Source of the DNA: Escherichia coli
GTDB taxonomy: Bacteria; Pseudomonadota; Gammaproteobacteria; Enterobacterales; Enterobacteriaceae
Reading direction: 5' to 3' (one strand)
NCBI RefSeq assembly: GCF_013122565.1
Contig: NZ_CP053258.1
DNA length: 64,000 nucleotides
This document shows, one piece after another, positions 1 to 64,000 of this stretch; positions within the stretch are counted from its first letter, which is position 1, and every line of letters begins with the position of its first letter. Made by a program: the position numbers and the translations under genes. The notes beneath the pieces are model-generated. The model saw only the letters and a program-made list of their open reading frames with translations, did not search any database and was not told the origin of the DNA.

Positions 1-1201
1 AGTCCCAGTGCAGGGTTTCATTGTCCAGATACTGGAGTGCTTCACCAACGTTATTGAAATCCCTTTTCTTCAGTTTATAAGACATCCCCTTTATTGTTCC
101 GTTACTGGCTACATCTGCTCCGCCTCCCAGCCTGTCTGCTACCGACCGACTAATTTTGTAAAGCTGTGAACCGTTAATGGCTTCATTACTGTCCGTCGAG
201 ATGTCACCTGCCGCCATATTGACGATGCGACGCTGTTGTGAGTTTGAGCCGACCGACACAACGTTGTCTTCATCTGTTGTAGAGTTTGCACCAATCGCGA
301 CGGAATTACTCCCTCCTACATAGGACGAACTCCCCAATGCAAGACCGTTTGATCCAACCGCTGCACTACCAGTCCCGATCGCAATACCATTTGTGGCTGA
401 CGCAGCGCTATTCTGGCCTAATGCAATGGTATTTGTGTTTAATGCTTGCGCATTTTGCCCAAAGGCAAGAGCGTTTGCGCCAGTAGCCGCTGCTGTATAC
501 CCCAGAGCAACAGCGCTTTCTCCTGTTGAATTGCTGTTTGCGCCTAATGCGAGGCTATTTTGGCCTCTTGCCCTCGCTTGAGTACCTACAGCCGTCGCAT
601 TTTCAGCAGCTTCGGTCTCTGCGCCTATCGCGATGGCGTTTGCTTCGCTAGTCAGGGCTTTTCTTCCTAATGCCAGGCTTTGCTCGCCGGTTGCCTTGCT
701 TTCATTGCCGAAGGCTAACGCGTAATTACCTTTAGCAATTGCCATTACGCCCATTGCCATCGCGTAGTTGCCACTCGCATCGGCGGAGGCTCCCATTGCG
801 GTAGCCCTATCGCCGCTAGCATAAGCATTAACCCCCAATGCGGTTGACGCATCGCCGCCAGCAGAACTTCTTGCACCGATAGACGTGCTATATTTACCTA
901 AAGCGCTGGCGAGCTCCCCAATAGCCGTCGATGCTCCATCGGTACTTGTGTGCTGGCTCGCTGTAGAGTTCTTACCGATAGCAACCCATCCATCACCACT
1001 ATTATGTCCTGCAGGTACAACGGGATTACCCGCAACATTATCTGCATATGCAAATGTCGATAACATTCCGCTGGCTGCAATTAACGTCGATACGAGCAGC
1101 TTACTGCGTCCAGACTTCTTTCCTCGACTCTTCGCCGTTTCGCTGGCGACACGAAAATTGCCCGTCGCTGGATCCCAGATAACTTTAAAAATTTTATTCA
1201 T
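1..1201 (-). CDS. upaG: Trimeric autotransporter adhesin (UpaG/EhaG/SadA-like), N-terminal ~400 codons; partial, continues beyond window start
   Basis: Hand translation of reverse strand from ATG at 1201: [36 protein letters not shown]... (extended signal peptide typical of autotransporters), then Gly/Ala/Ser-rich YadA-like head repeats (NSxAxG). Frame checked open to position 1. Missing from ORF track because no stop lies in the window. Confidence 0.75.
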
Positions 1202-1244
1202 GGTTGATGTTCTCTATTTCTTGATTTAAGCGCAGCGAGCATAT

Positions 1245-1946
1245 TTATTTTTTGCTTTTCCGCTGTTGAGTTGCAGTGGGTTGAAGGTTGTCGAATTGAA
1301 TATTTGTCATATCGATAGCTAACTTCAGATAGCTAAGGTTGTTAGGCGAAATGCCTTTAAGTGTGAGATTGATGTCCTGCCATTGCCCCGGCATTAATTG
1401 CAATGAGGATTTCAGCGAGGTGCTGAAAAGCAGTTGTTGCCATTTATCATAAGCTTTTGGATCCGTAGGTCTCTCAGCACCCCATGTGGCGTGGAAGCCA
1501 ATGTTGGAGACAGGAACACTTAACAGATTGACCAACGAAATACGAATAACACTGCCGTTTTCAACCGCGTCGATGGATAGCACTCGTCCCGCCAAACCAA
1601 CTGAGCCGTTATTTAAAATGAAGTATTTAGTTTGCGCAGGGTTAAATTCTGTGAATAGAAACTCATTTTGTTGTTTTTTGATTTCCTTCACGGCATCGGT
1701 AAGTATTCTTGTACTTCCTGTGATAATGTTTTGTTGCTTTTCAATAAGTTCCGTTTTATTGATGTACTGTTCTTGCTGTTTCTCCAGGGCGTCTATTCTG
1801 TTTTTTTGTAATTCTTGCTGTTTGGTTAGATCATCTATTAATTTTGTTTTTTCAACATAGTCACACCCCGTCAACGTGTAGAGTGATACTAAAGCCAGTA
1901 CGCTTAAGAGTATTGCCTTGAAGTTAATCATTGAATTCCTTTTCAT
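1245..1946 (-). CDS. Lipoprotein with coiled-coil region, SadB-like (putative helper for the adjacent trimeric autotransporter)
   Basis: 233-aa ORF; signal peptide with lipobox LTGC; Q/E/K-rich heptad-like segment; ends 43 bp upstream of the adhesin start on the same strand. Confidence 0.6.
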   Translation of the reverse strand: MKRNSMINFKAILLSVLALVSLYTLTGCDYVEKTKLIDDLTKQQELQKNRIDALEKQQEQYINKTELIEKQQNIITGSTRILTDAVKEIKKQQNEFLFTEFNPAQTKYFILNNGSVGLAGRVLSIDAVENGSVIRISLVNLLSVPVSNIGFHATWGAERPTDPKAYDKWQQLLFSTSLKSSLQLMPGQWQDINLTLKGISPNNLSYLKLAIDMTNIQFDNLQPTATQQRKSKK

Positions 1947-2454
1947 TATCTTCCAATAAGGGTGAATTTTTTAGCGAATCATCTTTTAAATAAATAATTC
2001 ATTGCTTATGTATTTGTGGTAGGAATCATAAATAAGCGATCGGATTTTTAGCATCATTAATATATTATTAAGTATCAACTGATTTAAAATTATTTCAAAA
2101 GGTATTAAAGCGCGGGGATTCTAATTAACAATGTTAATTAATGTCAAATGTAAAGTAGCTAATGATTGGCACTCTGAGAACTGAATATTGCTGTAAGTGA
2201 AATTAGCGCAATAGTTTTTGTGATATTGATCGGGGCAATATCAGTATCGGTTATCAGTTAATCAATGAAATGCGATAATCTATTTGTTATATTTATATAA
2301 TATTTTTTTTGCTCAACACATTTTTCAGACAATAGTCCGCAGCAATGACTCAAGAGCTAGAGAGAAGGAGGGGATGGAACTTAGTTTTTTTGCCTCTGAA
2401 GCAAACTCCTGCATCTCTCTGCAGGAGCGATTTGTCATTTGAGATACTGTCTTC

Positions 2455-2817
2455 TTAAAACGCAGTCTTAGAGAATCCTGTCATCTCCTGCAGGCCCATT
2501 TCGCGGCCCAGCGCGGTCATTGGGTGCACAACCACCAGTCCGCGCACACTTTTCTTCAGCTTGCCCATGTCAGCCTGCTCTTTTTTGGTAATTGCGCGCT
2601 GAAACGGCATCTTCATCAGCTTCTGTGCTTCTTTACTCAGTTTCTGGCTGTGAACTTCACGCAGGCGGGCAATTTCTGCTTCCAGCGTGGCTTTCTCTTT
2701 TTCCAGCTCGGCATATTTGTCTGCGGCTTCAACCAGCGACAGATCGGCCTGCTGGTGGCGGATGGCGTCCAGACGATCGCTGAGACGTTTGATTTCGTTT
2801 TTTTCGACTTCTTTCAT
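2455..2817 (-). CDS. yibL: YibL, DUF2810 family protein
   Basis: 120-aa [34 protein letters not shown]... recognised as E. coli YibL. Confidence 0.85.
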
Positions 2818-3101
2818 GTGATGGCTTCTGATAAAGATAAATTTATAGCCCCTAGTATGCGCGACCAGGTGCTTTGTTCACAACTGATGACATTGCAATA
2901 GTTCTGTAATGTAATCATTAATATGCTTAAAAACTACGCAATTTATTGATTAATTAAGAAATCTATAGAAAAAAGATAATAAACAGCAGCGGATGATTAT
3001 TGAGGATTCAGCACGTTTTCCTTAATGTCATCTTTACCGGGAACCTAAACTAAAATAGGCGGCCGCGCATTCCCGGCGCGGGGTAATACGGAGATATCAT
3101 C

Positions 3102-3311
3102 ATGGGCAAATTAGGTGAAAACGTTCCGCTTCTTATCGATAAAGCCGTAGATTTCATGGCATCAAGCCAGGCGTTCCGGGAGTATCTGAAAAAACTTCCT
3201 CCCCGTAACGCGATTCCGTCCGGAATACCCGATGAAAGCGTGCCGTTATATCTACAACGTCTGGAGTATTATCGTCGGCTTTATCGGCCGAAGCAGGTAG
3301 AGGGGCAGTAA
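3102..3311 (+). CDS. yibT: Small protein YibT
   Basis: 69-aa [34 protein letters not shown]...; SD-like ACGGAG upstream; position between mtlR and yibL matches K-12 order. Confidence 0.7.
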
Positions 3312-3322
3312 GCAGACGTTGC

Positions 3323-3910
3323 TTACTTTTGGAAGGCTTTTTTTAAGCTGATTTTGGAAATCAGCTCTGTCAGTGAAAGGACCATTGTTGATCGCACAGC
3401 CTGTTGATAGCGCTGAATTTGCATTGCATACAAACTGGAGTCTGCAGGTTCAAACTGTGGCGGCGGTGGTAACGCCGCCACGCAATGCAGTTCACCAAAG
3501 GGTCCAAGGATTTCGTCGTCGGTAAACGCGTACTCGTTGCCGTCGTGATTTAGCTCTTCACGCAATGCCATCAGCAGTTCCGCATCTTCGTATTCCTGGC
3601 GGTTAATGACGCCCAACCCGTAAATGAGTTTTAAACGCACAGAAAGATCGCCCAGCGGACCATCGCCGTCGAGTAACGGTTCTACAGCATACTTCACCGC
3701 GTAATCGTCTTTGCGGAATACCTGAAGCACCAGAAGATTTACCGCTTCGGTCAGGAGCTCGACGGCGGTGATCAGAAAGCTTCGCACGGTTTTGCCAGCA
3801 TTCAGACGCTCAAGCACACGGTTTTCAAAGGCCTGGGTTTGTTCCATTATTGCCTGCATATCTGACAATCTGTTATTCGGGCGCAGGGTGTCCTGCGCCT
3901 GGTCCACCAT
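3323..3910 (-). CDS. mtlR: Mannitol operon repressor MtlR
   Basis: 195-aa [39 protein letters not shown]...; immediately downstream of mtlD. Confidence 0.9.
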   Translation of the reverse strand: MVDQAQDTLRPNNRLSDMQAIMEQTQAFENRVLERLNAGKTVRSFLITAVELLTEAVNLLVLQVFRKDDYAVKYAVEPLLDGDGPLGDLSVRLKLIYGLGVINRQEYEDAELLMALREELNHDGNEYAFTDDEILGPFGELHCVAALPPPPQFEPADSSLYAMQIQRYQQAVRSTMVLSLTELISKISLKKAFQK

Positions 3911-5058
3911 TATTGCATTGCTTTATAAGCGGTTACCGCCTCGGATACAACCTCGCTGTTGGCATCAAGACCGGAAATCTGTGCCAGCGCTGCCTGCGGA
4001 CCTTTGTCAGCGATCAGTGCTGCCAGTTCCTGAGCCTGCGGATCATCTTCACTGCGGAAGTGCATTGCAGCGGCAATACCTTCAATCAGGTTTTTATGTG
4101 GCAGACCATATTCCAGCGTACCGAGCAGTGGCTTGATCAGACGGTCGCCAGCACTCAGTTTACGCAGCGGCTGACGGCCTACGCGCTCAACATCATCTTT
4201 CAGATACGGGTTCTCAAAACGACCGAGGATTTTCTGGATGTACGCCGCATGTTTGTCTGCGTCAAAGCCGTAACGCTTGATCAGTACCGCGCCGCTTTCT
4301 TCCATCGCACCTTTTACCACCGCGCGGATTTTCTCGTCGAGAATCGCGTCACGAATGGTCTGATGACCCGCCAGTTTTCCGAGGTACGCGGTTATAGCAT
4401 GACCTGTGTTCAGGGTGAAGAGTTTACGTTCGACAAATGCCATCAGGTTGTCGGTTAACTCCATGCCTGGGATGTTCGGCAGTGCGCCTTTGAACTGCGT
4501 TTTATCGACAATCCATTCGCTGAAGGTTTCTACCGTCACTTCCAGAGGATCGTTAGTTGCCGAAGCCGAAGGCGGCACGATGCGGTCAACGGCGGAATCG
4601 ACAAAGCCAACGTGTTCTTCTACCCACGTTTTGGCGTCTTCTGGCAGGGCGTTCATCACATGGCCTTTCAGCTGCGTGGTACCGCGTACCATGTTTTCAC
4701 AGGCGATGATGTTCAGCGGGGATTCATTACCTTGTTCTTTACGTTTCACCAGCCCTTTGGCGATAGCCGGAGCAATACGTTCCAGCACAACCGGGCCAAC
4801 GGCGGTAGTGACTAAATCGACCTGAGCAATCAGATCAACGACATCATCACCAATGCTGCTGACAGCATTGACGCCGGAAACGGTATCAACCTGCTCGGTT
4901 TCACCAACCACATGAACCTGATAGCTATGACGGGCATTCAGGGCATCAAGTACCACCTGATTGACATCGGCAAACGTCAGTTGGATACCCGCGTCTGCCA
5001 GCAGTTTACCGATAAAGCCACGACCGATATTACCTGCGCCAAAATGTAATGCTTTCAT
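3910..5058 (-). CDS. mtlD: Mannitol-1-phosphate 5-dehydrogenase
   Basis: ORF track gives 3910..5376 (488 aa); true start taken as [17 protein letters not shown] (382 aa, Rossmann GxGxxG). The upstream extension runs through REP sequences. Confidence 0.9.
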
Positions 5059-5084
5059 AGTATTAACCTTCATCAATGTTTTTA

Positions 5085-5285
<201 letters not shown>

Positions 5286-5287
5286 GA

Positions 5288-7201
5288 TTACTTATGACCT
5301 GCCAGCAGTTCCAGCACTTCATCCACGCTGGTGGTGTGTGCCAGACGCTCGATGACGGACTCATCATCCAGTGCATTGGTCAGGCTGGTGATAACCTGAA
5401 TGTGCTCGTTGTTGCGGGCAGCAATACCAATCACCAGACGGGCAATGTCATCTTCTTCTTCACCGAAGCGCACGCCTTCCGGGTACTGGCAGAACACGAC
5501 GCCCGTTTTCAGTACGCGATCTTTCGCTTCAACCGTACCGTGTGGCACCGCGATAGACTCACCCAGATAAGTCGGGGTCAGTTTTTCACGATCCAACATC
5601 GCCTGAACGTATTCCGGCTCAACGTAACCGCCTTTCACCAGCTGCTCGCCAGCAAAACGAATCGCTTCTTCTTTGGTTGCCGCTTTGCGACCGAGGAAGA
5701 TGTTCTCCGCGCCCAGTTTGAATAGGTTAGCACTGGAATCGTCAAAGCTGTCTTTCAGACTGTCTTTCACTTTCACTTCGTTTTCAGTATGGCGCTGGGC
5801 AGCAACCAGACGTTCGGTCAGGCTGGTGTACAGGCCACTGTCGAGGAAGTTGGTCAGCGAAATATGCTGCGCCTGCGGAACCTGGCGCATAGCGCGTTCG
5901 GTCAGGTCACGGTGAGTGATGACGAGGTCCACATCTGGCGGCAGGTTGTTGATCGCGCTGTTAGTGACCGAAATCTGCGACAGACCTGCATCCTGAATTT
6001 TCTTACGCAGCACGCCTGCGCCCATCGCACTTGAACCCATACCGGCGTCACAGGCAACGATGATTTTACGTACGTGGCTCAGGTCGTTAGTCACATCACC
6101 CGCAGACAGCGGAGATGCGCCTTTAGACTCAGCTTTCATGTCCTGCATACGACGAGTTGCTGCTTCAATATCATCTTCTTCTTTCACTTTGCTGGTTTTC
6201 AGCAAAATAGCAGAGACAACGAAGGAGACAGCCATCGCCGCACACACACCCGCGATGTTAGCGAAATAAGCACCTTTTGGTGTCATCGCCAGTACCGCAA
6301 GGATAGAACCCGGAGATGCCGGAGAAACCAGACCACCGCCCAGGATAGTCAGCGTGAACACGCCAGTCATACCGCCGAGGATAACGGCCAGGATCAGACG
6401 CGGATTCATCAGCACATACGGGAAGTAGATTTCGTGGATACCACCCAGGAAGTGGATGATTGCCGCACCACCCGCAGACTGTTTAGCACTACCACGACCA
6501 AAGAACATGTACGCCAGCAGCACGCCCATACCTGGACCTGGGTTAGCTTCAATCAGGAAGAAGATGGATTTACCCAGTTCATGGGACTGCTGAATACCCA
6601 GCGGCGAGAAGATACCGTGGTTAATGGCGTTGTTGAGGAACAGGATTTTCGCCGGTTCAACAAAGATAGATGCCAGCGGCAGCATGTCATGGACAACCAT
6701 GAAGTTAACGCCCGCAGCCAGCATTTTGGACAGGGCTTCAACAATCGGGCCAATGCCGAGGAATGCCAGAATGGCGAGGATCATCCCGATGATGCCTGCG
6801 GAGAAGTTATTCACCAGCATCTCAAAACCGGATTTGATCTTACCGTCTACCCAGCGGTCGAAGTGCTTAATGCACCAGCCGCCCAGCGGACCTGCAATCA
6901 TAGAGCCGAGGAACATCGGCATGTCTGCGCCGACGATAACGCCCATGGTGGTGATGGCACCGACTACGCCGCCACGTTCGCCGCCTACCAGCTTACCACC
7001 GGTATAACCGATCAGCAGCGGCAGGAGGTAAGTGATCATCGGTCCGACTAGCTTCGCCAGCGTCTCGTTCGGTAACCACCCTGTTGGAATAAATAATGCG
7101 GTGATGATACCCCACGCGATAAACGCGCCGATATTTGGCATCACCATGTTGCTGAGGAAACGACCAAAGCTTTGCACTTTGATCTTAATATCGGATGACA
7201 T
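5288..7201 (-). CDS. mtlA: PTS mannitol-specific EIICBA component
   Basis: 637-aa [40 protein letters not shown]...; recognised as MtlA. Confidence 0.95.
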
Positions 7202-7344
7202 AAAAACACCCCTTCTTATGTTTGCTGTCGCGCAGGCTGGAAGCCCGAGGTTTTTTGTTAATGTGGCGGCAGAGGTAGCCGGACCTTGTGGATAGTGCGA
7301 AATCTGGCACTGAATCGGTTAACTGTCCAGTCGTCGGCCTTTTG

Positions 7345-7521
7345 TGTGATATTAGTCACATAAATATAGGGGGTAGAGAGGTAATTGACGTGATGTCCAT
7401 CACAAAACACTTGTGTAAAAAAGCAACAAGCCGGCTGTTTTCGCTAAAAATGGCATTTAAATGTGAGTAATGTCACATTTTTGTTTTGATGGTTTGTTGA
7501 ATCTTTGTGATCTGAATCACA
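7345..7521. promoter_or_regulatory. mtlA promoter region with CRP-consensus sites
   Basis: TGTGA-N6-TCACA matches at 7345..7360 (tgtgatattagtcaca) and 7506..7521 (tgtgatctgaatcaca); near-match at 7389..7404 (cgtgatgtccatcaca). The mtl operon is known to be CRP-dependent with several CRP sites. Confidence 0.7.
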
Positions 7522-7737
7522 AGATATTTTCTTACGGCGTTCAGCTGATGTGATCTACAGCATGTTATGCCTTCGTCATAAAATCGTTATGTAACTAAGC
7601 AACTCATCACCTCTAAAAATTATTCTTTGGTGTTATGGCGAGAATCGCGAACCCGGATTATTGTCAAAATATCAGCCTGACTCCCTTCTGGCTGCCAGCC
7701 AAAAAACAACACTGATAAACGTGAATCCGAGGCAGAT

Positions 7738-8100
7738 ATGTTTCTAAACTATTTCGCGTTAGGAGTGCTGATCTTCGTCTTTCTGGTGATTTTTTATGGA
7801 ATCATCGCGATACATGACATCCCTTATCTGATTGCCAAAAAGCGCAACCATCCCCATGCCGACGCTATTCATACGGCGGGCTGGGTGAGCCTGTTTACTC
7901 TGCATGTTATCTGGCCGTTTCTGTGGATTTGGGCGACGCTCTATCAACCGGAGCGCGGGTGGGGCATGCAGTCACATGTTGCGTCGCAGGAGAAAGCGAC
8001 TGACCCGGAAATCGCCGCACTTTCTGACCGAATTTCCCGGCTGGAGCACCAACTCGCCGCCGAGAAAAAGACTGACTATTCCACGTTCCCGGAGATCTAA
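7738..8100 (+). CDS. yibI: DUF3302 small inner-membrane protein YibI
   Basis: 120-aa [48 protein letters not shown]...; stop is 2 nt before the yibH start. Confidence 0.85.
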
Positions 8101-8102
8101 TT

Positions 8103-9239
8103 ATGGATCTATTGATTGTTTTAACTTACGTGGCGCTGGCGTGGGCGGTCTTTAAAATCTTCCGCATTCCAGTAAATCAGTGGACGCTGGCGACGGCGGC
8201 GCTGGGAGGCGTGTTTCTGGTGAGTGGTTTGATTTTGTTGATGAACTACAACCACCCTTACACTTTTACCGCGCAAAAGGCTGTGATAGCGATCCCCATC
8301 ACGCCACAGGTGACGGGAATTGTTACTGAAGTCACTGACAAGAATAATCAGCTTATTCAAAAGGGCGAGGTACTTTTTAAGCTCGACCCGGTTCGTTACC
8401 AGGCGCGAGTTGACAGACTTCAGGCTGACCTGATGACGGCGACGCATAATATAAAGACGCTGCGCGCCCAGCTCACTGAAGCGCAGGCCAACACCACCCA
8501 GGTTTCAGCGGAGCGCGACCGTCTGTTTAAAAATTATCAACGTTATCTGAAAGGCAGCCAGGCGGCGGTGAATCCGTTCTCGGAACGTGACATCGACGAT
8601 GCGCGGCAAAATTTCCTCGCGCAGGATGCGCTGGTGAAAGGCTCGGTGGCGGAGCAGGCGCAGATCCAGAGCCAGCTCGACAGTATGGTTAACGGCGAGC
8701 AATCGCAGATTGTGAGCTTAAGAGCGCAACTTACTGAAGCAAAATATAATCTTGAGCAGACTGTCATTCGCGCGCCGAGCAATGGCTACGTTACTCAGGT
8801 ACTGATCCGCCCAGGCACATACGCAGCTGCCTTGCCGCTGCGTCCGGTGATGGTCTTCATCCCCGAGCAAAAACGGCAAATTGTCGCCCAATTTCGGCAA
8901 AACTCGCTGTTACGTCTGAAACCCGGCGATGATGCGGAAGTGGTGTTTAACGCGCTACCTGGGCAGGTGTTTCACGGCAAACTGACCAGTATTTTACCTG
9001 TCGTGCCAGGCGGTTCTTATCAGGCGCAGGGGGTATTGCAATCATTAACGGTCGTGCCCGGCACGGACGGTGTGCTGGGAACCATTGAACTGGACCCTAA
9101 CGATGATATCGATGCCTTACCCGACGGCATCTACGCCCAGGTGGCAGTTTACTCCGACCATTTCAGCCATGTTTCGGTGATGCGTAAGGTGCTGCTAAGA
9201 ATGACCAGTTGGATGCATTATCTTTATTTGGATCATTGA
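8103..9239 (+). CDS. yibH: HlyD-family membrane-fusion-like protein YibH
   Basis: 378-aa ORF; N-terminal TM segment, central coiled coil, C-terminal beta domain; paralog of the ORF at 16271..17407. Confidence 0.85.
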
Positions 9240-9309
9240 GACTTATATCACCTGTGTTTTGCGTGAGCCTGAGCCATACTGATATTTTTCCTCGCACAAA
9301 GGACTCGGC

Positions 9310-9918
9310 ATGAAACTCGTCGGTAGCTACACCAGCCCGTTTGTACGCAAACTTTCTATTCTGTTGTTAGAAAAGGGCATAACTTTCGAATTTATTAATG
9401 AACTGCCCTATAACGCGGACAACGGCGTGGCGCAATTTAACCCGTTAGGAAAAGTGCCGGTGCTGGTGACCGAAGAGGGCGAATGCTGGTTTGATTCGCC
9501 GATCATCGCTGAATATATTGAGTTAATGAATGTCGCTCCGGCGATGTTGCCGCGCGATCCGCTGGAGTCGTTGCGGGTGCGCAAAATTGAGGCGCTGGCG
9601 GATGGCATCATGGATGCCGGGCTGGTATCGGTGCGTGAACAGGCGCGTCCGGCGGCGCAGCAGTCTGAAGATGAATTGTTACGTCAGCGTGAGAAAATCA
9701 ACCGTAGCCTTGATGTGCTGGAAGGATATCTGGTCGATGGCACACTCAAAACCGATACGGTCAATCTGGCGACTATCGCCATTGCCTGTGCCGTTGGATA
9801 TCTCAATTTCCGCCGCGTTGCGCCAGGCTGGTGTGTCGACCGCCCACACTTAATCAAACTGGTCGAAAACCTGTTTAGCCGCGAAAGTTTTGCTCGCACC
9901 GAACCGCCAAAGGCTTGA
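9310..9918 (+). CDS. yibF: Glutathione S-transferase family protein YibF
   Basis: 202-aa [31 protein letters not shown]... (GST N-terminal thioredoxin-like fold). Confidence 0.85.
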
Positions 9919-10015
9919 TGCGCGATATGTCCTCCTGACCCATCTCACGTTACAATCCGTGGTTATGTTAAACGCCCTTCTCCGTGTGAGAGGGCCTTGA
10001 TCAGCCAGGTTTCCT

Positions 10016-11407
10016 ATGACAACCGAAACGCGTTCCCTCTATAGTCAACTTCCGGCTATTGATCGCTTATTGCGCGATAGCTCCTTCCTTTCTTTGCGTG
10101 ATACTTATGGTCACACCCGCGTAGTGGAATTGCTGCGTCAGATGCTTGACGAAGCGCGAGAAGTGATTCGTGACAGCCAGACGCTGCCTGCGTGGTGTGA
10201 AAACTGGGCGCAAGAAGTCGATGCCCGGTTGACGAAAGAGGCGCAGAGCGCGCTGCGTCCGGTGATCAACCTGACGGGAACCGTGCTGCATACCAACCTT
10301 GGTCGAGCTTTACAGGCGGAAGCCGCGGTGGAAGCCGTTGCGCAGGCTATGCGTTCGCCAGTGACCCTCGAGTACGATCTGGACGACGCCGGACGCGGAC
10401 ATCGCGATCGGGCGCTGGCGCAGTTGCTGTGCCGCATTACGGGGGCGGAAGATGCCTGTATCGTTAATAACAATGCGGCGGCGGTGTTATTGATGTTGGC
10501 GGCCACTGCCAGCGGGAAAGAGGTGGTGGTATCTCGCGGCGAACTGGTGGAGATTGGCGGCGCGTTTCGTATTCCCGATGTTATGCGTCAGGCAGGCTGC
10601 ACCCTACACGAAGTAGGGACCACCAACCGCACGCACGCGAATGATTATCGTCAGGCGGTGAATGAAAATACCGCGCTGTTGATGAAAGTACATACCAGTA
10701 ACTACAGCATTCAGGGGTTCACCAAAGCGATAGACGAAGCGGAACTGGTGGCGCTCGGCAAAGAACTGGATATTCCCGTAGTGACTGATTTAGGCAGTGG
10801 CTCGCTGGTCGATCTTAGCCAGTACGGTTTGCCGAAAGAGCCAATGCCGCAGGAGTTGATTGCGGCGGGCGTCAGTCTGGTGAGCTTCTCCGGCGACAAG
10901 CTGTTAGGCGGGCCGCAGGCAGGAATTATTGTTGGTAAAAAAGAGATGATCGCCCGCCTGCAAAGCCACCCGCTGAAGCGTGCATTACGCGCGGATAAAA
11001 TGACCCTTGCGGCGCTGGAAGCTACGTTGCGTCTTTATTTACACCCTGAAGCTCTGAGTAAAAAATTACCGACCCTGCGCCTGCTTACCCGCAGCGCAGA
11101 GGTCATTCAAATCCAGGCACAACGTTTACAGGCTCCCCTTGCCGCACATTACGGCGCGGAGTTTGCAGTCCAGGTTATGCCATGTCTTTCGCAGATTGGC
11201 AGTGGTTCGCTGCCGGTTGATCGCCTGCCGAGCGCGGCATTAACGTTTACACCCCATGATGGACGCGGTAGCCACCTTGAGTCATTAGCCGCCCGCTGGC
11301 GTGAATTGCCAGTGCCGGTGATTGGTCGTATTTATGACGGACGATTGTGGCTGGATTTACGCTGCCTTGAAGATGAGCAACGGTTTTTGGAGATGTTGTT
11401 GAAATGA
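10016..11407 (+). CDS. selA: L-seryl-tRNA(Sec) selenium transferase
   Basis: 463-aa [45 protein letters not shown]...; ATGA overlap with selB. Confidence 0.95.
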
Positions 11408-13248
11408 TTATTGCGACTGCCGGACACGTTGACCACGGCAAAACAACCTTATTGCAGGCGATTACTGGCGTAAATGCCGATCGTCTGCCGGAAGAAAAAA
11501 AGCGCGGCATGACTATCGATCTCGGCTATGCCTACTGGCCGCAGCCGGATGGCCGCGTGCCTGGTTTTATCGACGTGCCCGGTCATGAAAAGTTTCTTTC
11601 CAACATGCTGGCGGGCGTTGGTGGTATCGATCACGCGCTGTTGGTGGTGGCGTGCGATGACGGCGTGATGGCACAGACCCGTGAGCATCTGGCGATTTTG
11701 CAGCTGACCGGTAACCCGATGCTGACAGTGGCGCTGACCAAGGCCGATCGCGTGGACGAAGCGCGTGTTGATGAGGTTGAACGTCAGGTAAAGGAGGTGC
11801 TGCGGGAATACGGTTTTGCTGAGGCAAAACTGTTTATCACCGCAGCAACCGAAGGTCGGGGAATTGATGCCCTGCGCGAGCATCTGCTTCAGTTACCAGA
11901 ACGTGAGCACGCCAGCCAACATAGTTTCCGCCTCGCGATCGACCGCGCATTTACCGTAAAAGGTGCCGGGCTGGTCGTCACCGGTACGGCGTTAAGCGGG
12001 GAAGTGAAGGTAGGCGATTCACTCTGGCTGACTGGTGTAAATAAACCGATGCGTGTACGTGCACTGCATGCACAAAACCAGCCAACAGAAACCGCTCATG
12101 CCGGCCAGCGTATCGCGCTTAACATCGCGGGGGATGCGGAAAAAGAGCAGATTAACCGTGGCGACTGGCTGCTTGCCGATGTGCCGCCAGAGCCGTTCAC
12201 GCGGGTGATTGTCGAGCTTCAAACCCATACGCCGCTGACCCAGTGGCAGCCGCTGCATATTCACCACGCCGCCAGCCACGTTACGGGACGCGTTTCGCTG
12301 CTGGAAGATAACCTTGCCGAGCTGGTGTTCGACACGCCGCTGTGGCTGGCGGATAACGATCGCTTAGTGTTGCGCGATATCTCGGCCCGCAATACGCTCG
12401 CGGGGGCGCGTGTGGTGATGCTTAACCCGCCGCGTCGCGGTAAACGTAAGCCGGAATATCTGCAATGGCTGGCGTCACTGGCACGGGCGCAGAGCGATGC
12501 CGATGCGTTATCTGTTCATCTGGAACGCGGCGCGGTTAACCTTGCGGATTTCGCCTGGGCGCGCCAGCTCAACGGCGAAGGGATGCGCGAATTGCTGCAA
12601 CAGCCGGGCTATATTCAGGCTGGTTATAGCTTGTTGAATGCGCCGGTTGCCGCCCGCTGGCAGCGGAAAATTCTCGACACATTAGCGACTTATCATGAGC
12701 AACATCGCGATGAACCTGGCCCTGGGCGCGAACGTCTGCGACGTATGGCGTTGCCAATGGAAGATGAAGCGCTGGTACTGTTGCTGATTGAAAAGATGCG
12801 CGAAAGCGGCGACATCCTCAGTCATCACGGTTGGCTGCATCTGCCAGATCACAAAGCGGGCTTCAGCGAAGAGCAGCAGGCCATCTGGCAAAAAGCAGAG
12901 CCGCTGTTTGGTGACGAGCCGTGGTGGGTGCGTGATCTGGCAAAAGAGACGGGTACCGACGAGCAGGCAATGCGCCTGACTCTACGCCAGGCGGCGCAGC
13001 AAGGAATAATTACCGCGATCGTTAAAGATCGTTATTACCGTAACGATCGGATTGTCGAATTTGCCAATATGATCCGCGATCTCGATCAGGAATGTGGCTC
13101 GACCTGCGCGGCGGATTTCCGCGATCGCTTAGGCGTAGGCCGAAAGCTGGCAATTCAGATTCTGGAATATTTTGACCGCATTGGCTTTACACGTCGTCGT
13201 GGAAATGATCATTTATTGCGCGACGCATTATTATTTCCGGAAAAATAA
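11404..13248 (+). CDS. selB: Selenocysteine-specific translation elongation factor
   Basis: 614-aa [25 protein letters not shown]... (GTPase G1 motif), length matches SelB. Confidence 0.95.
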
Positions 13249-13303
13249 GGCGTTGATTAATTCAAATTAAACGAGAAGTAGATAAAAATTGTTATAAATA
13301 AAA

Positions 13304-13328
13304 AAGCACATTTCAATGTGCTTTTTTA
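13304..13328 (+). terminator. Rho-independent terminator downstream of selB
   Basis: Stem aagcacat (13304..13311) / atgtgctt (13316..13323), loop ttca, followed by T-run. Confidence 0.7.
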
Positions 13329-13419
13329 TTGCGAATGATTAAAAGAGTAATAGCGCTCATATTTTAAATTAAAATATTTTGTAAGCTTCGCGTCATTTTA
13401 TACTCGTTCAGGGTGTTTT

Positions 13420-13696
13420 ATGGCAGCCTCCATCTTTTTTATCCCTTCAGATAATGCCTTTGGCGTAGATTCTTTAAAAGATGCAATGAATATGATGATA
13501 TGGAATATGGCTTTCACCGTACATGGATGAACTGACGAAGAAAGTGGATATCCCGGCAGGCCTACGCGACCTGAACGTGAAAGAAGAAGATTTCGCGGTA
13601 CTGGCGACTAATGCCCTGAAAGATGCCTGTGGCTTTACTAACCCGATCCAGGCAACTCACGAAGAAATTGTGGCGATTTATCGCGCCGCAATGTAA
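13420..13696 (+). pseudogene. yiaY: Remnant of Fe-dependent alcohol dehydrogenase gene yiaY (N-terminal ~35 codons and C-terminal 56 codons, internal deletion with frame change)
   Basis: 13420..13530 encodes MAASIFFIPSDNAFGVDSLKDAMNMM...HG then stop; from 13526 in the +1 frame [56 protein letters not shown] to the stop at 13694..13696. Both ends resemble YiaY termini as I recall them; the ~300 central codons are missing. Confidence 0.7.
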
Positions 13697-13860
13697 TCAT
13701 CATTCCCACAACGGCTGGCAAATTGTCAGCCGCTTTTTCAACTATCTCTGTAATCCTTGCCCGTAAATTCGTGATAGCTGTCGTAAAGCTGTTACCGACT
13801 GGCGAAGATTTCGCCAGTCACGTCTACCCTTGTTATACCTCACACCGCAAGGAGACGATC

Positions 13861-15399
13861 ATGACCAATAATCCCCCTTCAGCACAGATTAAGCCCGGCG
13901 AGTATGGTTTCCCCCTCAAGTTAAAAGCTCGCTATGACAACTTTATTGGCGGCGAATGGGTAGCCCCTGCCGACGGCGAGTATTACCAGAATCTGACGCC
14001 GGTGACCGGGCAGCTGCTGTGCGAAGTGGCGTCTTCGGGCAAACGAGACATCGATCTGGCGCTGGATGCTGCGCACAAAGTGAAAGATAAATGGGCGCAC
14101 ACCTCGGTGCAGGATCGCGCGGCGATTCTGTTTAAGATTGCCGATCGAATGGAACAAAACCTTGAGCTGTTAGCGACGGCTGAAACCTGGGATAACGGCA
14201 AACCCATTCGCGAAACCAGTGCTGCCGACGTGCCGCTGGCGATTGACCATTTTCGCTATTTCGCCTCGTGTATTCGGGCGCAGGAAGGTGGGATCAGTGA
14301 AGTTGATAGCGAAACCGTGGCCTATCATTTCCATGAACCGTTAGGCGTGGTGGGGCAGATTATCCCGTGGAACTTCCCGCTGCTGATGGCGAGCTGGAAA
14401 ATGGCTCCCGCGCTGGCGGCGGGCAACTGTGTGGTGCTGAAACCCGCACGTCTTACCCCGCTTTCTGTACTGCTGCTAATGGAAATCGTCGGTGATTTAC
14501 TGCCGCCGGGCGTGGTGAACGTGGTCAACGGCGCAGGTGGGGAAATTGGCGAATATCTGGCGACCTCGAAACGCATCGCCAAAGTGGCGTTTACCGGCTC
14601 AACGGAAGTGGGCCAACAAATTATGCAATACGCCACGCAAAACATTATTCCGGTGACGCTGGAGCTGGGCGGCAAATCGCCAAATATCTTCTTTGCTGAC
14701 GTGATGGATGAAGAAGATGCCTTTTTCGATAAAGCGCTGGAAGGCTTTGCACTGTTTGCCTTTAACCAGGGCGAAGTTTGCACCTGTCCAAGCCGTGCTT
14801 TAGTGCAGGAATCTATCTACGAACGCTTTATGGAACGCGCCATCCGCCGTGTCGAAAGCATTCGTAGCGGTAACCCGCTCGACAGCGTGACGCAAATGGG
14901 CGCGCAGGTATCTCACGGGCAACTGGAAACCATCCTCAATTACATTGATATCGGCAAAAAAGAGGGCGCAGATGTGCTTACCGGCGGGCGGCGCAAGCTG
15001 CTGGAAGGCGAACTGAAAGATGGCTACTACCTCGAACCGACGATTTTGTTTGGTCAGAACAATATGCGCGTGTTCCAGGAGGAGATTTTTGGCCCGGTGC
15101 TGGCGGTGACCACCTTTAAAACGATGGATGAGGCGCTGGAGCTGGCGAACGACACGCAATATGGCCTGGGCGCGGGCGTCTGGAGCCGCAACGGTAATCT
15201 GGCCTATAAGATGGGGCGCGGCATTCAGGCCGGGCGCGTGTGGACCAACTGCTATCACGCTTACCCGGCACATGCTGCGTTTGGTGGCTACAAACAATCA
15301 GGTATCGGTCGCGAAACCCACAAGATGATGCTGGAGCATTACCAGCAAACCAAGTGCCTGCTGGTGAGCTACTCAGATAAACCGTTGGGGCTGTTCTGA
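13861..15399 (+). CDS. aldB: Aldehyde dehydrogenase B
   Basis: ORF track 13723..15399; start trimmed to [34 protein letters not shown] (512 aa); ALDH family with catalytic Cys context. Confidence 0.95.
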
Positions 15400-15427
15400 T
15401 ATAAGAAGCTGGTCGCATTGGGTATTC

Positions 15428-15518
15428 ATTGCCTGATGCGACGCTTACGCGTCTTATCATGCCTACGGGAACCTGACCGTAGGCCGGATAAGGCGTACAC
15501 GCCGCATCCGGCATAAAC
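15428..15518. repeat. REP elements downstream of aldB
   Basis: gcctgatgcgacgcttacgcgtcttatcatgcctac and gtaggccggataaggcgtacacgccgcatccggc REP-type palindromes. Confidence 0.8.
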
Positions 15519-15941
15519 AAAGCGCACGTTGTTACAATTTACGTTTTAAACCTACGTGCGCAATAACCCAGACTACGCCAACAGAAGTGCGTTTCTGGGG
15601 CGTGTTTTGTCAGGAGTTTAATCTCGCGTTTCGATGGTGAGCGGGCGAACCAGGCCGTAAATCACCATTGGCGTTCCGAGGCCAATCAGCAATAAACGGT
15701 AGATAATTGAAGGTTTAATACGCTTAATCTGTATTGTGGATGTTTTACTGGAGTTATTCATTAGTTTGGCCAATAGTTCTATTATTTCAATATGATAAGT
15801 CTCAGTCTGTTGAAAATCCACGCAGTACACTTCAGAAAGTATATAAAAAACAATATGTCGTTATATAAATAAGGAAATTGCACTGCATCATGGCATTTCA
15901 TAATATGCGTTAATTGTTTTTTTATATTCTTTGAGGAAAAT

Positions 15942-16265
15942 ATGTTCCTGGACTATTTTGCACTGGGAGTGCTTATTTTTGTATTTCTGGTGATATTCTA
16001 TGGGATTATTATTTTACATGATATTCCCTACCTGATTGCTAAAAAACGTAATCATCCACATGCCGACGCCATTCATGTTGCTGGTTGGGTGAGTCTTTTT
16101 ACGCTGCATGTTATCTGGCCATTTTTGTGGATTTGGGCCACGCTTTACCGCCCGGAGCGGGGATGGGGAATGCAAAACCATGACTCCTCCGTTGTGCAAC
16201 TACAACAGCGTATTGCCGGGCTGGAGAAACAGCTCGCTGACATCAAATCCTCTTCTGCCGAGTAA
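15942..16265 (+). CDS. yiaW: DUF3302 small inner-membrane protein YiaW (paralog of YibI)
   Basis: 107-aa [48 protein letters not shown]..., nearly identical N-terminus to the ORF at 7738. Confidence 0.85.
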
Positions 16266-16270
16266 TACTT

Positions 16271-17407
16271 ATGGATTTACTGATTATTTTGACCTATGTG
16301 GCTTTCGCATGGGCAATGTTTAAGATCTTCAAAATTCCTGTAAATAAATGGACCATTCCCACCGCGGCCCTGGGTGGAATATTTATTGTCAGCGGTTTAA
16401 TTCTGTTAATGAACTATAACCATCCGTATACCTTTAAAGCGCAAAAAGCGGTTATTTCTATTCCTGTTGTCCCACAGGTGACAGGCGTGGTGATCGAAGT
16501 GACGGATAAGAAAAATACGCTGATTAAAAAAGGTGAGGTGCTATTTCGACTGGACCCGACGCGTTATCAGGCGCGGGTGGATCGGCTGATGGCGGATATC
16601 GTTACCGCAGAACATAAACAGCGGGCGTTGGGCGCAGAGTTAGATGAGATGGCGGCGAATACTCAGCAGGCAAAGGCCACGCGGGATAAATTCGCTAAAG
16701 AGTATCAGCGTTACGCACGCGGCAGCCAGGCGAAAGTAAACCCGTTTTCAGAACGCGATATTGATGTGGCGCGGCAAAATTATCTGGCGCAGGAAGCCTC
16801 CGTAAAGTCATCGGCGGCGGAACAAAAACAGATCCAGAGCCAGCTGGATAGCCTGGTGTTGGGTGAACATTCTCAAATCGCCAGCCTGAAAGCGCAGCTC
16901 GCGGAAGCAAAATATAACCTTGAGCAGACGATAGTGCGTGCGCCGAGCGATGGTTATGTGACCCAGGTGCTGATTCGTCCGGGTACCTATGCCGCGTCGC
17001 TGCCGCTACGTCCGGTGATGGTGTTTATACCCGATCAGAAACGACAAATTGTGGCGCAGTTCCGTCAGAACTCCTTGCTGCGACTGGCTCCTGGCGACGA
17101 TGCGGAAGTGGTGTTTAATGCTCTGCCAGGTAAGGTATTCAGCGGTAAGCTGGCAGCCATTAGTCCAGCCGTTCCCGGCGGAGCTTATCAGTCGACCGGC
17201 ACCTTACAGACGTTAAACACAGCGCCGGGTTCAGATGGCGTTATCGCGACCATTGAACTGGATGAGCATACTGATTTGAGCGCATTACCAGACGGTATTT
17301 ACGCCCAGGTGGCGGTCTACTCTGATCATTTCAGCCATGTCTCGGTGATGCGCAAAGTACTGTTACGCATGACCAGCTGGGTGCATTACCTTTATCTCGA
17401 TCATTAA
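16271..17407 (+). CDS. yiaV: HlyD-family membrane-fusion-like protein YiaV (paralog of YibH)
   Basis: 378-aa [39 protein letters not shown]...; same length and architecture as the ORF at 8103. Confidence 0.85.
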
Positions 17408-18378
17408 TCTTCGCTTTCCGCCGCTTGTTCAGGCCGCAGTTGCTGCGACTGAGCAAGCTGGTGGCGAATTTCACGCAGCATTTCATCCAGCACATACTGG
17501 ACCCGCCAGGGCTGGTATTCCCGTTTACGGAAGATAGCCACCAGATCCAGCCACCATTCATACGGGTGCTGAAAGCAGGGCACCAGCGTGCCGTCTTGCA
17601 GGTCGCTCTGCACACTTTTGTCTGGCGCAAACACAATCCCCAGGTGATTTCGTGCCAGCTCCAGCGCAGATTGCGTGTTGTCGCAAACGTAATTTCCCTT
17701 CACGCGATAATCCCGCACATCTTTACTCCCGGCGACGTTGAAGCGCCAGATATTCGCGTCGTCGATCATCATCGAGTCGATCAAAATACAGGAGTGATGT
17801 TCGAGTTCGTCAGGACGGCTAATGGGATGTTTCGCAAGATAGCGCTGGCTGGCATAAGCGGTTACGGCATATTGTGTAATAAAACTGGCAACCAGCGATT
17901 CATCTTTTGGTGGGGCGTAGCTGATTAAAACATCACAATCATCGGGAAATTCGACGCCTTCATAAAAGGCATTACGCTCAAGATTGCAGGTTTTTAGCGA
18001 TAAGGTGATATCACCGATATCTTTAATTTTATCGATAACATGTTTGGATAAATAGGTAATTATGCCGGTTGGGGCGTAGATGGTGACCCGACCACGTTTC
18101 TCATGCTTATAATCTGCAATAAAATTATTAAGCTGCTCGTTTCTGTCCAGCATGTCGTTGATGTACGGTAATAGCGCGGTGCCAAAAGGTGTGAGCATCA
18201 GCTGCCGGGTGGTGCGGTCAAAGACTTTTAAACCCACTTTTGATTCAAAATCAGCAAGATATTTGCTGACGTTGGCCTGTGCGATGCCAAGTACAGTCGC
18301 GGCATGGCTGATATTTTCACTGGCAGCGATTACCGAGATAATTTTTAACTCCCGGTACTTAAGTTGTAATTTTGTCAT
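17404..18378 (-). CDS. yiaU: LysR-family transcriptional regulator YiaU
   Basis: 324-aa [48 protein letters not shown]... (N-terminal HTH); 4-nt convergent overlap with yiaV. Confidence 0.85.
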
Positions 18379-18500
18379 CGCAACAGCCCAATTATATATA
18401 ATTTTATATATTACTATATAAATATGAATCTTGCACCGGAGAAATTGTAAGCATTACTATGCCGACTCTTTTTATCTTATTTTAAAATGGAATACCGGAC

Positions 18501-19241
18501 ATGTTAATTAACCGCAATATTGTGGCGTTATTTGCGTTGCCTTTTATGGCAAGCGCAACTGCTTCTGAATTATCCATTGGTGCTGGTGCGGCTTATAATG
18601 AATCGCCTTATCGCGGTTATAATGAAAATACAAAGGCAATTCCGCTGATTAGTTATGAAGGTGATTCTTTTTATGTTCGTCAGACCACGTTAGGTTTTAT
18701 TCTGTCGCAAAGTGAAAAAAATGAACTTAGCCTGACCGCATCCTGGATGCCGCTGGAATTTGACCCTGCCGATAATGACGATTATGCCATGCAACAGCTT
18801 GATAAGCGTGATAGTACGGCTATGGCGGGGGTTGCCTGGTATCACCACGAGCGTTGGGGAACCGTGAAAGCCTCTGCGGCTGCGGACGTTCTGGATAACA
18901 GCAACGGCTGGGTGGGGGAGCTATCGGTTTTCCACAAAATGCAGATAGGTCACCTGTCGCTGACACCTGCGCTGGGCGTTATCTATTATGACGAGAATTT
19001 CAGTGACTATTACTATGGCATTTCAGAGAGTGAGTCCCGTCGTAGCGGTCTGGCAAGTTATTCCGCGCAGGATGCATGGGTGCCCTATGTCAGCCTGACG
19101 GCAAAATACCCGATAGGAGAGCACGTCGTATTGATGGCGAGCGCCGGATACAGCGAGCTGCCGGAAGAGATTACCGACAGCCCGATGATTGATCGTAATG
19201 AGAGTTTTACCTTTGTCACCGGCGTGAGCTGGCGTTTTTAA
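18501..19241 (+). CDS. yiaT: MipA/OmpV-family outer-membrane protein YiaT
   Basis: 246-aa ORF with signal peptide MLINRNIVALFALPFMASATASE and C-terminal ...SWRF beta-barrel terminus. Confidence 0.85.
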   Translation: MLINRNIVALFALPFMASATASELSIGAGAAYNESPYRGYNENTKAIPLISYEGDSFYVRQTTLGFILSQSEKNELSLTASWMPLEFDPADNDDYAMQQLDKRDSTAMAGVAWYHHERWGTVKASAAADVLDNSNGWVGELSVFHKMQIGHLSLTPALGVIYYDENFSDYYYGISESESRRSGLASYSAQDAWVPYVSLTAKYPIGEHVVLMASAGYSELPEEITDSPMIDRNESFTFVTGVSWRF

Positions 19242-19244
19242 TTC

Positions 19245-19375
19245 ACCGATGGATGTCGGTGCGGCTGGCCTACGCTCTCGCACCGACTCGTATGCCTGAT
19301 AAGACGTTTTAAGCGTCGCATTAGGCAATGTACTCCCTACGTTGGATGCGGCGCGAGCGCCTTATCCAACCTCCG
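19245..19375. repeat. REP elements between yiaT and the GH127 gene
   Basis: REP-type palindromes (gcctgataagacg...cgtcgcattaggc; ggatgcggcgcgagcgccttatcc); overlaps the 3' end of the GH127 ORF. Confidence 0.7.
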
Positions 19376-21341
19376 GATGGCGATGCTTTTCCTCATTCAC
19401 CCAGATCCGCATTTCACCTTCACCCCGGTTAGCCCAGCTAAACCACGGGATAAATGTCAGAGTTTGCGGCTGGCGTTTGGCTGGGGCATAGTCGTAATGC
19501 CACAACGGTTGTTGTTCTGGATTGCTCTGTTCATACCGGTAACCCGGTGCCTGGATTAAGATCTTATGGCTGAACAATCCCTTACCTTCAAATGTCGTAA
19601 ATGGCGCATCGGCGGGCAGCCACAGATTATGCAGTGACTCGCCGTTGTCAGCCTGTTCCAGGCAATACACCAGCGGGCCGCGCTGAATCGCCACTTTTCC
19701 GGCGACGTGACGCACCAGCGGGTTACCGTAAACGCGGCGTACCGGCATCGGCAAAGTCAGATTCAGCGTATCGCCCTCCTGCCATTCGCGGGTAATGTGC
19801 AAATACCCTTTACGAATATCCTGCTCGACCTCTTCCCCATTCAATATGATCTGCGGCTGTGTGCACCAGTCCGGCAGACGTAAAGCCAGCGTATGACGTA
19901 CCGGCTGGGGCGATTCAACCGCAATCGTCACCTGCTCCTGCCACGGATAGTTCCCGCTAACCCGCAGGCGCAGCGTGCCATTTTCTACCGGCACTTCCAT
20001 GCTGTTTCCTGCGTATATGTTGATATACAACGCATCTTCACGCGGCGTGTAGAGATAATGACCGATTGAGGTCAGCACGCGGGCGATATTTGGCGGACAA
20101 CAAGCGCAGCCAAACCAACGCTGGCGGATCGGCTTAATGTGATCGTAGATATGGTTGAATTTCAGCGATTTTGGATGTACTTCCAGCGGATTCACATAGA
20201 AGAAATGTTTGCCATCCAGCGCCATGCCGCCGAGCACAGTGTTGTACAGTGCGCGCTCCATCACATCGGCATATTGACTGTCGCCTTCCATTTCCAGCAT
20301 TCGTCGGGCGAACATCATCAGGCCGATGGAAGCACAGCTTTCGGCGTAAACCGTGTCATTCGGCAGATCGTAATCGCTGCTGAACGCTTCGCCGCTACTC
20401 TGTGAGCCAATGCCACCGGTAATATATAACTGACGCTGGGCCATATTGTTCCACAGCCGCAGGCAGTCCTGACGCTTGCTGTCATCGTGACTTAAACGCG
20501 CGAGATGCGCGACGCCGGTCATCAGGTAGACAAAACGTACCGCGTGACCGATGGCGGTTTGCTGTTGCGCAAGGGGCAAATGTGCCTGGCTGTAGGCTTT
20601 GTCTTTCACCATCCACGCCGGGCCGTAGGTGTGCCAGTGCGAGGTCTGCCCGCGCTTTTCATATTCCTGGTCGTAATAGTGCGGTTGCGCACCACGCTGT
20701 TCGACAAAATAGTTCGTCAATGCCAGGTAGCGCGGCTCTTCGGTCACTTCATACAGACGCATCAGTGCCAGTTCAATTTCCGGGTGACCAGGGTAACCGT
20801 GTAACTTACTTTCATCTGGACCAAATACGCTGTCGATATGATCGGCCAGACGGCAAACCACTTCCAGCAAGCGCCGCTTGCCCGTGGCCTGGAAGAAGGC
20901 GACTCCAGCTTCAATCAGATGACCGGCGCAGTAAAGTTCATGACACTCCGCCAGATTGCTCCAGCGTTCTTCGGGCGCTTTTACCGTAAAGTAAGTATTG
21001 AGATAGCCGTCTTCGCACTGGGCGGAGGCGATCAGTTCGATTACCTCGTCGGCGGTTTTTTCCAGTTCGGCGTCCGGCTTCTGGCACAGCGACCAGGCTA
21101 CCGCTTCCAGCCATTTGGCGACGTCGCTGTCCTGAAACACCATCCCGTAAAATTCACCCTCCTGAAGTCCGGCGGCAATGCGAAAGTTTTCAATCGCATG
21201 GCTGGGTTCCGCTTCTGGGATACGATCGTTCAAGGCATCCCACTGATAAGGAATCACCACGTCGCGGACCAGTTGTTGGTACTGACCGAGGAACGGATCG
21301 CTGACCGTCAGTTTATGCAGATCGACTTCCGAAATGTTCAT
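19362..21341 (-). CDS. Glycoside hydrolase family 127 (DUF1680; beta-L-arabinofuranosidase-like)
   Basis: ORF track 19362..21365; start trimmed to MNISEVD (ATG at 21341) because AAGGAG lies 6 nt upstream. Contains YAESCASIG and WFGCACCPPNIAR motifs, matching the Glu/Cys and Cys-Cys signatures I associate with GH127. Confidence 0.75.
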   Translation of the reverse strand: MNISEVDLHKLTVSDPFLGQYQQLVRDVVIPYQWDALNDRIPEAEPSHAIENFRIAAGLQEGEFYGMVFQDSDVAKWLEAVAWSLCQKPDAELEKTADEVIELIASAQCEDGYLNTYFTVKAPEERWSNLAECHELYCAGHLIEAGVAFFQATGKRRLLEVVCRLADHIDSVFGPDESKLHGYPGHPEIELALMRLYEVTEEPRYLALTNYFVEQRGAQPHYYDQEYEKRGQTSHWHTYGPAWMVKDKAYSQAHLPLAQQQTAIGHAVRFVYLMTGVAHLARLSHDDSKRQDCLRLWNNMAQRQLYITGGIGSQSSGEAFSSDYDLPNDTVYAESCASIGLMMFARRMLEMEGDSQYADVMERALYNTVLGGMALDGKHFFYVNPLEVHPKSLKFNHIYDHIKPIRQRWFGCACCPPNIARVLTSIGHYLYTPREDALYINIYAGNSMEVPVENGTLRLRVSGNYPWQEQVTIAVESPQPVRHTLALRLPDWCTQPQIILNGEEVEQDIRKGYLHITREWQEGDTLNLTLPMPVRRVYGNPLVRHVAGKVAIQRGPLVYCLEQADNGESLHNLWLPADAPFTTFEGKGLFSHKILIQAPGYRYEQSNPEQQPLWHYDYAPAKRQPQTLTFIPWFSWANRGEGEMRIWVNEEKHRHPEVG

Positions 21342-21351
21342 CTTGTGCTCC

Positions 21352-22752
21352 TTAAGGCTGTACATGACGCTGACGCAGGTCGGTAGCTATGCGTGACATC
21401 ATAGGATTATTGAGTTTGCAAAAGCGGATCGCCCCTGCCAGCAGCAGGTGAAATAGCGCAGGCAGTAATGTTTCCATCGCCGCGATCCCGCCAAGCGAAC
21501 TGGCGGTCTGGTTTTCCATGCCTGGCTGGTAGGCGACAAAAATAAACAGCAGGCTGATGATCCCGGCGCTGGAGGCCCAGGCCAGCTTGATGAAAAACAG
21601 ATTGAAGGCGAAGTTCATGCCGGAAGAACGTACGCGGGTTTTCCACTCGCCGTAGTCATCGGCAAAGGCCATCAATGAGAAGTGCAGTGGCAATGTGAAG
21701 CCAAGAATTACGCCATTACCGAGGATCACCGCCAGCCACAGCGTTTGATAAGCCGGGCCGGAGGGCAGGAACCACATCAACACCGCCAGCGCAGCGAGGA
21801 GCAGGTTGGTGTAGTAGTAAATTTTGACGGTATCGAAACGCCGCGTTAACGGGCTGACAATCACCGAGCCGATAATGGAGGCGAAGGTGACCATGGTGAA
21901 GAACAGCGACGTGTAGCCCGTACTGCCTTGTAAGACGTAGGTAATGAAGTACATATACCCACCGCCGCGAATATTAAAGACGTTAATCAGCAGGAAAGAC
22001 ATGACCAGCATCAGCAGCAGTTGGTCGTTGTTCCGCAGCCCGGCAAGATGTTCGCGCAGGGTAAATTTCCCCATTGTGGAGAGCGGCACCCGTTCACGAA
22101 CCCAGAAAAAACAGCACAGGAACATCACCACGGCAATGGCGCACAATACGCCGACGCCCAGTTGATAGCCGCGTGCAGCGTTGCCCTGACCGAAGAGATC
22201 TACCATCCACGGTAAGCCTACCGAAACCAGAAATCCCGCTACGCCGCAGAGAACGAATCGCCAGGACTGGCAGGAGATCACTTCATTGTGGCGGGTGGTC
22301 ATGGTGTTGATCAGCGCGCAGTACGGTACGTTGATGGCGGTATAACCGACTGAAAGGAGCAGGTAAGTACCGAACGCCCAGGCGATTTTTACTCCCATGC
22401 TGGCATCTGGCACGGTGAACGTCAGGATGCCGATAATGCCGATGGGAATGGCAATCCATAGCTGCCACGGACGAAAGCGCCCCCAGCGACTTTGCGTCCG
22501 GTCGGCAATGACGCCCATCACCGGGTCGGAGATGGCATCAAACACGCGCAGTGCAATAAACAGCGTGCCAACCAGCGCCGGAGTTAATCCAAAAACGTCG
22601 GTGTAGAAAAAGGTGAGAAAATTCATGATCAGGCAAGTTATTACGGTGCCGCCTGCGTCACCCAGGCCGTAGCCTATTTTTTCCCGTACAGATAACGCAT
22701 CGTCAATTTTACCTTTAGCGATATCAGCGGTAGTAATCGGTGTAGAGGTCAT
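21352..22752 (-). CDS. MFS transporter, glycoside-pentoside-hexuronide (GPH):cation symporter family
   Basis: 466-aa ORF; N-terminal [10 protein letters not shown]...[20 protein letters not shown] motif typical of MelB/UidB-type symporters; about 12 TM segments; stop overlaps the SD of the downstream hydrolase. Confidence 0.8.
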
Positions 22753-22884
22753 AGATATTCCTCGTGAATAGGGAGCAATTTTTAGTTTTATTGCAATGAC
22801 CTGATTAATTCTGCCGTGAACGGGAATATCAACAAGGCGAGAAAAGAGTAAAAAAAGGTGACGATTCCGACCTGTATTTAAAAG

Positions 22885-22900
22885 TGTGAAATGGATCAGG
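22885..22900. promoter_or_regulatory. CRP-like half-consensus site in divergent promoter region between GPH transporter and AraC regulator
   Basis: tgtgaaatggatcagg (TGTGA-N6-TCAGG) in an AT-rich intergenic region; weaker than the mtl sites. Confidence 0.35.
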
Positions 22901-22977
22901 TGAAATTAATGTTTTTGATTAATAATCAAAAGGTAATGTGTTTAATCCTTAATAAATAAGCGGGAAATTACATATCA

Positions 22978-23793
22978 ATGCTCGAATTATCCATGACGTT
23001 ACCGATTAAAGTGCAAAATGGTGGATTATTTATTTCCCGTGGCGTAGGGAGGCATCCGGCAAGGCGGCTGGAGTCATGGGAAATTATCTTTGTCGAAAAA
23101 GGTCGATTAACGATTCAGGAAGAAGAACGGATATTTCTGGTCGATGCGGGAGAGAGTTTATTACTCTGGCCGAACCGACAGCATGTTGGGGTGGAGGATT
23201 TTCCCGCCGATCTCAAATTTTACTGGCTGCATTTTGAGGTTAAAGCGCCGGACAACGACCCTCGCTGGCTTACTCATCTTAGCGTGCCGCAACAAACGAA
23301 GGTTGCCGATCCGCAGGCGCTGGTGGCCCTGTTTCGCCAGTTCTTAAGCGAACAGGAAAAGCATCAACGCACTCCGGCGCTGGAGTTTATTGTGCTGCTC
23401 ATTTTGCAGCAGCTCACCCGTGACGCGCGTCTTGATGAACAGGCCGATGGCGCAGGCACCACCCTTGCCTGGAAGGCGCAGAAACTGATTCGCACGCAAT
23501 ATCACCGCCCGCTTTCCACGGCGCTTCTGGCCCGCGAGCTGTACTGCAATGCCGATTATCTTGGGCGTGTCTATCGGCGAGTGTTTCATCTGACGCTTAC
23601 AGAAGCAATCCACCGCCAGCGGGTGCGCGAAGCCGAAAAGCTGTTAATTAGCGAAGCTCGATCGCTCACGGAAGTGGCGGCGTTGTGCGGGTTTAATGAC
23701 GTTGGCTATTTCCGGCAGATTTTTCGCAAGCACACCGGTTTAACGCCAGCAGCGTGGAAGCGGCGTTACAGCAAGGAACATATCAATTCGTAG
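22978..23793 (+). CDS. AraC/XylS-family transcriptional regulator
   Basis: 271-aa ORF (true start may be M6 at 22993); N-terminal cupin-like effector domain, C-terminal double HTH (...LTEVAALCGFNDVGYFRQIFRKHTGLTPAAWKRR); divergent from the transporter-hydrolase pair. Confidence 0.8.
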   Translation: MLELSMTLPIKVQNGGLFISRGVGRHPARRLESWEIIFVEKGRLTIQEEERIFLVDAGESLLLWPNRQHVGVEDFPADLKFYWLHFEVKAPDNDPRWLTHLSVPQQTKVADPQALVALFRQFLSEQEKHQRTPALEFIVLLILQQLTRDARLDEQADGAGTTLAWKAQKLIRTQYHRPLSTALLARELYCNADYLGRVYRRVFHLTLTEAIHRQRVREAEKLLISEARSLTEVAALCGFNDVGYFRQIFRKHTGLTPAAWKRRYSKEHINS

Positions 23794-23794
23794 T

Positions 23795-23816
23795 GCCGGG
23801 GCGATGAAGCCCCGGC
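23795..23816. terminator. GC-rich hairpin between convergent AraC-regulator gene and sgbE
   Basis: Stem gccgggg (23795..23801) / ccccggc (23810..23816), 8-nt loop; no clear U-tract, so terminator function is tentative. Confidence 0.4.
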
Positions 23817-23824
23817 GTGAGGGA

Positions 23825-24520
23825 TTACTGCCCGTAATAGGCATTGTCTCCATGCTTACGCAGGTAGTGCTTATCCAGCAGTTCGTTTTGCATGGCAGGG
23901 AGCTGCGGCGCAAGCTGGCGCGAGAACAGGCCCATATAGGCGCACTCTTCCAGCACCACGGCGTTATGCACCGCATCGGCGGCGTTTTTTCCCCAGGCGA
24001 ACGGGCCGTGAGAATGTACCAGTACCGCAGGGATTTGTGCCGGGTTCAGCCCACGCTCTTCGAAGGTTTCAATGATCACTTCGCCGGTCTGGTATTCATA
24101 CTCGCCGTTGATCTCCTCTGCGGTCATCAGGCGCGTGCAGGGGATGGCACCATAGAAATAATCGGCGTGCGTGGTGCCCCAGGCGGGGAGATCCAGCCCG
24201 GCCTGCGACCAGATGGTAGCGTGGCGCGAGTGGGTATGCACAATGCCACCGATTTCGGCATAGCGACGGTAAAGTGCCAGATGCGTTGGCGTATCGGAAG
24301 AGGGCTTTTTGCTACCTTCCACCACCTTGCCGCTGGCTAACTCAACCACCACCATATCGTCGGCGGTCATCACGTCATACTCGACACCGGAAGGTTTAAT
24401 CACCATCCATTGCCGCGTTTCGTCTACCGCGCTGACATTGCCCCAGGTAAACGTCACCAGATGTTGAGCGGGAAGCGCCAGGTTAGCCGCCAGCACGTCG
24501 TTTTTCAGTTGCTCTAACAT
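23825..24520 (-). CDS. sgbE: L-ribulose-5-phosphate 4-epimerase
   Basis: 231-aa [49 protein letters not shown]... (class II aldolase/AraD fold). Confidence 0.9.
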
Positions 24521-25374
24521 ATAAAACCTGCCTCCTGCATACGCGCTTCAATCCAGCGCCGCGCCTGAATGATCTCCAGCACCGGCTCTTTGGCTTTTTC
24601 GGTCCACATCTCAATCAGGAAAGAACCGCGATAGTTCAGTTCATGCAGCGTTTTGAAGATGCCAACGAAATCGACGCAGCCTTCGCCAAACGGCACATCA
24701 CGGAACTGTCCGGGGCTTTGTTCGGTCACTGGCTGGGTGTCTTTCAGGTGGATCGCGGCGATACGGTCAATGCCCAGTTTCAGTTCGGCGGGAACATCAT
24801 TGCCCCAGGCGCTGAGGTTGCCGACGTCCGGGTAGACGGTGAACCACGGCGAGGCGAGCATCTCGTCCCACTTTTTCCATTTACTGATGGAGTTCATAAA
24901 CGCGGTATCCATAATCTCCACCGCCAGCATTACTTGTGATGCCGCCGCCTGTTCGACCGCCCACGCCAGCCCTTCAGCAAAACGTTGTTGGGTGCCTTCG
25001 TCGTGGTCTTCGTAATAGACGTCATAACCTGCCAGTTGAATGGTGCGAATGCCGAGATCGCGCGCCAGGCGAATTGCTTTACTCATGATCTCCCGCGCCC
25101 GTTCGCGCACCGCTTCGTCCCGGCTGCCAAAAGGAAAACGACGGTGGGCAGACAGGCACATTGACGGAATGGCAACACCCGTTTCGATCATCGCAGTGAC
25201 CAGCGAAGCACGTTGTGCGGCGCTCCAGTCAAGACGTGAGAGCCGTTCGTCGGTTTCATCCACCGACATTTCGACAAAATCAAAGCCACAGCTTTTTGCC
25301 AGCACCAGCCGCTCCGGCCAGGAGAGATCTTTCGCCAGCGCTTTTTCATAAATCCCTAACGGATGATTACGCAC
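24514..25374 (-). CDS. sgbU: L-xylulose-5-phosphate 3-epimerase
   Basis: ORF track 24514..25464; start trimmed to [23 protein letters not shown] (286 aa, TIM-barrel sugar isomerase-like). Confidence 0.85.
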
Positions 25375-26029
25375 GCGCACCTCCCCAGATGGCATCAATT
25401 TGTGCATGGAAATCGCCAGCCACCTGCACCGGATTTGCTGCGCCTGCCAGTGCTCGCCCGGCAATAAACGCTTTCACGCGAATATCTTTAAACAGCGGCA
25501 GGTCAGCAGGGGTAATCCCGCCGGTAATGGAAAGCTCAAGGCCGATATCGGAAAGCGCCTTCATGCGTGCCAGATCGGCCTCGCCCCACTGTTGCCCGCT
25601 GGCCTGTGCATCACGACCGCGATGATAAATGGCCTGCCGCACGCCAATACGATGCCAGTCGCGGGCGTCGTCCAGCGTCCAGTTACCGAACAGCTCTATC
25701 TGAATTTCACCCCCGCAGCGTTGCGCCATTGCGTGGCCTTTTTCTACCGTCGCGAGCGGCGCGGCGCAGATGATGGTCATCCAGTTAGCGCCTGCGCCAA
25801 ACGCCTGTTGCGCGAGCGTTTCACCAGCGTCGGCGACCTTCCAGTCAGCAACGATGATTTTGTCCGGGCACTGTTCGCGCAAGGCTTTCACCGCGCCAAG
25901 CCCTTCGTTTAAACAGAGAATGGTGCCCGCTTCGACGATATCGACGCTGTCTTTTAACAGCGTCACGTCGCGCTGTGCGTCTTCAAGTGATGAGTGGTCG
26001 AGGGCCAGTTGCAGAAGTGGTCGGCTCAT
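25367..26029 (-). CDS. sgbH: 3-keto-L-gulonate-6-phosphate decarboxylase
   Basis: 220-aa [39 protein letters not shown]... (OMP-decarboxylase-like). Confidence 0.9.
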
Positions 26030-27522
26030 AATGTGTGCTCCTTGATGCGGGCGTGATAACCCTGAAGTGCGGCAATGAAATGCTGATAGCGTTGGTATTT
26101 TTGTTGGTAAAGCTGATGGGCGGTCATATCCGGCAGCAGGGTGCGTACCGGGTGCTGTAAATCACGTTGGGCTTCGCTGAAATCGCGATAAACTCCGGTG
26201 CCGACGCGGGCGGCAAGTGCTGCACCAAAGCAGCCGGTTTCTTCCACCTGCGGCAGCTCGATACGCAGACCGCTGACGTCCGCCAGCATTTGCATCCAGA
26301 CATCGGAATGCGCCGGGCCGCCAGTGACGCGCAGGGTGTGCACATCAGTAAAACGTTCGCGCATCCGGTTGAGATGGGTCATATGGCTGAACACCACGCC
26401 TTCATAAATGGCCTGCAACAGGTGTGCGCGGGTGTGAATGGCCTGCATCCCGTAGAAACCGCTGGTCATCTCGAGTCCGGCGTTGCTGCCGTACAGGAAC
26501 GGCAGGAAAAAGAGGTCGCCCCCGGCCTTCGGCAAGCTGGCTACGGCCTGGTTAATCTCATCAAACGAGATTTCTCCCCACTGTGCGGTAAACCATTCGA
26601 GGTTGCCGGAAGAGGTGGGGCTGGCTTCGTGAACGATAAATTGACCATCGTTAACGTAGCGACCATAGACATACGGATGCGCTTCACCGTCACGTAAACC
26701 GCGGGTTATGCCGCTGGTCACCGCCCAGGTGCCCATCACCGCATTAAGGGTAAATTCGTCTTCGATCCCGGCACAGAGTGCGGTGGAAACCACATCAAAC
26801 AGGCCGCCGACAACGGGCGTACCCGCTTTCAGACCGGTCAGTGCGGCTGTCTGAGCGGTGATTTCCCCGCAGATTTCGGCAGATCCCACAACCGGCGGCA
26901 GGGCGTGGTTGATTTCAGCGATCCCCAGCCAGTCGGTGAGACACGGGTCATATTTCCCGCGACTCATGTTGTAGAGATTGGACTCGGAAATATTGCTCTC
27001 TTCACAGCCTTTGACGCCAGTTAAACACCAGCGCAGGTAGTCGTGCGTCATCATCACGCAGCCAATTTGCGTGTAGCGTTCCGGTTCGTGCTCTTTCAGC
27101 CAGCGTAACAGCGACACCGGATGCCCGGTCCACAAGGTTTGTCGGGTCAGCGGGTAGAGTTTTTCCGGGATGCCATCTTCCTGCCAGCGGCGAACGATTT
27201 CCATCGCCCGGCGATCCGAGGACAAAATGGCGTTACCGAGCGGCTTGTTGTTTTTATCCAGCAAAAACAAGCCTTTTCCTTGTGCGGAGATACCGATACC
27301 CACTATTTGCTCCCCGCTAACGCCGGAATGGGTAAGCAGGGCGCGAATGACAGCCATGCAGCATTGCCACAGTTCTGCCATATCGCGCTCTGCCCAGCCT
27401 GGCTGCGGGCTTAATGCGCACAGCGGCAGGCGCTGCACGCCTGCCTCCCGGCCTTCGCGGTCATACAGCCCGGCTTTCAGCCAGCTACCGCCACAATCTA
27501 ACCCCAGCCAGTATTGCGTCAT
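26026..27522 (-). CDS. lyxK: L-xylulose/3-keto-L-gulonate kinase
   Basis: 498-aa ORF MTQYWLGLDCGGSWLKAGLYDREGREAG... (FGGY carbohydrate kinase). Confidence 0.9.
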   Translation of the reverse strand: MTQYWLGLDCGGSWLKAGLYDREGREAGVQRLPLCALSPQPGWAERDMAELWQCCMAVIRALLTHSGVSGEQIVGIGISAQGKGLFLLDKNNKPLGNAILSSDRRAMEIVRRWQEDGIPEKLYPLTRQTLWTGHPVSLLRWLKEHEPERYTQIGCVMMTHDYLRWCLTGVKGCEESNISESNLYNMSRGKYDPCLTDWLGIAEINHALPPVVGSAEICGEITAQTAALTGLKAGTPVVGGLFDVVSTALCAGIEDEFTLNAVMGTWAVTSGITRGLRDGEAHPYVYGRYVNDGQFIVHEASPTSSGNLEWFTAQWGEISFDEINQAVASLPKAGGDLFFLPFLYGSNAGLEMTSGFYGMQAIHTRAHLLQAIYEGVVFSHMTHLNRMRERFTDVHTLRVTGGPAHSDVWMQMLADVSGLRIELPQVEETGCFGAALAARVGTGVYRDFSEAQRDLQHPVRTLLPDMTAHQLYQQKYQRYQHFIAALQGYHARIKEHTL

Positions 27523-27525
27523 GGT

Positions 27526-28512
27526 TTATTGCACCTCATCCACGGCTTTCAGCAGATCAGCGCCCTGCGGCACATCTTTAACAAACATGTCGCGAACCTG
27601 ATTCCCCAGCGCGTCGCTAAAGGCTTTGCGGTCGAGATCGGTGATGACTTCCACGCCCGCTTCTTTCATGCCGTCGATGATTTTTTGCTGATCTTCGGCA
27701 ACCAGTTTGCGCTGGTAGTTACCCGCTTCCTGCGCAGATGAAATTAGCGCTTGCTGGAACTCCGGGCTTAAGCCATCAAACTTCGCTTTGTTGATCACCA
27801 CCAGAAGTGGCGAATAGGCGTGGTGCGTCAGAGAAAGGTACTTCTGTACTTCGAAAAATTTTGCTGACCAGACGACGTTGATCGGGTGTTCCTGAGCGTC
27901 GATAGTGCGCGTTTCCAGCCCGGTATAGACTTCGGCAAACGGCATCGGGATTGGGTTAGCGCCAAAGACTTTGAATGCTGCGATATTCATCGGACTATTG
28001 TTGGTGCGGATTTTCAGCCCTTTCAGGTCGGCGGGGGTTTTAACCGGTGCGCGCGAGTTGGTGACATCGCGCCAGCCGTTTTCCCAGTAGGCCAGTACTT
28101 TTAGTCCTTTACCTTCAAGTGAGGCTTTCAGATCATCACCGACTTTGCCGTCGAGCGTTTTATGCGCGTGAGCGGTATCGCGGAACAGGAAAGGGACATC
28201 AAGCAAGTTCATCACTGGTGATAACCCGGCAAAGTTATTCGAGCCGGACATTTCCATATCGATGGTGCCGCCACGTACGCCGCTGATCATCGCCTGCGCG
28301 TTACCGAGAGTGCTGTCCGGGAACAGTTTTAATTTCAGCTCGCCTTTGGTTCTCTCCTGCAATAAATCATTGAATTTTTTCGCCGCAATATGTTGCGAGT
28401 CGGTTTGTGAGGTTTCATAACCGAAACGTAAAGATTGCGCCGCCAGTGAAGGTGTACTGAATGCAGCCAGGCCAGCAATGAATAATGCGTAGGTTACAGA
28501 GCGTAATTTCAT
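27526..28512 (-). CDS. yiaO: TRAP transporter periplasmic solute-binding protein (2,3-diketo-L-gulonate)
   Basis: 328-aa ORF with signal peptide MKLRSVTYALFIAGLAAFSTPSLA; DctP family. Confidence 0.9.
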   Translation of the reverse strand: MKLRSVTYALFIAGLAAFSTPSLAAQSLRFGYETSQTDSQHIAAKKFNDLLQERTKGELKLKLFPDSTLGNAQAMISGVRGGTIDMEMSGSNNFAGLSPVMNLLDVPFLFRDTAHAHKTLDGKVGDDLKASLEGKGLKVLAYWENGWRDVTNSRAPVKTPADLKGLKIRTNNSPMNIAAFKVFGANPIPMPFAEVYTGLETRTIDAQEHPINVVWSAKFFEVQKYLSLTHHAYSPLLVVINKAKFDGLSPEFQQALISSAQEAGNYQRKLVAEDQQKIIDGMKEAGVEVITDLDRKAFSDALGNQVRDMFVKDVPQGADLLKAVDEVQ

Positions 28513-28524
28513 AATATTTTCCTT

Positions 28525-29802
28525 TTAATTAATCCATTTCAAAGGGAGGATGATGAGATCGGGAATAAAAATAAATACGACTAATAATGAATATAAAACC
28601 AGGACGTAAGGGAAAACGCCTCTGACTGCATCATCGAATTTGAGTTTTGCCACCCCTGAAATAACGTTAAGCACATTACCGATAGGCGGTGTAATTAAGC
28701 CGATTGAGCAGTTAATGATAAACATGACACCGAAATAAATCGGATCGATTCCTGCCTCTTTAACTAAAGGCATTAATACCGGGGTAAGAATTAATACCGT
28801 CGGCGTTAAATCCATGACCATGCCGACAATCAGGATAGCCACCATAATGACGATAAACAGCAGACGCGGTGAATCGACTAGCGGTTGCAGTAAATCAGAA
28901 ACCATCATCGGCAGTTCAGCAATGGTGATCAGCCAGGCGGAAACTTGTGCCGAGGCCACCAGAAACATCACCACTGAGGTCGTTTTCGCTGCGCCAATGA
29001 GCACATGCCAAAGTGTGGCGAAGGTCATTTCACGGTAAATAACTGTGGCGACAAACAACGCATAGAAAGCAGCAACGGCCCCGGCTTCGGTAGGGGTAAA
29101 CAGACCGGAGCGAAAACCCCCAATAATGATGACCGGAAGAAACAGCGCCCAGATACCGGAGACAAAAGAGTGCCAGATTTCCTGCATCGTCGCTTTTTGC
29201 TGGCGGGGTAAGTTAAGACGACTGGCCTGCCACCACCAGGTAAGCATCAGCGTTGCGCCCATCATCATGCCAGGGGCAATGCCCGCCATAAACAGCTTAC
29301 TGATGGATAATCCGCTGGAAACGCCGAAGATAATAAACGGAATGGAAGGGGGAATAATTGGCGCGATAATGCCGCCAGAGGCAATCAGCCCCGCAGCCCG
29401 GTTGACCGGGTAGTTGGCGCTGCGCATCATCGGCACCAGTAGTGCGGCAACGGCGGCGGTATCCGCAACGGCAGAACCAGAAAGGCTCGCCATAATCATA
29501 GCCGCCAGCACGCCGACGTAGCCCAGCCCGCCTGGTTTATGCCCCACCAGTTTCATCGGCAGGTCAACAATGCGTTTTGACAAGCCGCCCGCATTCATGA
29601 TTTCACCCGCCAGCACAAAGAACGGAATCGCCAGCAGGGAGAAACTGTCGGCTCCGTTCACCAGCGTTTGTGCCATGATCTGGACATCAAACATCTCCAG
29701 CCAGAACATCAACGCTGCGCCGCATAACAAAAGTGCCCAGGCAATAGGCAAACCGATAGCAATGCCACCTAACAGGCAGCCCAGAAAAATCAGCACAGCC
29801 AT
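28525..29802 (-). CDS. yiaN: TRAP transporter large permease
   Basis: 425-aa polytopic membrane ORF, DctM family. Confidence 0.9.
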   Translation of the reverse strand: MAVLIFLGCLLGGIAIGLPIAWALLLCGAALMFWLEMFDVQIMAQTLVNGADSFSLLAIPFFVLAGEIMNAGGLSKRIVDLPMKLVGHKPGGLGYVGVLAAMIMASLSGSAVADTAAVAALLVPMMRSANYPVNRAAGLIASGGIIAPIIPPSIPFIIFGVSSGLSISKLFMAGIAPGMMMGATLMLTWWWQASRLNLPRQQKATMQEIWHSFVSGIWALFLPVIIIGGFRSGLFTPTEAGAVAAFYALFVATVIYREMTFATLWHVLIGAAKTTSVVMFLVASAQVSAWLITIAELPMMVSDLLQPLVDSPRLLFIVIMVAILIVGMVMDLTPTVLILTPVLMPLVKEAGIDPIYFGVMFIINCSIGLITPPIGNVLNVISGVAKLKFDDAVRGVFPYVLVLYSLLVVFIFIPDLIILPLKWIN

Positions 29803-29804
29803 GA

Positions 29805-30278
29805 TTAAGCTCCTTGCGGTGGCGGCGTTAGAGAATTGCTACGCGTGATGAGTTGATATAAATGACGCAGTTCAAAGAATGCGATAACGAGGCTGGTGGG
29901 CAGACAAGCGGCATACATCAGGCCGATGGGCAAACCGAGGATCGGTGAATAATCGCTCCAGTCCTGAATTGTTTTTAGCGTTGCGCCCCAGGCCAGTGCG
30001 CCACAAATAAATAAGATTAAGGAATGGGTAACCAGAGCGACTCGTCGCTGCCATGCGGGGGAGAGTTTCTCCACCAGAAAGGTGACCTGAACGTGGGCGT
30101 TATCCATAAAAGCCACAATCGCGCCAATAAATGTTAACCAGACAAATAAATAACGCGACAATTCATCTACAGATAAAATACTTGTTTGAAAACCATATCT
30201 TAAAATAATGTTTATAAACACAATACAGGAAAGTACGGCGAGATTAATCGCCAGTATTGCTTCAAGTATTTTTTTCAT
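29805..30278 (-). CDS. yiaM: TRAP transporter small permease
   Basis: 157-aa ORF with 4 TM segments, DctQ family. Confidence 0.9.
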
Positions 30279-30395
30279 AGCTATTCCTTGAGGCTATGTT
30301 TGTCATAATTCAAGTTGCATGTGCAGCAACCTGAATTATTAATATGGTTAGAGTAATAACATTACCCTGGCGTTCTGGCGTAGACGATTATTTGA

Positions 30396-30866
<471 letters not shown>

Positions 30867-30874
30867 TTATCTCC

Positions 30875-31873
30875 TTATAACGCCTGGATTTTGGCCCACA
30901 CGCTGTCATCAACGGTAATACCGTTACGGCGGTTTTCGGCCAGCAGGGTAGTAAATTCGTGGCCGGGTAAGCGGATGGCCTGGTTTTCGTCAGCGCGTTC
31001 AGCGGTAGTAACGTAATCCATGATACGTTGCAGCTTGGCATCGCGGGTGGGACCGTCGATAAGCTTATCTACTTCAATGGCAATAAAAATTTGTGAAATG
31101 CCGTATTCGTCGCTGTTGTCCTGGGTGACTTCGGCAACCGATGCGCCGTCGGAAAGGAGAGTAGCGATCATATCCAGCACAATCGACATGCCAGAACCTT
31201 TCCAGTAGCCCATCGGCAAAATGCGGCGATTCTTCTCGATAACGCCAGGTTCTTTGGTCAAATTGCCCTCATCATCAAAGCCACCATCGACCGGGAGCTG
31301 ACGACCTGCCAGACGGTTAACTTCTAACATGCCGTAAGAGAACATCGACATCGACATATCGACCATGGTGATCGGCGTGGAAGGAATGGCGACGATCAGC
31401 GGGTTAGTGCCGATGCGACACTCTTTTGCGCCCCACGGCGGCATTACGGCGATGGAGTTGGTCCAGCAAATGCCAATATAGCCTTTTTCCGCCGCCTGCC
31501 AGCCGTAGCTGCCGCCGCGCATCCAGTGGTTGGCATTACGAAGTGCCACCAGACCAATACCGTGATCGGCAGCCAGTTCAATGGCGCGATCCATCATCTT
31601 TTTCGCCGTCAGGTTGCCGATCGAACGCTGGGCATCCCACTGTTCAATTGCGCCGAGGCTGGTTATACGTTTGGGTTGGGCATCAGGAATGATATCGCCG
31701 TTTTCCAGTTGTTGAATGAAACGAGGGAAACGATTAACGCCGTGAGAATAAACGCCGGATTCGGTGGTGCGGGCGAACATCTCTGCACAGGCGTCAGCCG
31801 TTTCGCTGTCAACGCCGCGTGAAATTAAGACCCGATTAAAGGCTGCTTTTAACTGCTCAAATGTCACTTTCAT
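30875..31873 (-). CDS. yiaK: 2,3-diketo-L-gulonate reductase
   Basis: 332-aa [52 protein letters not shown]... (Ldh_2 family). Confidence 0.9.
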
Positions 31874-32073
31874 CCCAGGCTTCCTTGTTTTTTTGATCGC
31901 TTTTTTGGCTTAAAATTTCAATATGCGAAACTTGATTTCAAATATATCGATCACTTTTTAACAAAGCAATCTGATTGATGAATTTCAAAAGACATAAAAA
32001 TCAAGTGGTTATAAATTATCTGTCGAGATCGTGAACTACGGCACACTTTGCGCTACCATCAGGACGCGACAAA

Positions 32074-32922
32074 ATGGGGAAAGAAGTGATGGGAAAAAAA
32101 GAGAACGAGATGGCGCAGGAAAAAGAGCGTCCAGCCGGAAGCCAGAGTCTGTTTCGCGGGTTGATGCTGATTGAGATTTTGAGCAACTATCCAAACGGTT
32201 GTCCGTTGGCGCATCTTTCGGAGCTGGCTGGTTTAAATAAGAGTACCGTCCATCGCTTATTGCAGGGATTACAGTCCTGCGGCTATGTGACCACCGCGCC
32301 CGCCGCAGGGAGTTACCGCCTGACTACCAAATTTATTGCCGTCGGGCAGAAGGCGCTGTCTTCGCTGAATATCATTCATATCGCCGCTCCGCATCTTGAG
32401 GCACTGAACATCGCCACTGGTGAAACCATTAACTTCTCCAGCCGCGAAGACGATCACGCTATTTTGATTTATAAGCTGGAGCCCACAACCGGGATGCTGC
32501 GAACCCGTGCCTATATTGGCCAGCATATGCCGCTCTACTGTTCCGCAATGGGCAAGATCTACATGGCGTTTGGTCACCCGGACTACGTGAAGTCATACTG
32601 GGAAAGCCATCAGCATGAGATCCAGCCGTTAACCCGCAATACCATTACCGAGCTGCCCGCGATGTTCGACGAACTGGCGCACATTCGTGAAAGCGGAGCG
32701 GCGATGGACAGAGAAGAAAACGAACTCGGCGTCTCCTGTATTGCTGTTCCGGTGTTTGATATTCATGGGCGGGTGCCGTACGCCGTGTCGATTTCGCTTT
32801 CGACATCACGTCTGAAACAGGTGGGGGAGAAAAATCTCCTGAAACCACTGCGTGAAACCGCGCAGGCTATTTCTAATGAACTGGGATTTACTGTCAGGGA
32901 CGACCAGGGCGCGATCACATAA
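32074..32922 (+). CDS. yiaJ: IclR-family repressor of the yiaK-sgbE operon
   Basis: 282-aa ORF MGKEVMGKKENEMAQEKERPAGSQSLFRGLMLIEIL...; divergent from yiaK. Confidence 0.9.
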   Translation: MGKEVMGKKENEMAQEKERPAGSQSLFRGLMLIEILSNYPNGCPLAHLSELAGLNKSTVHRLLQGLQSCGYVTTAPAAGSYRLTTKFIAVGQKALSSLNIIHIAAPHLEALNIATGETINFSSREDDHAILIYKLEPTTGMLRTRAYIGQHMPLYCSAMGKIYMAFGHPDYVKSYWESHQHEIQPLTRNTITELPAMFDELAHIRESGAAMDREENELGVSCIAVPVFDIHGRVPYAVSISLSTSRLKQVGEKNLLKPLRETAQAISNELGFTVRDDQGAIT

Positions 32923-33023
32923 CGCTTTGGACAAGTGCCAAAACTTTAACATTTCCTTCGTTGGATCAAAGCAGTAGGGACGCGCTCTCTGGCACTCTGC
33001 TGTTTTAGTGCAAAGGAGTGATC

Positions 33024-33497
33024 ATGAACCGGTTTATTATTGCGGATGCGACGAAATGTATCGGTTGCCGTACCTGTGAAGTGGCTTGCGCAGTGTCGCA
33101 TCAGGAGAATCAGGATTGCGCTGCGTTGCTACCAGACGAGTTTATTTCCCGTATTCGTGTCATTAAAGACCACACCTGGACCACGGCAGTAGCCTGTCAT
33201 CAGTGTGAAGATGCACCGTGCGCGAATGTCTGCCCTGTTGACGCGATAAGCCGCGAACATGGGCATATTTTCGTTGAACAATCACGTTGTATTGGCTGTA
33301 AAAGCTGTATGCTGGCTTGTCCGTTTGGTGCGATGGAGGTCGTTTCTTCGCGCAAAAAGGCGAGGGCGATTAAGTGCGATCTGTGCTGGCATCGGGCGAC
33401 GGGACCGGCCTGTGTTGAAGCCTGTCCGACAAAGGCGTTGCAGTGCATGGATGTCGAGAAAGTGCAGCGGCATCGGCTACGGCAGCAGCCTGTTTGA
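33024..33497 (+). CDS. ysaA: 4Fe-4S ferredoxin-type protein YsaA
   Basis: ORF track 33018..33497; start taken at MNRFIIADATKCIGCRTCEVACAVSHQ (CxxCxxCxxxC cluster motifs). Confidence 0.85.
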   Translation: MNRFIIADATKCIGCRTCEVACAVSHQENQDCAALLPDEFISRIRVIKDHTWTTAVACHQCEDAPCANVCPVDAISREHGHIFVEQSRCIGCKSCMLACPFGAMEVVSSRKKARAIKCDLCWHRATGPACVEACPTKALQCMDVEKVQRHRLRQQPV

Positions 33498-33539
33498 AAC
33501 GTTTTTCCGGCGTTTCTCAACGCAGGGATAGTGCGCTTT

Positions 33540-33648
33540 GTTTATGCCGGATGCGGCTAAAACGCCTTATCCGGCCTACAAATTCTACCAAATTCAATAT
33601 ATTGCAGAAATCATGTAGGCCTGATAAGCGTAGCGCATCAGGCAATTT
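33540..33648. repeat. REP/BIME elements between ysaA and avtA
   Basis: gccggatgcggctaaaacgccttatccggcctac and gtaggcctgataagcgtagcgcatcaggc palindromes. Confidence 0.8.
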
Positions 33649-34902
33649 TTAGTGACTTTCAGCCCAGGCTCTTTCTATCTCTTCTGCCAGAATCTTCACA
33701 CCCGCCTCAATTTTATCCGGCTCCGGCACGTAGTTCATGCGCATACATTGATGCGTATGCGGCCACGGTTTATCCAGTCCCGGGAAGAAGTTGTGCCCCG
33801 GCACCATCAGCACGCCGCGTGCTTTCAGGCGCTGATAGAGCTGCTCGGTCGTAATGGGCAAATCCTTAAACCATAGCCAGAGGAAAATGGCTCCTTCCGG
33901 TTTATGAATCAGGCAGCGATTTTCCGGTAAATAGCGGCGAATGATGGCGATAGTTTCCTGAACACGCTGGTAGTAAAACGGTTTGATGACTGTTTCAGAC
34001 AGGCGCAGCAGATCGTTACGCTTAATCATTTCACACATCATCGCCGGACCAATACCGCCAGGTGCCAGGCTGATAATGCCGTTCATATTGGTGATGGCGG
34101 TGATGATTTTTTCATTGGCGATGATAATGCCGCAGCGGGAGCCTGGTAGACCCAGCTTGGAAAGACTCATGCACAGTACGATATTCGGATTCCACAGCGG
34201 GCGCGCTTCGCTGAAGATGATACCCGGGAACGGGACGCCATAAGCGTTATCAATCACCAGCGGAATGCCGTGTTGATTCGCCAGCGCGTCAAGCTTCAGC
34301 AACTCTTCGTCAGTAATCACATTGCCTGTTGGATTCGTCGGCCGGGAGACGCAAATCATCCCGGTTTCTTCGCCAATATGCAGATGCTCAAAATCGACGT
34401 GATATTTAAACTGGCCTTCCGGCAGCAGTTCAATATTCGGACGCGCAGAGACAAACAGATCTTCTTCCAGTCCGGCGTCAGCGTAGCCAATGTATTCCGG
34501 TGCCAGCGGGAACAGCACTTTTTTGACCCGACCATCGGCACGGCGTCCGGCAAACAGATTAAATAAGTAGAAAAACGCGCTCTGGCTGCCGTTTGTTAGT
34601 GCAATATTCTGTGCTTCGATATCCCAACCCAACTTCTCGCGCAGCATTCCGGCAAGCAGTGTGAGTAGCTCCGTTTTCCCCTGTGGACCGTCGTAATTGC
34701 ACAGTGCATCAGTCGCTTTGCCACTTTCCAGCATGTCGGTCAGTAGCGTCTGGAAGTAGTCCTGCATTTCCGGGATCTGCGCCGGATTACCGCCGCCGAG
34801 CATAATCGCGCCAGGCGTGCGTAAACCGTCGTTCAGATCTTCCATCAGCAGCGTAATGCCGGAGTGGCGGGTAAATTTGTCACCAAAAAGGGAGAATGTC
34901 AT
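33649..34902 (-). CDS. avtA: Valine-pyruvate aminotransferase
   Basis: ORF track 33649..35007; start trimmed to MTFSLFGDKFTRHSGITLLMEDL (417 aa, class I aminotransferase). Confidence 0.9.
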   Translation of the reverse strand: MTFSLFGDKFTRHSGITLLMEDLNDGLRTPGAIMLGGGNPAQIPEMQDYFQTLLTDMLESGKATDALCNYDGPQGKTELLTLLAGMLREKLGWDIEAQNIALTNGSQSAFFYLFNLFAGRRADGRVKKVLFPLAPEYIGYADAGLEEDLFVSARPNIELLPEGQFKYHVDFEHLHIGEETGMICVSRPTNPTGNVITDEELLKLDALANQHGIPLVIDNAYGVPFPGIIFSEARPLWNPNIVLCMSLSKLGLPGSRCGIIIANEKIITAITNMNGIISLAPGGIGPAMMCEMIKRNDLLRLSETVIKPFYYQRVQETIAIIRRYLPENRCLIHKPEGAIFLWLWFKDLPITTEQLYQRLKARGVLMVPGHNFFPGLDKPWPHTHQCMRMNYVPEPDKIEAGVKILAEEIERAWAESH

Positions 34903-35079
34903 AGCGGGATATCTGTCGAACTCTGTAGCAAGGAAGGTAACAATAACGCTACATTTGCTGGGGTGCAAATCGGTCTGTTGAAGAGTGAGCGGTGCTTTAT
35001 CCTGCAACGCTGATTAGGGCTGACATTTTATCCTGGTTGGTGGCTTCCCGAGGTCCTGACGAACGGGAAGCCGGAAAAG

Positions 35080-37110
35080 TCACTGTTGCCCAGCCCAGAT
35101 GACCAGCACTTTATCGTCGCCATGCTCACGAACAAAGCCGTAGCCCTGCTTCAGCGAAAGTGTCGTTTGTTTGCCCGCGCCAATTGCGGGATGGCGGGCG
35201 CGGAACTGGCTGATTTTCTGCCAGTGCGCGACGCTGGCGGCAGATTTACCGCTAACATCCTGCCAGTTCATATCCGAACGTGTACCTTGCAGCGGATCAG
35301 AACCGGTAGGACCGAACGGACGCGAGGATTCATCACCATAAAAGATTTGTACCGCGCCTGGCGCTAATAGTAATAACTCTGCTGCTTTGTCGCCCCCTTC
35401 ACGGAACAGGCGGGTATCATGCGACGAGAGGTAGCTCAACACGTTGAAACCCTGCAATTTCTCCGCCATTTGCTGCCAGGTCGTATCCATCTGCGCCAGA
35501 CAATCGACTGCTTTCGCCGCCTGCTCCTGATAATCGAAATTGATCATCGCATCGAAGCCGTGGCGATAGTAGTCACTTTGCATCACGCCGTGGCCCCAGG
35601 CTTCACCGGTCATCCAGAAAGGTTTGTCATCTAATGCTTTGTCGGGGTTAGCTTTTTTCCATTCGCGAAGCGCGGCGCTGGCTTCGGTTTTCAGTTGCTG
35701 CCAGGCGGGCAACTCAACATGTTTGGCGGTATCGACCCGAAAACCATCAATCCCATAGTCGCGGACCCACTGACTTAACCAGTGGGTTAAGTAATCGCGA
35801 GGTGTAAAGCCTTCGATGACTTTAGCGTGAGTATCCGTTTTGTTTTTATAGAACACCGGCAGACCAGAAGCGGTAGTTGATTCGGTTTTGATATCCGGCA
35901 AAAAGGCCAGCGACATAGTGAGATCGTCAAACCCAGGATTGTCGTAATCGCCGATATCCGTTCTGATCCAGTTTTTTCCCCACCATTTATCCCAGCCTGT
36001 TTTGTCGCTGAAATTAATGTAATCGTTAAAGCTATGCCAGGTTTGCCCGGCGGCAGGTTTCCAGTCGCTCCAGCGTTCACCCAGCGTTTTTTTCACTTCG
36101 TCACCAGAAAGATATAACGCGCCAAACTGATACTCCTGCATATCCGCCAGCGTGGCATAGCCGGTGTGGTTCATCACGACATCAAAGAGAATACGAATAC
36201 CGCGCTGATGTGCGCTATCAACCAGCGTCCGTAGATCGGCTTCGTTGCCCATATTGGCATCAAGATTCGTCCAGTCCTGTGTGTAATAACCGTGGTAGGC
36301 ATAATGCGGGAAATCACCTTTTGTACCGCCGCCGACCCAGCCGTGAATTTGCTCAAATGGGGCGCTTATCCATAAAGCATTGATGCCCAGCTGCTGGAGA
36401 TAATCCAGTTTGTTGGTCAGGCCGCGTAAATCGCCGCCGTGAAAAGTACCAATTTCTGCCATACCGTCTTTATGACGTCCGTAACTCTGGTCATTACTGG
36501 GATCGCCGTTTTCGAAACGATCTGTCAGCACAAAGTAAACCGTGGCGTTATGCCAGTCGAAAGGGGCAGGGGCGTCAGTTTCTGCCCGTTCCAGCAGGAG
36601 TAAACCGTTGCTGGTGGCAGCGGGTTGTAACGTTATTTGACCGTTCTTCACTATCGCAATTTGCTGGCTGTAATAATCCCGTACGGCGGCTCCTTCCGGA
36701 AAAGTGGCGCTGACATCCAGCGTGAGCGGTAATCCATCCCATTTCGGGCATACACGGACCTGGCTTGCTACCGGTTCGGCGGCGTTCTGGATGGAAATCA
36801 TCAATGTTGGCGTGCCGGAGCGGGTGTCTATTTGCAGCGTATATTCGCCGTCCCTGAACAATCGCCATTGCGGCGGCGTGTTGCTACAAGGTTGCAGGGA
36901 AAGCATCTGATTGAGTTTTATCGCATCCGCAGGCTGCCAGCACTGTTGGTCAAAATTTAGCGTTAGTGGACGCGTACCTTTGGGCAACTGTGCGTGGCTG
37001 ACAAATGTTCCCGTTCCCTGTTCGCTAAAGGCGGGAAAGCCCGGAGAAGTCCAGCTGGCGGCAACGGCGAAGCCAGGAAGGAGTGTCAGAAAACAGGCGG
37101 CGAGTTTCAT
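35080..37110 (-). CDS. malS: Periplasmic alpha-amylase
   Basis: 676-aa ORF with signal peptide MKLAACFLTLLPGFAVAAS; GH13 motifs (GFRVDTAKH, FLPDIKTE). Confidence 0.9.
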   Translation of the reverse strand: MKLAACFLTLLPGFAVAASWTSPGFPAFSEQGTGTFVSHAQLPKGTRPLTLNFDQQCWQPADAIKLNQMLSLQPCSNTPPQWRLFRDGEYTLQIDTRSGTPTLMISIQNAAEPVASQVRVCPKWDGLPLTLDVSATFPEGAAVRDYYSQQIAIVKNGQITLQPAATSNGLLLLERAETDAPAPFDWHNATVYFVLTDRFENGDPSNDQSYGRHKDGMAEIGTFHGGDLRGLTNKLDYLQQLGINALWISAPFEQIHGWVGGGTKGDFPHYAYHGYYTQDWTNLDANMGNEADLRTLVDSAHQRGIRILFDVVMNHTGYATLADMQEYQFGALYLSGDEVKKTLGERWSDWKPAAGQTWHSFNDYINFSDKTGWDKWWGKNWIRTDIGDYDNPGFDDLTMSLAFLPDIKTESTTASGLPVFYKNKTDTHAKVIEGFTPRDYLTHWLSQWVRDYGIDGFRVDTAKHVELPAWQQLKTEASAALREWKKANPDKALDDKPFWMTGEAWGHGVMQSDYYRHGFDAMINFDYQEQAAKAVDCLAQMDTTWQQMAEKLQGFNVLSYLSSHDTRLFREGGDKAAELLLLAPGAVQIFYGDESSRPFGPTGSDPLQGTRSDMNWQDVSGKSAASVAHWQKISQFRARHPAIGAGKQTTLSLKQGYGFVREHGDDKVLVIWAGQQ

Positions 37111-37429
37111 GGCGGATGAGTCCTTATTGCTGCGATTTCAGACAGTTTGCCAGCGATAAGCCAGACAAAACTCATCCCTGAGCGGTAAGTCCACAGGATG
37201 AGAAGCAAGGGTGAGCGATCTCGCGCAAAAAACGGCTGAATTTTGCGATAAACCCCACATTTTCTGCGATTTAGCGCCAATCTGAATCGTTAACACGTGA
37301 CATAGTTTCAGATTTGGACTATTCCTTGGGGTGCTCTTGACAGCTATTTTTGATATGATTTGAGATTCAACTCTCAAATTTGTGAAAAATATAAGGTGTT
37401 GGAATGATTAAATCCGACCAGGAGACCTG

Positions 37430-38254
37430 ATGATTTTGACTCCCATACGACGATATGGGGCGATGATTCTTATGTTACTCACTCTGGTGTTTTCGAGTGA
37501 GGTGTTAGCGAAGACGCACACAACAACAGCGAGTCAAAAGTCCCACTTAACTAAAGCTAGTAATAAACAGGTAAGCAGTAAACAAGAGTATTCTCGCAAT
37601 AGTGCAAAGAGTAGTTCACTTCCTGATTTGCGAAAATACCCTTCCGGAACACCAAGGAAAAAGGCGTTTCTCCGGACCGTAATGCCTTACATTACCAGCC
37701 AAAATGCAGCCATTACTGCAGAACGTAACTGGCTGATTTCAAAACAGTATCAGGGCCAATGGTCACCTGCTGAGCGTGCGCGTCTGAAAGACATCGCCAA
37801 ACGCTACAAGGTGAAGTGGTCTGGTAATACGCGAAAAATCCCGTGGAATACCTTGCTTGAACGCGTAGACATTATCCCCACCAGTATGGTGGCGACGATG
37901 GCTGCAGCAGAAAGCGGTTGGGGAACGTCAAAGCTGGCGCGCAACAACAACAATCTTTTCGGCATGAAATGCATGAAAGGACGTTGTACCAATGCGCCGG
38001 GTAAAGTGAAAGGGTACTCACAGTTTAGTTCTGTCAAAGAATCGGTGAGCGCCTATGTCACTAACCTCAATACGCATCCGGCTTACTCTTCGTTCCGTAA
38101 ATCGCGTGCACAGCTGCGTAAAGCGGATCAGGAAGTGACTGCCACAGCGATGATTCACAAGCTGAAGGGCTACTCGACCAAAGGGAAGAGTTATAACAAC
38201 TACCTGTTCGCAATGTACCAGGATAACCAACGGTTAATCGCGGCGCATATGTAA
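37430..38254 (+). CDS. bax: Bax protein (glucosaminidase-domain protein)
   Basis: 274-aa ORF MILTPIRRYGAMILMLLTLVFSSEVLA... Confidence 0.85.
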   Translation: MILTPIRRYGAMILMLLTLVFSSEVLAKTHTTTASQKSHLTKASNKQVSSKQEYSRNSAKSSSLPDLRKYPSGTPRKKAFLRTVMPYITSQNAAITAERNWLISKQYQGQWSPAERARLKDIAKRYKVKWSGNTRKIPWNTLLERVDIIPTSMVATMAAAESGWGTSKLARNNNNLFGMKCMKGRCTNAPGKVKGYSQFSSVKESVSAYVTNLNTHPAYSSFRKSRAQLRKADQEVTATAMIHKLKGYSTKGKSYNNYLFAMYQDNQRLIAAHM

Positions 38255-38267
38255 TTGTATTTCCTCG

Positions 38268-38350
38268 AGCCTTATCCGAATTGTCGGTCGGATAAGGCTT
38301 TTGATCGCATCAGGTGGTTGTGCTGAGTTACCTGATGCGACGCCGACAAT
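38268..38350. repeat. REP-type palindromic elements between bax and xylR
   Basis: gccttatccgaattgtcggtcggataaggc and gcatcaggtg...cctgatgcgacgc inverted repeats. Confidence 0.7.
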
Positions 38351-38361
38351 TCTCATCATCG

Positions 38362-39540
38362 CTACAACATGACCTCGCTATTTACATCGCGATACTCTTT
38401 TGGCGTCGTGTCATATGCTTTTTTAAAAACAGAGTAGAAATATTGCAGCGATGGATAACCGCACATTTGCGATATCTCATTGATCGACAAGGTGGTTGAA
38501 ATCAGCAGACTGCGCGCTTTCTCCAGCTTCTCGGCATGAATCATGGCATGGATGGTTTCACCCACCTCTTCTTTAAAACGCTTCTCAAGATTGGAGCGCG
38601 AGATCCCGACCGCATCGAGTACCTGATCCACTTTAATCCCTTTACAGGCGTGATTACGAATGTAATGCATGGCCTGAATAACGGCGGGATCGGTCAGCGA
38701 ACGGTAATCTGTTGAGCGCCGTTCAATGACGCGAACTGGAGGGACCAAAATCCGCTGTAGCGGCATTTCTTCTTTATCTAATAATCGATGCAACAGTTTT
38801 GCCGCCTGATAGCCCATTTGCCGCGCGCCCTGAGCGACCGAAGAAAGGGCGACACGCGACAGATAGCGGGTCAGTTCTTCGTTGTCGATGCCAATCACGC
38901 ATAATTTTTCCGGTACGGGAATGTGTAGATGTTCACATACTTGCAGAATATGCCGCGCCCGGGCGTCAGTAACGGCAATAATCCCGGTTTGCGGTGGCAG
39001 CGTTTGTAGCCAGTCTGCCAGCCGATTTTGCGCGTGTTGCCAGTTCTCTGGTGCGGTTTCTAACCCCTGATAAACCACTCCGCGATACTTTTCTTCGGCG
39101 ACAAGCTGACGAAATGCATATTCGCGTTCAGTGGCCCAACGTTTGCCGCTTGATTCCGGAAGACCATAAAAAGCAAAGCGGTTAACGCCTTTCTCTTTTA
39201 AATGCAAAAATGCGCTTTCAACCAGCGCATAGTTATCGGTGGCAATGTAATGAACGGGTGGGTAACTTTCTGCAAGGTGATACGAGCCGCCAACCCCAAC
39301 AATGGGGACGTCGACATCAGCCAGCGCTTGCTCGATTTGTTTGTCGTCGAAGTCGGCAATGACGCCATCTCCTAACCAGTCCTTGATTTTATCAATGCGG
39401 GCGCGGAAATCTTCTTCAATGAAAATATCCCATTCTGATTGTGATGCCTGTAAATATTCCCCTACGCCTTCTACTACCTGCCGGTCATAGGCTTTATTGG
39501 CATTGAACAGTAATGTGATGCGGTGACGTTTAGTAAACAT
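38362..39540 (-). CDS. xylR: Xylose operon transcriptional activator
   Basis: 392-aa ORF MFTKRHRITLLFNANKAYDRQVVEGVGEYLQ...; C-terminal AraC-type HTH. Confidence 0.95.
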   Translation of the reverse strand: MFTKRHRITLLFNANKAYDRQVVEGVGEYLQASQSEWDIFIEEDFRARIDKIKDWLGDGVIADFDDKQIEQALADVDVPIVGVGGSYHLAESYPPVHYIATDNYALVESAFLHLKEKGVNRFAFYGLPESSGKRWATEREYAFRQLVAEEKYRGVVYQGLETAPENWQHAQNRLADWLQTLPPQTGIIAVTDARARHILQVCEHLHIPVPEKLCVIGIDNEELTRYLSRVALSSVAQGARQMGYQAAKLLHRLLDKEEMPLQRILVPPVRVIERRSTDYRSLTDPAVIQAMHYIRNHACKGIKVDQVLDAVGISRSNLEKRFKEEVGETIHAMIHAEKLEKARSLLISTTLSINEISQMCGYPSLQYFYSVFKKAYDTTPKEYRDVNSEVML

Positions 39541-39617
39541 GGTTCTTTTCCTGCTGAATCATGCAAAAACTCAAAACCGGTAATACGTAACCGGCTTTGA
39601 GAAAATTTTTATCAAAA

Positions 39618-40799
39618 TCAAGAACGGCGTTTGGTTGCGGAGTCCATCCATACTGCCAGCAACAGAATCGCACCTTTAACGATATACTGCCAGAAGGTCG
39701 GTACATCCATCATACTCATACCGTTATCCAGTGAAGCCATGATGAATGCCCCCATTACCGCTCCAGCCACGCTCCCGACGCCGCCTGCCAGACTGGTGCC
39801 GCCAATCACGCATGCTGCAATTGCGTCCAGCTCGGCGATATTCCCCGCAGAAGGTGAACCAGCGCCAAGTCGAGAACTGAGGATTAATCCGGCGATGGCT
39901 ACCATTAATCCGTTAATAGCGAACACGGCAAGTTTGGTGCGTTCAACGTTAATGCCGGAGAGACGTGCTGCTTCCAGATTGCCGCCGATGGCATAAATGC
40001 GTCGTCCAAATGCCGTCCGCGTTGCCATAAACATTCCGCCGAGTAACAGCAACGTCAGCAGCAGAACAGGAGTGGGAACGCCACGATAATCATTCAACAG
40101 CCAGATTGCGCCTAATACGATGATAGCGGTTAAAGCCTGGCGACCGACTACTGCGGTAGAGGCCGGAGACTGCAAACCCAAAGCCTGACGGCGCATTCTT
40201 CCGCGCCATTGCCAGCCAACAAAAGCCATTAAGCCAAGCGCGCCAATGATGAAGCCGGTGCTGGCAGGTAGATAGCTTTGCCCAATTTGTGACATCGCGG
40301 CGCTGGTGGGGGAAACAGTCGTGCCGTTGGTAATGCCAATGAGTATGCCGCGAAATGCCAACATGCCCGCGAGGGTGACAATAAATGAAGGGACTTTGCG
40401 GTACGCGACCCACCATCCGTTCCAGGCACCGAGAAGCAGTCCCAGAACCAGCGTTACAATGATGGTAAGTGGCAAAGGCCAGCCTAACCAGACGTCGCAA
40501 ATCGCCGCGACGCCACCTAACAGCCCCATCATTGAGCCGACGGAAAGGTCGATTTCAGCAGAAATTATGACGAACACCATTCCTACCGCGAGGATGCCGG
40601 TAATCGCGGTCTGGCGTAACAGGTTGGAGACGTTACGGGCGCTTAAGTAGGCACCCTCGGTGGTCCAGGTAAAGAACAGCATGATTGCGATGATAGCTGC
40701 AATCATCACGAAGACCTGCAAATTTAGTGACTTCAGCCCGGAAAAGCCACCGGATGTCGGTACGGCCAATTTCACTTCAGACGGATTGCTTTTCGACAT
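39618..40799 (-). CDS. xylH: Xylose ABC transporter permease
   Basis: 393-aa polytopic membrane ORF; overlaps xylG end by 23 nt. Confidence 0.9.
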
Positions 40800-42318
40800 G
40801 ATGTTCGCTCCTCAATGCGGCTTCCATCACCTGCTCCTGAGTCAGGTTATGATTTATCAGGTTGGCTTTTAGTTTCCCTTCATGCATCACCAGTACACGA
40901 TCGCTAAGGCCGAGCACTTCAGGTAATTCGGAAGAGATGACAATAACGGCAATACCCTGCTGGACGAGTTGGTTAATTAATTTGTAGATCTCATATTTCG
41001 CGCCAATATCAATACCCCTGGTAGGTTCATCAAGAATGAGAATGCGCGGGTTGAGTAACAGACAGCGGGCGAGGATCGCTTTTTGCTGATTGCCGCCGCT
41101 CAAACGTCCAATAGCAAGGTCGGGGGACGACGTTTTAACTTTGAGTTGCTGGATTGATTCCAGAATACATTTTTGCTCTGCCGCGTCATCAAGCTGGCTA
41201 ATGCCACCGGTAAATTTATTGAGTGCGGCGAGGGTAATATTTTTACCAACCGCCATTACCGGAACGATGCCGTCGCGCTTTCTGTCTTCGGGGACCATCG
41301 CAATCCCCTGGGCGATGGCTTGCTGACAGTTACGAATATCTACCTGTTTGCCATCAATATAAATTTTTCCTTCCCATTGTCCGGGCCACACACCAAACAG
41401 GCACTGAATGGTCTCGGTACGTCCGGCACCAACGAGTCCGGCAATACCCAGTATTTCGCCACGTTTCAGGGAAAACGAGACATCATTAACTCGTTTAATA
41501 TGACGATTAACCGGATGCCATGCCGTCAGATGTTCAATACGTAATATTTCATCTCCGGTGGTATGTGGTTCATTAGGGTAAAGCGCGGTTAACTCTCGCC
41601 CGACCATCATGGTGATAATATCGTCTTCACTCATTCCGGCAGCATCACGCGTACCAATGTGCTGTCCGTCGCGAATAACGCAAATCGTATCGGAAATCGC
41701 TTTGACTTCGTTGAGTTTGTGCGAAATATAAATACAGGCGATACCGTGCTGTTGTAGATCGCGAATAATATCCAGTAAAACCGACGTTTCCTGCTCAGTT
41801 AATGAGGCTGTCGGTTCATCGAGAATTAACAAGCGCACCTGTTTATTAAGTGCCTTGGCTATTTCAACCAGTTGTTGTTGCCCAAGCCCTAAATCTCCCA
41901 CGCGGGTATCTGGTGAAATGGATAAACTGACCTGTGCGAGCAGCTTCTGACAGCGTAGCGTCATCAGGTCATAATCCATAATACCATTGTGGGTTATTTC
42001 GTTACCCAGGAAGATATTTTCCAGTACGGTCAATTCTTTCACCAGGGCCAATTCCTGGTGAATGATGGCGATACCTTTGCGTTCGGTATCGCGGATGTGA
42101 CTCGCCTGAATCTCTTCTCCCGCAAAAATAATTTCGCCTTCGTAGGAGCCATGGGGATAAATACCACACAGCACTTTCATCAGCGTTGATTTACCAGACC
42201 CATTTTCCCCACAGAGTGAGACGATTTCGCCAGCATTCAACCGCAAGCTGACGTTATCAATCGCCTTCACACTGCCGAAGGTTTTGGTAATGTTCTTCAT
42301 TTCAAGTAGATAAGGCAT
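40777..42318 (-). CDS. xylG: Xylose ABC transporter ATP-binding protein
   Basis: 513-aa ORF with two ABC domains (GENGSGKST; LSGGNQQK). Confidence 0.95.
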
Positions 42319-42395
42319 AACGACTCCACCTAAGCCAATTCATTCACGCGGCATGGAGAGAAATCACGCCCCCGCTCCTCGCCGGGGCGTAACGC

Positions 42396-43388
42396 TTACA
42401 GCTCGCTCTCTTTGTGGAATCCGTCTTTGACTACCGTATCTTTGATGTTGTTTTTATTCACATCGATCGGTGTCAGCAGGCGGGAGGGAACATCTTTCAG
42501 GCCATTATTCAGTGTGGTATCTGCTTTTGGTTCCTGACCATTGCCCAACTCAACGGCAATTTCTGCGGCAGTATTTGCCAGCAATGTAATAGGTTTATAC
42601 ACCGTCATAGTTTGCGTACCGGCAGCAATACGTTTAATACCTGCGAGATCCGCATCCTGGCCAGAAATTGCTACTTTCCCTGATAAACCTTGCGCGCTTA
42701 ATGCCTGAATTGCCCCACCTGCGGTGGCATCATTTGAGGCAACTACAGCATCAATTTTGTTATTATTGGCGGTTAGCGCGTTTTCCATAATTTTCAATGC
42801 GTTTTCCGGTAACCAGCCATCAACCCATTGGTCACCAACGACTTTAATTTTTCCGGAATCAACGTAAGGTTGTAACACTTTCATTTGTCCGGCGCGGAAC
42901 AGCTTGGCGTTGTTATCTACCGGAGAGCCGCCCATCAGGAAGTAATTACCTTGTGGAACAATATCGACCAGGGCTTTTGCCTGCAGTTCACCGACTTTTT
43001 CGTTATCGAAAGAAATATAAAAATCGATATCCGCATCGTTAATCATACGGTCGTAAGCTAATACTTTAATACCTTCTTGTTTGGCTTCTTTTACAACGTT
43101 ACTTAATACCTGACCGTTATACGGAATAATGACAAGAACATCGACACCCCGGTTAATCATGTTTTCAATCTGCGACATTTGTGTTTCTTCATTGCCATTT
43201 GCAGACTGTACAAATACTTTCGCGCCGAGAGATTCTGCCTTTTTCACAAAGATATCTCGATCTTTTTGCCAGCGTTCAAGACGGAGATCATCAATCGCCA
43301 TACCTATTTTGACTTCTTTGGCGTGTGCCGCAACGTTGGTAAGCAGAAGTGAGGTGCAAAGGGTGAGTAGAATGTTCTTTATTTTCAT
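42396..43388 (-). CDS. xylF: D-xylose ABC transporter periplasmic binding protein
   Basis: ORF track 42396..43466; start trimmed to MKIKNILLTLCTSLLLTNVAAHA (330 aa). Confidence 0.9.
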   Translation of the reverse strand: MKIKNILLTLCTSLLLTNVAAHAKEVKIGMAIDDLRLERWQKDRDIFVKKAESLGAKVFVQSANGNEETQMSQIENMINRGVDVLVIIPYNGQVLSNVVKEAKQEGIKVLAYDRMINDADIDFYISFDNEKVGELQAKALVDIVPQGNYFLMGGSPVDNNAKLFRAGQMKVLQPYVDSGKIKVVGDQWVDGWLPENALKIMENALTANNNKIDAVVASNDATAGGAIQALSAQGLSGKVAISGQDADLAGIKRIAAGTQTMTVYKPITLLANTAAEIAVELGNGQEPKADTTLNNGLKDVPSRLLTPIDVNKNNIKDTVVKDGFHKESEL

Positions 43389-43753
43389 GGTGTAGGGCCT
43401 TCTGTAGTTAGAGGACAGCTTTAATAAGTAACAATCACCGCGATAAACGTAACCAATTTTTAGCAACTAAACAGGGGAAAACAATTACAGATTTTTATCT
43501 TTCGATTACGATTTTTGGTTTATTTCTTGATTTATGACCGAGATCTTACTTTTGTTGCGCAATTGTACTTATTGCATTTTTCTCTTCGAGGAATTACCCA
43601 GTTTCATCATTCCATTTTATTTTGCGAGCGAGCGCACACTTGTGAATTATCTCAATAGCAGTGTGAAATAACATAATTGAGCAACTGAAAGGGAGTGCCC
43701 AATATTACAACATCATCCATCACCCGCGGCATTACCTGATTATGGAGTTCAAT
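43389..43753. promoter_or_regulatory. Divergent xylA / xylF promoter region (expected XylR and CRP control)
   Basis: AT-rich intergenic region between divergent xylF and xylA; contains a TGTGA half-site (cttgtgaattatctcaat). Exact operator positions not resolved by eye. Confidence 0.5.
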
Positions 43754-45076
43754 ATGCAAGCCTATTTTGACCAGCTCGATCGCGTTCGTTATGAAGGCTC
43801 AAAATCCTCAAACCCGTTAGCATTCCGTCACTACAATCCCGACGAACTGGTGTTGGGCAAGCGTATGGAAGAGCACTTGCGTTTTGCCGCCTGCTACTGG
43901 CACACCTTCTGCTGGAACGGGGCGGATATGTTTGGTGTGGGGGCGTTTAATCGTCCGTGGCAGCAGCCTGGTGAGGCACTGGCGTTGGCGAAGCGTAAAG
44001 CAGATGTCGCATTTGAGTTTTTCCACAAGTTACATGTGCCATTTTATTGCTTCCACGATGTGGATGTTTCCCCTGAGGGCGCGTCGTTAAAAGAGTACAT
44101 CAATAATTTTGCGCAAATGGTTGATGTCCTGGCAGGCAAGCAAGAAGAGAGCGGCGTGAAGCTGCTGTGGGGAACCGCTAACTGCTTTACAAACCCTCGC
44201 TATGGCGCGGGTGCGGCGACGAACCCAGATCCTGAAGTCTTCAGTTGGGCGGCAACGCAAGTTGTTACAGCGATGGAAGCAACCCATAAATTGGGCGGTG
44301 AAAACTATGTCCTGTGGGGCGGTCGTGAAGGTTACGAAACTCTGTTAAATACCGACCTGCGTCAGGAGCGTGAACAACTGGGCCGCTTTATGCAAATGGT
44401 GGTTGAGCATAAACATAAAATCGGCTTCCAGGGCACGTTGCTTATCGAACCGAAACCGCAAGAACCGACCAAACATCAATATGATTACGATGCTGCGACA
44501 GTCTATGGCTTCCTGAAACAGTTTGGTCTGGAAAAAGAGATTAAACTGAACATTGAAGCTAACCATGCGACGCTGGCAGGTCACTCTTTCCATCATGAAA
44601 TAGCCACCGCCATTGCGCTTGGCCTGTTCGGTTCTGTCGACGCCAACCGTGGTGATGCACAACTGGGCTGGGACACCGACCAGTTCCCGAACAGTGTGGA
44701 AGAGAATGCGCTGGTGATGTATGAAATTCTCAAAGCAGGCGGTTTCACCACCGGCGGTCTGAACTTCGATGCCAAAGTACGTCGTCAAAGTACTGATAAA
44801 TATGATCTGTTTTACGGTCATATCGGCGCGATGGATACGATGGCACTGGCGCTGAAAATTGCAGCGCGCATGATTGAAGATGGCGAGCTGGATAAACGCA
44901 TCGCGCAGCGTTATTCCGGCTGGAATAGCGAATTAGGCCAGCAAATCCTGAAAGGCCAAATGTCACTGGCAGATTTAGCCAAATATGCTCAGGAACATAA
45001 TTTGTCTCCGGTGCATCAGAGTGGTCGCCAGGAACAACTGGAAAATCTGGTAAATCATTATCTGTTCGACAAATAA
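43754..45076 (+). CDS. xylA: Xylose isomerase
   Basis: ORF track 43742..45076; start taken at [31 protein letters not shown] (440 aa). Confidence 0.95.
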
Positions 45077-45147
45077 CGGCTAACTGTGCAGTCCGTTGGC
45101 CCGGTTATCGGTAGCGATACCGGGCATTTTTTTAAGGAACGATCGAT

Positions 45148-46602
45148 ATGTATATCGGGATAGATCTTGGCACCTCGGGCGTAAAAGTTATTTTGCTCAA
45201 CGAGCAGGGTGAGGTGGTTGCTGCGCAAACGGAAAAGCTGACCGTTTCGCGCCCGCATCCACTCTGGTCGGAACAAGACCCGGAACAGTGGTGGCAGGCA
45301 ACTGATCGCGCAATGAAAGCTCTGGGCGATCAGCATTCTCTGCAGGACGTTAAAGCATTGGGTATTGCCGGCCAGATGCACGGAGCAACCTTACTGGATG
45401 CTCAACAACGGGTATTGCGCCCTGCCATTTTGTGGAACGACGGGCGCTGTGCGCAAGAGTGCGCTTTGCTGGAAGCGCGAGTTCCGCAATCGCGGGTGAT
45501 TACCGGTAACCTGATGATGCCCGGATTTACTGCGCCTAAATTGCTATGGATTCAGCGGCATGAGCCGGAGATATTCCGTCAAATCGACAAAGTATTATTA
45601 CCGAAAGATTACTTGCGTCTGCGTATGACGGGGGAGTTTGCCAGCGATATGTCTGACGCAGCTGGCACCATGTGGCTGGATGTCGCAAAGCGTGACTGGA
45701 GTGACGTCATGCTGCAGGCTTGCAACTTATCTCGTGACCAGATGCCCGCATTATACGAAGGCAGCGAAATTACTGGTGCTTTGTTACCTGAAGTTGCGAA
45801 AGCGTGGGGTATGGCGACGGTGCCAGTTGTCGCAGGCGGTGGCGATAATGCAGCTGGTGCGGTTGGTGTGGGAATGGTTGATGCTAATCAGGCAATGTTA
45901 TCGCTGGGGACGTCGGGGGTCTATTTTGCTGTCAGCGAAGGGTTCTTAAGCAAGCCAGAAAGCGCCGTACATAGCTTTTGCCATGCGCTACCGCAACGTT
46001 GGCATTTAATGTCTGTGATGCTGAGTGCAGCGTCGTGTCTGGATTGGGCCGCGAAATTAACCGGCCTGAGCAATGTCCCAGCTTTAATCGCTGCAGCTCA
46101 ACAGGCTGATGAAAGTGCCGAGCCAGTTTGGTTTCTGCCTTATCTTTCCGGCGAGCGTACGCCACACAATAATCCCCAGGCGAAGGGGGTTTTCTTTGGT
46201 TTGACTCATCAACATGGCCCCAATGAACTGGCGCGAGCAGTGCTGGAAGGCGTGGGTTATGCGCTGGCAGATGGCATGGATGTCGTGCATGCCTGCGGTA
46301 TTAAACCGCAAAGTGTTACGTTGATTGGGGGCGGGGCGCGTAGTGAGTACTGGCGTCAGATGCTGGCGGATATCAGCGGTCAGCAGCTCGATTACCGTAC
46401 GGGGGGGGATGTGGGGCCAGCACTGGGCGCAGCAAGGCTGGCGCAGATTGCGGCGAATCCAGAGAGAGCGCTCATTGAGTTGTTGCCGCAACTACCGTTA
46501 GAACAGTCGCATCTACCAGATGCGCAGCGTTATGCCGCTTATCAGCCACGACGTGAAACGTTCCGTCGCCTCTATCAGCAACTTCTGCCATTAATGGCGT
46601 AA
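45148..46602 (+). CDS. xylB: Xylulokinase
   Basis: 484-aa ORF MYIGIDLGTSGVKVILLNEQGEVVAAQTEKL... (FGGY kinase). Confidence 0.95.
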   Translation: MYIGIDLGTSGVKVILLNEQGEVVAAQTEKLTVSRPHPLWSEQDPEQWWQATDRAMKALGDQHSLQDVKALGIAGQMHGATLLDAQQRVLRPAILWNDGRCAQECALLEARVPQSRVITGNLMMPGFTAPKLLWIQRHEPEIFRQIDKVLLPKDYLRLRMTGEFASDMSDAAGTMWLDVAKRDWSDVMLQACNLSRDQMPALYEGSEITGALLPEVAKAWGMATVPVVAGGGDNAAGAVGVGMVDANQAMLSLGTSGVYFAVSEGFLSKPESAVHSFCHALPQRWHLMSVMLSAASCLDWAAKLTGLSNVPALIAAAQQADESAEPVWFLPYLSGERTPHNNPQAKGVFFGLTHQHGPNELARAVLEGVGYALADGMDVVHACGIKPQSVTLIGGGARSEYWRQMLADISGQQLDYRTGGDVGPALGAARLAQIAANPERALIELLPQLPLEQSHLPDAQRYAAYQPRRETFRRLYQQLLPLMA

Positions 46603-46770
46603 ACGTTATCCCCTGCCTGACCGGGTGGGGGATAATTCGCATCTATATATATCGGTAATTAATTAATATTTAGTATGAATTTATTCTGAAAATCATTTGT
46701 TAATGGCATTTTTCAGTTTTGTCTTTCGTTGGTTACTCGTAATGTATCGCTGGTAGATATGGAGATCGTT

Positions 46771-47112
46771 ATGAAAACCTCAAAGACTGTGGCAAAACTA
46801 TTATTTGTTGTCGGGGCGCTGGTTTATCTGGTTGGGCTATGGATCTCATGCCCATTGTTAAGTGGAAAAGGCTATTTTCTTGGCGTGTTAATGACAGCAA
46901 CTTTTGGCAACTATGCATATCTTCGCGCAGAAAAACTTGGGCAACTGGATGATTTTTTTATCCGCGTCTGCCAGTTGCTAGCGTTAATCACTATCGGTCT
47001 CTTGTTTATCGGTGTTTTAAACGCACCTATCAATGCTTATGAAATGGTGATCTACCCCATCGCCTTTTTTGTCTGCTTGTTTGGTGAAATGCGTTTGTTT
47101 CGCTCGGCATGA
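46771..47112 (+). CDS. yiaB: Inner-membrane protein YiaB
   Basis: ORF track 46729..47112; start taken at MKTSKTVAKLLFVVGALVYLVGLW (113 aa). Gene name assigned by position next to xylB. Confidence 0.7.
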   Translation: MKTSKTVAKLLFVVGALVYLVGLWISCPLLSGKGYFLGVLMTATFGNYAYLRAEKLGQLDDFFIRVCQLLALITIGLLFIGVLNAPINAYEMVIYPIAFFVCLFGEMRLFRSA

Positions 47113-47157
47113 GCAACATAAAGCTCTTACACATTCAGGAATGAAAGGAATACTGTG

Positions 47158-47595
47158 ATGGACAACAAAATATCAACCTATTCTCCGGCATTCAGTATTG
47201 TGTCATGGATAGCTCTCGTTGGTGGTATCGTTACCTATCTGTTAGGGCTATGGAATGCAGAGATGCAGTTAAATGAAAAAGGGTATTATTTTGCCGTACT
47301 GGTGTTAGGACTGTTTTCTGCGGCGTCTTATCAAAAGACCGTTCGGGACAAGTATGAAGGCATACCGACCACCTCCATTTATTATATGACCTGCCTGACT
47401 GTCTTTATTATCTCTGTTGCATTACTGATGGTAGGTCTGTGGAATGCGACATTATTACTCAGCGAAAAAGGTTTTTATGGACTGGCTTTCTTCTTAAGCT
47501 TGTTTGGAGCAGTAGCGGTGCAGAAGAATATTCGTGATGCCGGAATAAACCCACCAAAAGAAACACAGGTTACCCAGGAAGAATACAGCGAATAA
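47158..47595 (+). CDS. yiaA: Inner-membrane protein YiaA (internally duplicated YiaAB-type two-TM domain)
   Basis: ORF track 47155..47595; 145 aa from [10 protein letters not shown]; two repeated modules resembling the upstream yiaB product ([14 protein letters not shown]... / [20 protein letters not shown]). Confidence 0.7.
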
Positions 47596-47603
47596 TTCAC
47601 GTA

Positions 47604-47635
47604 AGCCCGGTCAGTCCAATGTGACCGGGCTTTTA
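47604..47635. terminator. Bidirectional rho-independent terminator between convergent yiaA and wecH
   Basis: Stem agcccggtca (47604..47613) / tgaccgggct (47622..47631), loop gtccaatg, T-run after. Confidence 0.7.
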
Positions 47636-47636
47636 C

Positions 47637-48632
47637 TTAACTCACTAATCTGTTTCTGTCGATTCGTTGTACCAACATAGAAAGTAACAAACTCGCTGCC
47701 AACGTCGCGCAAAATATCCAAATAATATCCAGTATTGGCCAGTTTTTAAGCTCAATCCCCCGGGTGCGCAGCGCATGGATAATCAAGGCGTGGAATCCGT
47801 ATATACCCAACGAATGGCGTGAGATTAAGCCAAGTCCGCGAATGGTACACGTATCCAGCGTGTTTTTAACCAGAGTCAATAGCGCGATTGCGCAGATAAA
47901 AACCATCGGCCCACAGTAAAGATACCAGGTGTCGGCAAAATTTCCGCGCCACTGCAATTCATATAATGTCCCGCGAGAGATAATAAAAACACCCGTCGCA
48001 AACAGTGCGGCACTCACCCACGACAGTGCTTTATGCTGTGTGTCCATCATCCCTATAGCGCGGCCCAACATGCCATACAGGATGTAGTAAAAAGTATCGC
48101 CATTGATATATAAGTTAATTGGCAGCCATTCAAAACCGTCGATTTTCTGCGGCACGGTGTTTGGGTTAGCGATGATACCAATCACCACCATTAGCACCAG
48201 CAACATTTTTCCGCCGACGTTCTTCACCTGAATCAGCGGTGAAACCAGATAAATCACCGCAATCGCGAAGAAAAACCATAGGTGGTAAAACACTGGCTTT
48301 TGCAGCAGGTTTTTCAGCGCTAACTCCACATTAATGGAGGTAAACAGTGCAATGTAGAGCAGCGCGATTGCGCTATAAAAAAACAGACATAAGCCGATAC
48401 GCAAGAAATGGCGCGGCTGGGCGCTGCGTTCGCCAAAAAAGAGATAGCCGGAAATCATGAAAAATAGCGGCACGCTGACACGAGAGGCAGAGTTCAGAAT
48501 ATTGGCGATATCCCAGGTGACGGGGCTAACACTATGAGCATTGGTCACATACCAGGTAGTAGTGTGAATCATCACCACCATTAAACACGCTATCCCTCGC
48601 AGGTTATCAATCCAGTAAATTTTGGGCTGCAT
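47637..48632 (-). CDS. wecH: O-acetyltransferase WecH (acyltransferase family 3)
   Basis: 331-aa polytopic [32 protein letters not shown]... Confidence 0.9.
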
Positions 48633-48806
48633 CTGTGTCTCTGTATCTGGTTAAAAAAAGTCTGACCGATAAATCATTCAGTTGGCGCACTGGAATAATC
48701 TGAGTTTTATCACTACAGCTTATAGAGGCTTAAGGAAATTCGTAAGATATCAGCCACTATACCGATATAAATAATAAGACTCACCTGCAAACCAGACGGT
48801 AATTTA

Positions 48807-49106
48807 ATGATGATGAACTCTTTCTTTCCGGCAATGGCACTTATGGTGCTAGTAGGTTGTTCAACACCGCCACCCGTGCAGAAAGCACAACGGGTAAAGG
48901 TTGATCCTCTGCGTTCGTTGAATATGGAAGCGTTATGCAAGGATCAGGCGGCAAAACGTTATAACACCGGCGAACAAAAAATCGACGTCACCGCCTTCGA
49001 ACAGTTCCAGGGAAGCTATGAAATGCGCGGTTATACCTTCCGTAAAGAGCAGTTTGTCTGTTCTTTTGACGCAGATGGCCATTTTTTGCATCTTTCCATG
49101 CGTTAA
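48807..49106 (+). CDS. ysaB: Putative lipoprotein YsaB
   Basis: 99-aa ORF MMMNSFFPAMALMVLVGCSTPPPV... (lipobox LVGC). Confidence 0.8.
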   Translation: MMMNSFFPAMALMVLVGCSTPPPVQKAQRVKVDPLRSLNMEALCKDQAAKRYNTGEQKIDVTAFEQFQGSYEMRGYTFRKEQFVCSFDADGHFLHLSMR

Positions 49107-49200
49107 GCCCTGCTTTTTCCCGTTTCATACTGTATATCTTCCATCCAGCGGGTATACTGATCCCTTCCTTTAAATCCACACGTATCCAGCACGAAATAAT

Positions 49201-50112
49201 ATGCAAAAGTTTGATACCAGGACCTTCCAGGGCTTGATCCTGACCTTACAGGATTACTGGGCTCGCCAGGGCTGCACCATTGTTCAACCATTGGACATGG
49301 AAGTCGGCGCGGGAACCTCTCACCCAATGACCTGTCTGCGCGCGCTGGGGCCAGAACCGATGGCGGCTGCTTATGTTCAGCCTTCTCGTCGCCCGACCGA
49401 TGGTCGCTACGGCGAAAACCCCAACCGTTTACAGCACTACTATCAGTTCCAGGTGGTCATTAAGCCATCGCCGGACAATATTCAGGAGCTGTACCTCGGT
49501 TCTCTGAAAGAGCTGGGCATGGACCCGACTATTCACGACATCCGTTTCGTGGAAGATAACTGGGAAAACCCGACGCTGGGTGCCTGGGGGCTGGGCTGGG
49601 AAGTGTGGCTGAACGGCATGGAAGTGACGCAGTTCACTTACTTCCAGCAGGTTGGTGGTCTGGAGTGTAAACCGGTTACCGGCGAGATCACCTACGGTCT
49701 GGAACGTCTGGCCATGTACATTCAGGGCGTAGACAGCGTTTACGACCTGGTCTGGAGCGACGGCCCGCTGGGTAAAACCACCTATGGCGACGTGTTCCAT
49801 CAGAACGAAGTGGAGCAGTCCACTTACAACTTTGAGTACGCGGATGTGGACTTCCTGTTCACCTGCTTTGAGCAGTACGAGAAAGAAGCGCAGCAGCTGC
49901 TGGCGCTGGAAAATCCGCTGCCGCTGCCAGCCTACGAGCGTATTCTGAAAGCCGCCCACAGCTTCAACCTGCTGGATGCGCGTAAAGCCATCTCCGTCAC
50001 CGAGCGTCAGCGCTACATTCTGCGCATTCGCACCCTGACCAAAGCAGTGGCAGAAGCATACTACGCTTCCCGTGAAGCCCTCGGCTTCCCGATGTGCAAC
50101 AAAGATAAGTAA
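49201..50112 (+). CDS. glyQ: Glycine--tRNA ligase alpha subunit
   Basis: 303-aa [47 protein letters not shown]... Confidence 0.97.
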
Positions 50113-50121
50113 GAGGCGGCC

Positions 50122-52191
50122 ATGTCTGAGAAAACTTTTCTGGTGGAAATCGGCACTGAAGAGCTGCCACCAAAAGCACTGCGCAGCCTGGCAGAGTCCT
50201 TTGCTGCGAACTTTACTGCGGAGCTGGATAACGCCGGCCTCGCACACGGCACCGTTCAATGGTTTGCTGCTCCGCGTCGTCTGGCGCTGAAAGTAGCTAA
50301 CCTGGCGGAAGCGCAACCGGATCGTGAAATCGAAAAACGCGGCCCGGCGATTGCCCAGGCGTTCGACGCTGAAGGCAAACCGAGCAAAGCGGCAGAAGGT
50401 TGGGCGCGTGGTTGCGGTATTACCGTTGACCAGGCTGAGCGTCTGACTACCGATAAAGGCGAATGGCTGCTGTATCGCGCCCATGTGAAGGGCGAAAGCA
50501 CTGAAGCACTGCTGCCGAATATGGTTGCGACTTCGCTGGCGAAGCTGCCGATCCCGAAACTGATGCGTTGGGGCGCAAGCGACGTGCACTTCGTGCGTCC
50601 GGTGCACACCGTGACCCTGCTGCTGGGCGACAAAGTCATTCCGGCAACCATTCTGGGCATTCAGTCCGATCGCGTGATTCGCGGCCACCGCTTTATGGGC
50701 GAGCCGGAATTCACCATCGATAACGCCGATCAGTATCCGGAAATTCTGCGTGAGCGCGGGAAAGTCATCGCCGATTACGAAGAACGTAAGGCGAAGATTA
50801 AAGCCGATGCCGAAGAAGCAGCACGGAAGATTGGCGGTAACGCTGACTTAAGCGAAAGTCTGCTGGAAGAAGTGGCTTCGCTGGTGGAGTGGCCGGTTGT
50901 GCTGACCGCAAAATTCGAAGAGAAATTCCTCGCGGTGCCGTCTGAAGCGCTGGTTTACACCATGAAAGGTGACCAGAAATACTTCCCGGTGTATGCGAAC
51001 GATGGCAAACTGCTGCCGAACTTCATCTTCGTTGCCAACATCGAATCGAAAGATCCGCAGCAAATTATCTCTGGTAACGAGAAAGTCGTTCGTCCACGTC
51101 TGGCGGATGCCGAGTTCTTCTTCAATACCGACCGTAAAAAACGTCTGGAAGATAACCTGCCGCGCCTGCAAACCGTGCTGTTCCAGCAACAGCTGGGTAC
51201 GCTGCGTGACAAAACTGACCGCATCCAGGCGCTGGCTGGCTGGATTGCTGAACAGATTGGCGCTGACGTTAACCACGCAACCCGTGCGGGCCTGCTGTCT
51301 AAGTGTGACCTGATGACCAACATGGTCTTCGAGTTCACCGACACCCAAGGCGTTATGGGGATGCACTACGCGCGTCACGATGGCGAAGCGGAAGATGTCG
51401 CGGTGGCGCTGAATGAGCAGTATCAGCCGCGCTTTGCCGGTGATGACCTGCCGTCCAACCCGGTAGCTTGTGCGCTGGCGATTGCTGATAAGATGGATAC
51501 TCTGGCGGGTATCTTCGGTATCGGTCAGCATCCGAAAGGCGACAAAGACCCGTTTGCGTTGCGTCGTGCCGCACTTGGCGTACTGCGTATTATCGTTGAG
51601 AAGAACCTCAACCTTGATCTGCAAACGCTGACCGAAGAAGCAGTGCGTCTGTATGGCGATAAGCTGACTAATGCCAACGTGGTTGATGATGTTATCGACT
51701 TTATGCTCGGTCGCTTCCGCGCCTGGTATCAGGACGAAGGTTACACCGTTGATACCATCCAGGCGGTACTGGCGCGTCGTCCGACTCGTCCGGCTGATTT
51801 CGATGCCCGTATGAAAGCGGTATCGCACTTCCGTACCCTGGAAGCAGCTGCAGCACTGGCGGCGGCGAACAAACGTGTATCTAACATCCTGGCGAAATCT
51901 GACGAAGTGCTGAGCGATCGCGTGAATGCCTCTACTCTGAAAGAGCCAGAAGAAATTAAACTGGCGATGCAGGTTGTGGTGCTACGTGACAAGCTGGAGC
52001 CGTACTTTGCGGAAGGTCGTTACCAGGATGCGCTGGTCGAACTGGCAGAGCTGCGTGAGCCGGTTGATGCTTTCTTCGATAAAGTGATGGTCATGGTTGA
52101 TGACAAAGAATTGCGAATCAACCGTCTTACCATGCTGGAGAAACTGCGCGAATTATTCCTGCGCGTTGCAGATATTTCGCTGTTGCAGTAA
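50122..52191 (+). CDS. glyS: Glycine--tRNA ligase beta subunit
   Basis: 689-aa [39 protein letters not shown]... Confidence 0.97.
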
Positions 52192-52205
52192 TCGATAAGT
52201 AATGG

Positions 52206-52241
52206 AAAAACCGACATTCATTTTGGGTGTCGGTTTTTTTT
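52206..52241 (+). terminator. Rho-independent terminator of glyQS
   Basis: Stem aaaaaccgaca / tgtcggttttt with 11-nt loop, followed by T-run (52234..52241). Confidence 0.8.
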
Positions 52242-52259
52242 AATCTTAAGGAATGAGAT

Positions 52260-52619
52260 TTGGCAAAGTTACGAAAGATAGTGGTGGCTGGTCGCACCTG
52301 GTTTTGGGTTTATCGTTACTACTATGCAGATGAGCGAGATTGTTATTTAAGGATAATAAGCGAAGATAAAAAAGCACAGTTTGTAATCTATTTCAGAACT
52401 CCTACTTACCATTACGGTTGTCACCCATTAAATGATGGCCTGCCAGCTTTATACAATAATGTAAAAATCAATATTAATTTGAATCAACCTCGCTTTGTGG
52501 CTCAGTTACTGACTTATGTGTTGGAGAATATTCTTCAAGGTACACCATCAGATGTAATCGAGTACGAGAACGGTAATGAGATGTTACAGCAGCTTGGGTA
52601 TGAGTTTGATTATAAATAA
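52260..52619 (+). CDS. Hypothetical protein, 119 aa, TTG start, AT-rich orphan ORF
   Basis: ORF track 52260..52619 (MAKLRKIVVAGRTWFWVYRYYYADERDCYLRIISEDKK...); AGGA 9 nt upstream of TTG; visibly AT-rich compared with flanking glyS; no family recognised. Confidence 0.4.
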   Translation: MAKLRKIVVAGRTWFWVYRYYYADERDCYLRIISEDKKAQFVIYFRTPTYHYGCHPLNDGLPALYNNVKININLNQPRFVAQLLTYVLENILQGTPSDVIEYENGNEMLQQLGYEFDYK

Positions 52620-52894
52620 TAAAATCCTCATGCCCCATAAATCCTGGTTAATACGATTGTGTTTAATAATCACCTGTTGAATATAATATTATTTATCTAT
52701 TCATTAAGTGAAATTTTTTTTCGGAATTTATCAACAAGAGTGAAATCAGAATTTACGCTAGAATAGCTGCGGGTGCTTGAGACTGTTTGTCTCAGGTATT
52801 CACCGAAAGGCAGACAGAGAAAAGCCCCACCTGACTATAAATCAAAGTGTACTGCACCCATTTTGTTGGACGATGAAATGGAATAGCCCCTGAT

Positions 52895-53416
52895 ATGTCA
52901 AAGCCAAAATACCCTTTTGAAAAGCGCCTTGAAGTCGTGAATCACTACTTCACTACTGATGATGGTTACAGGATCATCTCGGCACGTTTTGGTGTCCCCC
53001 GAACCCAGGTCAGGACATGGGTTGCCCTCTATGAAAAACATGGAGAAAAAGGTTTAATTCCCAAACCTAAAGGTGTTAGTGCTGATCCAGAGTTGCGTAT
53101 TAAGGTCGTGAAAGCTGTGATCGAGCAGCACATGTCCCTTAATCAGGCTGCTGCTCACTTTATGCTTGCTGGTAGTGGTTCTGTAGCCAGGTGGCTGAAG
53201 GTTTATGAAGAGCGCGGAGAAGCTGGTTTACGCGCGCTCAAGATTGGCACCAAAAGAAACATTGCAATATCAGTTGATCCAGAAAAAGCGGCATCAGCAT
53301 TGGAGCTGTCAAAAGACCGACGCATTGAGGATCTTGAAAGGCAAGTTCGATTTCTTGAAACGCGGCTTGTGTATCTAAAAAAGCTGAAAGCCTTAGCTCA
53401 TCCCACGAAAAAGTGA
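52895..53416 (+). CDS. insJ: IS150 OrfA (HTH DNA-binding protein)
   Basis: 173-aa ORF MSKPKYPFEKRLEVVNHYFTTDDGYRIISARFGVPRTQVRTWVALYEKHGEKGL... Confidence 0.95.
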   Translation: MSKPKYPFEKRLEVVNHYFTTDDGYRIISARFGVPRTQVRTWVALYEKHGEKGLIPKPKGVSADPELRIKVVKAVIEQHMSLNQAAAHFMLAGSGSVARWLKVYEERGEAGLRALKIGTKRNIAISVDPEKAASALELSKDRRIEDLERQVRFLETRLVYLKKLKALAHPTKK

Positions 53417-54264
53417 AAGTACTCAACGAGCTAAGGCAGTTTTATCCTCTTGATGAGCTTCTCAGGGCTGCGGAGATACCGCGCAGTACGTTTTATTACC
53501 ATCTAAAGGCTCTCAGCAAGCCTGACAAGTATGCGGACGTTAAAAAGCGTATTGGTGAGATTTATCATGAGAATAGAGGCCGATACGGATACCGTAGGGT
53601 AACGCTGTCTCTTCATCGAGAAGGGAAACAGATTAACCATAAAGCTGTTCAGCGCCTGATGGGAACCCTCTCACTTAAGGCAGCGATTAAGGTCAAGCGA
53701 TACCGCTCTTACAGAGGAGAGGTAGGGCAAACCGCCCCCAATGTTCTCCAAAGAGATTTCAAGGCTACGCGGCCAAACGAGAAGTGGGTTACCGATGTTA
53801 CTGAATTTGCAGTCAATGGGCGCAAGCTGTATTTGTCTCCAGTAATAGATCTCTTCAACAATGAAGTTATTTCTTACAGCCTTTCGGAAAGACCTGTGAT
53901 GAACATGGTTGAGAATATGCTCGATCAGGCATTCAAAAAGCTTAATCCTCACGAGCATCCTGTTCTGCACTCTGACCAGGGATGGCAGTATCGTATGAGA
54001 AGATATCAAAATATCCTTAAAGAACATGGTATTAAACAAAGCATGTCCAGAAAAGGCAATTGTCTGGATAATGCTGTGGTGGAGTGTTTCTTTGGAACCT
54101 TAAAGTCGGAGTGTTTTTATCTTGATGAGTTCAGTAATATAAGCGAACTGAAGGATGCTGTTACGGAATATATTGAATACTACAACAGAAGAAGAATTAG
54201 CCTGAAATTAAAAGGTCTGACTCCAATTGAATATCGGAATCAGACCTATATGCCTCGTGTTTAA
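53413..54264 (+). CDS. insK: IS150 OrfB (DDE integrase/transposase catalytic domain)
   Basis: 283-aa ORF overlapping insJ; DDE region (WVTDVTEF..., HSDQGWQY...); OrfAB fusion expected by -1 frameshift at the heptamer. Confidence 0.95.
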
Positions 54265-54306
54265 CTGTCCAACTTTTTGGGGTCAGTACAAAGTGAGGCT
54301 GCCTCT

Positions 54307-54520
54307 ATGCTTCAACAACATAAGGTTAGCCTCTTACTCGTTGGAAATCAACACAGGAGGCTGGGAATGCCGCAGAAATACGGATTACTATTCGTTAATA
54401 GTGATTTGTTTCACGCTTTTATTTTTCACCTGGATGATAAGAGATTCACTGTGTGAATTGCATATTAAACAGGAGAGTTATGAGCTGGCGGCGTTTTTAG
54501 CCTGCAAATTGAAAGAGTAA
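54307..54520 (+). pseudogene. hokA: hokA locus (Hok-family membrane toxin), apparently frameshifted and separated from its upstream region by IS150
   Basis: Hok C-terminal domain SLIVICFTLLFFTWMIRDSLCELHIKQESYELAAFLACKLKE is encoded to the stop at 54518..54520, but the Hok-type start MPQKY (ATG 54367) is in the +1 frame and reads MPQKYGLLFVNSDLF... to a stop at 54454. An overlapping mok-like frame starts at ATG 54307. Confidence 0.55.
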
Positions 54521-54679
54521 GAGTCTTCGGCGGGAAATTATTCCCGCCTTTCTTACGGTGTTGGGTATTCTCAATGCACCCTAATTTATTTCTTTAATGA
54601 ATGTTTTTTTTAAAAAATACGCATGGATTTGGCTATTAGATAAGTTTTTAATCGGGAACAGGAATGGTTCGGAGCCTTC

Positions 54680-55051
54680 ATGAATAAACTGCTTTTACTG
54701 TTGATAATGCTTTATCAACGACATCTTTCTCCTCGCAAAGGATACCGCTGTGCTTACAGTGTGTTGTACCAAACGCAGGGATGTTCGGGAGCAGTCAAAG
54801 AGATTATTCAACAGAAAGGTGTTATTGCAGGCTGGGGCGATATACGTCAGCGTTTTGCAGATTGCCGACTTGCGGCAAAGACAATCAGGCAGAAGCAACA
54901 CCTGAACGAGGTAATACGTAAAAAGAAGAATAATGATTGTGATTGTTCCGGGTGTGATGGTGCGGTCTGTCGTGATTGCGACATTCCGGTGCCGGATCTG
55001 GATTGTTCCTGGGACTGTTCTTCTCTACATTTAAAGCGGTTTTTCCAATAA
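54680..55051 (+). CDS. YidD-like (DUF37-like) protein with cysteine-rich C-terminal tail
   Basis: 123-aa ORF MNKLLLLLIMLYQRHLSPRKGYRCAYSVLYQTQGCSGAVKEIIQQKGVIAGWGDIRQRF... resembles the YidD core as I recall it (YQxxISP..G..CRF.P.CS...G.IKG.W); tail NNDCDCSGCDGAVCRDCDIPVPDLDCSWDCSS holds 8 Cys; GGAG 8 nt upstream. Confidence 0.5.
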   Translation: MNKLLLLLIMLYQRHLSPRKGYRCAYSVLYQTQGCSGAVKEIIQQKGVIAGWGDIRQRFADCRLAAKTIRQKQHLNEVIRKKKNNDCDCSGCDGAVCRDCDIPVPDLDCSWDCSSLHLKRFFQ

Positions 55052-55055
55052 AAAA

Positions 55056-55092
55056 ATCCCCGCCAAATGGCAGGGATCTTAGATTCTGTGCT
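55056..55092 (-). terminator. Rho-independent terminator of cspA
   Basis: On the minus strand, stem atccctgcc / ggcggggat (one G-U pair) followed by a U-run; directly 3' of the cspA stop. Confidence 0.7.
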
Positions 55093-55104
55093 TTTAAGCA
55101 GAGA

Positions 55105-55317
55105 TTACAGGCTGGTTACGTTACCAGCTGCCGGGCCTTTAGCGCCGCTTTCGATGGTGAAGGACACTTTCTGACCTTCGTCCAGAGATTTGTAACCATC
55201 GTTCTGGATAGCAGAGAAGTGTACAAACACGTCTTTAGAGCCATCGTCAGGAGTGATGAAGCCGAAGCCTTTGTCAGCGTTGAACCATTTTACGATACCA
55301 GTCATTTTACCGGACAT
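55105..55317 (-). CDS. cspA: Major cold-shock protein CspA
   Basis: 70-aa [73 protein letters not shown]. Confidence 0.98.
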
Positions 55318-55480
55318 AGTGTATTACCTTTAATAATTAATTGTGCCTTTCGGCGATATGGCGTGCTTTACAGATTTTTGAAGCGTTAAAGGAAATGCAC
55401 TACGAGGGGTATCAACGATAACTCTTGAAGAGGACTTGCCTTACTACACTGCTTTAATGGTCTGTACGTCAAACCGTTGA
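55318..55480 (-). promoter_or_regulatory. cspA long 5' UTR (cold-box / thermosensing leader) region
   Basis: cspA is known to carry a ~160-nt structured 5' UTR; extent assigned from that knowledge, not resolved base by base here. Confidence 0.5.
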
Positions 55481-55598
55481 TGTGCATTAAGCCACGCATT
55501 GGCGGGTGATGCAACAATTATTTTTCATATTTATGATTAATCGGTTGGAAAACGGTCCTGTCATCAGGACCGTAAACAGCAATAAAGTGGATAAAAGT

Positions 55599-55889
55599 CT
55601 ATTCCATCAACTGCTTACTTAATGCCGGGTTGGCTTGAATCAAACGCATCAATTTTAGTTCGGCACTTGAAGGCTTCACGCGTCTGGATTCCCATTCCTT
55701 TACCATGGCGACGGATACGCCCAAAACCCGGGCGAAATCATCGATTTTTAATCCTGTCCCTTTTCGTAACTGCTCAATTTCGGTACAGGACGTTGTTCTG
55801 TGCGTCAGGGTAATTTTCTGCGTTTCATCTTTAAAAACAATCTGTTCCAGGCTGCTCAACAGCTCATGCATTGGATCTTTATATTCCAT
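55599..55889 (-). CDS. yiaG: XRE-family HTH protein YiaG
   Basis: 96-aa ORF MEYKDPMHELLSSLEQIVFKDETQKITLTHRTTSCTEIEQLRKGTGLKIDDFARVLGVSVAMVKEWESRR... Confidence 0.85.
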   Translation of the reverse strand: MEYKDPMHELLSSLEQIVFKDETQKITLTHRTTSCTEIEQLRKGTGLKIDDFARVLGVSVAMVKEWESRRVKPSSAELKLMRLIQANPALSKQLME

Positions 55890-56321
55890 TGAAAACTCCT
55901 CAAATCACACTGCGGGATCGTGAATTGCATCGAAGCTCATTAAGAATAGTCGGGAAAAGCAGACTCAGCGGGTGAAGTCAGGGCATGCTCTGGCTTTGAT
56001 TCGATTCAGCCTGTCATTTAGCGTGACTTATAGCCACCTAACGATCTGATAAATGCCGATATATCTCTTACCACTCCTGTTTTGTAAAGATTTCGAAAAT
56101 CTAACCTTCTGCGAAGGCGTAAATCGCTGGCTACAAAAAAGGCAACGGCAATATCATTTTTTAACAATGAAACAACAAATTAACCTTGTTTCATTTTCTC
56201 CATGATTTTACCAGGAAGATTACGTAGAAAGGGTATCCTGCAAGCCTGTCCTGGACTATCCTTGTCACGTCAGACACGCGTGTGTCGTTGTGCGCTTTTT
56301 TTGGGTGAAAGGAGTAAGAAA

Positions 56322-57032
56322 ATGGCGACAGGAAAGTCCTGCTCTCGCTGGTTTGCGCCTCTTGCGGCGTTATTAATGGTAGTTAGCCTGAGTGGGTGTT
56401 TTGATAAAGAAGGCGATCAGCGTAAAGCGTTTATCGACTTCCTGCAGAATACAGTGATGCGTAGCGGTGAACGTCTACCAACCCTGACTGCCGATCAGAA
56501 AAAACAGTTTGGTCCTTTTGTCTCTGATTACGCGATTCTGTATGGTTATTCTCAGCAGGTGAATCAGGCGATGGATTCCGGTCTGCGCCCGGTCGTAGAC
56601 AGCGTTAACGCAATTCGCGTACCGCAGGATTACGTTACGCAAAGCGGTCCGCTGCGTGAAATGAACGGTTCTCTGGGCGTACTGGCGCAACAGCTGCAAA
56701 ATGCGAAGTTGCAGGCCGATGCTGCGCACTCTGCGCTAAAACAGAGCGATGACCTGAAACCGGTCTTTGATCAGGCATTCACCAAAGTGGTGACGACGCC
56801 AGCTGATGCATTGCAACCGTTGATTCCGGCGGCACAAACTTTCACGCAACAACTGGTGATGGTTGGAGACTACATTGCTCAGCAAGGTACTCAGGTGAGC
56901 TTTGTAGCAAATGGCATCCAGTTCCCGACTTCACAGCAGGCAAGTGAATATAACAAACTGATTGCGCCATTACCGGCACAACATCAGGCGTTTAATCAGG
57001 CCTGGACTACAGCAGTTACTGCAACCCAATAA
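56322..57032 (+). CDS. yiaF: DUF3053 lipoprotein YiaF
   Basis: ORF track 56202..57032; start trimmed to MATGKSCSRWFAPLAALLMVVSLSGC (lipobox LSGC), 236 aa. Confidence 0.85.
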   Translation: MATGKSCSRWFAPLAALLMVVSLSGCFDKEGDQRKAFIDFLQNTVMRSGERLPTLTADQKKQFGPFVSDYAILYGYSQQVNQAMDSGLRPVVDSVNAIRVPQDYVTQSGPLREMNGSLGVLAQQLQNAKLQADAAHSALKQSDDLKPVFDQAFTKVVTTPADALQPLIPAAQTFTQQLVMVGDYIAQQGTQVSFVANGIQFPTSQQASEYNKLIAPLPAQHQAFNQAWTTAVTATQ

Positions 57033-57037
57033 AGAGT

Positions 57038-57062
57038 AAAGCCCGAGCGATTATCGGGCTTT
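57038..57062. terminator. Bidirectional terminator between convergent yiaF and ghrB
   Basis: Stem aaagcccga (57038..57046) / tcgggcttt (57054..57062), loop gcgatta. Confidence 0.7.
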
Positions 57063-57080
57063 ACTCCACGCAGTCGCGGC

Positions 57081-58055
57081 TTAGTCCGCGACGTGCGGAT
57101 TCACACAGTTCTTCTCAACCTTTCCTTGTAACGCTTCAATCAAATTATCCACGGCACAGGCGGCCATGCCATAACGCGTCTCATGGGTGGCAGATCCAAT
57201 ATGCGGTACTGCGACGACGTTGGCCATTGAGAGCAACGGCGAATCTACGGACAGTGGCTCTTGTTCGAAAACATCCAGCCCGGCGGCGTGAATTTCGCCT
57301 TTCTGCAATGCAGCAATCAGTGCATTTTCATCAACCACCGGGCCACGTCCGGCATTAATGAAAATGGCGGAGGATTTCATTTTGGCGAATTGTTCTGCGC
57401 CAAACAGATGATGCGTCTCATCCGTTAACGGCAGGATCAGGCAAACGAAATCTGACTCTTGTAACAGAGTATCCAAATCGCAGTAGCGGGCGTTGAAGCG
57501 TTCTTCGGCTTCTTTATGGTGGCGGCGCGCGTTATAGAGGATGGGCATGTTGAAGCCAAAGTGCGCACGTTGTGCCAGCGCCATACCGATCCGTCCCATC
57601 CCGACAATGCCCAGTGTTTTATGGTGAACGTCAGTGCCGTACCAGTCCGGGCCTATGCTCGCGGTCCATTCGCCTGCTTTTACCCGTTCTGCTACCTCCA
57701 CAACCCGACGAGCGGTAGACAACACCAACGCCATCAGCGTATCGGCGACGGTTTCTGTTAATATAGTTGGCGTGTGCATCAGCAGAATTTTTCGGGCGGT
57801 AAGCGCATCGACATCAAAATTGTCATAGCCGACGGAGATCGTTGATGTGGCACGCAGTTTAGGCATTTTTTCCAGCAATGCGGCATCAACATTCTCGTTT
57901 GAACCCAGTAAACCTTCAGCTTCTGCAAAAATTGCTGCATTTTGTTCGACGGTGTGTGGGCTGAGGTTTGCCACCTGGTGAACGGTGAAATGCTCTTGCA
58001 GGCGTTGCAGTAAATCATCAGGTAAGGCTTTGTAGAGGATAACGGACGGCTTCAT
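57081..58055 (-). CDS. ghrB: Glyoxylate/hydroxypyruvate reductase B (2-ketogluconate reductase)
   Basis: ORF track 57081..58067; start taken at [19 protein letters not shown] (324 aa); D-isomer 2-hydroxyacid dehydrogenase motifs (GIVGMGRIG). Confidence 0.9.
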
Positions 58056-58158
58056 GCTTCTCTCCATTCACAGATAAGGCGATCACCTTAGCCTGAAATA
58101 TGATGAAGGAAAACTGAAGAATGCCAGGTGATTTCTGCATCACCTGGCATGAAAGGAA

Positions 58159-58818
58159 TTACAGCGGGCTTAAGGTAATTTCTACACGGCGGTTTTGCGC
58201 CTTACCTTCTGCGGTGCTGTTGCTGGCGATTGGGTTAGCCGGGCCAAGGCCCTGAGTACGGATGCGGCTGGCGTCCACGCCCTGGGTGATCAACGCGCTG
58301 GCAACGGAATCCGCACGTTGCTGGGAGAGACGCATGTTCAGGTCGTGACCACCCGTGCTGTCGGTATAACCAATCACGTTAACCGCCGTTTTCGGATACT
58401 CTTTCAGTACCATTGCCACGCCGGTCAGGGTGTTAGCGCCCGCCGGTTTCAGGGTCGCGCTGCTGCTGTCGAAGGTCACATTGTTCGGCATATTGAGGAT
58501 AATGTTATCCCCGCTGCGGGTTACGCTAACACCAGTGCCGCGCATTTTGTCACGCAGCTTCGCTTCCTGCACATCCATGTAATAACCCACGCCGCCGCCC
58601 AGAGCTGCACCTGCTGCTGCGCCAATCAGCGCGCCTTTACCGCGATCTTTCTTCGAAGAAGAGAGCGCACCAATACCCGCGCCCACGAGAGAGCCCAGAC
58701 CTGCGCCAATAGCAGATTTACCTGCTTCGCGTTCACCGGTGTAAGGGTTAGTTGTGCAGCCAGATACCGCCAGAGCGCCACTCACTACGGCGGCAATAAG
58801 ATAAACACGTTTCTTCAT
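58159..58818 (-). CDS. yiaD: OmpA-family lipoprotein YiaD
   Basis: 219-aa ORF MKKRVYLIAAVVSGALAVSGC...; C-terminal OmpA-like domain (NRRVEITL). Confidence 0.9.
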   Translation of the reverse strand: MKKRVYLIAAVVSGALAVSGCTTNPYTGEREAGKSAIGAGLGSLVGAGIGALSSSKKDRGKGALIGAAAGAALGGGVGYYMDVQEAKLRDKMRGTGVSVTRSGDNIILNMPNNVTFDSSSATLKPAGANTLTGVAMVLKEYPKTAVNVIGYTDSTGGHDLNMRLSQQRADSVASALITQGVDASRIRTQGLGPANPIASNSTAEGKAQNRRVEITLSPL

Positions 58819-58970
58819 TGTTAATCCTTAATAACCTTTTTATTCTTTGCCACGGGTTCCGTGGCGGCAGATTATGCCGCGTGAACATGAAGATTATTCC
58901 TGGGAATACTCGGAAATTTGTAAGTAATATTTAACTGCTCAATACATCTAACCTTTCAGGAGTCTTCGGT

Positions 58971-61304
58971 TTGGCCAACTCATCCTCACGATATTCCGTT
59001 CTGACTGCCGCCCACTGGGGGCCCATGCTGGTTGAAACCGACGGCGAAACCGTGTTTAGCTCACGTGGCGCGTTAGCCACAGGAATGGAAAATTCCTTGC
59101 AGAGCGCGGTTCGCGACCAGGTTCACAGCAATACGCGGGTACGATTTCCAATGGTGCGCAAAGGCTTTCTCGCGTCACCGGAAAACCCGCAAGGCATTCC
59201 TGGGCAGGATGAATTTGTTCGCGTGAGTTGGGATGAGGCGCTGGATCTTATTCACCAACAACATAAACGCATTCGTGAGGCTTATGGTCCGGCATCGATT
59301 TTTGCTGGTTCCTACGGCTGGCGTTCAAACGGCGTGCTGCATAAGGCCTCGACATTATTACAACGCTATATGGCGCTGGCAGGCGGTTATACCGGGCATC
59401 TGGGGGATTATTCGACCGGTGCGGCACAGGCGATCATGCCGTATGTCGTGGGTGGCAGCGAAGTTTATCAACAGCAAACCAGTTGGCCGCTGGTGCTGGA
59501 ACATAGCGATGTCGTGGTGTTGTGGAGTGCTAACCCACTCAATACGCTGAAAATTGCGTGGAATGCATCTGATGAGCAGGGGCTTTCTTACTTTTCCGCA
59601 CTGCGTGACAGCGGGAAAAAGCTGATCTGCATTGATCCAATGCGATCGGAAACCGTCGATTTCTTTGGCGATAAAATGGAGTGGGTGGCACCGCACATGG
59701 GCACCGATGTTGCGCTGATGCTGGGGATCGCCCATACGCTGGTGGAAAATGGTTGGCACGACGAAGCGTTTCTGGCGCGTTGCACCACGGGTTATGCCGT
59801 CTTCGCCTCTTATTTGCTGGGCGAGTGTGATGGAATAGCGAAAAACGCCGAATGGGCGGCAGGGATTTGTGGGGTTAACGCAGAGAAAATCCGCGAGCTG
59901 GCGGCTCTTTTCCACCAAAACACGACCATGCTGATGGCTGGCTGGGGAATGCAGCGCCAACAGTTTGGTGAGCAAAAACACTGGATGATCGTCACGCTGG
60001 CGGCAATGTTGGGGCAAATCGGCACACCCGGCGGCGGTTTTGGTCTTTCTTATCATTTTGCCAATGGTGGTAACCCCACGCGGCGTTCTGCAGTGCTCTC
60101 TTCCATGCAGGGCAGCTTGCCTGGCGGCACCGATGCGGTAGATAAAATCCCTGTTGCCCGCATTGTTGAAGCACTGGAAAACCCTGGTGGCGCATATCAA
60201 CACAACGGTATGAACCGACATTTCCCGGATATTCGTTTTATCTGGTGGGCGGGCGGTGCCAACTTTACTCATCATCAGGATACCAATCGCCTGATCCGTG
60301 CCTGGCAAAAACCGGAACTGGTGGTTATCTCCGAATGCTTCTGGACGGCGGCGGCAAAACACGCGGATATCGTTCTGCCTGCGACCACCTCGTTTGAGCG
60401 TAATGATCTCACCATGACCGGTGATTACAGTAATCAGCATCTGGTGCCGATGAAGCAAGTGGTGCCGCCACGCTATGAAGCGCGTAATGATTTTGATGTT
60501 TTTGCCGAGTTAAGTGAACGCTGGGAGAAGGGCGGTTATGCACGTTTTACGGAAGGAAAAAGTGAGCTGCAATGGCTGGAAACGTTTTATAACGTTGCCC
60601 GGCAGCGCGGGGCAAGCCTGCAGATTGAATTGCCGCCATTTACGGAGTTCTGGCAAGCCAACCAGTTAATTGAGATGCCGGAAAACCCGGACAGCGAGCG
60701 GTTTATTCGCTTCGCTGATTTTTGCCGGGATCCGCAGGCGCATCCATTAAAAACTGCCAGCGGTAAGATTGAAATCTTCTCGCAGCGTATTGCCGATTAC
60801 GCTTATCCGGATTGCCCGGGGCATCCAATGTGGCTGGAGCCGGACGAATGGCAGGGCAATGCCGAACCGGAACAGTTGCAGGTACTTTCTGCTCATCCGG
60901 CGCATCGTCTGCACAGCCAGCTGAATTACAGTTCTCTGCGCGAATTGTACGCGGTGGCAAATCGTGAGCCTGTCACCATTCATCCTGACGATGCCCAGGC
61001 GCGCGGCATACAAGATGGCGATACTGTTCGGCTGTGGAACTCACGCGGGCAAATTCTTGCCGGAGCGGTCATTAGTGAGGGAATTAAACCTGGCGTGATT
61101 TGCATTCACGAAGGGGCATGGCCGGATCTGGATTTAACCGCTGACGGTATTTGTAAAAACGGCGCAGTGAACGTGCTGACCAAAGATCTCCCCAGCTCGC
61201 GGCTGGGGAATGGCTGTGCGGGTAATACGGCGCTGGCATGGCTGGAAAAATACAACGGTCCGGAACTGACACTTACAGCGTTTGAACCACCGGCCAGCTC
61301 ATAA
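58971..61304 (+). CDS. bisC: Biotin sulfoxide reductase (molybdopterin oxidoreductase)
   Basis: 777-aa ORF with non-ATG (TTG) start in the track; DMSO-reductase-family motifs. Confidence 0.9.
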
Positions 61305-61713
61305 TCCAGGTGGGTAGTTGGGTTTCATCCTGCCATGCACAATCGACAATGTGAAAACCCTGCGCCTGGTAAAAATCTATCGCCGGTTGATTTTTTTGAT
61401 AAACCTCCAGCATCAGATGGGGATGGCGCTGCTGCACATACTGCATCAGCGCCTTACCAATACCGCGCCTGACGGCCTTCGGTGCGACAAACATCGCTGC
61501 CAGAAATCGGCCTTCCATAATGCTGACAAAACCGAGAAGCTTACCGTCTTCTTCCCAGACCCAGTTTTGCGCGTTGGCAAGATAGGCATCCCGCACCAGT
61601 GGAATGCAATCGCGCCAGTAATGCGCTTTTATAAAGGGATGCCCCCAGGTTGTACTTTCCAGCCACAGTTCGAGGATCGCGGGGAGTTCTGAACGTTGCG
61701 CTTCCCGAATCAT
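61273..61713 (-). CDS. yiaC: GNAT-family N-acetyltransferase YiaC
   Basis: 146-aa [38 protein letters not shown]...; 32-nt convergent overlap with bisC 3' end. Confidence 0.85.
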
Positions 61714-62273
61714 GGTTTATTTCCCGGATAGCAACAGCAGCCAACCACATGATCATTCACCAGCCCACATGCCTGCATAAAGGAGTAACAGATTGTGGTA
61801 CCGACAAACTTAAAACCACGTTTTTTCAGTGCCTTAGATAGGGCGTCGGAGGCGGGCGTAGATGTGGGGATTTCGCTCAATGTTGTGGCTTGTGTCACCT
61901 GTGGCTGATGATTTACGAACGACCAGACAAAGTCGGCAAATGGTTCGCCGTTCCGTTCCATTTGCAGGTACGCCCGCGCATTACCAATAATTGCCTGAAT
62001 TTTCCCTCGATGGCGGATAATCCCGGCGTCCTGTACCAGTCTTTCGACATCCTCTTCCTGCATTGCTGCGACCTTCACCGGATCGAACTGATGAAAGCTG
62101 GCGCGATAGTTTTCGCGTTTTTTGAGAACGGTGATCCACGATAACCCAGCCTGCTGCCCTTCAAGGCAGATCATTTCGAACAGTTTTTTACTGTCAGTTT
62201 CAGGCACGCCCCATTCATTATCATGGTAGGCAATATAAAGCGGGTCCTGACTCACCCAGCCGCAACGTTCCAT
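61710..62273 (-). CDS. tag: DNA-3-methyladenine glycosylase I
   Basis: ORF track 61710..62381; start trimmed to MERCGWVSQDPLYIAYHDNEWGVPETDSKKLFEM (187 aa). Confidence 0.9.
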   Translation of the reverse strand: MERCGWVSQDPLYIAYHDNEWGVPETDSKKLFEMICLEGQQAGLSWITVLKKRENYRASFHQFDPVKVAAMQEEDVERLVQDAGIIRHRGKIQAIIGNARAYLQMERNGEPFADFVWSFVNHQPQVTQATTLSEIPTSTPASDALSKALKKRGFKFVGTTICYSFMQACGLVNDHVVGCCCYPGNKP

Positions 62274-62429
62274 ACTTTCCCTCGCTATGTACCCGATCGT
62301 AAAAATTTCAGCCGCTTTTCTTGACGCATCGGTGAAAAAGTCAATATTTAATACAGGGCTACTATGCCCGATATCCTTCATACAATGACAATAATATTGC
62401 CGAATTCGGCTCTCCCTGGAGTCGTGTTA

Positions 62430-63128
62430 ATGATCATAAAAAAAAGCGGTGGTCGCTGGCAGCTAAGCCTGCTGGCGAGTGTGGTAATCAGTGCCTTTTT
62501 TCTCAACACAGCTTACGCCTGGCAACAAGAATATATCGTTGATACGCAACCCGGACATTCCACAGAGCGTTACACCTGGGATAGTGATCATCAACCTGAT
62601 TACAACGATATTTTGTCGCAACGTATTCAAAGTAGCCAAAGGGCGCTGGGACTGGAAGTCAATCTGGCGGAAGAAACCCCTGTGGATGTGACCAGCAGTA
62701 TGAGTATGGGCTGGAATTTTCCTTTATATGAGCAGGTTACAACCGGCCCGGTCGCGGCATTACATTACGATGGCACAACCACCTCGATGTATAACGAGTT
62801 TGGAGACAGTACTACCACGCTGACCGATCCGTTATGGCATGCCAGCGTGAGTACCTTAGGCTGGCGTGTTGACTCCCGGCTTGGCGATCTCCGTCCCTGG
62901 GCGCAAATTAGCTATAACCAGCAATTTGGCGAGAATATCTGGAAGGCGCAATCAGGCCTGAGCCGGATGACGGCGACAAACCAGAACGGCAACTGGCTGG
63001 ATGTCACCGTCGGCGCTGATATGTTGCTCAATCAAAATATTGCCGCCTATGCCGCGCTAACTCAGGCAGAAAATACCACTAACAATAGCGACTATCTGTA
63101 TACGATGGGGGTTAGTGCCAGATTTTAA
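62430..63128 (+). CDS. yhjY: Autotransporter-beta-domain-like outer-membrane protein YhjY
   Basis: ORF track 62364..63128; start tentatively at MIIKKSGGRWQLSLLASVVISAFFLNTAYA (signal peptide), 232 aa, ends ...GVSARF. Confidence 0.7.
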   Translation: MIIKKSGGRWQLSLLASVVISAFFLNTAYAWQQEYIVDTQPGHSTERYTWDSDHQPDYNDILSQRIQSSQRALGLEVNLAEETPVDVTSSMSMGWNFPLYEQVTTGPVAALHYDGTTTSMYNEFGDSTTTLTDPLWHASVSTLGWRVDSRLGDLRPWAQISYNQQFGENIWKAQSGLSRMTATNQNGNWLDVTVGADMLLNQNIAAYAALTQAENTTNNSDYLYTMGVSARF

Positions 63129-63242
63129 CGTAACAATCACAATTGAAACCATTGAATAACAATAGTTATGGCGATAGTGGGTGCTAACTTACCAAATAAT
63201 AAATTTGGTGAATAATTGTCGCGTCATTCATTCCTGAACTAA

Positions 63243-63273
63243 GGCATTTCATTCCGTTCTGATGGCATTTCAT
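63243..63273 (+). promoter_or_regulatory. Tandem direct repeat GGCATTTCAT-N11-GGCATTTCAT in yhjX promoter (YpdB/LytTR-type response-regulator site)
   Basis: Exact 10-bp direct repeats at 63243..63252 and 63264..63273 separated by 11 bp, about 85 bp upstream of the yhjX ATG; matches the YpdB site described for yhjX as I recall it. Confidence 0.7.
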
Positions 63274-63356
63274 GCCGTTTTTCCCCAGGCATAAAGTGCA
63301 CTTCGTTATGGTTGTCGGCAGAGATTTTTCCTTTTTATTACTGCAGGAATACTGCC

Positions 63357-64000
63357 ATGACACCTTCAAATTATCAGCGTACCCGCTGGCTGACACTCAT
63401 CGGTACTATCATTACCCAGTTTGCGCTGGGGTCGGTTTATACCTGGAGCCTGTTTAATGGCGCGCTTTCCGCCAAGCTGGATGCGCCGGTAAGCCAGGTC
63501 GCTTTCTCTTTCGGCTTGTTAAGTCTGGGGCTGGCAATTTCATCTTCTGTTGCGGGCAAATTACAGGAGCGTTTTGGCGTTAAACGCGTCACCATGGCTT
63601 CCGGCATTTTGCTGGGATTAGGCTTCTTCCTGACCGCGCATTCTGACAACCTGATGATGCTGTGGTTAAGCGCCGGTGTACTGGTCGGTCTGGCAGATGG
63701 CGCGGGTTACCTGCTGACGCTCTCTAACTGCGTGAAGTGGTTCCCGGAGCGTAAAGGTCTGATCTCCGCGTTCGCTATCGGTTCTTATGGTCTGGGTAGC
63801 CTGGGTTTCAAATTTATCGACACGCAGCTGCTGGAAACGGTCGGTCTGGAAAAAACCTTTGTGATTTGGGGAGCGATTGCGCTGGTGATGATTGTTTTCG
63901 GCGCAACGTTAATGAAAGACGCACCAAAACAGGAAGTGAAAACCAGCAATGGTGTGGTGGAGAAAGATTACACGCTGGCAGAGTCGATGCGTAAACCGCA
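63357..64000 (+). CDS. yhjX: MFS transporter YhjX (oxalate/formate antiporter family), 5' portion; partial at window end
   Basis: Hand translation from ATG 63357: MTPSNYQRTRWLTLIGTIITQFALGSVYTWSLFNGALSAKLDAPVSQVAFSFGLLSLG...; not in ORF track because it runs off the window. Confidence 0.85.
   Translation, partial: MTPSNYQRTRWLTLIGTIITQFALGSVYTWSLFNGALSAKLDAPVSQVAFSFGLLSLGLAISSSVAGKLQERFGVKRVTMASGILLGLGFFLTAHSDNLMMLWLSAGVLVGLADGAGYLLTLSNCVKWFPERKGLISAFAIGSYGLGSLGFKFIDTQLLETVGLEKTFVIWGAIALVMIVFGATLMKDAPKQEVKTSNGVVEKDYTLAESMRKP

Follow-up and report, generated by a model that had tools for sequence, protein, structure and literature searches.

Bifidobacterium longum takes up beta-Ara2 and cleaves it inside the cell with the enzyme HypBA1 (PMC7263609). 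HypBA1 is a GH127 cysteine glycosidase; import is carried out by an ABC transporter, with the GH121 enzyme HypBA2 acting upstream. A second GH127 enzyme, Ara127N of Geobacillus stearothermophilus T6, has been solved (PDB 4qjy, 4qk0), and its gene sits in a large cluster for L-arabinan use that also comprises araDBA and genes for ABC transporters. In Escherichia coli, the melR/melAB locus combines a divergent gene for the AraC-family regulator MelR with an operon for a cytoplasmic glycosidase, the GH4 alpha-galactosidase MelA, and the GPH symporter MelB.

Here we describe a three-gene unit that shares features with each of these systems, located in a 64,000-nucleotide stretch of E. coli contig NZ_CP053258.1 (assembly GCF_013122565.1; hereafter, the window). 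As in B. longum, the glycosidase of the unit is an intracellular cysteine enzyme of family GH127, with the catalytic and zinc sites identical in the two, and the unit is predicted to work by import first, followed by cytoplasmic hydrolysis to L-arabinose. In contrast to the bifidobacterial system, the unit has a single GPH cation symporter in place of the ABC importer and an AraC-type regulator, and nothing near it encodes an extracellular partner of family GH121 or GH43; the oligosaccharide would therefore have to come from other organisms. Alignment of the hydrolase with HypBA1 revealed a gap of 12 residues in lid loop A, and its specificity may therefore differ from that of HypBA1. No such gap separates the hydrolase from Ara127N, its closest solved relative. 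The large Geobacillus cluster differs from the stand-alone, three-gene enterobacterial unit. Compared with melR/melAB, the gene order of the operon is reversed, with the transporter first, glycosidase family and predicted substrate differ, and the proteins of the unit score below the MelB equivalog and MelR cut-offs. In E. coli K-12, the pseudogenes ysaC and ysaD are non-functional fragments of the same unit, whose ancestral genes are intact in the window.

Identity of the three proteins

The unit consists of a GH127 glycoside hydrolase gene (19362..21341, - strand, 659 aa), a GPH family cation symporter gene (21352..22752, - strand, 466 aa) and a divergent gene for an AraC/XylS-family regulator (22978..23793, + strand, 271 aa). 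The corresponding open reading frames in the window are 19362..21365 (-), 21352..22752 (-) and 22978..23793 (+). For the hydrolase, the ATG at 21341..21339 is the start used by RefSeq in E. coli PapM-32-1, and the N-terminus M-N/S-I/V-x-E-V/A-D-L-H-K-L is conserved across genera. A preliminary description of this DNA had assigned the three genes to these families; profile searches (Pfam, NCBIfam) bore out the assignments, and the reading frames, motifs, junction and boundaries were all found where it had placed them. It had also called the module uncharacterised. No experimental characterisation of the enterobacterial locus, whether of activity, transport or induction, was found in the literature searched, but the term overstates the novelty of the locus because RefSeq already gives generic family names to all three proteins. 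The regulator carries the transferred label 'Arabinose operon regulatory protein' as its source name. The locus is thus an ordinary, already annotated sugar-utilisation unit of regulator, importer and cytoplasmic beta-L-arabinofuranosidase-type enzyme and, as known at present, a correctly annotated orthologue set of predicted function.

The hydrolase displayed the three-domain GH127 architecture of an (alpha/alpha)6 catalytic domain and two beta-sandwich domains: PF07944 (residues 12-427, E = 2.9e-112), PF20736 (438-532) and PF20737 (534-649). The motifs ESCASIG and WFGCACCPPN, from which GH127 membership had first been proposed, are both present. The closest solved structure was Ara127N (PDB 4qjy; E = 8.5e-234, 781 bits, residues 11-650), followed by HypBA1 (PDB 3wkw; E = 5.9e-152, 511 bits). 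Alignment with HypBA1, for which residue roles are described (PMC10850190), demonstrated that the catalytic pair is retained, with C414 corresponding to the nucleophile C417 and E318 to the acid/base E322. The Cys3-Glu zinc site, formed in HypBA1 by E338, C340, C417 and C418 (PMC10850190), is retained as E334, C336, C414 and C415, and the sugar-binding residues H142, Y145, H194, R273 and H270 as H134, Y137, H186, R269 and H266. The hydrolase sequence contained no N-terminal signal peptide. These features point to a cytoplasmic beta-L-arabinofuranosidase (EC 3.2.1.185) as the predicted activity. No published enzyme assay of any enterobacterial GH127 member was found in the literature searched. 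At its C-terminal tail, the Escherichia hydrolase has 5-8 residues more than its counterparts in other genera.

GH127 also includes aceric-acid hydrolase and 3,6-anhydro-D-galactosidases, and the family name therefore does not fix the substrate. The same architecture could serve another furanoside, an anhydro-sugar glycoside or a plant aryl or alkyl glycoside, with a product other than L-arabinose. This polyspecificity, the shortened lid loop, the scores against the aceric-acid hydrolase model (457 bits) and PDB 6ex6 (386 bits), and the lack of arabinose genes linked to the unit in all genera examined fit such a substrate. However, the aceric-acid score falls far below the cut-off of 950 for that equivalog (NCBIfam NF049879), and the hydrolase was rejected as an aceric acid hydrolase. 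Further, Ara127N and HypBA1, which lead the other structural relatives by a wide margin, are both deposited as beta-L-arabinofuranosidases, and the hydrolase retains every -1 subsite residue of HypBA1. We therefore regard a different substrate as unlikely, though deserving of consideration, and favour a beta-L-arabinofuranoside.

The transporter matched the GPH model TIGR00792 ('gph') over residues 25-462 with 331 bits against a cut-off of 231, which places it as a full-length member of the GPH family (TC 2.A.2) as originally proposed; the MFS_2 match was similarly clear (E = 8.6e-73). MelB was the best solved relative (E about 3e-37). The MelB cation-site residues D55, D59 and T121 in helices II and IV are retained as D72, D76 and T138, with N58 replaced by S75, a pattern compatible with cation coupling. 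The residues that bind sugar in MelB, D19 and D124, are not kept, which is uninformative on the real substrate. Scores fell below the cut-offs for every known orthologue group tried: YagG (354 versus 610 bits), the YicJ-type PRK11462 (323 versus 836), MelB (205 versus 456) and the glucuronide transporter UidB (191 versus 528). By these profile scores, the transporter is a separate GPH orthologue group.

Control region and boundaries of the unit

The regulator has a C-terminal double helix-turn-helix (HTH_18, residues 184-263, E = 4e-19) and an N-terminal cupin-type ligand domain (AraC_binding, residues 26-132, E = 2.7e-9), which place it in the AraC/XylS family. It was rejected as the arabinose regulator AraC itself (NF007860, 61 bits versus a cut-off of 208), and its match to MelR was weak (38.6 versus 253).

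The divergent regulatory region (22753..22977; 225 bp, 32% GC) was examined by phylogenetic footprinting of 67 loci and the window. No consensus sigma-70 promoter was found in this interval, as would be expected of promoters that depend on an activator. The most conserved non-coding block, ACAGGTCGGAATCGTCACCTTTTTTTACTC on the - strand (22846..22875), is near-invariant across 14 diverse genera and is a candidate binding site of the AraC-type regulator. A second conserved block, CGGCAGAATTAATCAGGTCA on the - strand (22797..22816), shares with it a C-R-GAAT-N2-3-TCA motif at a distance of 56 bp and may represent a promoter-proximal regulator site. The CRP consensus is TGTGA-N6-TCACA. A match on the - strand at 22885..22900, CCTGA-TCCATT-TCACA, is perfect in its right half but degenerate in its left, and the sequence GATC...TCACA(C)TTT is conserved here in nearly all genera; on this basis, we infer a candidate CRP site. 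Relative to the only -10-like hexamer, it would lie at about -53.5, a spacing that matches no canonical class. A palindrome, TTTTGATTAATAATCAAAA (22913..22931), lies 47-65 bp upstream of the regulator start and is conserved in some genera.

The transporter and hydrolase genes are tightly joined. The transporter stop codon TAA (21354..21352) overlaps the AAGGAG ribosome-binding site of the hydrolase (21353..21348; junction 21348..21354, - strand), which precedes the hydrolase ATG by 6 nt, and the intercistronic gap is 10 nt. Direct reading of the sequence thus upheld the overlap reported in the preliminary description, and gene coordinates gave a gap of ~10-17 nt in most related loci.

The proposed boundaries, a REP cluster and a GC hairpin, were also confirmed. 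At the left, a REP-type palindrome pair (19293..19371; inverted repeat I1) matched the Rfam family RF02564, naRNA4, with 55.5 bits, just below the gathering score of 59.5 (E = 4e-8). This family ('Nucleoid-associated noncoding RNA 4') is presumably derived from a REP element. The right palindrome of the pair supplies the last codons and stop of the hydrolase gene, and a further hairpin lies at 19255..19287. At the right, a GC-rich hairpin with an 8-bp stem (23795..23816) separates the convergent regulator and sgbE genes. Its folding energy is -20.8 kcal/mol for the + strand and -19.9 for the - strand. Neither strand has a U-run, and the hairpin is still present in the K-12 scar.

Conserved position and loss in K-12

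Across about 70 species in the families Enterobacteriaceae and Erwiniaceae, the unit lies in one and the same slot, selAB-(yiaY)-aldB-(yiaWVUT)-UNIT-(yiaJ..sgbE)-ysaA-avtA-malS. The order of a regulator gene divergent from a GPH-GH127 pair is kept in 67 of 80 related loci. On one side, the immediate neighbour is sgbE in 22 of the 80 species representatives and ysaA in 16; on the other, it is yiaT in 20 loci, with aldB or selB flanking in the others. Base composition (GC 0.53-0.55, GC3 0.57-0.67) resembles that of neighbouring genes, no integrase or transposase reading frames are present, and the unit and sgbE show similar dS in comparisons with Citrobacter and Salmonella.

In K-12, two annotated pseudogene remnants of the unit are present: ysaC (b4648), which corresponds to the final 102 bp of the regulator gene, and ysaD (b4649), a 190-bp stretch from within the hydrolase gene. 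Comparison of the K-12 locus with the window by blastn, together with the junction sequences, identified two absent segments, one of 210 bp (19269..19478), flanked by the 9-bp direct repeat TGCGGCTGG, and one of 4021 bp (19669..23689). The claim that yiaT and sgbE are adjacent in K-12 therefore holds in that no intact gene lies between them, but not in full, since the two remnants do. The preliminary description had considered the unit inserted and had named its presence at this position in K-12 as evidence to the contrary; the deletion scar supplies that evidence in spirit. The shared slot, native composition, lack of mobility genes and two-step scar contradict an insertion, and the unit was rejected as a horizontally acquired genomic island. 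It is ancestral to enterobacteria and was lost in K-12, not gained in the strain studied, and this evolutionary point is the chief correction to the earlier account.

The preliminary description had further suggested that released L-arabinose could in principle feed the neighbouring pathway. In its full form, this view is of a horizontally acquired module that cooperates with the sgb/yia operon and passes L-arabinose-derived intermediates to SgbE. SgbE is annotated as an L-ribulose-5-P 4-epimerase, and its gene is the immediate neighbour in the 22 representatives counted above. However, O157:H7-type genomes keep the unit but lack the whole yiaJ..sgbE operon, and a functional link to sgbE is therefore not supported. 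Escherichia whittamii likewise has no sgbE beside the unit, the unit keeps its position whether or not the sgb operon is there, and K-12 has a scar in place of an empty site. Moreover, the regulator gene converges on sgbE with the hairpin between them, and the two are therefore not co-transcribed. L-arabinose catabolism runs through araBAD, located elsewhere. Acquisition and cooperation with sgb/yia is thus highly improbable.

Within E. coli, a 5.2-kb query spanning the unit (window 19000-24200) was matched over >=80% of its length in 2311 of 5426 complete genomes, while the K-12-type scar was present in 2461. Other genomes carry different deletions, for at least 4 independent deletion alleles at the locus. 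This repeated loss shows that the unit is dispensable in many niches. Together with the absence of the full-length unit from more than half of complete genomes, it could also indicate a cryptic, decaying remnant heading for loss. Against such decay, the reading frames are intact in the window, the annotated coding sequences are intact in every unit-carrying genome among the matches listed, and the non-coding control region is conserved. Values of dN/dS were 0.04-0.05 for the hydrolase, 0.03-0.12 for the transporter and 0.05-0.13 for the regulator (0.03-0.13 over all three genes; 0.03-0.12 within Escherichia), indicating strong purifying selection. A functionless remnant is accordingly improbable.

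Predicted function and significance

We consider it likely that the unit, deleted in K-12, serves enterobacteria as a self-contained operon for a small beta-L-arabinofuranoside and is ancestral to their chromosome. The most likely function predicted for it is regulated uptake of such a compound, for example plant-derived beta-arabinobiose, and cytoplasmic hydrolysis to L-arabinose. In this model, the AraC-family protein would sense substrate or product and, with CRP, activate the transporter-hydrolase operon. The symporter would then import the glycoside with a cation; the likeliest substrate is beta-1,2-L-arabinobiose or another beta-L-Araf glycoside of similarly small size, freed by other microbes from plant extensins, arabinogalactan proteins or arabinan. 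The GH127 enzyme, as a zinc-dependent cysteine glycosidase, would split it to L-arabinose, which would enter the unlinked araBAD pathway.

The sole mention of E. coli found in connection with this family is a statistical association of GH127 with invasive isolates in IBD (PMC11879602). We tentatively raise the possibility that most Enterobacteriaceae, with EHEC O157:H7 and about 43% of sequenced E. coli among them, scavenge beta-L-arabinofuranosyl oligosaccharides by a dedicated single-permease route. The oligosaccharides would stem from plant hydroxyproline-rich glycoproteins or arabinans and be set free by primary degraders, for example bifidobacteria. The route would add to fitness on plants or in a gut supplied with fibre, and could underlie the association with invasive isolates. 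Such a route would have escaped notice because K-12 deleted the unit. If the predicted function is correct, the catalogue of E. coli metabolism, built on K-12, lacks a common E. coli and enterobacterial nutrient pathway for plant-derived beta-L-arabinofuranosides, and a simple GPH-type importer for these compounds would stand beside the bifidobacterial ABC system. The pathway would also bear on cross-feeding in the gut and on EHEC survival on produce.

Gene layout and family assignment of the unit

An ORF scan placed the hydrolase at 19362..21365 and the transporter at 21352..22752, both on the minus strand, and the regulator at 22978..23793 on the plus strand. ATG 21341 is the most likely start codon of the hydrolase and yields a protein of 659 aa. 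An AAGGAG motif lies 6 nt before this ATG and overlaps the TAA stop of the transporter (21354..21352), the RefSeq entry of E. coli PapM-32-1 uses the identical start, and the N terminus is kept across genera. The left boundary of the unit is a pair of REP-type palindromes (19293..19371), with an additional hairpin at 19255..19287. A strict REP consensus pattern gave no matches in the window; the REP nature of 19293..19371 is based on its palindromes and its match to Rfam naRNA4 ("Nucleoid-associated noncoding RNA 4"; 55.5 bits, E = 4e-8, slightly below the gathering score of 59.5), a family that we take to be derived from the REP element. The right boundary is a GC hairpin (23795..23816; 8-bp stem, -20.8 kcal/mol) that separates the regulator gene from sgbE, the two genes being convergent. 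All sequence features of the unit were thus found where the preliminary description had placed them. The final codons and stop of the hydrolase (window 19362-19377) fall within the REP palindrome. The Escherichia hydrolase C terminus is 5-8 residues longer than that of other genera (656-659 aa versus 651 aa in Citrobacter), and this tail varies among E. coli strains.

Three GH127 Pfam domains were found in the hydrolase. Among solved β-L-arabinofuranosidases, it matched Geobacillus Ara127N at 781 bits (E = 8.5e-234) and Bifidobacterium longum HypBA1 at 511 bits. Alignment with HypBA1 and a check of residue numbers demonstrated that the acid/base residue (E318; HypBA1 E322) and the nucleophile (C414; HypBA1 C417) are kept, and the same alignment recovered the zinc ligands E334, C336, C414 and C415. 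Also kept are H134, Y137, H186 and R269, which correspond to the HypBA1 substrate-binding residues H142, Y145, H194 and R273 (PMC10850190). In contrast, 12 residues of lid loop A, which covers the HypBA1 active site (PMC10850190), are missing from the enterobacterial hydrolase at about residues 40-45 (window about 21205-21225), as they are from Ara127N. Their absence could widen or alter the substrate range. No signal peptide was found in the hydrolase. The NCBIfam model for aceric-acid hydrolase scored 457 bits, far under its cut-off of 950.

The transporter passed the curated GPH model TIGR00792 (331 bits; cut-off, 231) and none of the YagG, YicJ-type, MelB or UidB models, and therefore represents a separate GPH orthologue group. 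Alignment with the solved symporter MelB revealed that cation-site residues D55, D59 and T121 are kept and that N58 is replaced by Ser; neither of the melibiose-specific residues D19 and D124 is kept. This alignment favored neither Na+ nor H+ as the coupling ion. The regulator contains an AraC-type cupin domain and a double HTH; AraC itself was ruled out (61 bits versus a cut-off of 208). Collectively, the domain and model matches, together with those to solved hydrolase homologues, bear out the GH127, GPH and AraC-family assignments made from the sequence at the outset.

The unit is real, its families were correctly recognized, and it is already annotated at the family level: RefSeq and UniProt use the names "glycoside hydrolase family 127 protein", "MFS transporter" and "AraC family transcriptional regulator", and the exact hydrolase of the window is WP_171460157.1. 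A search of literature lying largely outside subscription journals yielded no biochemical or genetic work on any enterobacterial member, and nothing relevant under ysaC, ysaD, DUF1680 or enterobacterial GH127. The O157 locus tags Z4999-Z5002 and ECs4456-4459, which were guessed and may be wrong, were absent from the main text of EHEC transcriptome papers. The sole mention found for E. coli linked GH127 statistically to invasive IBD isolates and took GH127 function from HypBA1 by inference (PMC11879602).

Control region and proposed function

The intergenic region between regulator and transporter spans 225 bp at 32% GC. A consensus sigma-70 scan of this region returned no promoters, and manual placement of -10 and -35 elements on a phylogenetic footprint across 67 loci and 14 diverse genera gave no arrangement with canonical spacing; no promoter is therefore claimed. 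The footprint revealed a candidate CRP-like site (22900..22885) with one perfect TCACA half and one degenerate half, a near-invariant block (22875..22846), a shorter conserved block (22838..22828) and a further block (22816..22797) that has a GAAT-N2-3-TCA motif in common with the near-invariant block, 56 bp apart. A palindrome (22931..22913) lies closer to the regulator gene. We infer that these elements would be CRP and AraC-type regulator sites.

The functional model draws on analogy with two systems. In B. longum, β-1,2-arabinobiose freed from extensin glycans is imported and then split by intracellular HypBA1 (PMC7263609). The melR/melAB system of E. coli has the same design as the unit, in which an AraC-type regulator is combined with a GPH symporter and a cytoplasmic glycosidase. 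By this analogy, the unit most likely serves the import of a small β-L-arabinofuranoside and its hydrolysis to L-arabinose. The transporter would import the β-L-arabinofuranoside via cation symport, the hydrolase would split it to release L-arabinose, and the unit would be switched on by substrate- and cAMP-dependent activation; we infer the substrate, inducer and ion. Since no extracellular enzyme is linked to the unit in enterobacteria, other degraders or plant tissue would supply the substrate.

Conserved position and ancestry

One genome per species was scanned for the hydrolase; about 70 Enterobacteriaceae and Erwiniaceae species encode it, with 77-97% identity. The order and orientation of regulator, transporter and hydrolase were identical in 67 of the 80 loci compared. 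When flanking ORFs were clustered and mapped onto the window, a shared neighborhood emerged: selA-selB-(yiaY)-aldB-(yiaW-V-U-T)-unit-(yiaJ..sgbE operon)-ysaA-avtA-malS-bax. Next to the unit on one flank lay sgbE (22 loci) or ysaA (16 loci); on the opposite flank, 20 loci had yiaT as the adjoining gene, and aldB or selB flanked the remaining ones. Given this constant neighborhood, the unit is a stable resident, and the sgb operon and yiaT-W are its variable neighbors. The base composition of the unit matches its flanks (GC, 0.53-0.55; GC3, 0.57-0.67), its dS to Citrobacter and Salmonella is about 1-2, similar to that of sgbE, and all three genes have dN/dS values of 0.03-0.13. The earlier proposal that the unit had been inserted beside the sgb/yia operon was not upheld, given the same slot in about 70 species, the native composition and the deletion remnants in K-12. 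These evolutionary statements are well supported.

Outside the usual synteny, in Pantoea and Bradyrhizobium, the neighbors were unrelated (peptidase, sensor kinases, diguanylate cyclase, bcp and perM-like genes) and gave no functional hint. The GH127 proteins of Bradyrhizobium spp. (loci L073-L079 and L082) are about 70-72% identical to the enterobacterial hydrolase and lie amid unrelated genes without GPH or AraC partners, pointing to an ancient transfer across distant phyla. A second GPH-GH127 pair (L081), about 70% identical and without an adjacent AraC-type gene, was present elsewhere in the genome that carries L030 (Enterobacteriaceae MGYG-HGUT-00110) and may be a paralogous unit of different specificity. 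In locus L025, from a record titled Chryseobacterium sp. 18061, the unit lies in Citrobacter-like synteny near-identical to L024 (Citrobacter sp. 18056); this assembly is probably mislabelled or contaminated.

Loss of the unit in K-12 and other E. coli

A 5.2-kb query spanning the unit (window 19000-24200) was present at ≥80% in 2311 of 5426 complete E. coli genomes, and a K-12-type scar was found in 2461 of the 5426. In this scar, 19269..19478 is absent, with a 9-bp direct repeat, TGCGGCTGG, at its borders; a 190-bp hydrolase fragment is left at 89.5% identity; 19669..23689 is absent; and the final 102 bp of the regulator gene are left. The curated annotation of MG1655 lists these remnants as the pseudogenes ysaD and ysaC. 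Genomes of the O157:H7 type kept the unit and lost yiaJ..sgbE, so that the regulator gene adjoins a yiaJ fragment (L002; also an O157:H7 strain). Loss of yiaW through the regulator gene in UPEC129 brought aldB next to sgbE, strain 7_33_80A has a deletion from inside yiaT into sgbH, and E. whittamii has no sgbE beside the unit. This locus is a hotspot for deletions. Losses of the unit and of the sgb operon are independent, which argues against functional coupling, and the suggestion that released L-arabinose might feed sgbE was not supported. L-Arabinose catabolism proceeds through araBAD, located elsewhere.

Across yiaW..yiaJ (window 15900-32000; loci L001, L002, L083, L085 and L003), at least five alleles were seen in Escherichia: intact, K-12 scar, yiaJ..sgbE loss, yiaW..regulator loss and yiaT-into-sgbH deletion. 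Identity to K-12 was 98.3% on the yiaT side (18401-19268) but only 93.7% on the sgbE side (23690-24636); the sgb allele of this strain may therefore be divergent or recombinant. The selB-aldB interval (window 13249-13860) retains only about 220 bp matching the yiaY 3' end and downstream sequence; it lacks most of yiaY and the Fic-family gene present in UPEC129 and strain 105. In its xyl-glyS part, the window contains an IS150-family (IS3-like) transposase ORF (about 53400-54300), and IS150 is also annotated at this position in the best-matching E. coli genomes.

The interest of the locus lies in the loss by K-12 of an ancestral, widespread enterobacterial pathway.

Follow-up and report, generated by a model that had tools for sequence, protein, structure and literature searches.

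Heterogeneous polyimmunity loci bring together established families of immunity proteins, SUKH, SuFu, and ankyrin proteins among them (Zhang et al. 2012, PMC3482391). Polymorphic-toxin immunity proteins of this kind (SUKH/SMI1_KNR4, SuFu, Imm-ank, Imm1-74) are among the described systems closest to the 119-aa protein considered here, which is encoded directly downstream of glyS in a 64,000-nucleotide stretch of Escherichia coli DNA (RefSeq assembly GCF_013122565.1, contig NZ_CP053258.1; hereafter the window). Like them, the protein is small, single-domain, cytoplasmic, and of mixed α/β type, and its family has a few conserved aromatic and polar residues, no catalytic signature, and a patchy, apparently horizontally transferred distribution; some family genes also share same-strand arrays with genes for SUKH, SuFu-domain, and ankyrin proteins, and one member is likewise fused to another small domain. 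Unlike them, the family matches no Pfam immunity model, and its fold matches amount to noise; moreover, no cognate toxin gene adjoins any of the loci examined, and the Escherichia gene is solitary in a housekeeping neighborhood. A second likeness is to the Firmicutes DUF families that adjoin or are fused with members (DUF2262, DUF4241, SF0329, and DUF1266), which are equally compact, conserved, single-domain, annotated only as "hypothetical protein", and placed in variable accessory neighborhoods; the present family differs from these in being devoid of any Pfam or NCBIfam model and in having a small, isolated foothold in one proteobacterial genus. The third system is the immediate neighbor, hok/sok (hokA/sokA; RF01794, HOK_GEF), which shares with the open reading frame (ORF) the status of a small accessory element in the glyS–cspA intergenic hotspot. 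Despite this proximity, neither the hok mRNA nor its regulatory elements include the ORF, which encodes a soluble 14-kDa protein instead of a 50-aa membrane peptide, and the two are separable in nature: nearly all E. coli have hokA but lack the ORF, and members of the ORF family in Firmicutes are found without hok.

An earlier note on this DNA had singled out the interval 52260–52847, between the glyS terminator and IS150, as an AT-rich region with an orphan ORF that might be a remnant, an immunity-type or toxin-associated protein, or spurious. The composition is as described, with 30–38% GC in 200-nt windows across 52200–52800 against 52–60% in glyS, and the contrast extends to codon positions (GC1/GC2/GC3 of 0.46/0.29/0.36 for the ORF and 0.67/0.38/0.60 for glyS). 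The extent needs trimming, as the ORF ends at 52619 and the DNA from approximately 52644 onward is a separate unit, the promoter and leader of hokA (Table 1). The initiation context, too, holds in its main part, a TTG start preceded by AGGA, but the spacer is 7 nt, not 9. Stop codons are frequent in DNA as AT-rich as this 119-codon region, and an ORF of at least 119 aa appeared in only 7 of 5,000 dinucleotide-preserving shuffles of 52192–52660, making a chance ORF of this length unlikely. Judged from sequence comparisons, the ORF encodes a genuine 119-aa cytoplasmic protein that belongs to an uncurated single-domain family, and annotation pipelines should call the TTG-start gene at 52260–52619.

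Table 1. Features of the window from glyS to the gene preceding cspA (positions in the window)
Feature	Position	Strand	Basis
glyS, glycine--tRNA ligase beta subunit, 689 aa; upstream core gene	50122..52191	+	ORF
Lineage-specific segment, ~450 bp, 36% GC, with its own terminator and the ORF	52192..~52643	.	Alignment A1, blastn
Intrinsic terminator 3' of glyS	52205..52241	+	Read from sequence, RNAfold
Shine-Dalgarno AAGGA, 7 nt 5' of the start codon	52248..52252	+	Read from sequence
Gene for 119-aa protein of an unnamed single-domain family	52260..52619	+	TTG start; ORF list, orthologues, homologues, AF2 model
hokA promoter and 5' part of the hokA mRNA leader; outside the ORF unit	52644..52847	+	Aligns with E. 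coli hokA-upstream DNA
IS150, 1443 bp, in the hokA leader	52848..54290	+	Ends and 3-bp AAG target duplication located
insJ (IS150)	52895-53416		ORF list
insK (IS150)	53413-54264		ORF list
Rest of the hokA locus (mok/hok)	54291..54520	+	Alignment A4, ORF translations
Gene for 123-aa Cys-rich YidD-like protein, between hokA and cspA	54680..55051	+	ORF

Ordinary E. coli has a different terminator (AAAAAGCCTGCC...GGCAGGCTTTTTT) after the glyS stop codon, with the hokA-upstream DNA coming immediately next. Alignment of the window with two such E. coli loci (alignment A1) reveals that the ~450-bp segment takes the place of ~57 bp of typical E. coli, that is, the usual glyS terminator, and Megablast homology to E. 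coli resumes at ~52662. The hokA-upstream DNA of the window matches 5,394 of the 5,426 complete E. coli genomes at ~84–86% identity, whereas the ORF-bearing DNA has no blastn match in any of the 5,426, a word size of 11 included. Given these counts, and given that the segment ends before the hokA-homologous DNA begins, the ORF is not what is left of the original hokA-upstream region, and this suggestion of the earlier note has to be dropped. The gene was not found either in 100,044 GTDB species-representative genomes searched with peptide patterns and an invariant 40-mer, and the representatives of other Escherichia species also proved to be without it. Phage or plasmid cargo was considered as well and rejected: neither 72,556 plasmids nor 50,697 phage records gave a tblastn match to the ORF protein, an IMG/VR scan with the family patterns found no relative, and a Foldseek search of viral structures (BFVD) returned nothing at E ≤ 1e-3. 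Over the surrounding ~30 kb, a comparison that covers core genes including xyl, malS, avtA, glyQS, and bisC (window 30000–64000), the best identity to any of the 5,426 complete RefSeq E. coli genomes is only 98.1–98.7%, and the window therefore derives from a somewhat divergent E. coli-like lineage; glyS and glyQ themselves are 98.4–98.5% identical to the annotated E. coli genes. The presence or absence of the ORF marks an uncommon version of the region, which occurs in E. fergusonii and in a small number of divergent E. coli-like lineages.

Only four clusters were returned when 5.8 billion proteins were searched by word index; they are 99%, 92%, 88%, and 87% identical to the query, and their labeled members are "hypothetical protein" entries of E. 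coli or E. fergusonii. The exact protein of the window, with Asp at residue 98 where all relatives have Gly, was not among these matches, the best of which is the 99% identical one. The carrier contigs, which comprise E. fergusonii chromosomes (L003–L007), CP057686 (L008), metagenome contigs (L009–L011), and an E. coli draft (L012), are all ordered ysaB–glyQ–glyS, ORF, hokA, and the orthologues at this locus are 119–121 aa in length and 87–99% identical. An intact frame is kept in all five Escherichia sequence types, including two lineages in which an in-frame 6-nt insertion extends the protein to 121 aa. The Shine-Dalgarno AAGGA is invariant in 6/6 aligned loci, and in L008 the start codon is ATG in place of TTG. 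Replacements cluster in residues 11–59, while residues 60–119, which hold the family motifs, are almost invariant; within predicted secondary-structure elements, the substitutions are mostly conservative (F/L, I/V, and M/I), and the variable residues are weakly but not significantly enriched in predicted loops (13/50 loop versus 11/69 structured positions, p = 0.25). In comparisons among the window, L012, E. fergusonii (L003), and L008, Nei–Gojobori estimates of omega, which rest on few changes, are 0.5–1.0 and do not fall significantly below 1; against the most divergent lineage, L009, omega is ~0.3, with a significant synonymous excess (p = 0.0015–0.006). Selection on the ORF within Escherichia is thus detectable but weak, and the Escherichia sequences alone would grade the ORF as probably coding; what settles the coding question is the existence of a wider family beyond this genus. 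With the frame kept at the locus in five Escherichia sequence types and homologues in Firmicutes and Bacteroidota, the suspicion of a spurious ORF is rejected, and the view of a real orphan gene stands, its frame being conserved as coding sequence.

The wider family emerged from a phmmer search of 1.84 billion cluster representatives, which gave 50 matches at E ≤ 1e-3, including 11 with E ≤ 1e-10; almost all are 110–135 aa in length and align end to end. One match, the 998-aa cadherin-repeat protein P0053, was discarded as a false positive. A profile search added ~100 clusters, all single-domain, none with a precomputed Pfam domain, and with "hypothetical" as the only kind of existing label. 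The members, 115–165 aa in length, are found mainly in gut and soil Firmicutes, the named sources being Enterocloster, other Lachnospiraceae, Ruminococcus, Oscillospiraceae, Paenibacillus alvei, Paenibacillus turicensis, Listeria, Isobaculum, and Apibacter. The relatives from Firmicutes and Bacteroidota are 25–47% identical to the ORF protein. Among the sampled members, Escherichia is the sole proteobacterial genus, and there the gene always occupies the glyS–terminator–ORF–hokA site. Common motifs in alignments A3 and A5 are RKIxV...W.Y, LNxGxPA, (I/L)NLNxP, and G..(I/L)L..LGY, with invariant or near-invariant positions at R5, W16, F45, G60, N73, N75, P77, L109, G113, and Y114. The N-terminus rich in Tyr and Trp, regarded earlier as unusual, is indeed present, with RKIxV preceding an invariant Trp that lies in a Tyr-rich hairpin, but it is a feature of the whole family and not an oddity of this ORF. 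The same alignments contain no conserved His, Cys, Ser, Asp, or Glu suggestive of catalysis and no conserved residue pattern suggestive of a ligand site.

Curated resources do not cover this family. At E ≤ 10, no Pfam or NCBIfam family matched the window protein, which also had no PADLOC match and only marginal ones in PHROGs (E 0.017). When 42 members of A3 were scanned against the curated libraries, no family matched more than two of them, and the sole significant match was the DUF2262 part of the fusion protein P0026. The statement in the earlier note that the ORF has no recognizable family is consequently right for Pfam, NCBIfam, and PADLOC, and nearly so for PHROGs, but clear homologues exist outside of curated collections. 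An AlphaFold2 model built with A3 is confident (pLDDT 87.8, pTM 0.83) and predicts a four-stranded meander (residues 5–45), a short helix, a hairpin (61–72), a long helix (77–91), a strand, and a helix, in this order. Foldseek against the PDB gave nothing at E ≤ 1e-3, and sequence-profile searches of the PDB with A3 and A5 gave noise only (E ≥ 0.15); the predicted fold thus appears unmatched as compared with the PDB and BFVD. A predicted fold with neither a solved nor a viral relative, together with the lack of a Pfam or NCBIfam entry, makes the group a candidate new DUF-type family. The existence of the gene is not new, since E. fergusonii records already contain it under the label "hypothetical protein". 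What is new here is that the ORF truly belongs to a sizeable uncurated family whose predicted fold is confident and has so far found no match, such that a possibly spurious ORF becomes part of a defined gene family of ~100 clusters with clear motifs. The practical consequence is modest: a solid piece of small-gene annotation, with no surprising mechanism and no bearing on a long-standing open question.

The glyS terminator recognized in the earlier note is real. It consists of an A-tract, a 10-bp stem (52211–52220/52224–52233, with two G–U pairs), a TTT loop, and T8 at 52234–52241, has a folding energy of −17.4 kcal/mol with its flanking A/T tracts (RNAfold), and is kept in all carrier lineages (alignment A2); a consensus terminator scanner did not detect it. 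Its sequence is entirely unlike that of the ordinary E. coli glyS terminator, and with an A5 tract before the stem and T8 after it, the element could act in both directions. Only 18 nt separate the end of the T-run (52241) from the start codon, and the Shine-Dalgarno sequence begins at 52248. A promoter scan found no promoter-like site on the + strand upstream of the ORF, and a promoter of its own was rejected on these two grounds. As the gap between the T-run and the Shine-Dalgarno sequence is too short to hold a promoter, we infer expression by read-through: glyQS transcripts that pass the terminator most likely support low-level translation of the ORF, with glyS as the likely source of transcription into it.

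As for the origin of the cassette, the simplest reading is acquisition by horizontal transfer from a low-GC donor into an ancestor of the carrier lineages, because the segment has 36% GC, the relatives are in Firmicutes, and the gene is absent from the sources checked. On entry, the ~450-bp cassette would have replaced the normal glyS terminator, and it would since have been inherited or exchanged together with its flanks while missing from mainstream E. coli. Since the best identity outside of Escherichia is only ~40–50%, the transfer either took place long ago or came from an unsampled donor. Between the window and E. fergusonii, the ORF DNA is ~95% identical, similar to the divergence of the adjacent glyS, so the cassette has traveled with its flanks, vertically or by homologous recombination. 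The same resemblance in divergence would also fit an ancient presence in Escherichia followed by loss in E. coli, a possible course of events. Under horizontal acquisition, the ORF represents a small example of what looks like gene flow from Firmicutes to Escherichia. On inspection, the surroundings of the cassette showed no obvious sign of a mobile element.

The genomic neighborhoods of the family are diverse. Across ~50 homologue loci, there is no universal partner gene, and the two flanking genes on each side contain no recognized toxin domain; in the window, the gene directly upstream is glyS. The Imm, SUKH, and SuFu Pfam models matched none of the 42 members even at E ≤ 0.1. The immunity-type protein suggested earlier is possible, in that some homologues adjoin SUKH, SuFu, ankyrin, or Macro genes, although neither an adjacent toxin nor a match to an immunity model accompanies this. 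In P. alvei, two SMI1_KNR4 genes and an ankyrin gene lie within 4 kb, with an SF0329 gene nearby; a SUFU-domain gene is directly upstream in L063, a DMP19-like gene directly downstream in L062, and a Sel1+DUF4241 gene directly upstream in L039/L040. In a Lachnospiraceae clade (L036–L038, L050, and L054) with members 67–99% identical, a Macro-domain gene follows directly at 10–330 bp, succeeded by an HD-domain gene in L036–L038. On the corresponding genome contigs (L031–L035), the pair of family member and Macro gene lies near BrxC/BrxD-like ATPase and helicase genes, surroundings that may mark a conflict or defense island. Another clade has a CPT-type kinase gene directly upstream, and GNAT, APH(6), ANT, NUDIX, glyoxalase, cytidine-deaminase-like, and HD genes are close by at other loci. 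Several metagenome loci consist of tight same-strand arrays of small unannotated genes, and P0026 carries the fusion to DUF2262. Overall, polyimmunity-type contexts are found in a minority of loci, and most show unrelated small enzymes. In the two Paenibacillus loci, the small upstream genes share no homology, and a literature search on DUF2262, DUF4241, and the glyS/hokA/IS150 combination yielded nothing relevant.

The best guess at function, a tentative one with clearly less than an even chance of being right, is a stand-alone, non-enzymatic binding or neutralizing protein of the orphan-immunity type; such a protein would protect against an incoming protein toxin by binding and neutralizing it, not as an enzyme. 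It is suggested by the lack of a conserved catalytic residue, the small globular mixed α/β architecture, the sporadic distribution, and the occasional arrays with immunity-type genes or neighboring Macro-domain gene. The many neighborhoods that hold only miscellaneous small enzymes (GNAT, APH, ANT, CPT kinase, NUDIX, and HD) count against it and fit other roles equally well. One such role would be a cytoplasmic accessory function apart from immunity, as a partner or regulator of nucleotide-handling, ADP-ribose-handling, or xenobiotic-modifying enzymes, or as a ligand-binding stress protein. The Macro gene immediately downstream throughout the Lachnospiraceae clade, with its HD successor in L036–L038, the CPT-type kinase gene immediately upstream in another clade, and the GNAT, APH(6), ANT, NUDIX, glyoxalase, and cytidine-deaminase-like genes near other members all speak for it. 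However, no partner is conserved family-wide, the Escherichia gene stands alone, with a tRNA-ligase operon on one side and a type I toxin locus on the other, and the conserved residues form no pattern for a ligand or catalytic site; furthermore, the association may be mere background, since such enzymes are generally common in Firmicutes accessory regions. An accessory function of this sort is regarded as unlikely. The account as a whole, in which a real family gene of horizontal origin is expressed by read-through and specifies an orphan-immunity-type binding protein, without a functional tie to hokA or IS150, is given slightly better than an even chance. Its most far-reaching form would make the ORF the first noticed Escherichia member of an undescribed stand-alone toxin-immunity or neutralizing family, with a fold without a solved relative, that moved in from gut Firmicutes and, through low-level read-through, offers pre-emptive protection against a competitor's toxin; put this strongly, the idea is improbable.

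It may also be asked whether the Escherichia copy still serves any function. It could be a drifting relic, an old acquired gene that is no longer usefully expressed, stranded behind the glyS terminator and simply not yet disrupted. The omega values of 0.5–1.0 among the window, L012, L003, and L008 are compatible with drift, as are the strong terminator 18 nt before the start codon, the empty + strand promoter scan, the absence of the gene from most E. coli and from the other Escherichia species representatives, and the dead state of the adjoining hokA in the window (IS150 plus a frameshift). Yet an intact frame is kept in all five sequence types, even across a 6-nt in-frame indel, together with an invariant Shine-Dalgarno sequence and, in one lineage, a start codon improved to ATG. 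The near-invariance of residues 60–119, the mostly conservative substitutions in structured elements, and the significant purifying selection in the contrasts with L009 also oppose decay, which we consider rather unlikely. Far more remote is a role for the ORF within the hokA/sokA type I toxin–antitoxin locus, as component or regulator, or as cargo of IS150. Its appeal lies in position, in that the ORF is always directly upstream of hokA in Escherichia and IS150 lies ~230 bp downstream of it in the window and in L010. Against this, the ORF is missing from 5,394 E. coli genomes that do have the hokA-upstream region, it ends ~140 nt before the hokA −10 element and thus outside the hok mRNA, no Hok/Gef (HOK_GEF) gene is found near the distant Firmicutes homologues, and the ORF lies outside the IS150 inverted repeats and is carried without IS150 at the E. 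fergusonii loci. Membership in either element was in effect refuted by these distribution data.

The neighbors themselves show the glyS–cspA intergenic region to be a hotspot for small accessory elements, which in the window include the ORF, hokA, IS150, and a yidD-like gene. The −10 element of hokA (TAGAAT) is at 52759–52764, and a match to the Rfam hok/sok model RF01794 starts at 52771 (86 bits). In the window, the hokA frame (54369–54520) has a +1 insertion, TTACTATTCG versus TTACT-TTCT in L001, L003, and L008; frameshifted and, in addition, split from its promoter by IS150, hokA has been inactivated twice. An annotated IS150 is located at the identical position of the hokA leader in E. coli GMF054 (L002), after ...AAATCAAAG and with the AAG duplication, and the L009/L010 lineage has a variant IS150-like element within a few bases of the IS150 site of the window. 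Such near-coincident insertions point either to a site that is favored as a target or to one old insertion that recombination has spread.

The product of the YidD-like gene has a YidD-like N-terminus and a Cys-rich tail. The gene is absent in E. coli F8704, present in E. fergusonii loci, and found, annotated as yidD, in 112 of the 5,426 complete E. coli genomes. Among ORF-carrying loci that extend past hokA, it accompanies the ORF in the window, L003, and L005–L008, and in L004 no such gene is called; it also occurs in genomes that carry no 119-aa ORF.

Follow-up and report, generated by a model that had tools for sequence, protein, structure and literature searches.

The stretch analysed here (the window) comprises 64,000 nucleotides of an E. 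coli chromosome, in which xylBA-wecH-glyQS, IS150, hokA, a yidD-like ORF and cspA follow each other in this order. IS150 belongs to the IS3 family and generates a target-site duplication of 3 bp, occasionally of 4 bp. In the window, a complete copy occupies positions 52848–54290 on the plus strand (features below are on this strand unless stated otherwise, the duplications being unstranded). Its 1443 bp equal the length of the IS150 annotated in MG1655, which served as our reference. We read both junctions directly: on the left, AAG (52845–52847) is followed by TGTACTGCACCC…, and on the right, …GGGGTCAGTACA is followed by AAG (54291–54293). A longer reading, with a slash marking the edge of the element, gives …CTATAAATCAAAG/TGTACTGCACCCATTTTGTTGGACG… for the left junction and …CCAACTTTTTGGGGTCAGTACA/AAGTGAGGCTGCC… for the right one. 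The termini are 5′-TG…CA-3′ (TGTACTG…CAGTACA) and form imperfect inverted repeats: the left repeat (IRL, TGTACTGCACCCATTTTGTTGGAC, 52848–52871) agrees with the reverse complement of the right repeat (IRR, …GTCCAACTTTTTGGGGTCAGTACA, 54267–54290) at 18 of the first 24 positions, the matching blocks being TGTACTG, CCC(C) and GTTGGAC.

The original prediction had described a complete IS150 copy of 1443 bp with TG and CA termini and imperfect terminal inverted repeats, and had proposed a comparison with the IS150 reference. Direct reading and the MG1655 comparison agree with this description in every respect. The window copy is 99.1% identical to that of MG1655, with 13 substitutions and 0 indels; the terminal 44 bp on the left and 101 bp on the right, and with them both inverted repeats, are the same as in the K-12 copy, the first difference falling at IS position 45 and the last at 1342. 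Besides its length and ends, the K-12 IS150 (insJ/insK, b3557/b3558) shares with the window copy the two-ORF layout, the A AAA AAG frameshift and the host locus. Among 5,426 complete E. coli genomes, no identical IS150 copy was found, the closest one being 99.7% identical. The 64-kb window holds no second IS150, as judged from 0 shared 20-mers on both strands. The IS150 copy in the window is an ordinary, intact and already known element.

The two genes of the element were identified from the list of ORFs and from Pfam. insJ (orfA; 52895–53416) encodes a helix-turn-helix DNA-binding protein of 173 aa, with matches to HTH_28 (4e-23), HTH_29 and HTH_32, and insK (orfB; 53413–54264) encodes the DDE transposase catalytic part, a product of 283 aa with matches to rve (3e-29), rve_2 and HTH_21. 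The DDE triad of InsK could be located at D128, D188 and E224, with 35 residues from the second D to the E. insK lies in the −1 frame relative to insJ, and the slippery heptamer A AAA AAG for programmed −1 frameshifting is found at 53377–53383, where it is read in the insJ frame as cuA AAA AAG, its first A being a third codon position. Simulated −1 slippage produced an uninterrupted InsJK fusion of 456 aa. Six nucleotides past the heptamer, folding predicted a stem-loop (GCCUUAGCUC … GAGCUAAGGC, 53390–53437) with a perfect stem of 10 bp and a minimum free energy of −20.4 kcal/mol, as compared with a mean of −10.3 for shuffled sequences (z = −3.95); this would be the expected stimulator of the frameshift. 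PGAP attaches the label 'programmed frameshift' to the same element in LHM10-1 and other genomes. The presence of an intact insJ/insK pair with its frameshift heptamer, which had been claimed from the start, is therefore upheld by the ORFs, the phase, the open fusion frame and the domains. Three amino acids differ from the K-12 copy, namely V159 of InsJ (M in K-12) and G48 and R259 of InsK (both S in K-12), and the S259R change of InsK was private to the window among the IS150 copies examined. We saw no inactivating change in the ORFs, the heptamer, the stem-loop, the DDE residues or the ends, and it is plausible from these features that the element is competent for transposition.

We then located the insertion relative to the hokA leader with the Rfam model RF01794, which covers the leader of the hok mRNA, starting at the 5′ end and stopping at the hok AUG. 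Both halves of the leader were found in the window, split at 52847/54291. The 5′ part, which starts with GGGUGCUUGAG…, lies at 52771–52847 (model positions 1–83) and is severed from hokA; the 3′ part extends to the hokA AUG at 54294–54369 (model positions ~84–157 at 54291–54369) and is colinear with genomes in which the site is empty. On the intact locus of strain 7/2, the model gave a single match of 124.9 bits, as compared with 86 bits in the window, where the part of the match past model position 83 spuriously enters IS150. In the numbering of the empty site, the insertion point is 77 nt into the hokA mRNA and 73 nt 5′ of the hokA AUG. insJ and insK point toward hokA, and the IRR is on the hokA side.

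The leader would also overlap the interval of the antisense RNA gene sokA. The annotated sokB extends from 48 to 104 nt upstream of its hok AUG and sokE from 44 to 103 nt, and the MG1655 annotation includes a 35-nt sokA remnant that adjoins its IS150 on the glyS side. By analogy with sokB, sokE and this remnant, the 3′ portion of sokA would lie at 52817–52847 on the minus strand (−74 to −104 from the hokA AUG), and, by analogy with sokB and sokE, the 5′ portion at 54294–54319, also on the minus strand (−48 to −73), with the promoter further to the right. The insertion point thus probably falls in the middle of sokA. The wording of the original prediction, an insertion in the hokA upstream region, is correct in that the element lies 5′ of hokA, but it is too weak, as the split RF01794 match and the positions of sokB and sokE put the element inside the transcribed leader and, probably, inside the sokA interval. 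A consensus promoter scan of 52650–54650 returned promoter-like sites in numbers no higher than those in shuffled sequences, and the hokA and sokA promoters were therefore not placed by this approach.

hokA itself is a pseudogene (54367–54520). A 1-bp insertion past codon 8 leads to a premature stop at 54454–56, so that the frame ends after 29 codons and the ~50-codon hok frame is not open in the window. A terminator-like hairpin 3′ of the gene (54529–54548; GGCGGGAAATTATTCCCGCC followed by TTTCTT) probably corresponds to the 3′ end of the hokA mRNA. Strains 4/4, OZ197100 and GF60 retain an intact hokA frame, and PGAP calls the sequence shared by the window and LHM10-1 'frameshifted' in the latter. 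Since CUPF09 carries the same frameshift without IS150, the frameshift is independent of the IS insertion.

The original prediction took the AAG on each side of the element (52845–52847 and 54291–54293) to be a 3-bp target duplication that marks a simple insertion and not a recombinant junction, and it proposed a comparison with the empty site in related strains. A 3-bp match between flanks is expected by chance in 1 case out of 64 and is unconvincing by itself. We found the empty site in the genome sequences of CUPF09 and 7/2. Both read …ATCAAAG/TGAGGCT…, AAG being present once, and align colinearly with the two window flanks, which are unbroken in the empty-site genomes over 77 bp on the left and at least 230 bp on the right. 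Because the empty sites carry a single AAG between colinear flanks, a chance match and a recombinant junction are ruled out for practical purposes, and the duplication and the simple insertion both stand. The opposite reading, in which the two AAGs match by chance and the element sits at a junction recombined or rearranged by IS–IS recombination or an adjacent deletion, is not without precedent: IS150 copies that lack a duplication are known at hok loci (the K-12 allele, and a Klebsiella plasmid copy whose left flank is of the R1 type and whose right flank is of the hokA type), and 'IS150-del' events are on record (PMC11708052). Leftward of position 52771, the window is also strongly divergent from other E. 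coli. However, at least 77 bp separate the boundary of this divergence from the IS end, which marks the divergence as a separate event, and the continuity of the flanks around exactly one AAG makes a rearranged junction very improbable. We consider still smaller, indeed close to negligible, the chance that the window is K-12-like and its insertion the same hokA::IS150 as that of MG1655. The two have the same element and the same locus order (glyS - IS150 - hokA - cspA) in common, and the glyS-side junction of K-12 is only 2 bp away from that of the window. The K-12 element is nevertheless inverted relative to the window copy, is flanked by GTT and TAC without a duplication, and is accompanied by the loss of 38 bp of leader, which the window retains; its distance to the hokA AUG is 32 nt, as compared with 76 nt in the window. 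Moreover, the K-12-type and window-type alleles occur in different genomes (1,662 and ~1,132, respectively), and no complete E. coli genome exceeds 98.3% identity to the window over the upstream 8 kb. The junction sequences rule out the identity of the two alleles. The K-12 allele looks like a member of the LTEE 'IS150-del' class, in which an insertion is combined with an adjacent deletion and no duplication is present (PMC11708052).

The surroundings of the element set the window apart from other strains on the left and connect it with them on the right. Between glyS and the hokA promoter, an AT-rich segment of 474 bp with an ORF of 119 aa replaces the usual glyS terminator region; no complete E. 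coli genome contains a match to the segment, and the ORF, which lies to the left of IS150, has no Pfam match. A few strains, LHM10-1 among them, are 99.8–100% identical to the window in the right flank. A common natural hokA::IS150 allele, exemplified by LHM10-1, VE-T9, UTME-7, 4/4, OZ197100 and GF60, agrees with the window in insertion point, orientation and the right-hand AAG, whereas all six strains lack the 474-bp segment. LHM10-1 is 100% identical to the window over 230 bp of the right flank and has the same hokA frameshift, but it differs by 8 substitutions in IS150, and its left duplication has mutated to AAA.

We estimated allele frequencies in the 5,426 complete E. coli genomes using 100-bp junction probes and a coverage of at least 80%. 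The window-type allele was detected in 1,132 genomes by its left junction and in 1,166 by its right junction, corresponding to about 21% of the genomes, while the K-12-type junction at the hokA leader was detected in 1,662 genomes and the empty hokA site in 2,801; the coverage criterion is approximate, since 1,132, 1,662 and 2,801 together exceed 5,426 by about 3%. A near-full-length IS150 is present in 2,798 genomes, and the hokA junctions are present in 2,794, both figures being totals over the whole set. It thus appears that nearly all IS150-bearing complete E. coli genomes have one copy in the hokA leader.

In the window, the copy of the duplication next to the IRR is immediately followed by the heptamer TGAGGCT (54294–54300). 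Natural insertions at other loci led us to a rule, in which the order is IRR, 3-bp duplication, YGRGRCY. With a slash between duplication and heptamer, the sites read AAG/TGAGGCT at hokA (~1,132 genomes), CCC/TGGGGCT at hokE (549 genomes), GCC/TGAGACT at hokB (leader nt 4–6; 611 genomes, including K-12 HMS174), CCA/CGAGGCC at the hok gene of the IncF plasmid pMB9081_1, AAC/CCACGAGGC with a 3-nt offset at the hok gene of plasmid R721, and GTT/TGGGGCT in iroN, an unrelated coding sequence (several genomes). The two plasmid sites are part of 292 plasmid records that match the junction probe over at least 80% of its length. Wherever a hok gene is involved, the IRR faces it, and sokE::IS150, hokB/trg::IS150 and hokC::IS150 resemble the window in the element, in this orientation and in the order of duplication and heptamer. 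These paralogous sites differ from the window in their loci and duplications (CCC, GCC and ACC, respectively). hokE and hokC were hit at the leader nucleotide homologous to the hokA site, whereas hokB uses the heptamer at leader nt 8, not that at ~78. The homologous position has been hit independently with different duplications in pMB9081_1 (CCA), R721 (AAC) and hokC (ACC). We built the hokE junction from the rule ahead of the search, and it was found in one piece, with 100/100 identity, in real genomes (the 549 genomes above, at a probe coverage of at least 80%).

The leaders of hok genes are rich in the heptamer, with 2–3 exact copies per ~153 nt, as compared with 0.69 per kb in the window. 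The copies are at nt 8 (plus), nt 59 (minus) and nt 78–81 (plus), and for each of these positions an insertion is documented in some paralog. Because the conserved leader stems hold these 2–3 heptamers, hok loci would be recurrent targets of IS150 on chromosomes and plasmids alike. IS150 itself contains 0 copies of YGRGRCY. A separate observation, a lead on whether the target resembles the IS ends, is that the IRR has a subterminal TGGGGTC, a 6/7 match to YGRGRCY, while the corresponding sequence of the IRL is weaker and its geometry differs. When further IS150 copies were sampled from the top matches, most turned out to be the same iroN copy, which is degenerate (frameshifted, 1444 bp), or else a further copy at hokE, and iroN was the only new non-hok site obtained from this sampling. 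As for the K-12 hokA allele, its right end before the deletion would have faced GTA/AGAGGCT on the minus strand, a 6/7 match to the heptamer.

Insertions observed in evolution experiments provided an independent test set. Evolved lines have acquired IS150 in hokC, hokE and mokB, and in three of these lines the element entered hokC at REL606 position 16,972 (PMC5419217). The same hokC site recurs in the LTEE and maps to ACC/CGAGGCC, the homologous leader nucleotide. The coordinates given for hokE (582,237) and mokB (1,272,468) in this PeerJ study fall in REL606 cusA and chaB, which points to shifted rows or another reference, and only its hokC positions were used. Together with Table S1 of the LTEE paper, we obtained 16 distinct de novo IS150 sites. 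An exact heptamer in register, on one strand, was present at 6 of the 16; given the background of 0.00078 per position (155 kb of REL606), this corresponds to P = 1.8e-15. About six more sites were 6/7 matches or shifted by 2 nt, and four bore no resemblance to the heptamer. The duplications in the LTEE are mostly 3 bp; orientation is known for the natural copies only, the LTEE table giving none. YGRGRCY is therefore not obligatory for IS150, as shown by these 4 of 16 de novo sites and by the 3-nt offset in R721. In addition, as the motif was defined partly from the hok sites that it explains, independent support comes only from the non-hok sites, the 5′ site of hokB and the hokE prediction.

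The recurrence at hok loci could have causes other than a target preference. It could be due entirely to the advantage of losing hok/sok, with no sequence recognition by IS150. Adaptive inactivation has been suggested by the authors of an evolution experiment and of a hotspot survey (PMC5419217; bioRxiv 10.1101/527788), and destruction of sok alone would be lethal, which reduces the number of viable positions. Selection, however, does not explain why the positions are exact to the nucleotide and the orientation is fixed over leaders that are only ~55% identical, nor why the same heptamer is found at the non-hok sites iroN, pflB (969,836), yfiH-clpB (2,655,781) and 3,713,694; we regard it as an improbable sole cause. 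Selection for hok/sok inactivation could still contribute to the recurrence, and selection and target preference may both be at work. A different possibility, to which we would give more room although we think it rather unlikely, is that the wide occurrence of the allele reflects one ancient insertion, spread by descent and homologous recombination, and not repeated targeting. The hokA copies of the window, LHM10-1, OZ197100 and GF60 have in common a distinctive IS haplotype, 7–10 substitutions away from the canonical one, which indicates that the window copy was inherited and is not new, and the AAG duplication is the same in all chromosomal hokA cases. Strain 4/4, by contrast, carries at the same site the canonical haplotype, 1 nt from the K-12 and plasmid copies, and it is 93.6% identical to the window in the hokA flank and 99.0% in the IS. 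This fits repeated insertion as well as gene conversion of the element, and the latter would reconcile 4/4 with a single insertion. The independent hits at the homologous nucleotide of paralogous hok loci, with their different duplications, and the de novo laboratory events that recur at the same positions (PMC5419217) also argue against a single event.

We favour an account in which ordinary transposition brought IS150 into the hokA/sokA type I toxin-antitoxin locus, with AAG being duplicated, and in which TGAGGCT picked the site through a preference of IS150 for the order of IRR, 3-bp duplication and YGRGRCY. The insertion would part mokA/hokA from the promoter and the 5′ leader elements and cut the sokA antisense gene in two, and it would thereby silence both hokA and sokA. 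We put the probability of this account as a whole at about 0.9. The transposase itself may read YGRGRCY directly.

Several parts of this picture are known. hok/sok loci have been described as hotspots of mobile elements (bioRxiv 10.1101/527788), and reports exist of sokE::IS150 in over 400 isolates and of sokA::IS150 in MG1655 (PMC11551753). The element and the kind of event are thus known, and our analysis adds the position within the leader and sokA, the non-K-12 allele, its frequency and the target heptamer. The literature that we searched contained little or nothing on IS150 at hokA or hokB. It yielded no oriented preference of IS150 for YGRGRCY, although an older report may exist, and the main paper on IS elements in the LTEE (PMC7881107) gives no target consensus for IS150. 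The closest parallels are IS1397 and ISKpn1, also of the IS3 family, whose transposases determine targeting of short palindromic repeats (PMC1525189 and the papers that it cites). Like IS150, they make a sequence- or structure-specific choice within short conserved repeats that form stems; unlike the REP/PU palindrome that they target, the target of IS150 would be, judging by its sequence, an asymmetric heptamer in the stems of hok leaders.

In the source strain of the window, the hokA/sokA module would be inactivated in two ways, by the IS that splits it and by the frameshift in hokA. As to the wider proposition, we lean slightly towards it: IS150 would have a strong, oriented preference for YGRGRCY behind the IRR and a 3-bp duplication, the stems of hok leaders, and possibly of ldr leaders, would be built of this heptamer and its complement, and IS150 would act as a semi-specific disarmer of chromosomal and plasmid hok/sok, so that much of the 'parallel' mutation by IS150 in evolution experiments would reflect mutational bias and not selection. 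If the 7-base preference is true, the recurrence of IS150 at hok, ldr, pflB and yfiH-clpB in evolution experiments and natural isolates would not by itself be evidence of selection, and the hok/sok plasmid-addiction modules would have a dedicated natural enemy.

The window's IS150 (52848-54290) separates DNA of mosaic ancestry, with positions 44000-52191 differing in origin from 54291-54700. On the xylB-glyS side, identity to any complete E. coli genome is at most 98.3%, whereas seven strains (LHM10-1, VE-T9, XJ5.2, CP52E, UTME-7, 6EVA, and wlxctx60) match the hokA side at 99.8% identity. Between glyS and hokA, the usual spacer is replaced by a segment of 474 bp and 36% GC (52192-52665), which carries its own terminator-like hairpin 3′ of glyS and a plus-strand ORF of 119 amino acids (52260-52619). 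Even a low-stringency search of 5,426 complete E. coli genomes found no match to the segment. A Pfam search of the ORF product returned no domain, and its relatives are exclusively hypothetical proteins, from a few E. coli (99% and 87%) and from E. fergusonii (92%).

The hokA gene itself (54367-54520) contains a 1-bp insertion, the window reading …GATTACTATTCG… in place of …GATTACT-TTC…. An identical frameshift is present in strain CUPF09, whose hokA site is free of IS150; therefore, decay of hokA and insertion of the element were independent events. Between hokA and cspA lies a plus-strand ORF of 123 amino acids (54680-55051), absent from K-12, whose product has a cysteine-rich tail and scores 26.1 bits against Pfam YidD, slightly below the 27-bit cut-off. 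A probe for this region, which enters the ORF by only about 20 bp, is covered to 80% or more in only approximately 112 of the 5,426 genomes. The full-length cspA thermoregulator/mRNA follows on the minus strand (55050-55478; Rfam RF01766, 481 bits), the expected neighbor of the hokA locus.

The K-12-type hokA::IS150 allele is present in 1,662 genomes. As represented by MG1655 (3720633-3722075), it differs from the window arrangement (52845-54335) in that the element is inverted, no target duplication flanks it, and 38 bp of the leader are missing. The endpoint of this deletion is 2 bp from the insertion point in the window, and the original minus-strand target would read GTA|AGAGGCT. The K-12-type allele may represent an insertion directed by the YGRGRCY motif that follows the right end and duplication, with a subsequent adjacent deletion that stopped at the mirror-image motif. 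A duplication is also lacking around a 1443-bp IS150 relative, annotated as ISKpn8 (94.6% identity), at positions 1108-2550 of a locus on plasmid NZ_CP082938.1 from Klebsiella pneumoniae. Its left flank is an R1-type hok leader (…CATTAACCCA) and its right flank a hokA-type leader (AAGTGAGGCTCCCC…), an arrangement that resembles the product of recombination between IS copies residing in two different hok loci. At the LHM10-1 locus, the left-hand duplication (2555-2557) has AAA in place of AAG, which is a point mutation that arose after insertion; simple insertions, too, can show degraded duplications. Among the nearest relatives of the window copy (99.5%) is the element truncating iroN in several E. 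coli, a decayed copy of 1444 bp that is annotated as frameshifted and common to many strains.

IS150 has also inserted recurrently upstream of the ldr type I toxin genes, in three LTEE populations (PMC5419217 Table 3; REL606 1,270,660). At this site, the duplication is 4 bp long, CCGG, and is followed by TGAGGCG, which matches the motif at six of seven positions. The ldr genes may thus constitute a second type I toxin family with the property of an IS150 hotspot.

Follow-up and report, generated by a model that had tools for sequence, protein, structure and literature searches.

A frameshifted hokA allele beside an IS150 insertion in the glyS-cspA interval of Escherichia coli

Background

Inactivation of chromosomal hok/sok loci by insertion elements and by point mutations is well known in Escherichia coli. 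The described system closest to the locus treated here is hokA/mokA/sokA of E. coli K-12 MG1655 (b4455, b4647 and b4614), which lies at the same glyS-cspA locus and encodes the same toxin, and in which, as here, sokA is interrupted by an IS150 copy that also separates mok/hok from the hok promoter and leader (PMC11551753). Besides sokA::IS150 in MG1655, insertions of the same element in sokE have been recorded in more than 400 natural isolates (PMC11551753). With respect to the toxin, the two cysteines are important in Hok proteins, and neither is missing from HokA (bioRxiv 10.1101/2025.08.07.668861). Quasi-palindromes, which enter the argument further below, are known hotspots of template switching (PMC7202029).

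The locus in the window, by which we mean the whole analysed stretch of 64,000 nucleotides, differs from that of K-12 in several respects. K-12 hokA is in frame and encodes 50 aa, whereas hokA of the window is frameshifted. IS150 of K-12 (W3110; positions 1558-3000 of L002) is inserted in the opposite orientation to that of the window; its left junction is only 1-2 bp away from the window's site (52847), whereas its right junction is located 43 bp further in, at TACTCGTTGG (window position 54335), with the mokA start deleted. Such an arrangement points either to a deletion adjoining IS150 that took away the mokA start, or to a second event very close to the first site. In addition, K-12 lacks a yidD-like gene and an ORF of 119 aa, both of which are present in the window.

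Results and discussion

Organization of the locus

The region corresponds to the E. coli glyS-cspA interval, and its elements follow one another in the order glyS, 119-aa ORF, IS150, hokA, yidD-like gene and cspA. The individual features, with the basis of their assignment where one applies, are:

50122-52191, plus strand: glyS
52260-52619, plus strand: ORF of 119 aa
52771-52847, plus strand: 5' part of the hokA mRNA leader (GGGTGCTTGAG... at the 5' end, tac/ucb hairpins; RF01794 positions ~1-84, 86 bits)
52814-52847, minus strand: 3' part of sokA, separated by IS150 from the promoter and the 5' part of the gene (K-12 annotation mapped)
52845-52847 and 54291-54293: AAG, the 3-bp target duplication on both flanks of IS150
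52848-54290, plus strand: complete IS150 of 1443 bp (both terminal repeats located; RefSeq match)
52895-53416, plus strand: insJ (ORF list)
53413-54264, plus strand: insK (ORF list)
54291-54366, plus strand: 3' part of the hok leader, mokA start and hok ribosome-binding region (RF01794 positions ~84-157)
54367-54520, plus strand: hokA pseudogene (translations, alignments, family matches)
54529-54581, plus strand: hokA 3' UTR with a terminator-like hairpin (predicted fold of the reconstructed mRNA)
54680-55051, plus strand: yidD-like gene
55105-55317, minus strand: cspA

Several features of the surroundings are worth recording in their own right. None of the 5,426 complete E. coli genomes searched contains the 470 bp that lie between glyS and the hokA promoter (52193-52662). 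The 119-aa ORF in this segment has no match in Pfam or NCBIfam; the closest proteins are one from an E. coli draft contig (99% match), a contig that ends just after the ORF, and one annotated in Escherichia fergusonii (92% match). The adjoining promoter-proximal stretch of hokA (52662-52770) shows only about 85% identity to other strains. On the other side of hokA, the yidD-like gene is a second gene of this kind; it encodes 123 aa, matches TIGR00278 with 75 bits over residues 3-69 and carries a cysteine-rich C-terminal extension. It is present in strains LHM10-1, GF60, 50579417 and CUPF09 and absent from K-12, ExPEC XM and O121. The cspA thermoregulator RNA (RF01766; 55050-55478, minus strand, 481 bits) is located downstream as expected; it departs from the model by one inserted and one deleted nucleotide, neither of which occurs in ExPEC XM.

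The hokA reading frame

The hokA gene of the window comprises 154 nt, compared with 153 nt for an intact gene. The frame opened by the ATG at 54367 starts with MPQKYGLL, continues with 21 out-of-frame residues and ends after 29 codons at a TGA (54454-54456; complete translation MPQKYGLLFVNSDLFHAFIFHLDDKRFTV*), so that the hokA start codon does not open the uninterrupted stretch of about 50 codons expected of the toxin gene. The Hok body, from S9 to E50 (54392-54517; SLIVICFTLLFFTWMIRDSLCELHIKQESYELAAFLACKLKE), is read in the +1 frame (...YYSLIVICFTLLFFTWMIRDSLCELHIKQESYELAAFLACKLKE*, stop at 54518-54520). It is this +1 frame that contains the Hok/Gef domain: it matches the Pfam family HOK_GEF over 54368-54517 (PF01848, 1.5e-20) and the NCBIfam HokA equivalog NF007290 with 107.8 bits at a cut-off of 89, the latter for residues 8-50 only. 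The product of the start-codon frame gave no family match in the same profile search. A preliminary description of this sequence had placed the Hok start and the Hok body in different frames and the +1 frameshift near codon 9; the two translations and both family databases agree with the former, and the frameshift itself was found at codon 8/9. RefSeq, too, labels the identical sequence in strain LHM10-1 (E1J55_RS00805) as a pseudogene, "hokA, frameshifted".

The consequences extend to the upstream reading frame. The ATG at 54307 precedes the hok ATG by 60 nt and is in frame with hokA; the mokA gene annotated in K-12 likewise shares the hokA frame, and in-frame Mok-Hok products of 70 aa are on record (protein cluster P0019). 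The frameshift therefore truncates the putative MokA also, to 49 aa. The resulting product of 29 aa (or 49 aa) would possess neither the transmembrane helix nor the conserved cysteines C29 and C46, and it is thus predicted to be incapable of acting as a pore-forming toxin. As far as can be judged from the sequence, the hokA locus would be without toxin-antitoxin activity.

Two further observations concern hokA as such. A small antisense ORF (54497-54568, minus strand) overlaps the 3' end of hokA and corresponds to K-12 ysaE (23 aa); its counterpart in LHM10-1 is annotated as a hypothetical protein. In a HokA variant of 72 aa (P0020; 96 contigs) the start region is altered (...RRLGCRRNMKYRLLSLIV...): the hok ATG no longer has its usual context, and a new ATG is found two codons later; this variant is widespread in some E. 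coli, for example UMEA 3108-1.

The IS150 insertion

The element upstream of hokA has the characteristics of IS150, a member of the IS3 family, namely a length of about 1.4 kb, terminal inverted repeats, overlapping ORFs and a 3-bp target duplication. Its two ORFs encode 173 and 283 aa and overlap at 53413-53416, and the matching element is named "IS3-like element IS150 family transposase" in RefSeq, with programmed frameshift. IS150 and hokA share their direction of transcription, and the distance between the end of the element and the mok ATG at 54307 amounts to exactly 16 bp (54291-54306), as had been noted in the preliminary description.

That description had also stated that IS150 separates the locus from its upstream region, which is borne out by the RNA family model of the sok/hok leader (Rfam RF01794). 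In the IS-free locus of ExPEC XM (L003) this model matches contiguously with 120 bits; in the window, a contiguous hok leader with antisense sok is missing, and the match is split into 52771-52847 and 54291-54369, model positions ~84-157 aligning to 54289-54369. The position of sokA was set by mapping the K-12 annotation: the 35-nt sokA remnant of K-12 MG1655 (b4614) maps exactly to 52814-52848 on the minus strand, beside IS150, and the remaining 5' portion of sokA, together with the promoter, is expected to lie at 54291-54366 on the minus strand. A scan for consensus promoters picked out neither the hokA nor the sokA promoter. Taken together, the mapped features show that IS150 has left the hokA promoter and the first ~77 nt of the leader on one side and mok/hok on the other, and that the antisense sokA gene is likewise divided by the element.

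The 3' end of the locus has been preserved. The hokA 3' UTR contains a G+C-rich stem-loop (54529-54548) and an intact 3' element, TCTCAATGCACCC (54569-54581), whose sequence complements the 5' end of the mRNA (fold-back inhibition). When the reconstructed mRNA is folded in silico, GGGTGCTTGAGA (starting at 52771) pairs with this element. The tac/fbi complementarity between the 5' and 3' ends of the mRNA is thus present, with the partners placed 1.8 kb apart by IS150.

As an observation aside, a stretch of about 20 nt around the mok start (54298-54320, the Sok target region) is hypervariable among the compared loci (L003-L012), with several substitutions and a 1-nt indel, in contrast to the almost unchanging leader and ORF on either side; the hokA alleles look mosaic.

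Identity of the extra base

The window was aligned with K-12 W3110 and with the uninterrupted locus of ExPEC XM (L003). Compared with the K-12 hokA ORF, there are four differences, all inside 14 nt, the remainder being identical; the three substitutions were read from the alignment with K-12 and ExPEC XM, the insertion as a gap column against all in-frame alleles:

54381 (C): silent change, TAT to TAC
54382 (G): R6G, AGA to GGA
54390, plus strand: inserted A, frameshift, TTA CT-T TC to TTA CTA TTC
54394 (G): TCT to TCG, silent if in frame

The insertion follows codon 8 of hokA, which is codon 28 of the in-frame mokA. Leu-Ser is regained by deleting either the A at 54390 or one of the two Ts at 54391-54392, and the window sequence by itself is ambiguous in this respect. 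The extra base had initially been described as a T, a reading that requires an in-frame CTATCG precursor (TAC GGA TTA CTA TCG), which is absent from the 5,426 complete genomes. The motif CTATTCT occurs in four other assemblies (PSJ-23, TB06053, CUPF09 and Escherichia sp. E1V33), and the nearest in-frame relatives of these read CT-TTCT. Because CTATTC is found on CT-TTCT backgrounds and the CTATCG precursor is missing, the extra base is best read as an inserted A (+A in the following); the presence of one surplus base stands, whereas its identification as T had to be dropped.

A similar distinction applies to residue 6. The exchange of Arg6 for Gly, pointed out before together with the frameshift, is present, but it is not a sign of decay, as R6G and the silent TAC are found in the intact 50-aa HokA alleles of O121 RM8352 and GF3-3. 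By this comparison R6G is a standing polymorphism. The idea that a single complex mutation produced all four clustered changes was discarded on the same grounds, TAC GGA being present in the intact O121 and GF3-3 alleles.

Distribution of the frameshift allele

A patch of 81 nt identical to the window was found in 7 of 5,426 complete E. coli genomes (LHM10-1, VE-T9, XJ5.2, CP52E, UTME-7, 6EVA and wlxctx60), which were obtained from pig, cattle, beef, humans and a bear in different countries. The agreement between LHM10-1, with its hokA labelled as frameshifted in RefSeq, and the window extends over 54292-54600 with 100% identity, including +A, R6G and the IS150 junction. Outside this stretch the window differs from LHM10-1 in the glyS-proximal 470 bp, at eight positions of IS150 and by one T in a T-run. 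Since the window differs from all seven carriers, it represents an eighth independent record of the frameshift allele. Neither an identical reference gene nor a sequencing error, both of which the preliminary description had considered as alternatives, was found: K-12 hokA is in frame and not identical to the window, and the seven genomes with the 81-nt patch, together with the RefSeq label, speak for a real frameshift. Comparison among assemblies shows the insertion to be a heritable trait of a lineage rather than a read error. A scan of metagenomes for the +A pattern returned 0 matches and was uninformative.

Two side observations concern the remaining differences. The T8 run at 54597-54604, upstream of the yidD-like gene, is a T7 run in all seven closest genomes and is either a true homopolymer polymorphism or an assembly error of the window. 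The IS150 copies of the window and of LHM10-1, which occupy the same site, differ at 52892, 52954, 53074, 53212, 53306, 53537, 53895 and 54189; these eight differences beside a 100% identical hokA could be due to gene conversion between IS150 copies or to an independent insertion.

The inserted A on several haplotypes

Altogether, +A was found in 10 of the 5,426 complete genomes and in Escherichia sp. E1V33, which belongs to a separate species-level lineage of Escherichia. The insertion is seen on at least three hokA haplotype backgrounds, which may be counted as three or four groups: the window type, a type otherwise identical to K-12 (PSJ-23 and TB06053), and the type of CUPF09 and Escherichia sp. 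E1V33, whose alleles are related to each other and may share a single event.

The site of the insertion lies in an inverted repeat, identified by DNA folding, which consists of ATTACTATT (54384-54392), the loop CGTT and AATAGTGAT (54397-54405). In the in-frame alleles this repeat is imperfect (ATTACT-TT / CTTT / AATAGTGAT); the inserted A fills the spot opposite the unpaired T of AATAGT and gives rise to a 9-bp stem with one T.G. Folding of single-stranded DNA yields 0 kcal/mol without and -3.1 kcal/mol with the A (z -4.4 to -5.7). Among 463 distinct single-base insertions in the ORF, +A ranks 11th (top 2.4%) with respect to the gain in stability and the length of the perfect arms. This rank does not single out +A if taken as the sole pointer, as ten other insertions score equally well or better. 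The insertion nevertheless makes an imperfect repeat more perfect, as is typical of template switching at quasi-palindromes. The quasi-palindrome reporters of the Lovett laboratory in E. coli (PMC7202029) resemble hokA in that an imperfect repeat with a short loop is made more perfect by a single-base change and an identical change is seen more than once. In contrast to these hotspots, the mechanism is only proposed for hokA, the hokA repeat has short arms of 6 perfectly paired bp (9 if one T.G is included), and the T.G mismatch next to the insertion was left uncorrected. The insertion would then be a templated "correction" of an imperfect inverted repeat, and if the hotspot holds, such a correction would account for the occurrence of an identical insertion outside a homopolymer on several haplotypes. 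On this circumstantial evidence, +A has quite possibly arisen by quasi-palindrome template switching.

Alternatively, a single old +A allele might have been spread across hokA backgrounds by homologous recombination, without any recurrent mutation. The hokA alleles are indeed mosaics of shared variant blocks, CUPF09 and E1V33 have several downstream variants in common, and between the K-12 type and the CUPF09 type the nearest right-hand marker is about 44 nt away from the insertion, all of which is compatible with transfer. In the window type, however, lineage markers flank the A closely (54381-54382 at a distance of 8-9 nt on its left, 54394 at 4 nt on its right), which implies a transferred tract of less than about 12 nt or additional mutations afterwards. 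Moreover, apart from +A, the locus of PSJ-23 and TB06053 is identical to that of K-12 throughout, down to the K-12 IS150 junction. We therefore regard spread by recombination as unlikely, albeit worth keeping in mind, and recurrent mutation as a possible, somewhat likelier reading.

IS150 at hok/sok loci of other strains

The frequency of the window's IS150 junction was surveyed with a 140-nt query centred on the junction and a required coverage of at least 98%, evaluated in 60 evenly spaced rows. It was present in 9 of the 60 sampled rows, which by interpolation corresponds to about 830-930 records, or some 800-900 complete genomes, nearly all of them presumably with hokA in frame. An earlier count of 112 junction-sharing genomes proved to be misleading, as its 80% coverage criterion hung on the flank containing the yidD-like gene. 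Strains GF60 and 50579417 carry IS150 at the window's site next to different hokA alleles with intact frames. Judging from this survey, the position of IS150 in the window is a common allele and not the K-12 site.

IS150 was also found at the homologous position of other hok paralogues. In hokC/mokC of E. coli E308 (positions 427-1870 of L016) and in hok/mok of plasmid pDETEC2 (positions 427-1870 of L017), the element has the same orientation as in the window and ends about 16 nt before the mok start. Like the known sokE insertions, these affect other paralogues than the one in the window; their target duplications are ACC (hokC of E308) and CCA (plasmid hok), as opposed to AAG in the window, and a conserved GAGGC follows directly on the 3' side of each of the three. 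A preference of IS150 for some conserved feature of sok genes or hok leaders is suggested by this pattern, and it would also explain why the element landed at hokA. Combining both lines of evidence, hok loci may possibly be lost by two sequence-directed routes, one in which the quasi-palindrome in codons 6-13 repeatedly templates +A in unrelated lineages of Escherichia, and one in which IS150 recognises a conserved sequence or structure and repeatedly disarms hokA, hokC, hokE and plasmid hok at an equivalent nucleotide 5' of GAGGC; we put this forward tentatively.

Order of the two lesions

IS150 occurs without the frameshift in GF60 and 50579417, and +A occurs without IS150 in CUPF09 and Escherichia sp. 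E1V33; the two lesions thus arise independently of each other. All eight window-type sequences carry both of them. Because IS150 is frequent at this site, the frameshift is rare, and the sampled IS150 genomes have an intact hokA frame, the frameshift is probably the younger of the two, and it would represent neutral decay of a locus that was already silenced.

A different view would be that the frameshift was positively selected. IS150 points toward hokA and cuts sokA; if it had destroyed the antitoxin and driven read-through into the leaderless mok/hok, loss of the toxin would have relieved a cost. The co-occurrence of both lesions in every window-type sequence, and of +A with an IS150-disrupted sokA in 2 of the 3-4 +A haplotype groups, would fit such a scenario. 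The seven genomes, however, belong to one lineage, so that this enrichment is not independent evidence, and +A also arises in CUPF09 and E1V33, which have no IS150. In addition, hundreds of genomes (by interpolation) carry IS150 at the same site and in the same orientation, and those sampled have an intact hokA. With only 7 frameshifted genomes among many IS150 carriers, the combination of IS150 and an intact hokA is evidently tolerated. Selection for the frameshift is thus rather improbable, and neutral decay after the IS150 insertion is the reading we retain.

Expression of the Hok body and reality of the frameshift

One could also imagine that the Hok body is still made, through a 97-aa ORF starting in IS150, through initiation at the internal GTG (54401) or through ribosomal frameshifting, which would render the locus a rewired toxin gene. 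The +1 frame is in fact open from a TTG at 54227 in the right end of IS150 to 54520, and N-terminally extended Hok proteins, such as the in-frame Mok-Hok of 70 aa (P0019), are natural. On direct inspection of the sequence, however, no start codon in the +1 frame is accompanied by a plausible ribosome-binding site, a slippery motif is absent at TTA CTA TTC, and a product starting at GTG 54401 would be deprived of the N-terminal charges and part of the helix. Escherichia sp. E1V33 closes the same frame by a TAG just upstream of the hok ATG, which indicates that the open frame in the window is an accident of the allele, and RefSeq treats hokA as a pseudogene. Continued production of Hok is accordingly very improbable in our view, and read-through from the co-oriented IS150 giving a Hok-containing product, let alone expression of a functional toxin, appears unlikely.

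Single-base indels are the commonest type of assembly error, the window is one T off its seven closest relatives in the T8 run at 54597-54604, and a T5 run of the related record P0003 (on L015) contains another indel that "restores" the frame; yet the notion that the extra base is such an error and that hokA of this strain is really intact has next to nothing in its favour, given that the inserted base is located outside any homopolymer, that the same 81-nt sequence is found in seven independent complete genomes from varied hosts and countries, and that +A recurs in four further assemblies with other haplotypes and in 10 member sequences of cluster P0001, assembled from independent read sets. 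The seemingly compensated allele P0003, in which the frame is regained 13 codons later, was itself set aside as sequencing noise; the assembly it comes from splits glyS into four ORFs.

Conclusions

The locus in the glyS-cspA interval is, with high probability, a real, heritable and multiply inactivated remnant of the hokA/mokA/sokA type I toxin-antitoxin system. The original characterization as doubly inactivated is supported in that at least two lesions are present: the frameshift truncates HokA and MokA, and IS150 splits the leader and sokA. It is an ordinary decayed locus, and its exact allele is already contained in public annotation as a frameshifted pseudogene. As the frameshift is real and no assembly error, annotation should keep hokA as a pseudogene here. 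Arg6Gly and the position of IS150 should not be over-read, the former being normal polymorphism and the latter a common allele. A small follow-up is perhaps worthwhile for two aspects only, namely the recurrent +A and the preference of IS150 for sok genes. If true, the recurrent insertion of A would extend quasi-palindrome hotspots beyond laboratory reporters to a natural case, and together with site-specific insertion of IS150 it would provide a natural example of sequence-directed loss of toxin-antitoxin genes.

What the first reader, a model, noticed from the sequence alone, without database searches (positions are those of the whole stretch)
54680..55051. YidD-like ORF with an 8-cysteine C-terminal tail between hokA and cspA
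The 123-aa ORF has its own SD and lies between the hokA terminator hairpin (about 54527..54556) and the cspA terminator. Its N-terminal two-thirds resemble the YidD/DUF37 core (LYQRHLSP.KG.RCAYS...QQKGVIAGW); the last ~30 residues are a Cys-rich acidic tail (DCDCSGCDGAVCRDCD...DCSWDC), suggestive of metal binding or disulfides and absent from canonical YidD. I do not recall an annotated gene here in K-12 and cannot verify that from sequence.
Basis: partly seen in the sequence, partly recalled or inferred. Interest (0 to 1): 0.5.

Follow-up and report, generated by a model that had tools for sequence, protein, structure and literature searches.

The report
Accessory YidD paralog with cysteine-rich tail
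This is a real small gene found in about 2% of E. coli strains and missing from K-12; it encodes a second, divergent copy of the membrane-insertion helper YidD with a cysteine- and aspartate-rich tail, and it belongs to a widespread protein subfamily that databases file under plain YidD and nobody has studied.

Summary
The 123-aa ORF at 54680..55051 (+) is real and has a GGAG Shine-Dalgarno 5 nt upstream. Residues 3-69 match YidD: NCBIfam TIGR00278 scores 75.4 bits (cut-off 40) and Pfam PF01809 gives E=1.4e-5.

The tail has 7 cysteines, not 8. Position 111 is Trp here but Cys in 82% of enteric homologs.

The gene lies on a ~457-bp segment present in 112 of 5,426 complete E. coli genomes. It is always single-copy, always in the hokA–cspA slot, and labelled yidD in every row listed. 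K-12 has ~55 bp of unrelated filler there. The canonical yidD (rnpA–yidD–yidC) is in 5,424 of 5,426 genomes, so this is an extra paralog.

Orthologs occupy the same glyS…cspA slot in Klebsiella and Superficieibacter. An Escherichia sp. E2661 copy is frameshifted. This suggests an old gene being lost.

It belongs to a large unnamed subfamily with the motif YQRx[LI]SPRKG[YFW]xCA, five extra residues between core Cys1 and Cys2, a basic linker and a Cys-rich tail. There are 1,366 representative clusters, with no conserved neighbour, no solved structure and no paper found.

Function is inferred, not shown: a cytoplasmic, membrane-peripheral YidD-fold protein whose thiolate/carboxylate tail binds metal. 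Interest is modest.

The parts
54680..55051 (+). CDS of the 123-aa YidD-like paralog, stop codon included
   Evidence: ORF list; TIGR00278 75.4 bits; PF01809; annotated yidD at the same place in the carrying genomes read
54671..54674 (+). Shine-Dalgarno GGAG, 5 nt before the ATG
   Evidence: Read directly from the sequence; conserved in the E2661, SCPM8794 and CUPF09 alleles
54686..54886 (+). YidD-domain core (residues 3-69): hydrophobic N-terminal helix, YQRHLSPRKGYRCAY motif, core Cys24, Cys35 and Cys62
   Evidence: HMM envelopes; alignment to canonical YidD; AF2 helices with pLDDT 70-86
54866..54934 (+). Basic (Lys/Arg-rich) helical linker, residues 63-85
   Evidence: AF2 predicts one long helix over residues 48-84; composition K5 R3; a basic linker recurs across the subfamily
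54935..55021 (+). Cys/Asp-rich tail, residues 86-114 (DCDCSGCDGAVCRDCDIPVPDLDCSWDCS): 7 Cys and 8 Asp in 29 residues
   Evidence: Cys columns 87, 92, 97, 109, (111) and 113 are conserved across enteric genera; predicted disordered, pLDDT <50
54590..55046 (.). Strain-variable segment carrying the gene; replaced by ~55 bp of unrelated AT-rich filler in K-12 and most E. coli
   Evidence: Alignment A1; 112 of 5,426 genomes carry it; the filler is not similar beyond chance
55053..55080 (-). cspA intrinsic terminator hairpin, starting 2 nt after the ORF stop; convergent arrangement
   Evidence: Terminator scan; Rfam cspA model 55050-55478 on the minus strand
54529..54548 (+). hokA 3' hairpin plus T-run, bounding the upstream intergenic region
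   Evidence: Terminator scan

Best explanation
SHOWN: this is a genuine protein-coding gene for a divergent paralog of YidD. It is an accessory gene in E. coli, present in about 2% of complete genomes alongside the universal canonical yidD. It sits in a slot (glyS … gene → ← cspA ← yiaG) that is shared with Klebsiella and Superficieibacter. It belongs to a large, unnamed YidD subfamily defined by four features: the motif YQRx[LI]SPRKG[YFW]xCA, a 5-residue insertion between core Cys1 and Cys2, loss of the canonical C-terminal CHP…GGxDPVP motif, and its replacement by a basic helix plus a Cys-rich, usually acidic, length-variable tail. INFERRED from the shared slot, a frameshifted copy and a lost conserved cysteine: the gene is ancestral at this locus and is being lost in Escherichia. 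INFERRED as mechanism: like YidD, the protein is cytoplasmic and docks on the inner membrane through its hydrophobic N-terminal helix. The flexible tail of reduced thiolates and carboxylates chelates a metal ion or cluster (Zn, Cu(I) or Fe-S), alone or together with the three core cysteines. This would give a metal- or redox-dependent version of a YidD-like membrane-biogenesis helper, or a small membrane-proximal metal buffer or chaperone.
For: Gene reality and family: TIGR00278 75.4 bits against a cut-off of 40; PF01809; 33% identity to E. coli YidD with the three Cys aligned. Paralog status: canonical yidD is in 5,424 of 5,426 genomes at >=99% identity; this gene is in 112 of 5,426, one copy each, always on the chromosome. 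Same slot in other genera: K. spallanzanii and two Superficieibacter, K. aerogenes, Klebsiella sp., Escherichia sp. E2661. Subfamily: 130 genomic relatives in Rhodobacterales, Burkholderiales, Neisseriaceae, Abditibacteriota, Deinococcus, Actinobacteria and cyanobacteria, nearly all with Cys-rich tails. There are 1,366 representative clusters at E<=1e-3; 151 of 173 sequences fetched carry SP[RYH]KG..C, with a median of 7 tail Cys. Constraint: within-E. coli dN/dS is 0.14-0.28 in the core and 0.5-0.7 in the tail for the more diverged allele pairs (small counts). Tail Cys columns are more conserved than other tail columns across enteric genera, 0.71 against 0.49. Cytoplasmic side: there is no signal-peptide cleavage motif. 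Longer family members place Arg-Arg and then a TM helix after the Cys tail, which puts the tail inside by the positive-inside rule. Repeat-like tails such as PDAC x4, CDVPS x3 and PDCS x2 look like polydentate ligand arrays rather than a folded domain. AF2 leaves the tail unstructured, as expected for an apo metal-binding segment.
Against: There is no expression evidence, and the scan found no sigma-70 consensus promoter upstream. No metal-binding family or solved structure matches: PDB by sequence and by fold returned nothing, and the tail alone gave only a zinc-finger hit at E=0.2. No metal-homeostasis neighbour is conserved. Contexts differ by clade: a GST-like gene within a beta-oxidation cluster in Rhodobacterales, an ABC-F ATPase in Klebsiella, and orphan positions on megaplasmids. 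The window allele has lost a Cys that is near-invariant in the family (W111), and 98% of E. coli do without the gene, so any function in E. coli is dispensable. Even the role of canonical YidD is known only as a mild insertion-efficiency effect (Yu et al. 2011, as cited in PMC8082313 and PMC10502375).
Confidence: 0.55

Rival explanations
1. An intact-looking relic. The gene was functional in an enterobacterial ancestor, but in Escherichia it is drifting toward loss and does nothing in this strain.
For: It is absent from 5,314 of 5,426 complete E. coli genomes. The Escherichia sp. E2661 copy has a +1 frameshift at about codon 54. Most E. coli alleles carry Trp at position 111, where 82% of enteric homologs have Cys, and the SCPM-O-B-8794 allele also has C109Y. 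Overall dN/dS is 0.33-0.55, and about 1 for the closest allele pairs, though counts are tiny. No consensus promoter was found. GC is 44.6% against 50.4% for the window.
Against: All six E. coli alleles examined keep the full 123-codon frame, the SD and the start codon. Core dN/dS of 0.14-0.28 indicates continuing purifying selection. The alleles differ by up to ~5% in nucleotide sequence yet are still intact.
Confidence: 0.3
2. A RiPP-like precursor. The conserved YidD-like domain would act as a long leader, as in the NHLP and Nif11 leader families, and the hypervariable Cys-rich tail would be a core peptide that is modified and released.
For: The architecture fits: a conserved ~70-aa N-terminal part followed by a hypervariable, Cys/Asp/Ser-rich C-terminal part of variable length, often repeat-like and often ending in C-x-C plus an aromatic residue.
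Against: No maturase (radical SAM, cyclodehydratase, lanthipeptide synthetase), peptidase or exporter is conserved next to it in the 80 loci fetched and screened, nor in the five other loci whose annotation I read. In E. coli the neighbours are hokA and cspA. There is no double-glycine or similar cleavage motif. The N-terminal part keeps the YidD domain's own conserved cysteines.
Confidence: 0.05
3. A chance ORF in an AT-rich intergenic insert, miscalled as a gene by annotation pipelines.
For: It is small, no promoter was found, and a third of the model is low confidence.
Against: HMM E=2e-21. Homologs at 50-60% identity lie in the same slot in other genera, with the reading frame and cysteines conserved. 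There are hundreds of family clusters. dN/dS is below 1.
Confidence: 0.02

Closest known systems
Canonical YidD (E. coli b4557; TIGR00278 / Pfam PF01809, formerly the DUF37 or 'haemolytic' domain), the membrane protein insertion efficiency factor encoded in rpmH-rnpA-yidD-yidC
   Same: It passes the family HMMs. It shares the hydrophobic or amphipathic N-terminal helix, the YQ..SP motif, three aligned cysteines and the G(V/I)I.G turn. The Cys2-Cys3 spacing is identical at 26 residues.
   Different: Identity is only 33% over 57 residues. There are five extra residues between Cys1 and Cys2. The canonical C-terminal CHPxxxGGxDPVP motif is absent and is replaced by a basic helix plus a Cys/Asp-rich tail. 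The protein is 123 aa against 85 aa. The gene is not in the rnpA-yidC operon but stands alone, convergent with cspA. It is accessory (2% of strains) rather than core (>99.9%).
Cysteine-rich metal-binding tails and small metal sponges (bacterial metallothionein-like proteins, C-terminal metal-binding tails of metallochaperones)
   Same: CxC, CxxC and DxC motifs are densely packed in a short, predicted-disordered, acidic segment whose length and repeat number vary between relatives.
   Different: There is no sequence or profile similarity to any such family. Metal binding is untested. The tail is fused to a YidD-fold domain, which to my knowledge has not been described.
RiPP precursors with long domain-like leaders (NHLP / Nif11 type)
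   Same: A conserved N-terminal domain is followed by a hypervariable Cys-rich C-terminus.
   Different: No associated maturase or transporter genes were found in any clade examined.

Membership tests
YidD (TIGR00278 / PF01809) | Scores above the curated family HMM threshold | tested here: met
   TIGR00278 75.4 bits against a cut-off of 40, model positions 2-63 of 64. PF01809 E=1.4e-5, model positions 2-58 of 67. Canonical E. coli YidD scores 91.4 bits.
YidD (TIGR00278 / PF01809) | YQ..(I/L)SP motif and three conserved cysteines | tested here: met
   Y12, Q13, S17, P18, C24, C35 and C62 align with those of canonical YidD.
YidD (TIGR00278 / PF01809) | Canonical C-terminal CHP…GGxDPVP motif and ~85-aa size | tested here: not met
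   After Cys62 the sequence is RLAAKTIRQ… followed by the Cys tail. Only an I-P-V-P remnant aligns, and weakly. The last 9 Pfam model positions are unmatched.
YidD (TIGR00278 / PF01809) | Encoded in the rpmH-rnpA-yidD-yidC cluster | tested here: not met
   The gene lies between hokA and cspA. The canonical copy sits between rnpA and yidC and is present in 5,424 of 5,426 genomes.
YidD (TIGR00278 / PF01809) | Improves YidC/Sec-dependent membrane protein insertion | not testable with these tools
   Needs genetics or biochemistry. Known only for canonical YidD (Yu et al. 2011, as cited in PMC8082313).
Unnamed 'SPRKG / Cys-tail' YidD-like subfamily (defined here) | Motif YQRx[LI]SPRKG[YFW]xCA with a 5-residue insertion between Cys1 and Cys2 | tested here: met
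   The window has YQRHLSPRKGYRCAY. The motif is shared by 130 genomic loci and by 151 of 173 fetched homologs. The insertion is visible.
Unnamed 'SPRKG / Cys-tail' YidD-like subfamily (defined here) | Basic linker followed by a Cys-rich C-terminal tail (>=3 Cys) | tested here: met
   The window has 7 tail Cys. 144 of 151 motif-bearing homologs have at least 3, with a median of 7.
RiPP precursor peptide | Co-located maturase, protease or exporter genes | tested here: not met
   No such neighbour family recurs in the 80 loci or in the annotated contexts read. The E. coli neighbours are hokA and cspA.
Metallothionein-like / metal-binding tail | Stoichiometric metal binding through Cys thiolates | not testable with these tools
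   Only composition and motif density support it. There is no profile or structural match.
Mobile element or phage cargo | Carried on plasmids or phages, or flanked by repeats | tested here: not met
   No phage hit. Plasmid hits are distant homologs only, on 13 kb to 1.17 Mb non-mobilizable replicons (14 of 15 are at least 158 kb), and none is enterobacterial. In E. coli it is always chromosomal and in one slot.

The most novel reading that the evidence does not exclude
The 'SPRKG / Cys-tail' proteins are not extra YidDs at all. They would be an unrecognised, phylum-spanning family of small membrane-proximal metalloproteins: a YidD fold whose three core cysteines, together with a polydentate Cys/Asp tail, hold Zn, Cu or an Fe-S cluster. 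They would act as metal- or redox-gated helpers for the biogenesis of particular membrane or metallo-proteins. The E. coli copy would be a conveniently dispensable representative for genetics.
Probability: 0.2. Interest if true: 0.55.

Novelty: new variant of a known kind. Interest (0 to 1): 0.35.

Why it matters
YidD is itself poorly understood. A second, architecturally distinct branch is currently hidden under the same automatic name. It has over a thousand 50%-identity clusters across Proteobacteria, Actinobacteria, Deinococcus, Abditibacteriota and cyanobacteria. The 'YidD' annotation therefore transfers a function that was never tested for these proteins. The E. coli copy is non-essential and strain-variable, with natural presence and absence backgrounds (ST405-like carriers against K-12), so the subfamily could be studied directly by simple genetics and metal analysis. 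For this window specifically the practical message is modest: it is an accessory gene at a known variable spot, not a new system.

Tried and rejected
1. AF2 with a 55-sequence alignment gave only a moderately confident helical core (pLDDT 70-86) and an unstructured tail (pLDDT <50). Foldseek against the PDB and a profile search of PDB sequences found nothing. No structural inference about a metal site was possible.

2. The tail alone against the PDB gave only a zinc-finger hit at E=0.2, which is not significant.

3. PADLOC gave no hit and PHROGs only E=0.14, so the gene is neither a defence nor a phage gene.

4. I looked for a universally conserved neighbour in 80 loci and found none. Only clade-specific synteny appeared: a Rhodobacterales GST-like gene overlapping the start codon inside an acyl-CoA dehydrogenase/thiolase cluster, and a different cluster in Abditibacteriota.

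5. I tested whether K-12's ~55-bp filler is a remnant of the 457-bp segment. The local alignment score was no better than shuffles (192 of 500 shuffles were at least as good). The difference is a replacement, not a clean deletion, and polarity cannot be read from the junctions. The MAFFT alignment that suggested partial homology is therefore not reliable there.

6. The sigma-70 promoter scan found none in 54200-55500.

7. Literature searches for YidD with cysteine, YidD with paralog, and PF01809 found nothing on this subfamily. The primary YidD paper (PMC3187451) is not held.

8. Pfam and NCBIfam on the long family variants, which have an extra TM segment and a ~120-aa C-terminal domain, found only the YidD part.

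Full report
**1. The observation**

It runs 54680..55051 on the + strand with an ATG start, 123 codons and a TAA stop.

- A GGAG lies at 54671-54674, five bases before the ATG. It is conserved in other alleles.
- Upstream is the hokA 3' hairpin at 54529-54548, followed by TTTCTT.
- Downstream, two bases after the stop codon, is the cspA terminator hairpin on the minus strand at 55053-55080.
- The Rfam cspA mRNA model ends at 55050, so the two genes converge on one hairpin.
- No sigma-70 consensus promoter was found upstream.
- One correction: the tail has seven cysteines (87, 89, 92, 97, 100, 109, 113), not eight. With core Cys24, Cys35 and Cys62 the protein has ten.

**2. It is a YidD-domain protein, but not the YidD**

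NCBIfam TIGR00278 matches residues 3-69 at 75.4 bits against a curated cut-off of 40. Pfam PF01809 matches residues 3-64 at E=1.4e-5, covering model positions 2-58 of 67.

I compared the ORF with E. coli's own canonical YidD, which I fetched from the rnpA-yidD-yidC cluster of K-12.

- Identity is 33% over 57 residues.
- The three cysteines, the YQ..SP motif and the GVI.G turn align.
- The new protein has five extra residues between Cys1 and Cys2.
- After Cys3 it lacks the canonical CHPLHPGGDDPVP ending.
- In its place are a Lys/Arg-rich helix (residues ~63-85) and the Cys/Asp-rich segment DCDCSGCDGAVCRDCDIPVPDLDCSWDCS.
- Only an I-P-V-P element may echo the canonical DPVP. I treat that as a weak lead.

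**3. Distribution in E. coli**

A 1.1-kb query spanning hokA to cspA matches 5,422 of 5,426 complete E. coli genomes, but only 112 cover the middle of it.

- The ORF-bearing segment alone is found in exactly those 112 genomes. It is always one copy and always chromosomal. It is labelled yidD in all 60 rows listed and in each of the four carrying genomes whose annotation I read.
- Judging by strain names ('405', O102:H6), many carriers look like one lineage, probably ST405; I did not type them. Their segment is about 97.2% identical to the window. Seven genomes are at least 99% identical, including LHM10-1, which also shares the window's IS150 and frameshifted hokA.
- K-12 and typical strains have about 55 bp of different AT-rich sequence in place of window ~54590-55046.
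- That filler is not detectably related to the 457-bp segment: 192 of 500 shuffles score as well. The event is a replacement, and its direction cannot be read from the junctions.
- Canonical yidD is present at >=99% identity in 5,424 of 5,426 genomes. Carriers therefore have two genes named yidD.
- There is no phage copy. The only plasmid copies are distant homologs on non-mobilizable replicons of 13 kb to 1.17 Mb (14 of 15 are at least 158 kb) in Vibrio, Pseudomonas, Deinococcus, Loktanella and Calothrix.

**4. Ancestry**

The same slot, glyS … gene → ← cspA ← yiaG, holds a 50-60% identical ortholog in several other taxa:

- Klebsiella spallanzanii and two Superficieibacter species
- K. aerogenes, on 24 or more contigs
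- a Klebsiella sp.

In Klebsiella an ABC-F-type ATPase gene lies just upstream.

Escherichia sp. E2661 has the gene in the same slot but with a one-base insertion near codon 54 that truncates it to 80 aa.

Among about 100,000 species-representative genomes the enteric hits were only one Escherichia, K. spallanzanii and two Superficieibacter.

The simplest reading is an old enterobacterial gene at this locus that has been lost many times. Import by recombination through the highly conserved cspA flank is not excluded.

**5. Is it under selection?**

Six E. coli alleles all keep 123 codons.

- Pairwise Nei-Gojobori dN/dS is 0.33-0.55 overall for the more diverged pairs.
- It is 0.14-0.28 in the core (codons 1-70) and 0.5-0.7 in the tail. 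Counts are small, and the closest pairs are uninformative.
- Across enteric genera the tail's cysteine columns are better conserved than its other columns, 0.71 against 0.49. Cys87, Cys109 and Asp112 are invariant.
- On the other side, this allele has Trp111 where 82% of enteric homologs have Cys. Another allele also has C109Y.
- GC is 44.6% (GC3 41%) against 50.4% for the window.
- Taken together, the protein appears constrained but the constraint is weakening in Escherichia.

**6. The family**

A word-indexed search of 5.8 billion proteins gave only 29 clusters. An exhaustive phmmer search of 1.84 billion representatives gave 1,366 at E<=1e-3 and 209 at E<=1e-10.

A degenerate-pattern scan of species-representative genomes found 130 loci in Rhodobacterales, Burkholderiales, Neisseriaceae, Abditibacteriota, Deinococcus, many Actinobacteria and some cyanobacteria.

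- Of 173 sequences fetched, 151 carry SP[RYH]KG..C, and the rest carry close variants.
- 144 of the 151 have at least 3 tail cysteines, with a median of 7.
- Tails come in clade-specific flavours. Actinobacteria and Deinococcus have a short …GVCCCGPIPIPFRF. Cyanobacteria have …GCIVIPCCIPI. Proteobacteria have long acidic tails, often repeat-like (PDAC x4, CDVPS x3, PDCS x2) and often ending C-D-C-S-F/W.
- A few members continue with Arg-Arg, a transmembrane helix and an unknown ~120-aa domain. By the positive-inside rule this places the YidD core and the Cys tail in the cytoplasm.
- All members tested score above the TIGR00278 cut-off, which explains why annotation pipelines call them YidD.
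- I found no paper on the subfamily and no solved relative.

**7. Context gives no universal partner**

- In 14 of the 15 Rhodobacterales loci a GST-superfamily gene ends within about 90 bp upstream, and in 8 of them it overlaps or abuts the start codon. The pair sits inside a cluster of a MerR-type regulator, an acyl-CoA dehydrogenase, a thiolase and a hydroxyacyl-CoA dehydrogenase.
- Abditibacteriota have a different conserved cluster.
- The Klebsiella neighbour is an ABC-F ATPase.
- On the megaplasmids the neighbours are unrelated.
- In E. coli the neighbours are hokA and cspA.
- No RiPP maturase, transporter or metal-homeostasis gene recurs.

**8. Mechanism (inferred)**

By homology to YidD the N-terminal hydrophobic helix (LLLLLIMLY) should dock the protein on the cytoplasmic face of the inner membrane. 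Canonical YidD is a peripheral inner-membrane protein that modestly improves insertion of YidC-dependent substrates (Yu et al. 2011, cited in PMC8082313 and PMC10502375; the details are from my own knowledge).

In the reducing cytoplasm a flexible segment with seven Cys and eight Asp in 29 residues is far more likely to chelate a metal ion or cluster than to form disulfides. AF2 leaves it disordered, as expected for an apo form.

I therefore favour a metal- or redox-dependent YidD-like helper, or a membrane-proximal metal buffer. My confidence in that mechanism is low (about 0.3). My confidence in the identity, distribution and family statements is high (about 0.9).

The main rival is that in E. 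coli the gene is a drifting relic. A RiPP-precursor reading fits the architecture but not the neighbourhoods. A chance ORF is excluded.

**9. Verdict**

It is not an unannotated gene: RefSeq names it yidD in the carrying genomes I read. It is not a new system.

What is new is that it represents a distinct, widespread and unstudied Cys-tailed branch of the YidD family, carried as an accessory, apparently declining gene at a variable spot next to cspA. Interest is modest.

Noticed in passing
window 54369..54520 (hokA), ORFs 54277..54456 and 54227..54520: hokA is frameshifted in this window: MPQKYGLLFVNSD… runs out of frame, and the conserved C-terminal part is in another frame. The same 'frameshifted' pseudogene call appears in strains LHM10-1 and CUPF09, whereas N3 and ST2747 carry an intact hokA next to the same yidD-like gene.
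   Followed up: partly
window ~52930..54330 (IS150; transposase ORF 53413..54264 +): An IS150 copy sits immediately upstream of hokA, as in K-12, but in the opposite orientation relative to hokA (+ here, in LHM10-1 and in ST2747; - in K-12). Strains such as JA0265 and N3 have none. This suggests independent insertions or an inversion at a hot spot.
   Followed up: no
window 52771..52924 (+) and 54213..54369 (+): There are two matches to the Rfam sok model on either side of the IS150: 86 bits (above the gathering score) and 38 bits (below it). This hints that the hok/sok 5' region is split or partly duplicated by the IS.
   Followed up: no
window ~54498..54569 (-): K-12 annotates a 23-aa small protein, YsaE, antisense to the 3' end of hokA. 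The equivalent ORF is annotated 'hypothetical protein' in LHM10-1 and JA0265, and it lies just upstream of the variable segment.
   Followed up: no
window 55049..55080: The ORF stop codon (55049-55051) overlaps the 3' end of the cspA mRNA model (55050). The shared hairpin has a T-run only on the cspA side. A + strand transcript of the yidD-like gene may therefore read through antisense into cspA in carrier strains.
   Followed up: partly
L008-L013, L017, L019, L022, L024, L028, L030-L032, L039, L054 (Rhodobacterales loci): In 14 Rhodobacterales loci a GST-superfamily gene ends within about 90 bp upstream of the Cys-tail YidD-like gene, and in 8 of them it overlaps or abuts the start codon. The pair lies inside a conserved cluster of a MerR-type regulator, an acyl-CoA dehydrogenase, a thiolase and a hydroxyacyl-CoA dehydrogenase.
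   Followed up: partly
L011:2084-2869; proteins P0058, P0115, P0127, P0142, P0161: Some family members are 250-277 aa. After the Cys-rich tail come Arg-Arg, one transmembrane helix and a ~120-aa domain ending …RRWH(L/F)F, with no Pfam or NCBIfam match.
   Followed up: partly
L093 (Vibrio parahaemolyticus 882-kb plasmid), L094 (Pseudomonas pMPPla107, 972 kb), L095: Distant members of the subfamily are carried on ~0.9-1 Mb megaplasmids, among mostly hypothetical genes and housekeeping paralogs such as tuf and mutM.
   Followed up: no
L090/L091:1295-2914, L092:1263-2882, L005:3274-4899 (Klebsiella loci): In Klebsiella an ABC-F-type ATPase gene (539-541 aa, two ABC_tran domains) lies in the same orientation 87-120 bp upstream of the yidD-like gene, between glyS and cspA. 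E. coli has hokA in this slot instead, and Klebsiella sp. locus L092 carries both a hok gene and the ABC-F gene.
   Followed up: no
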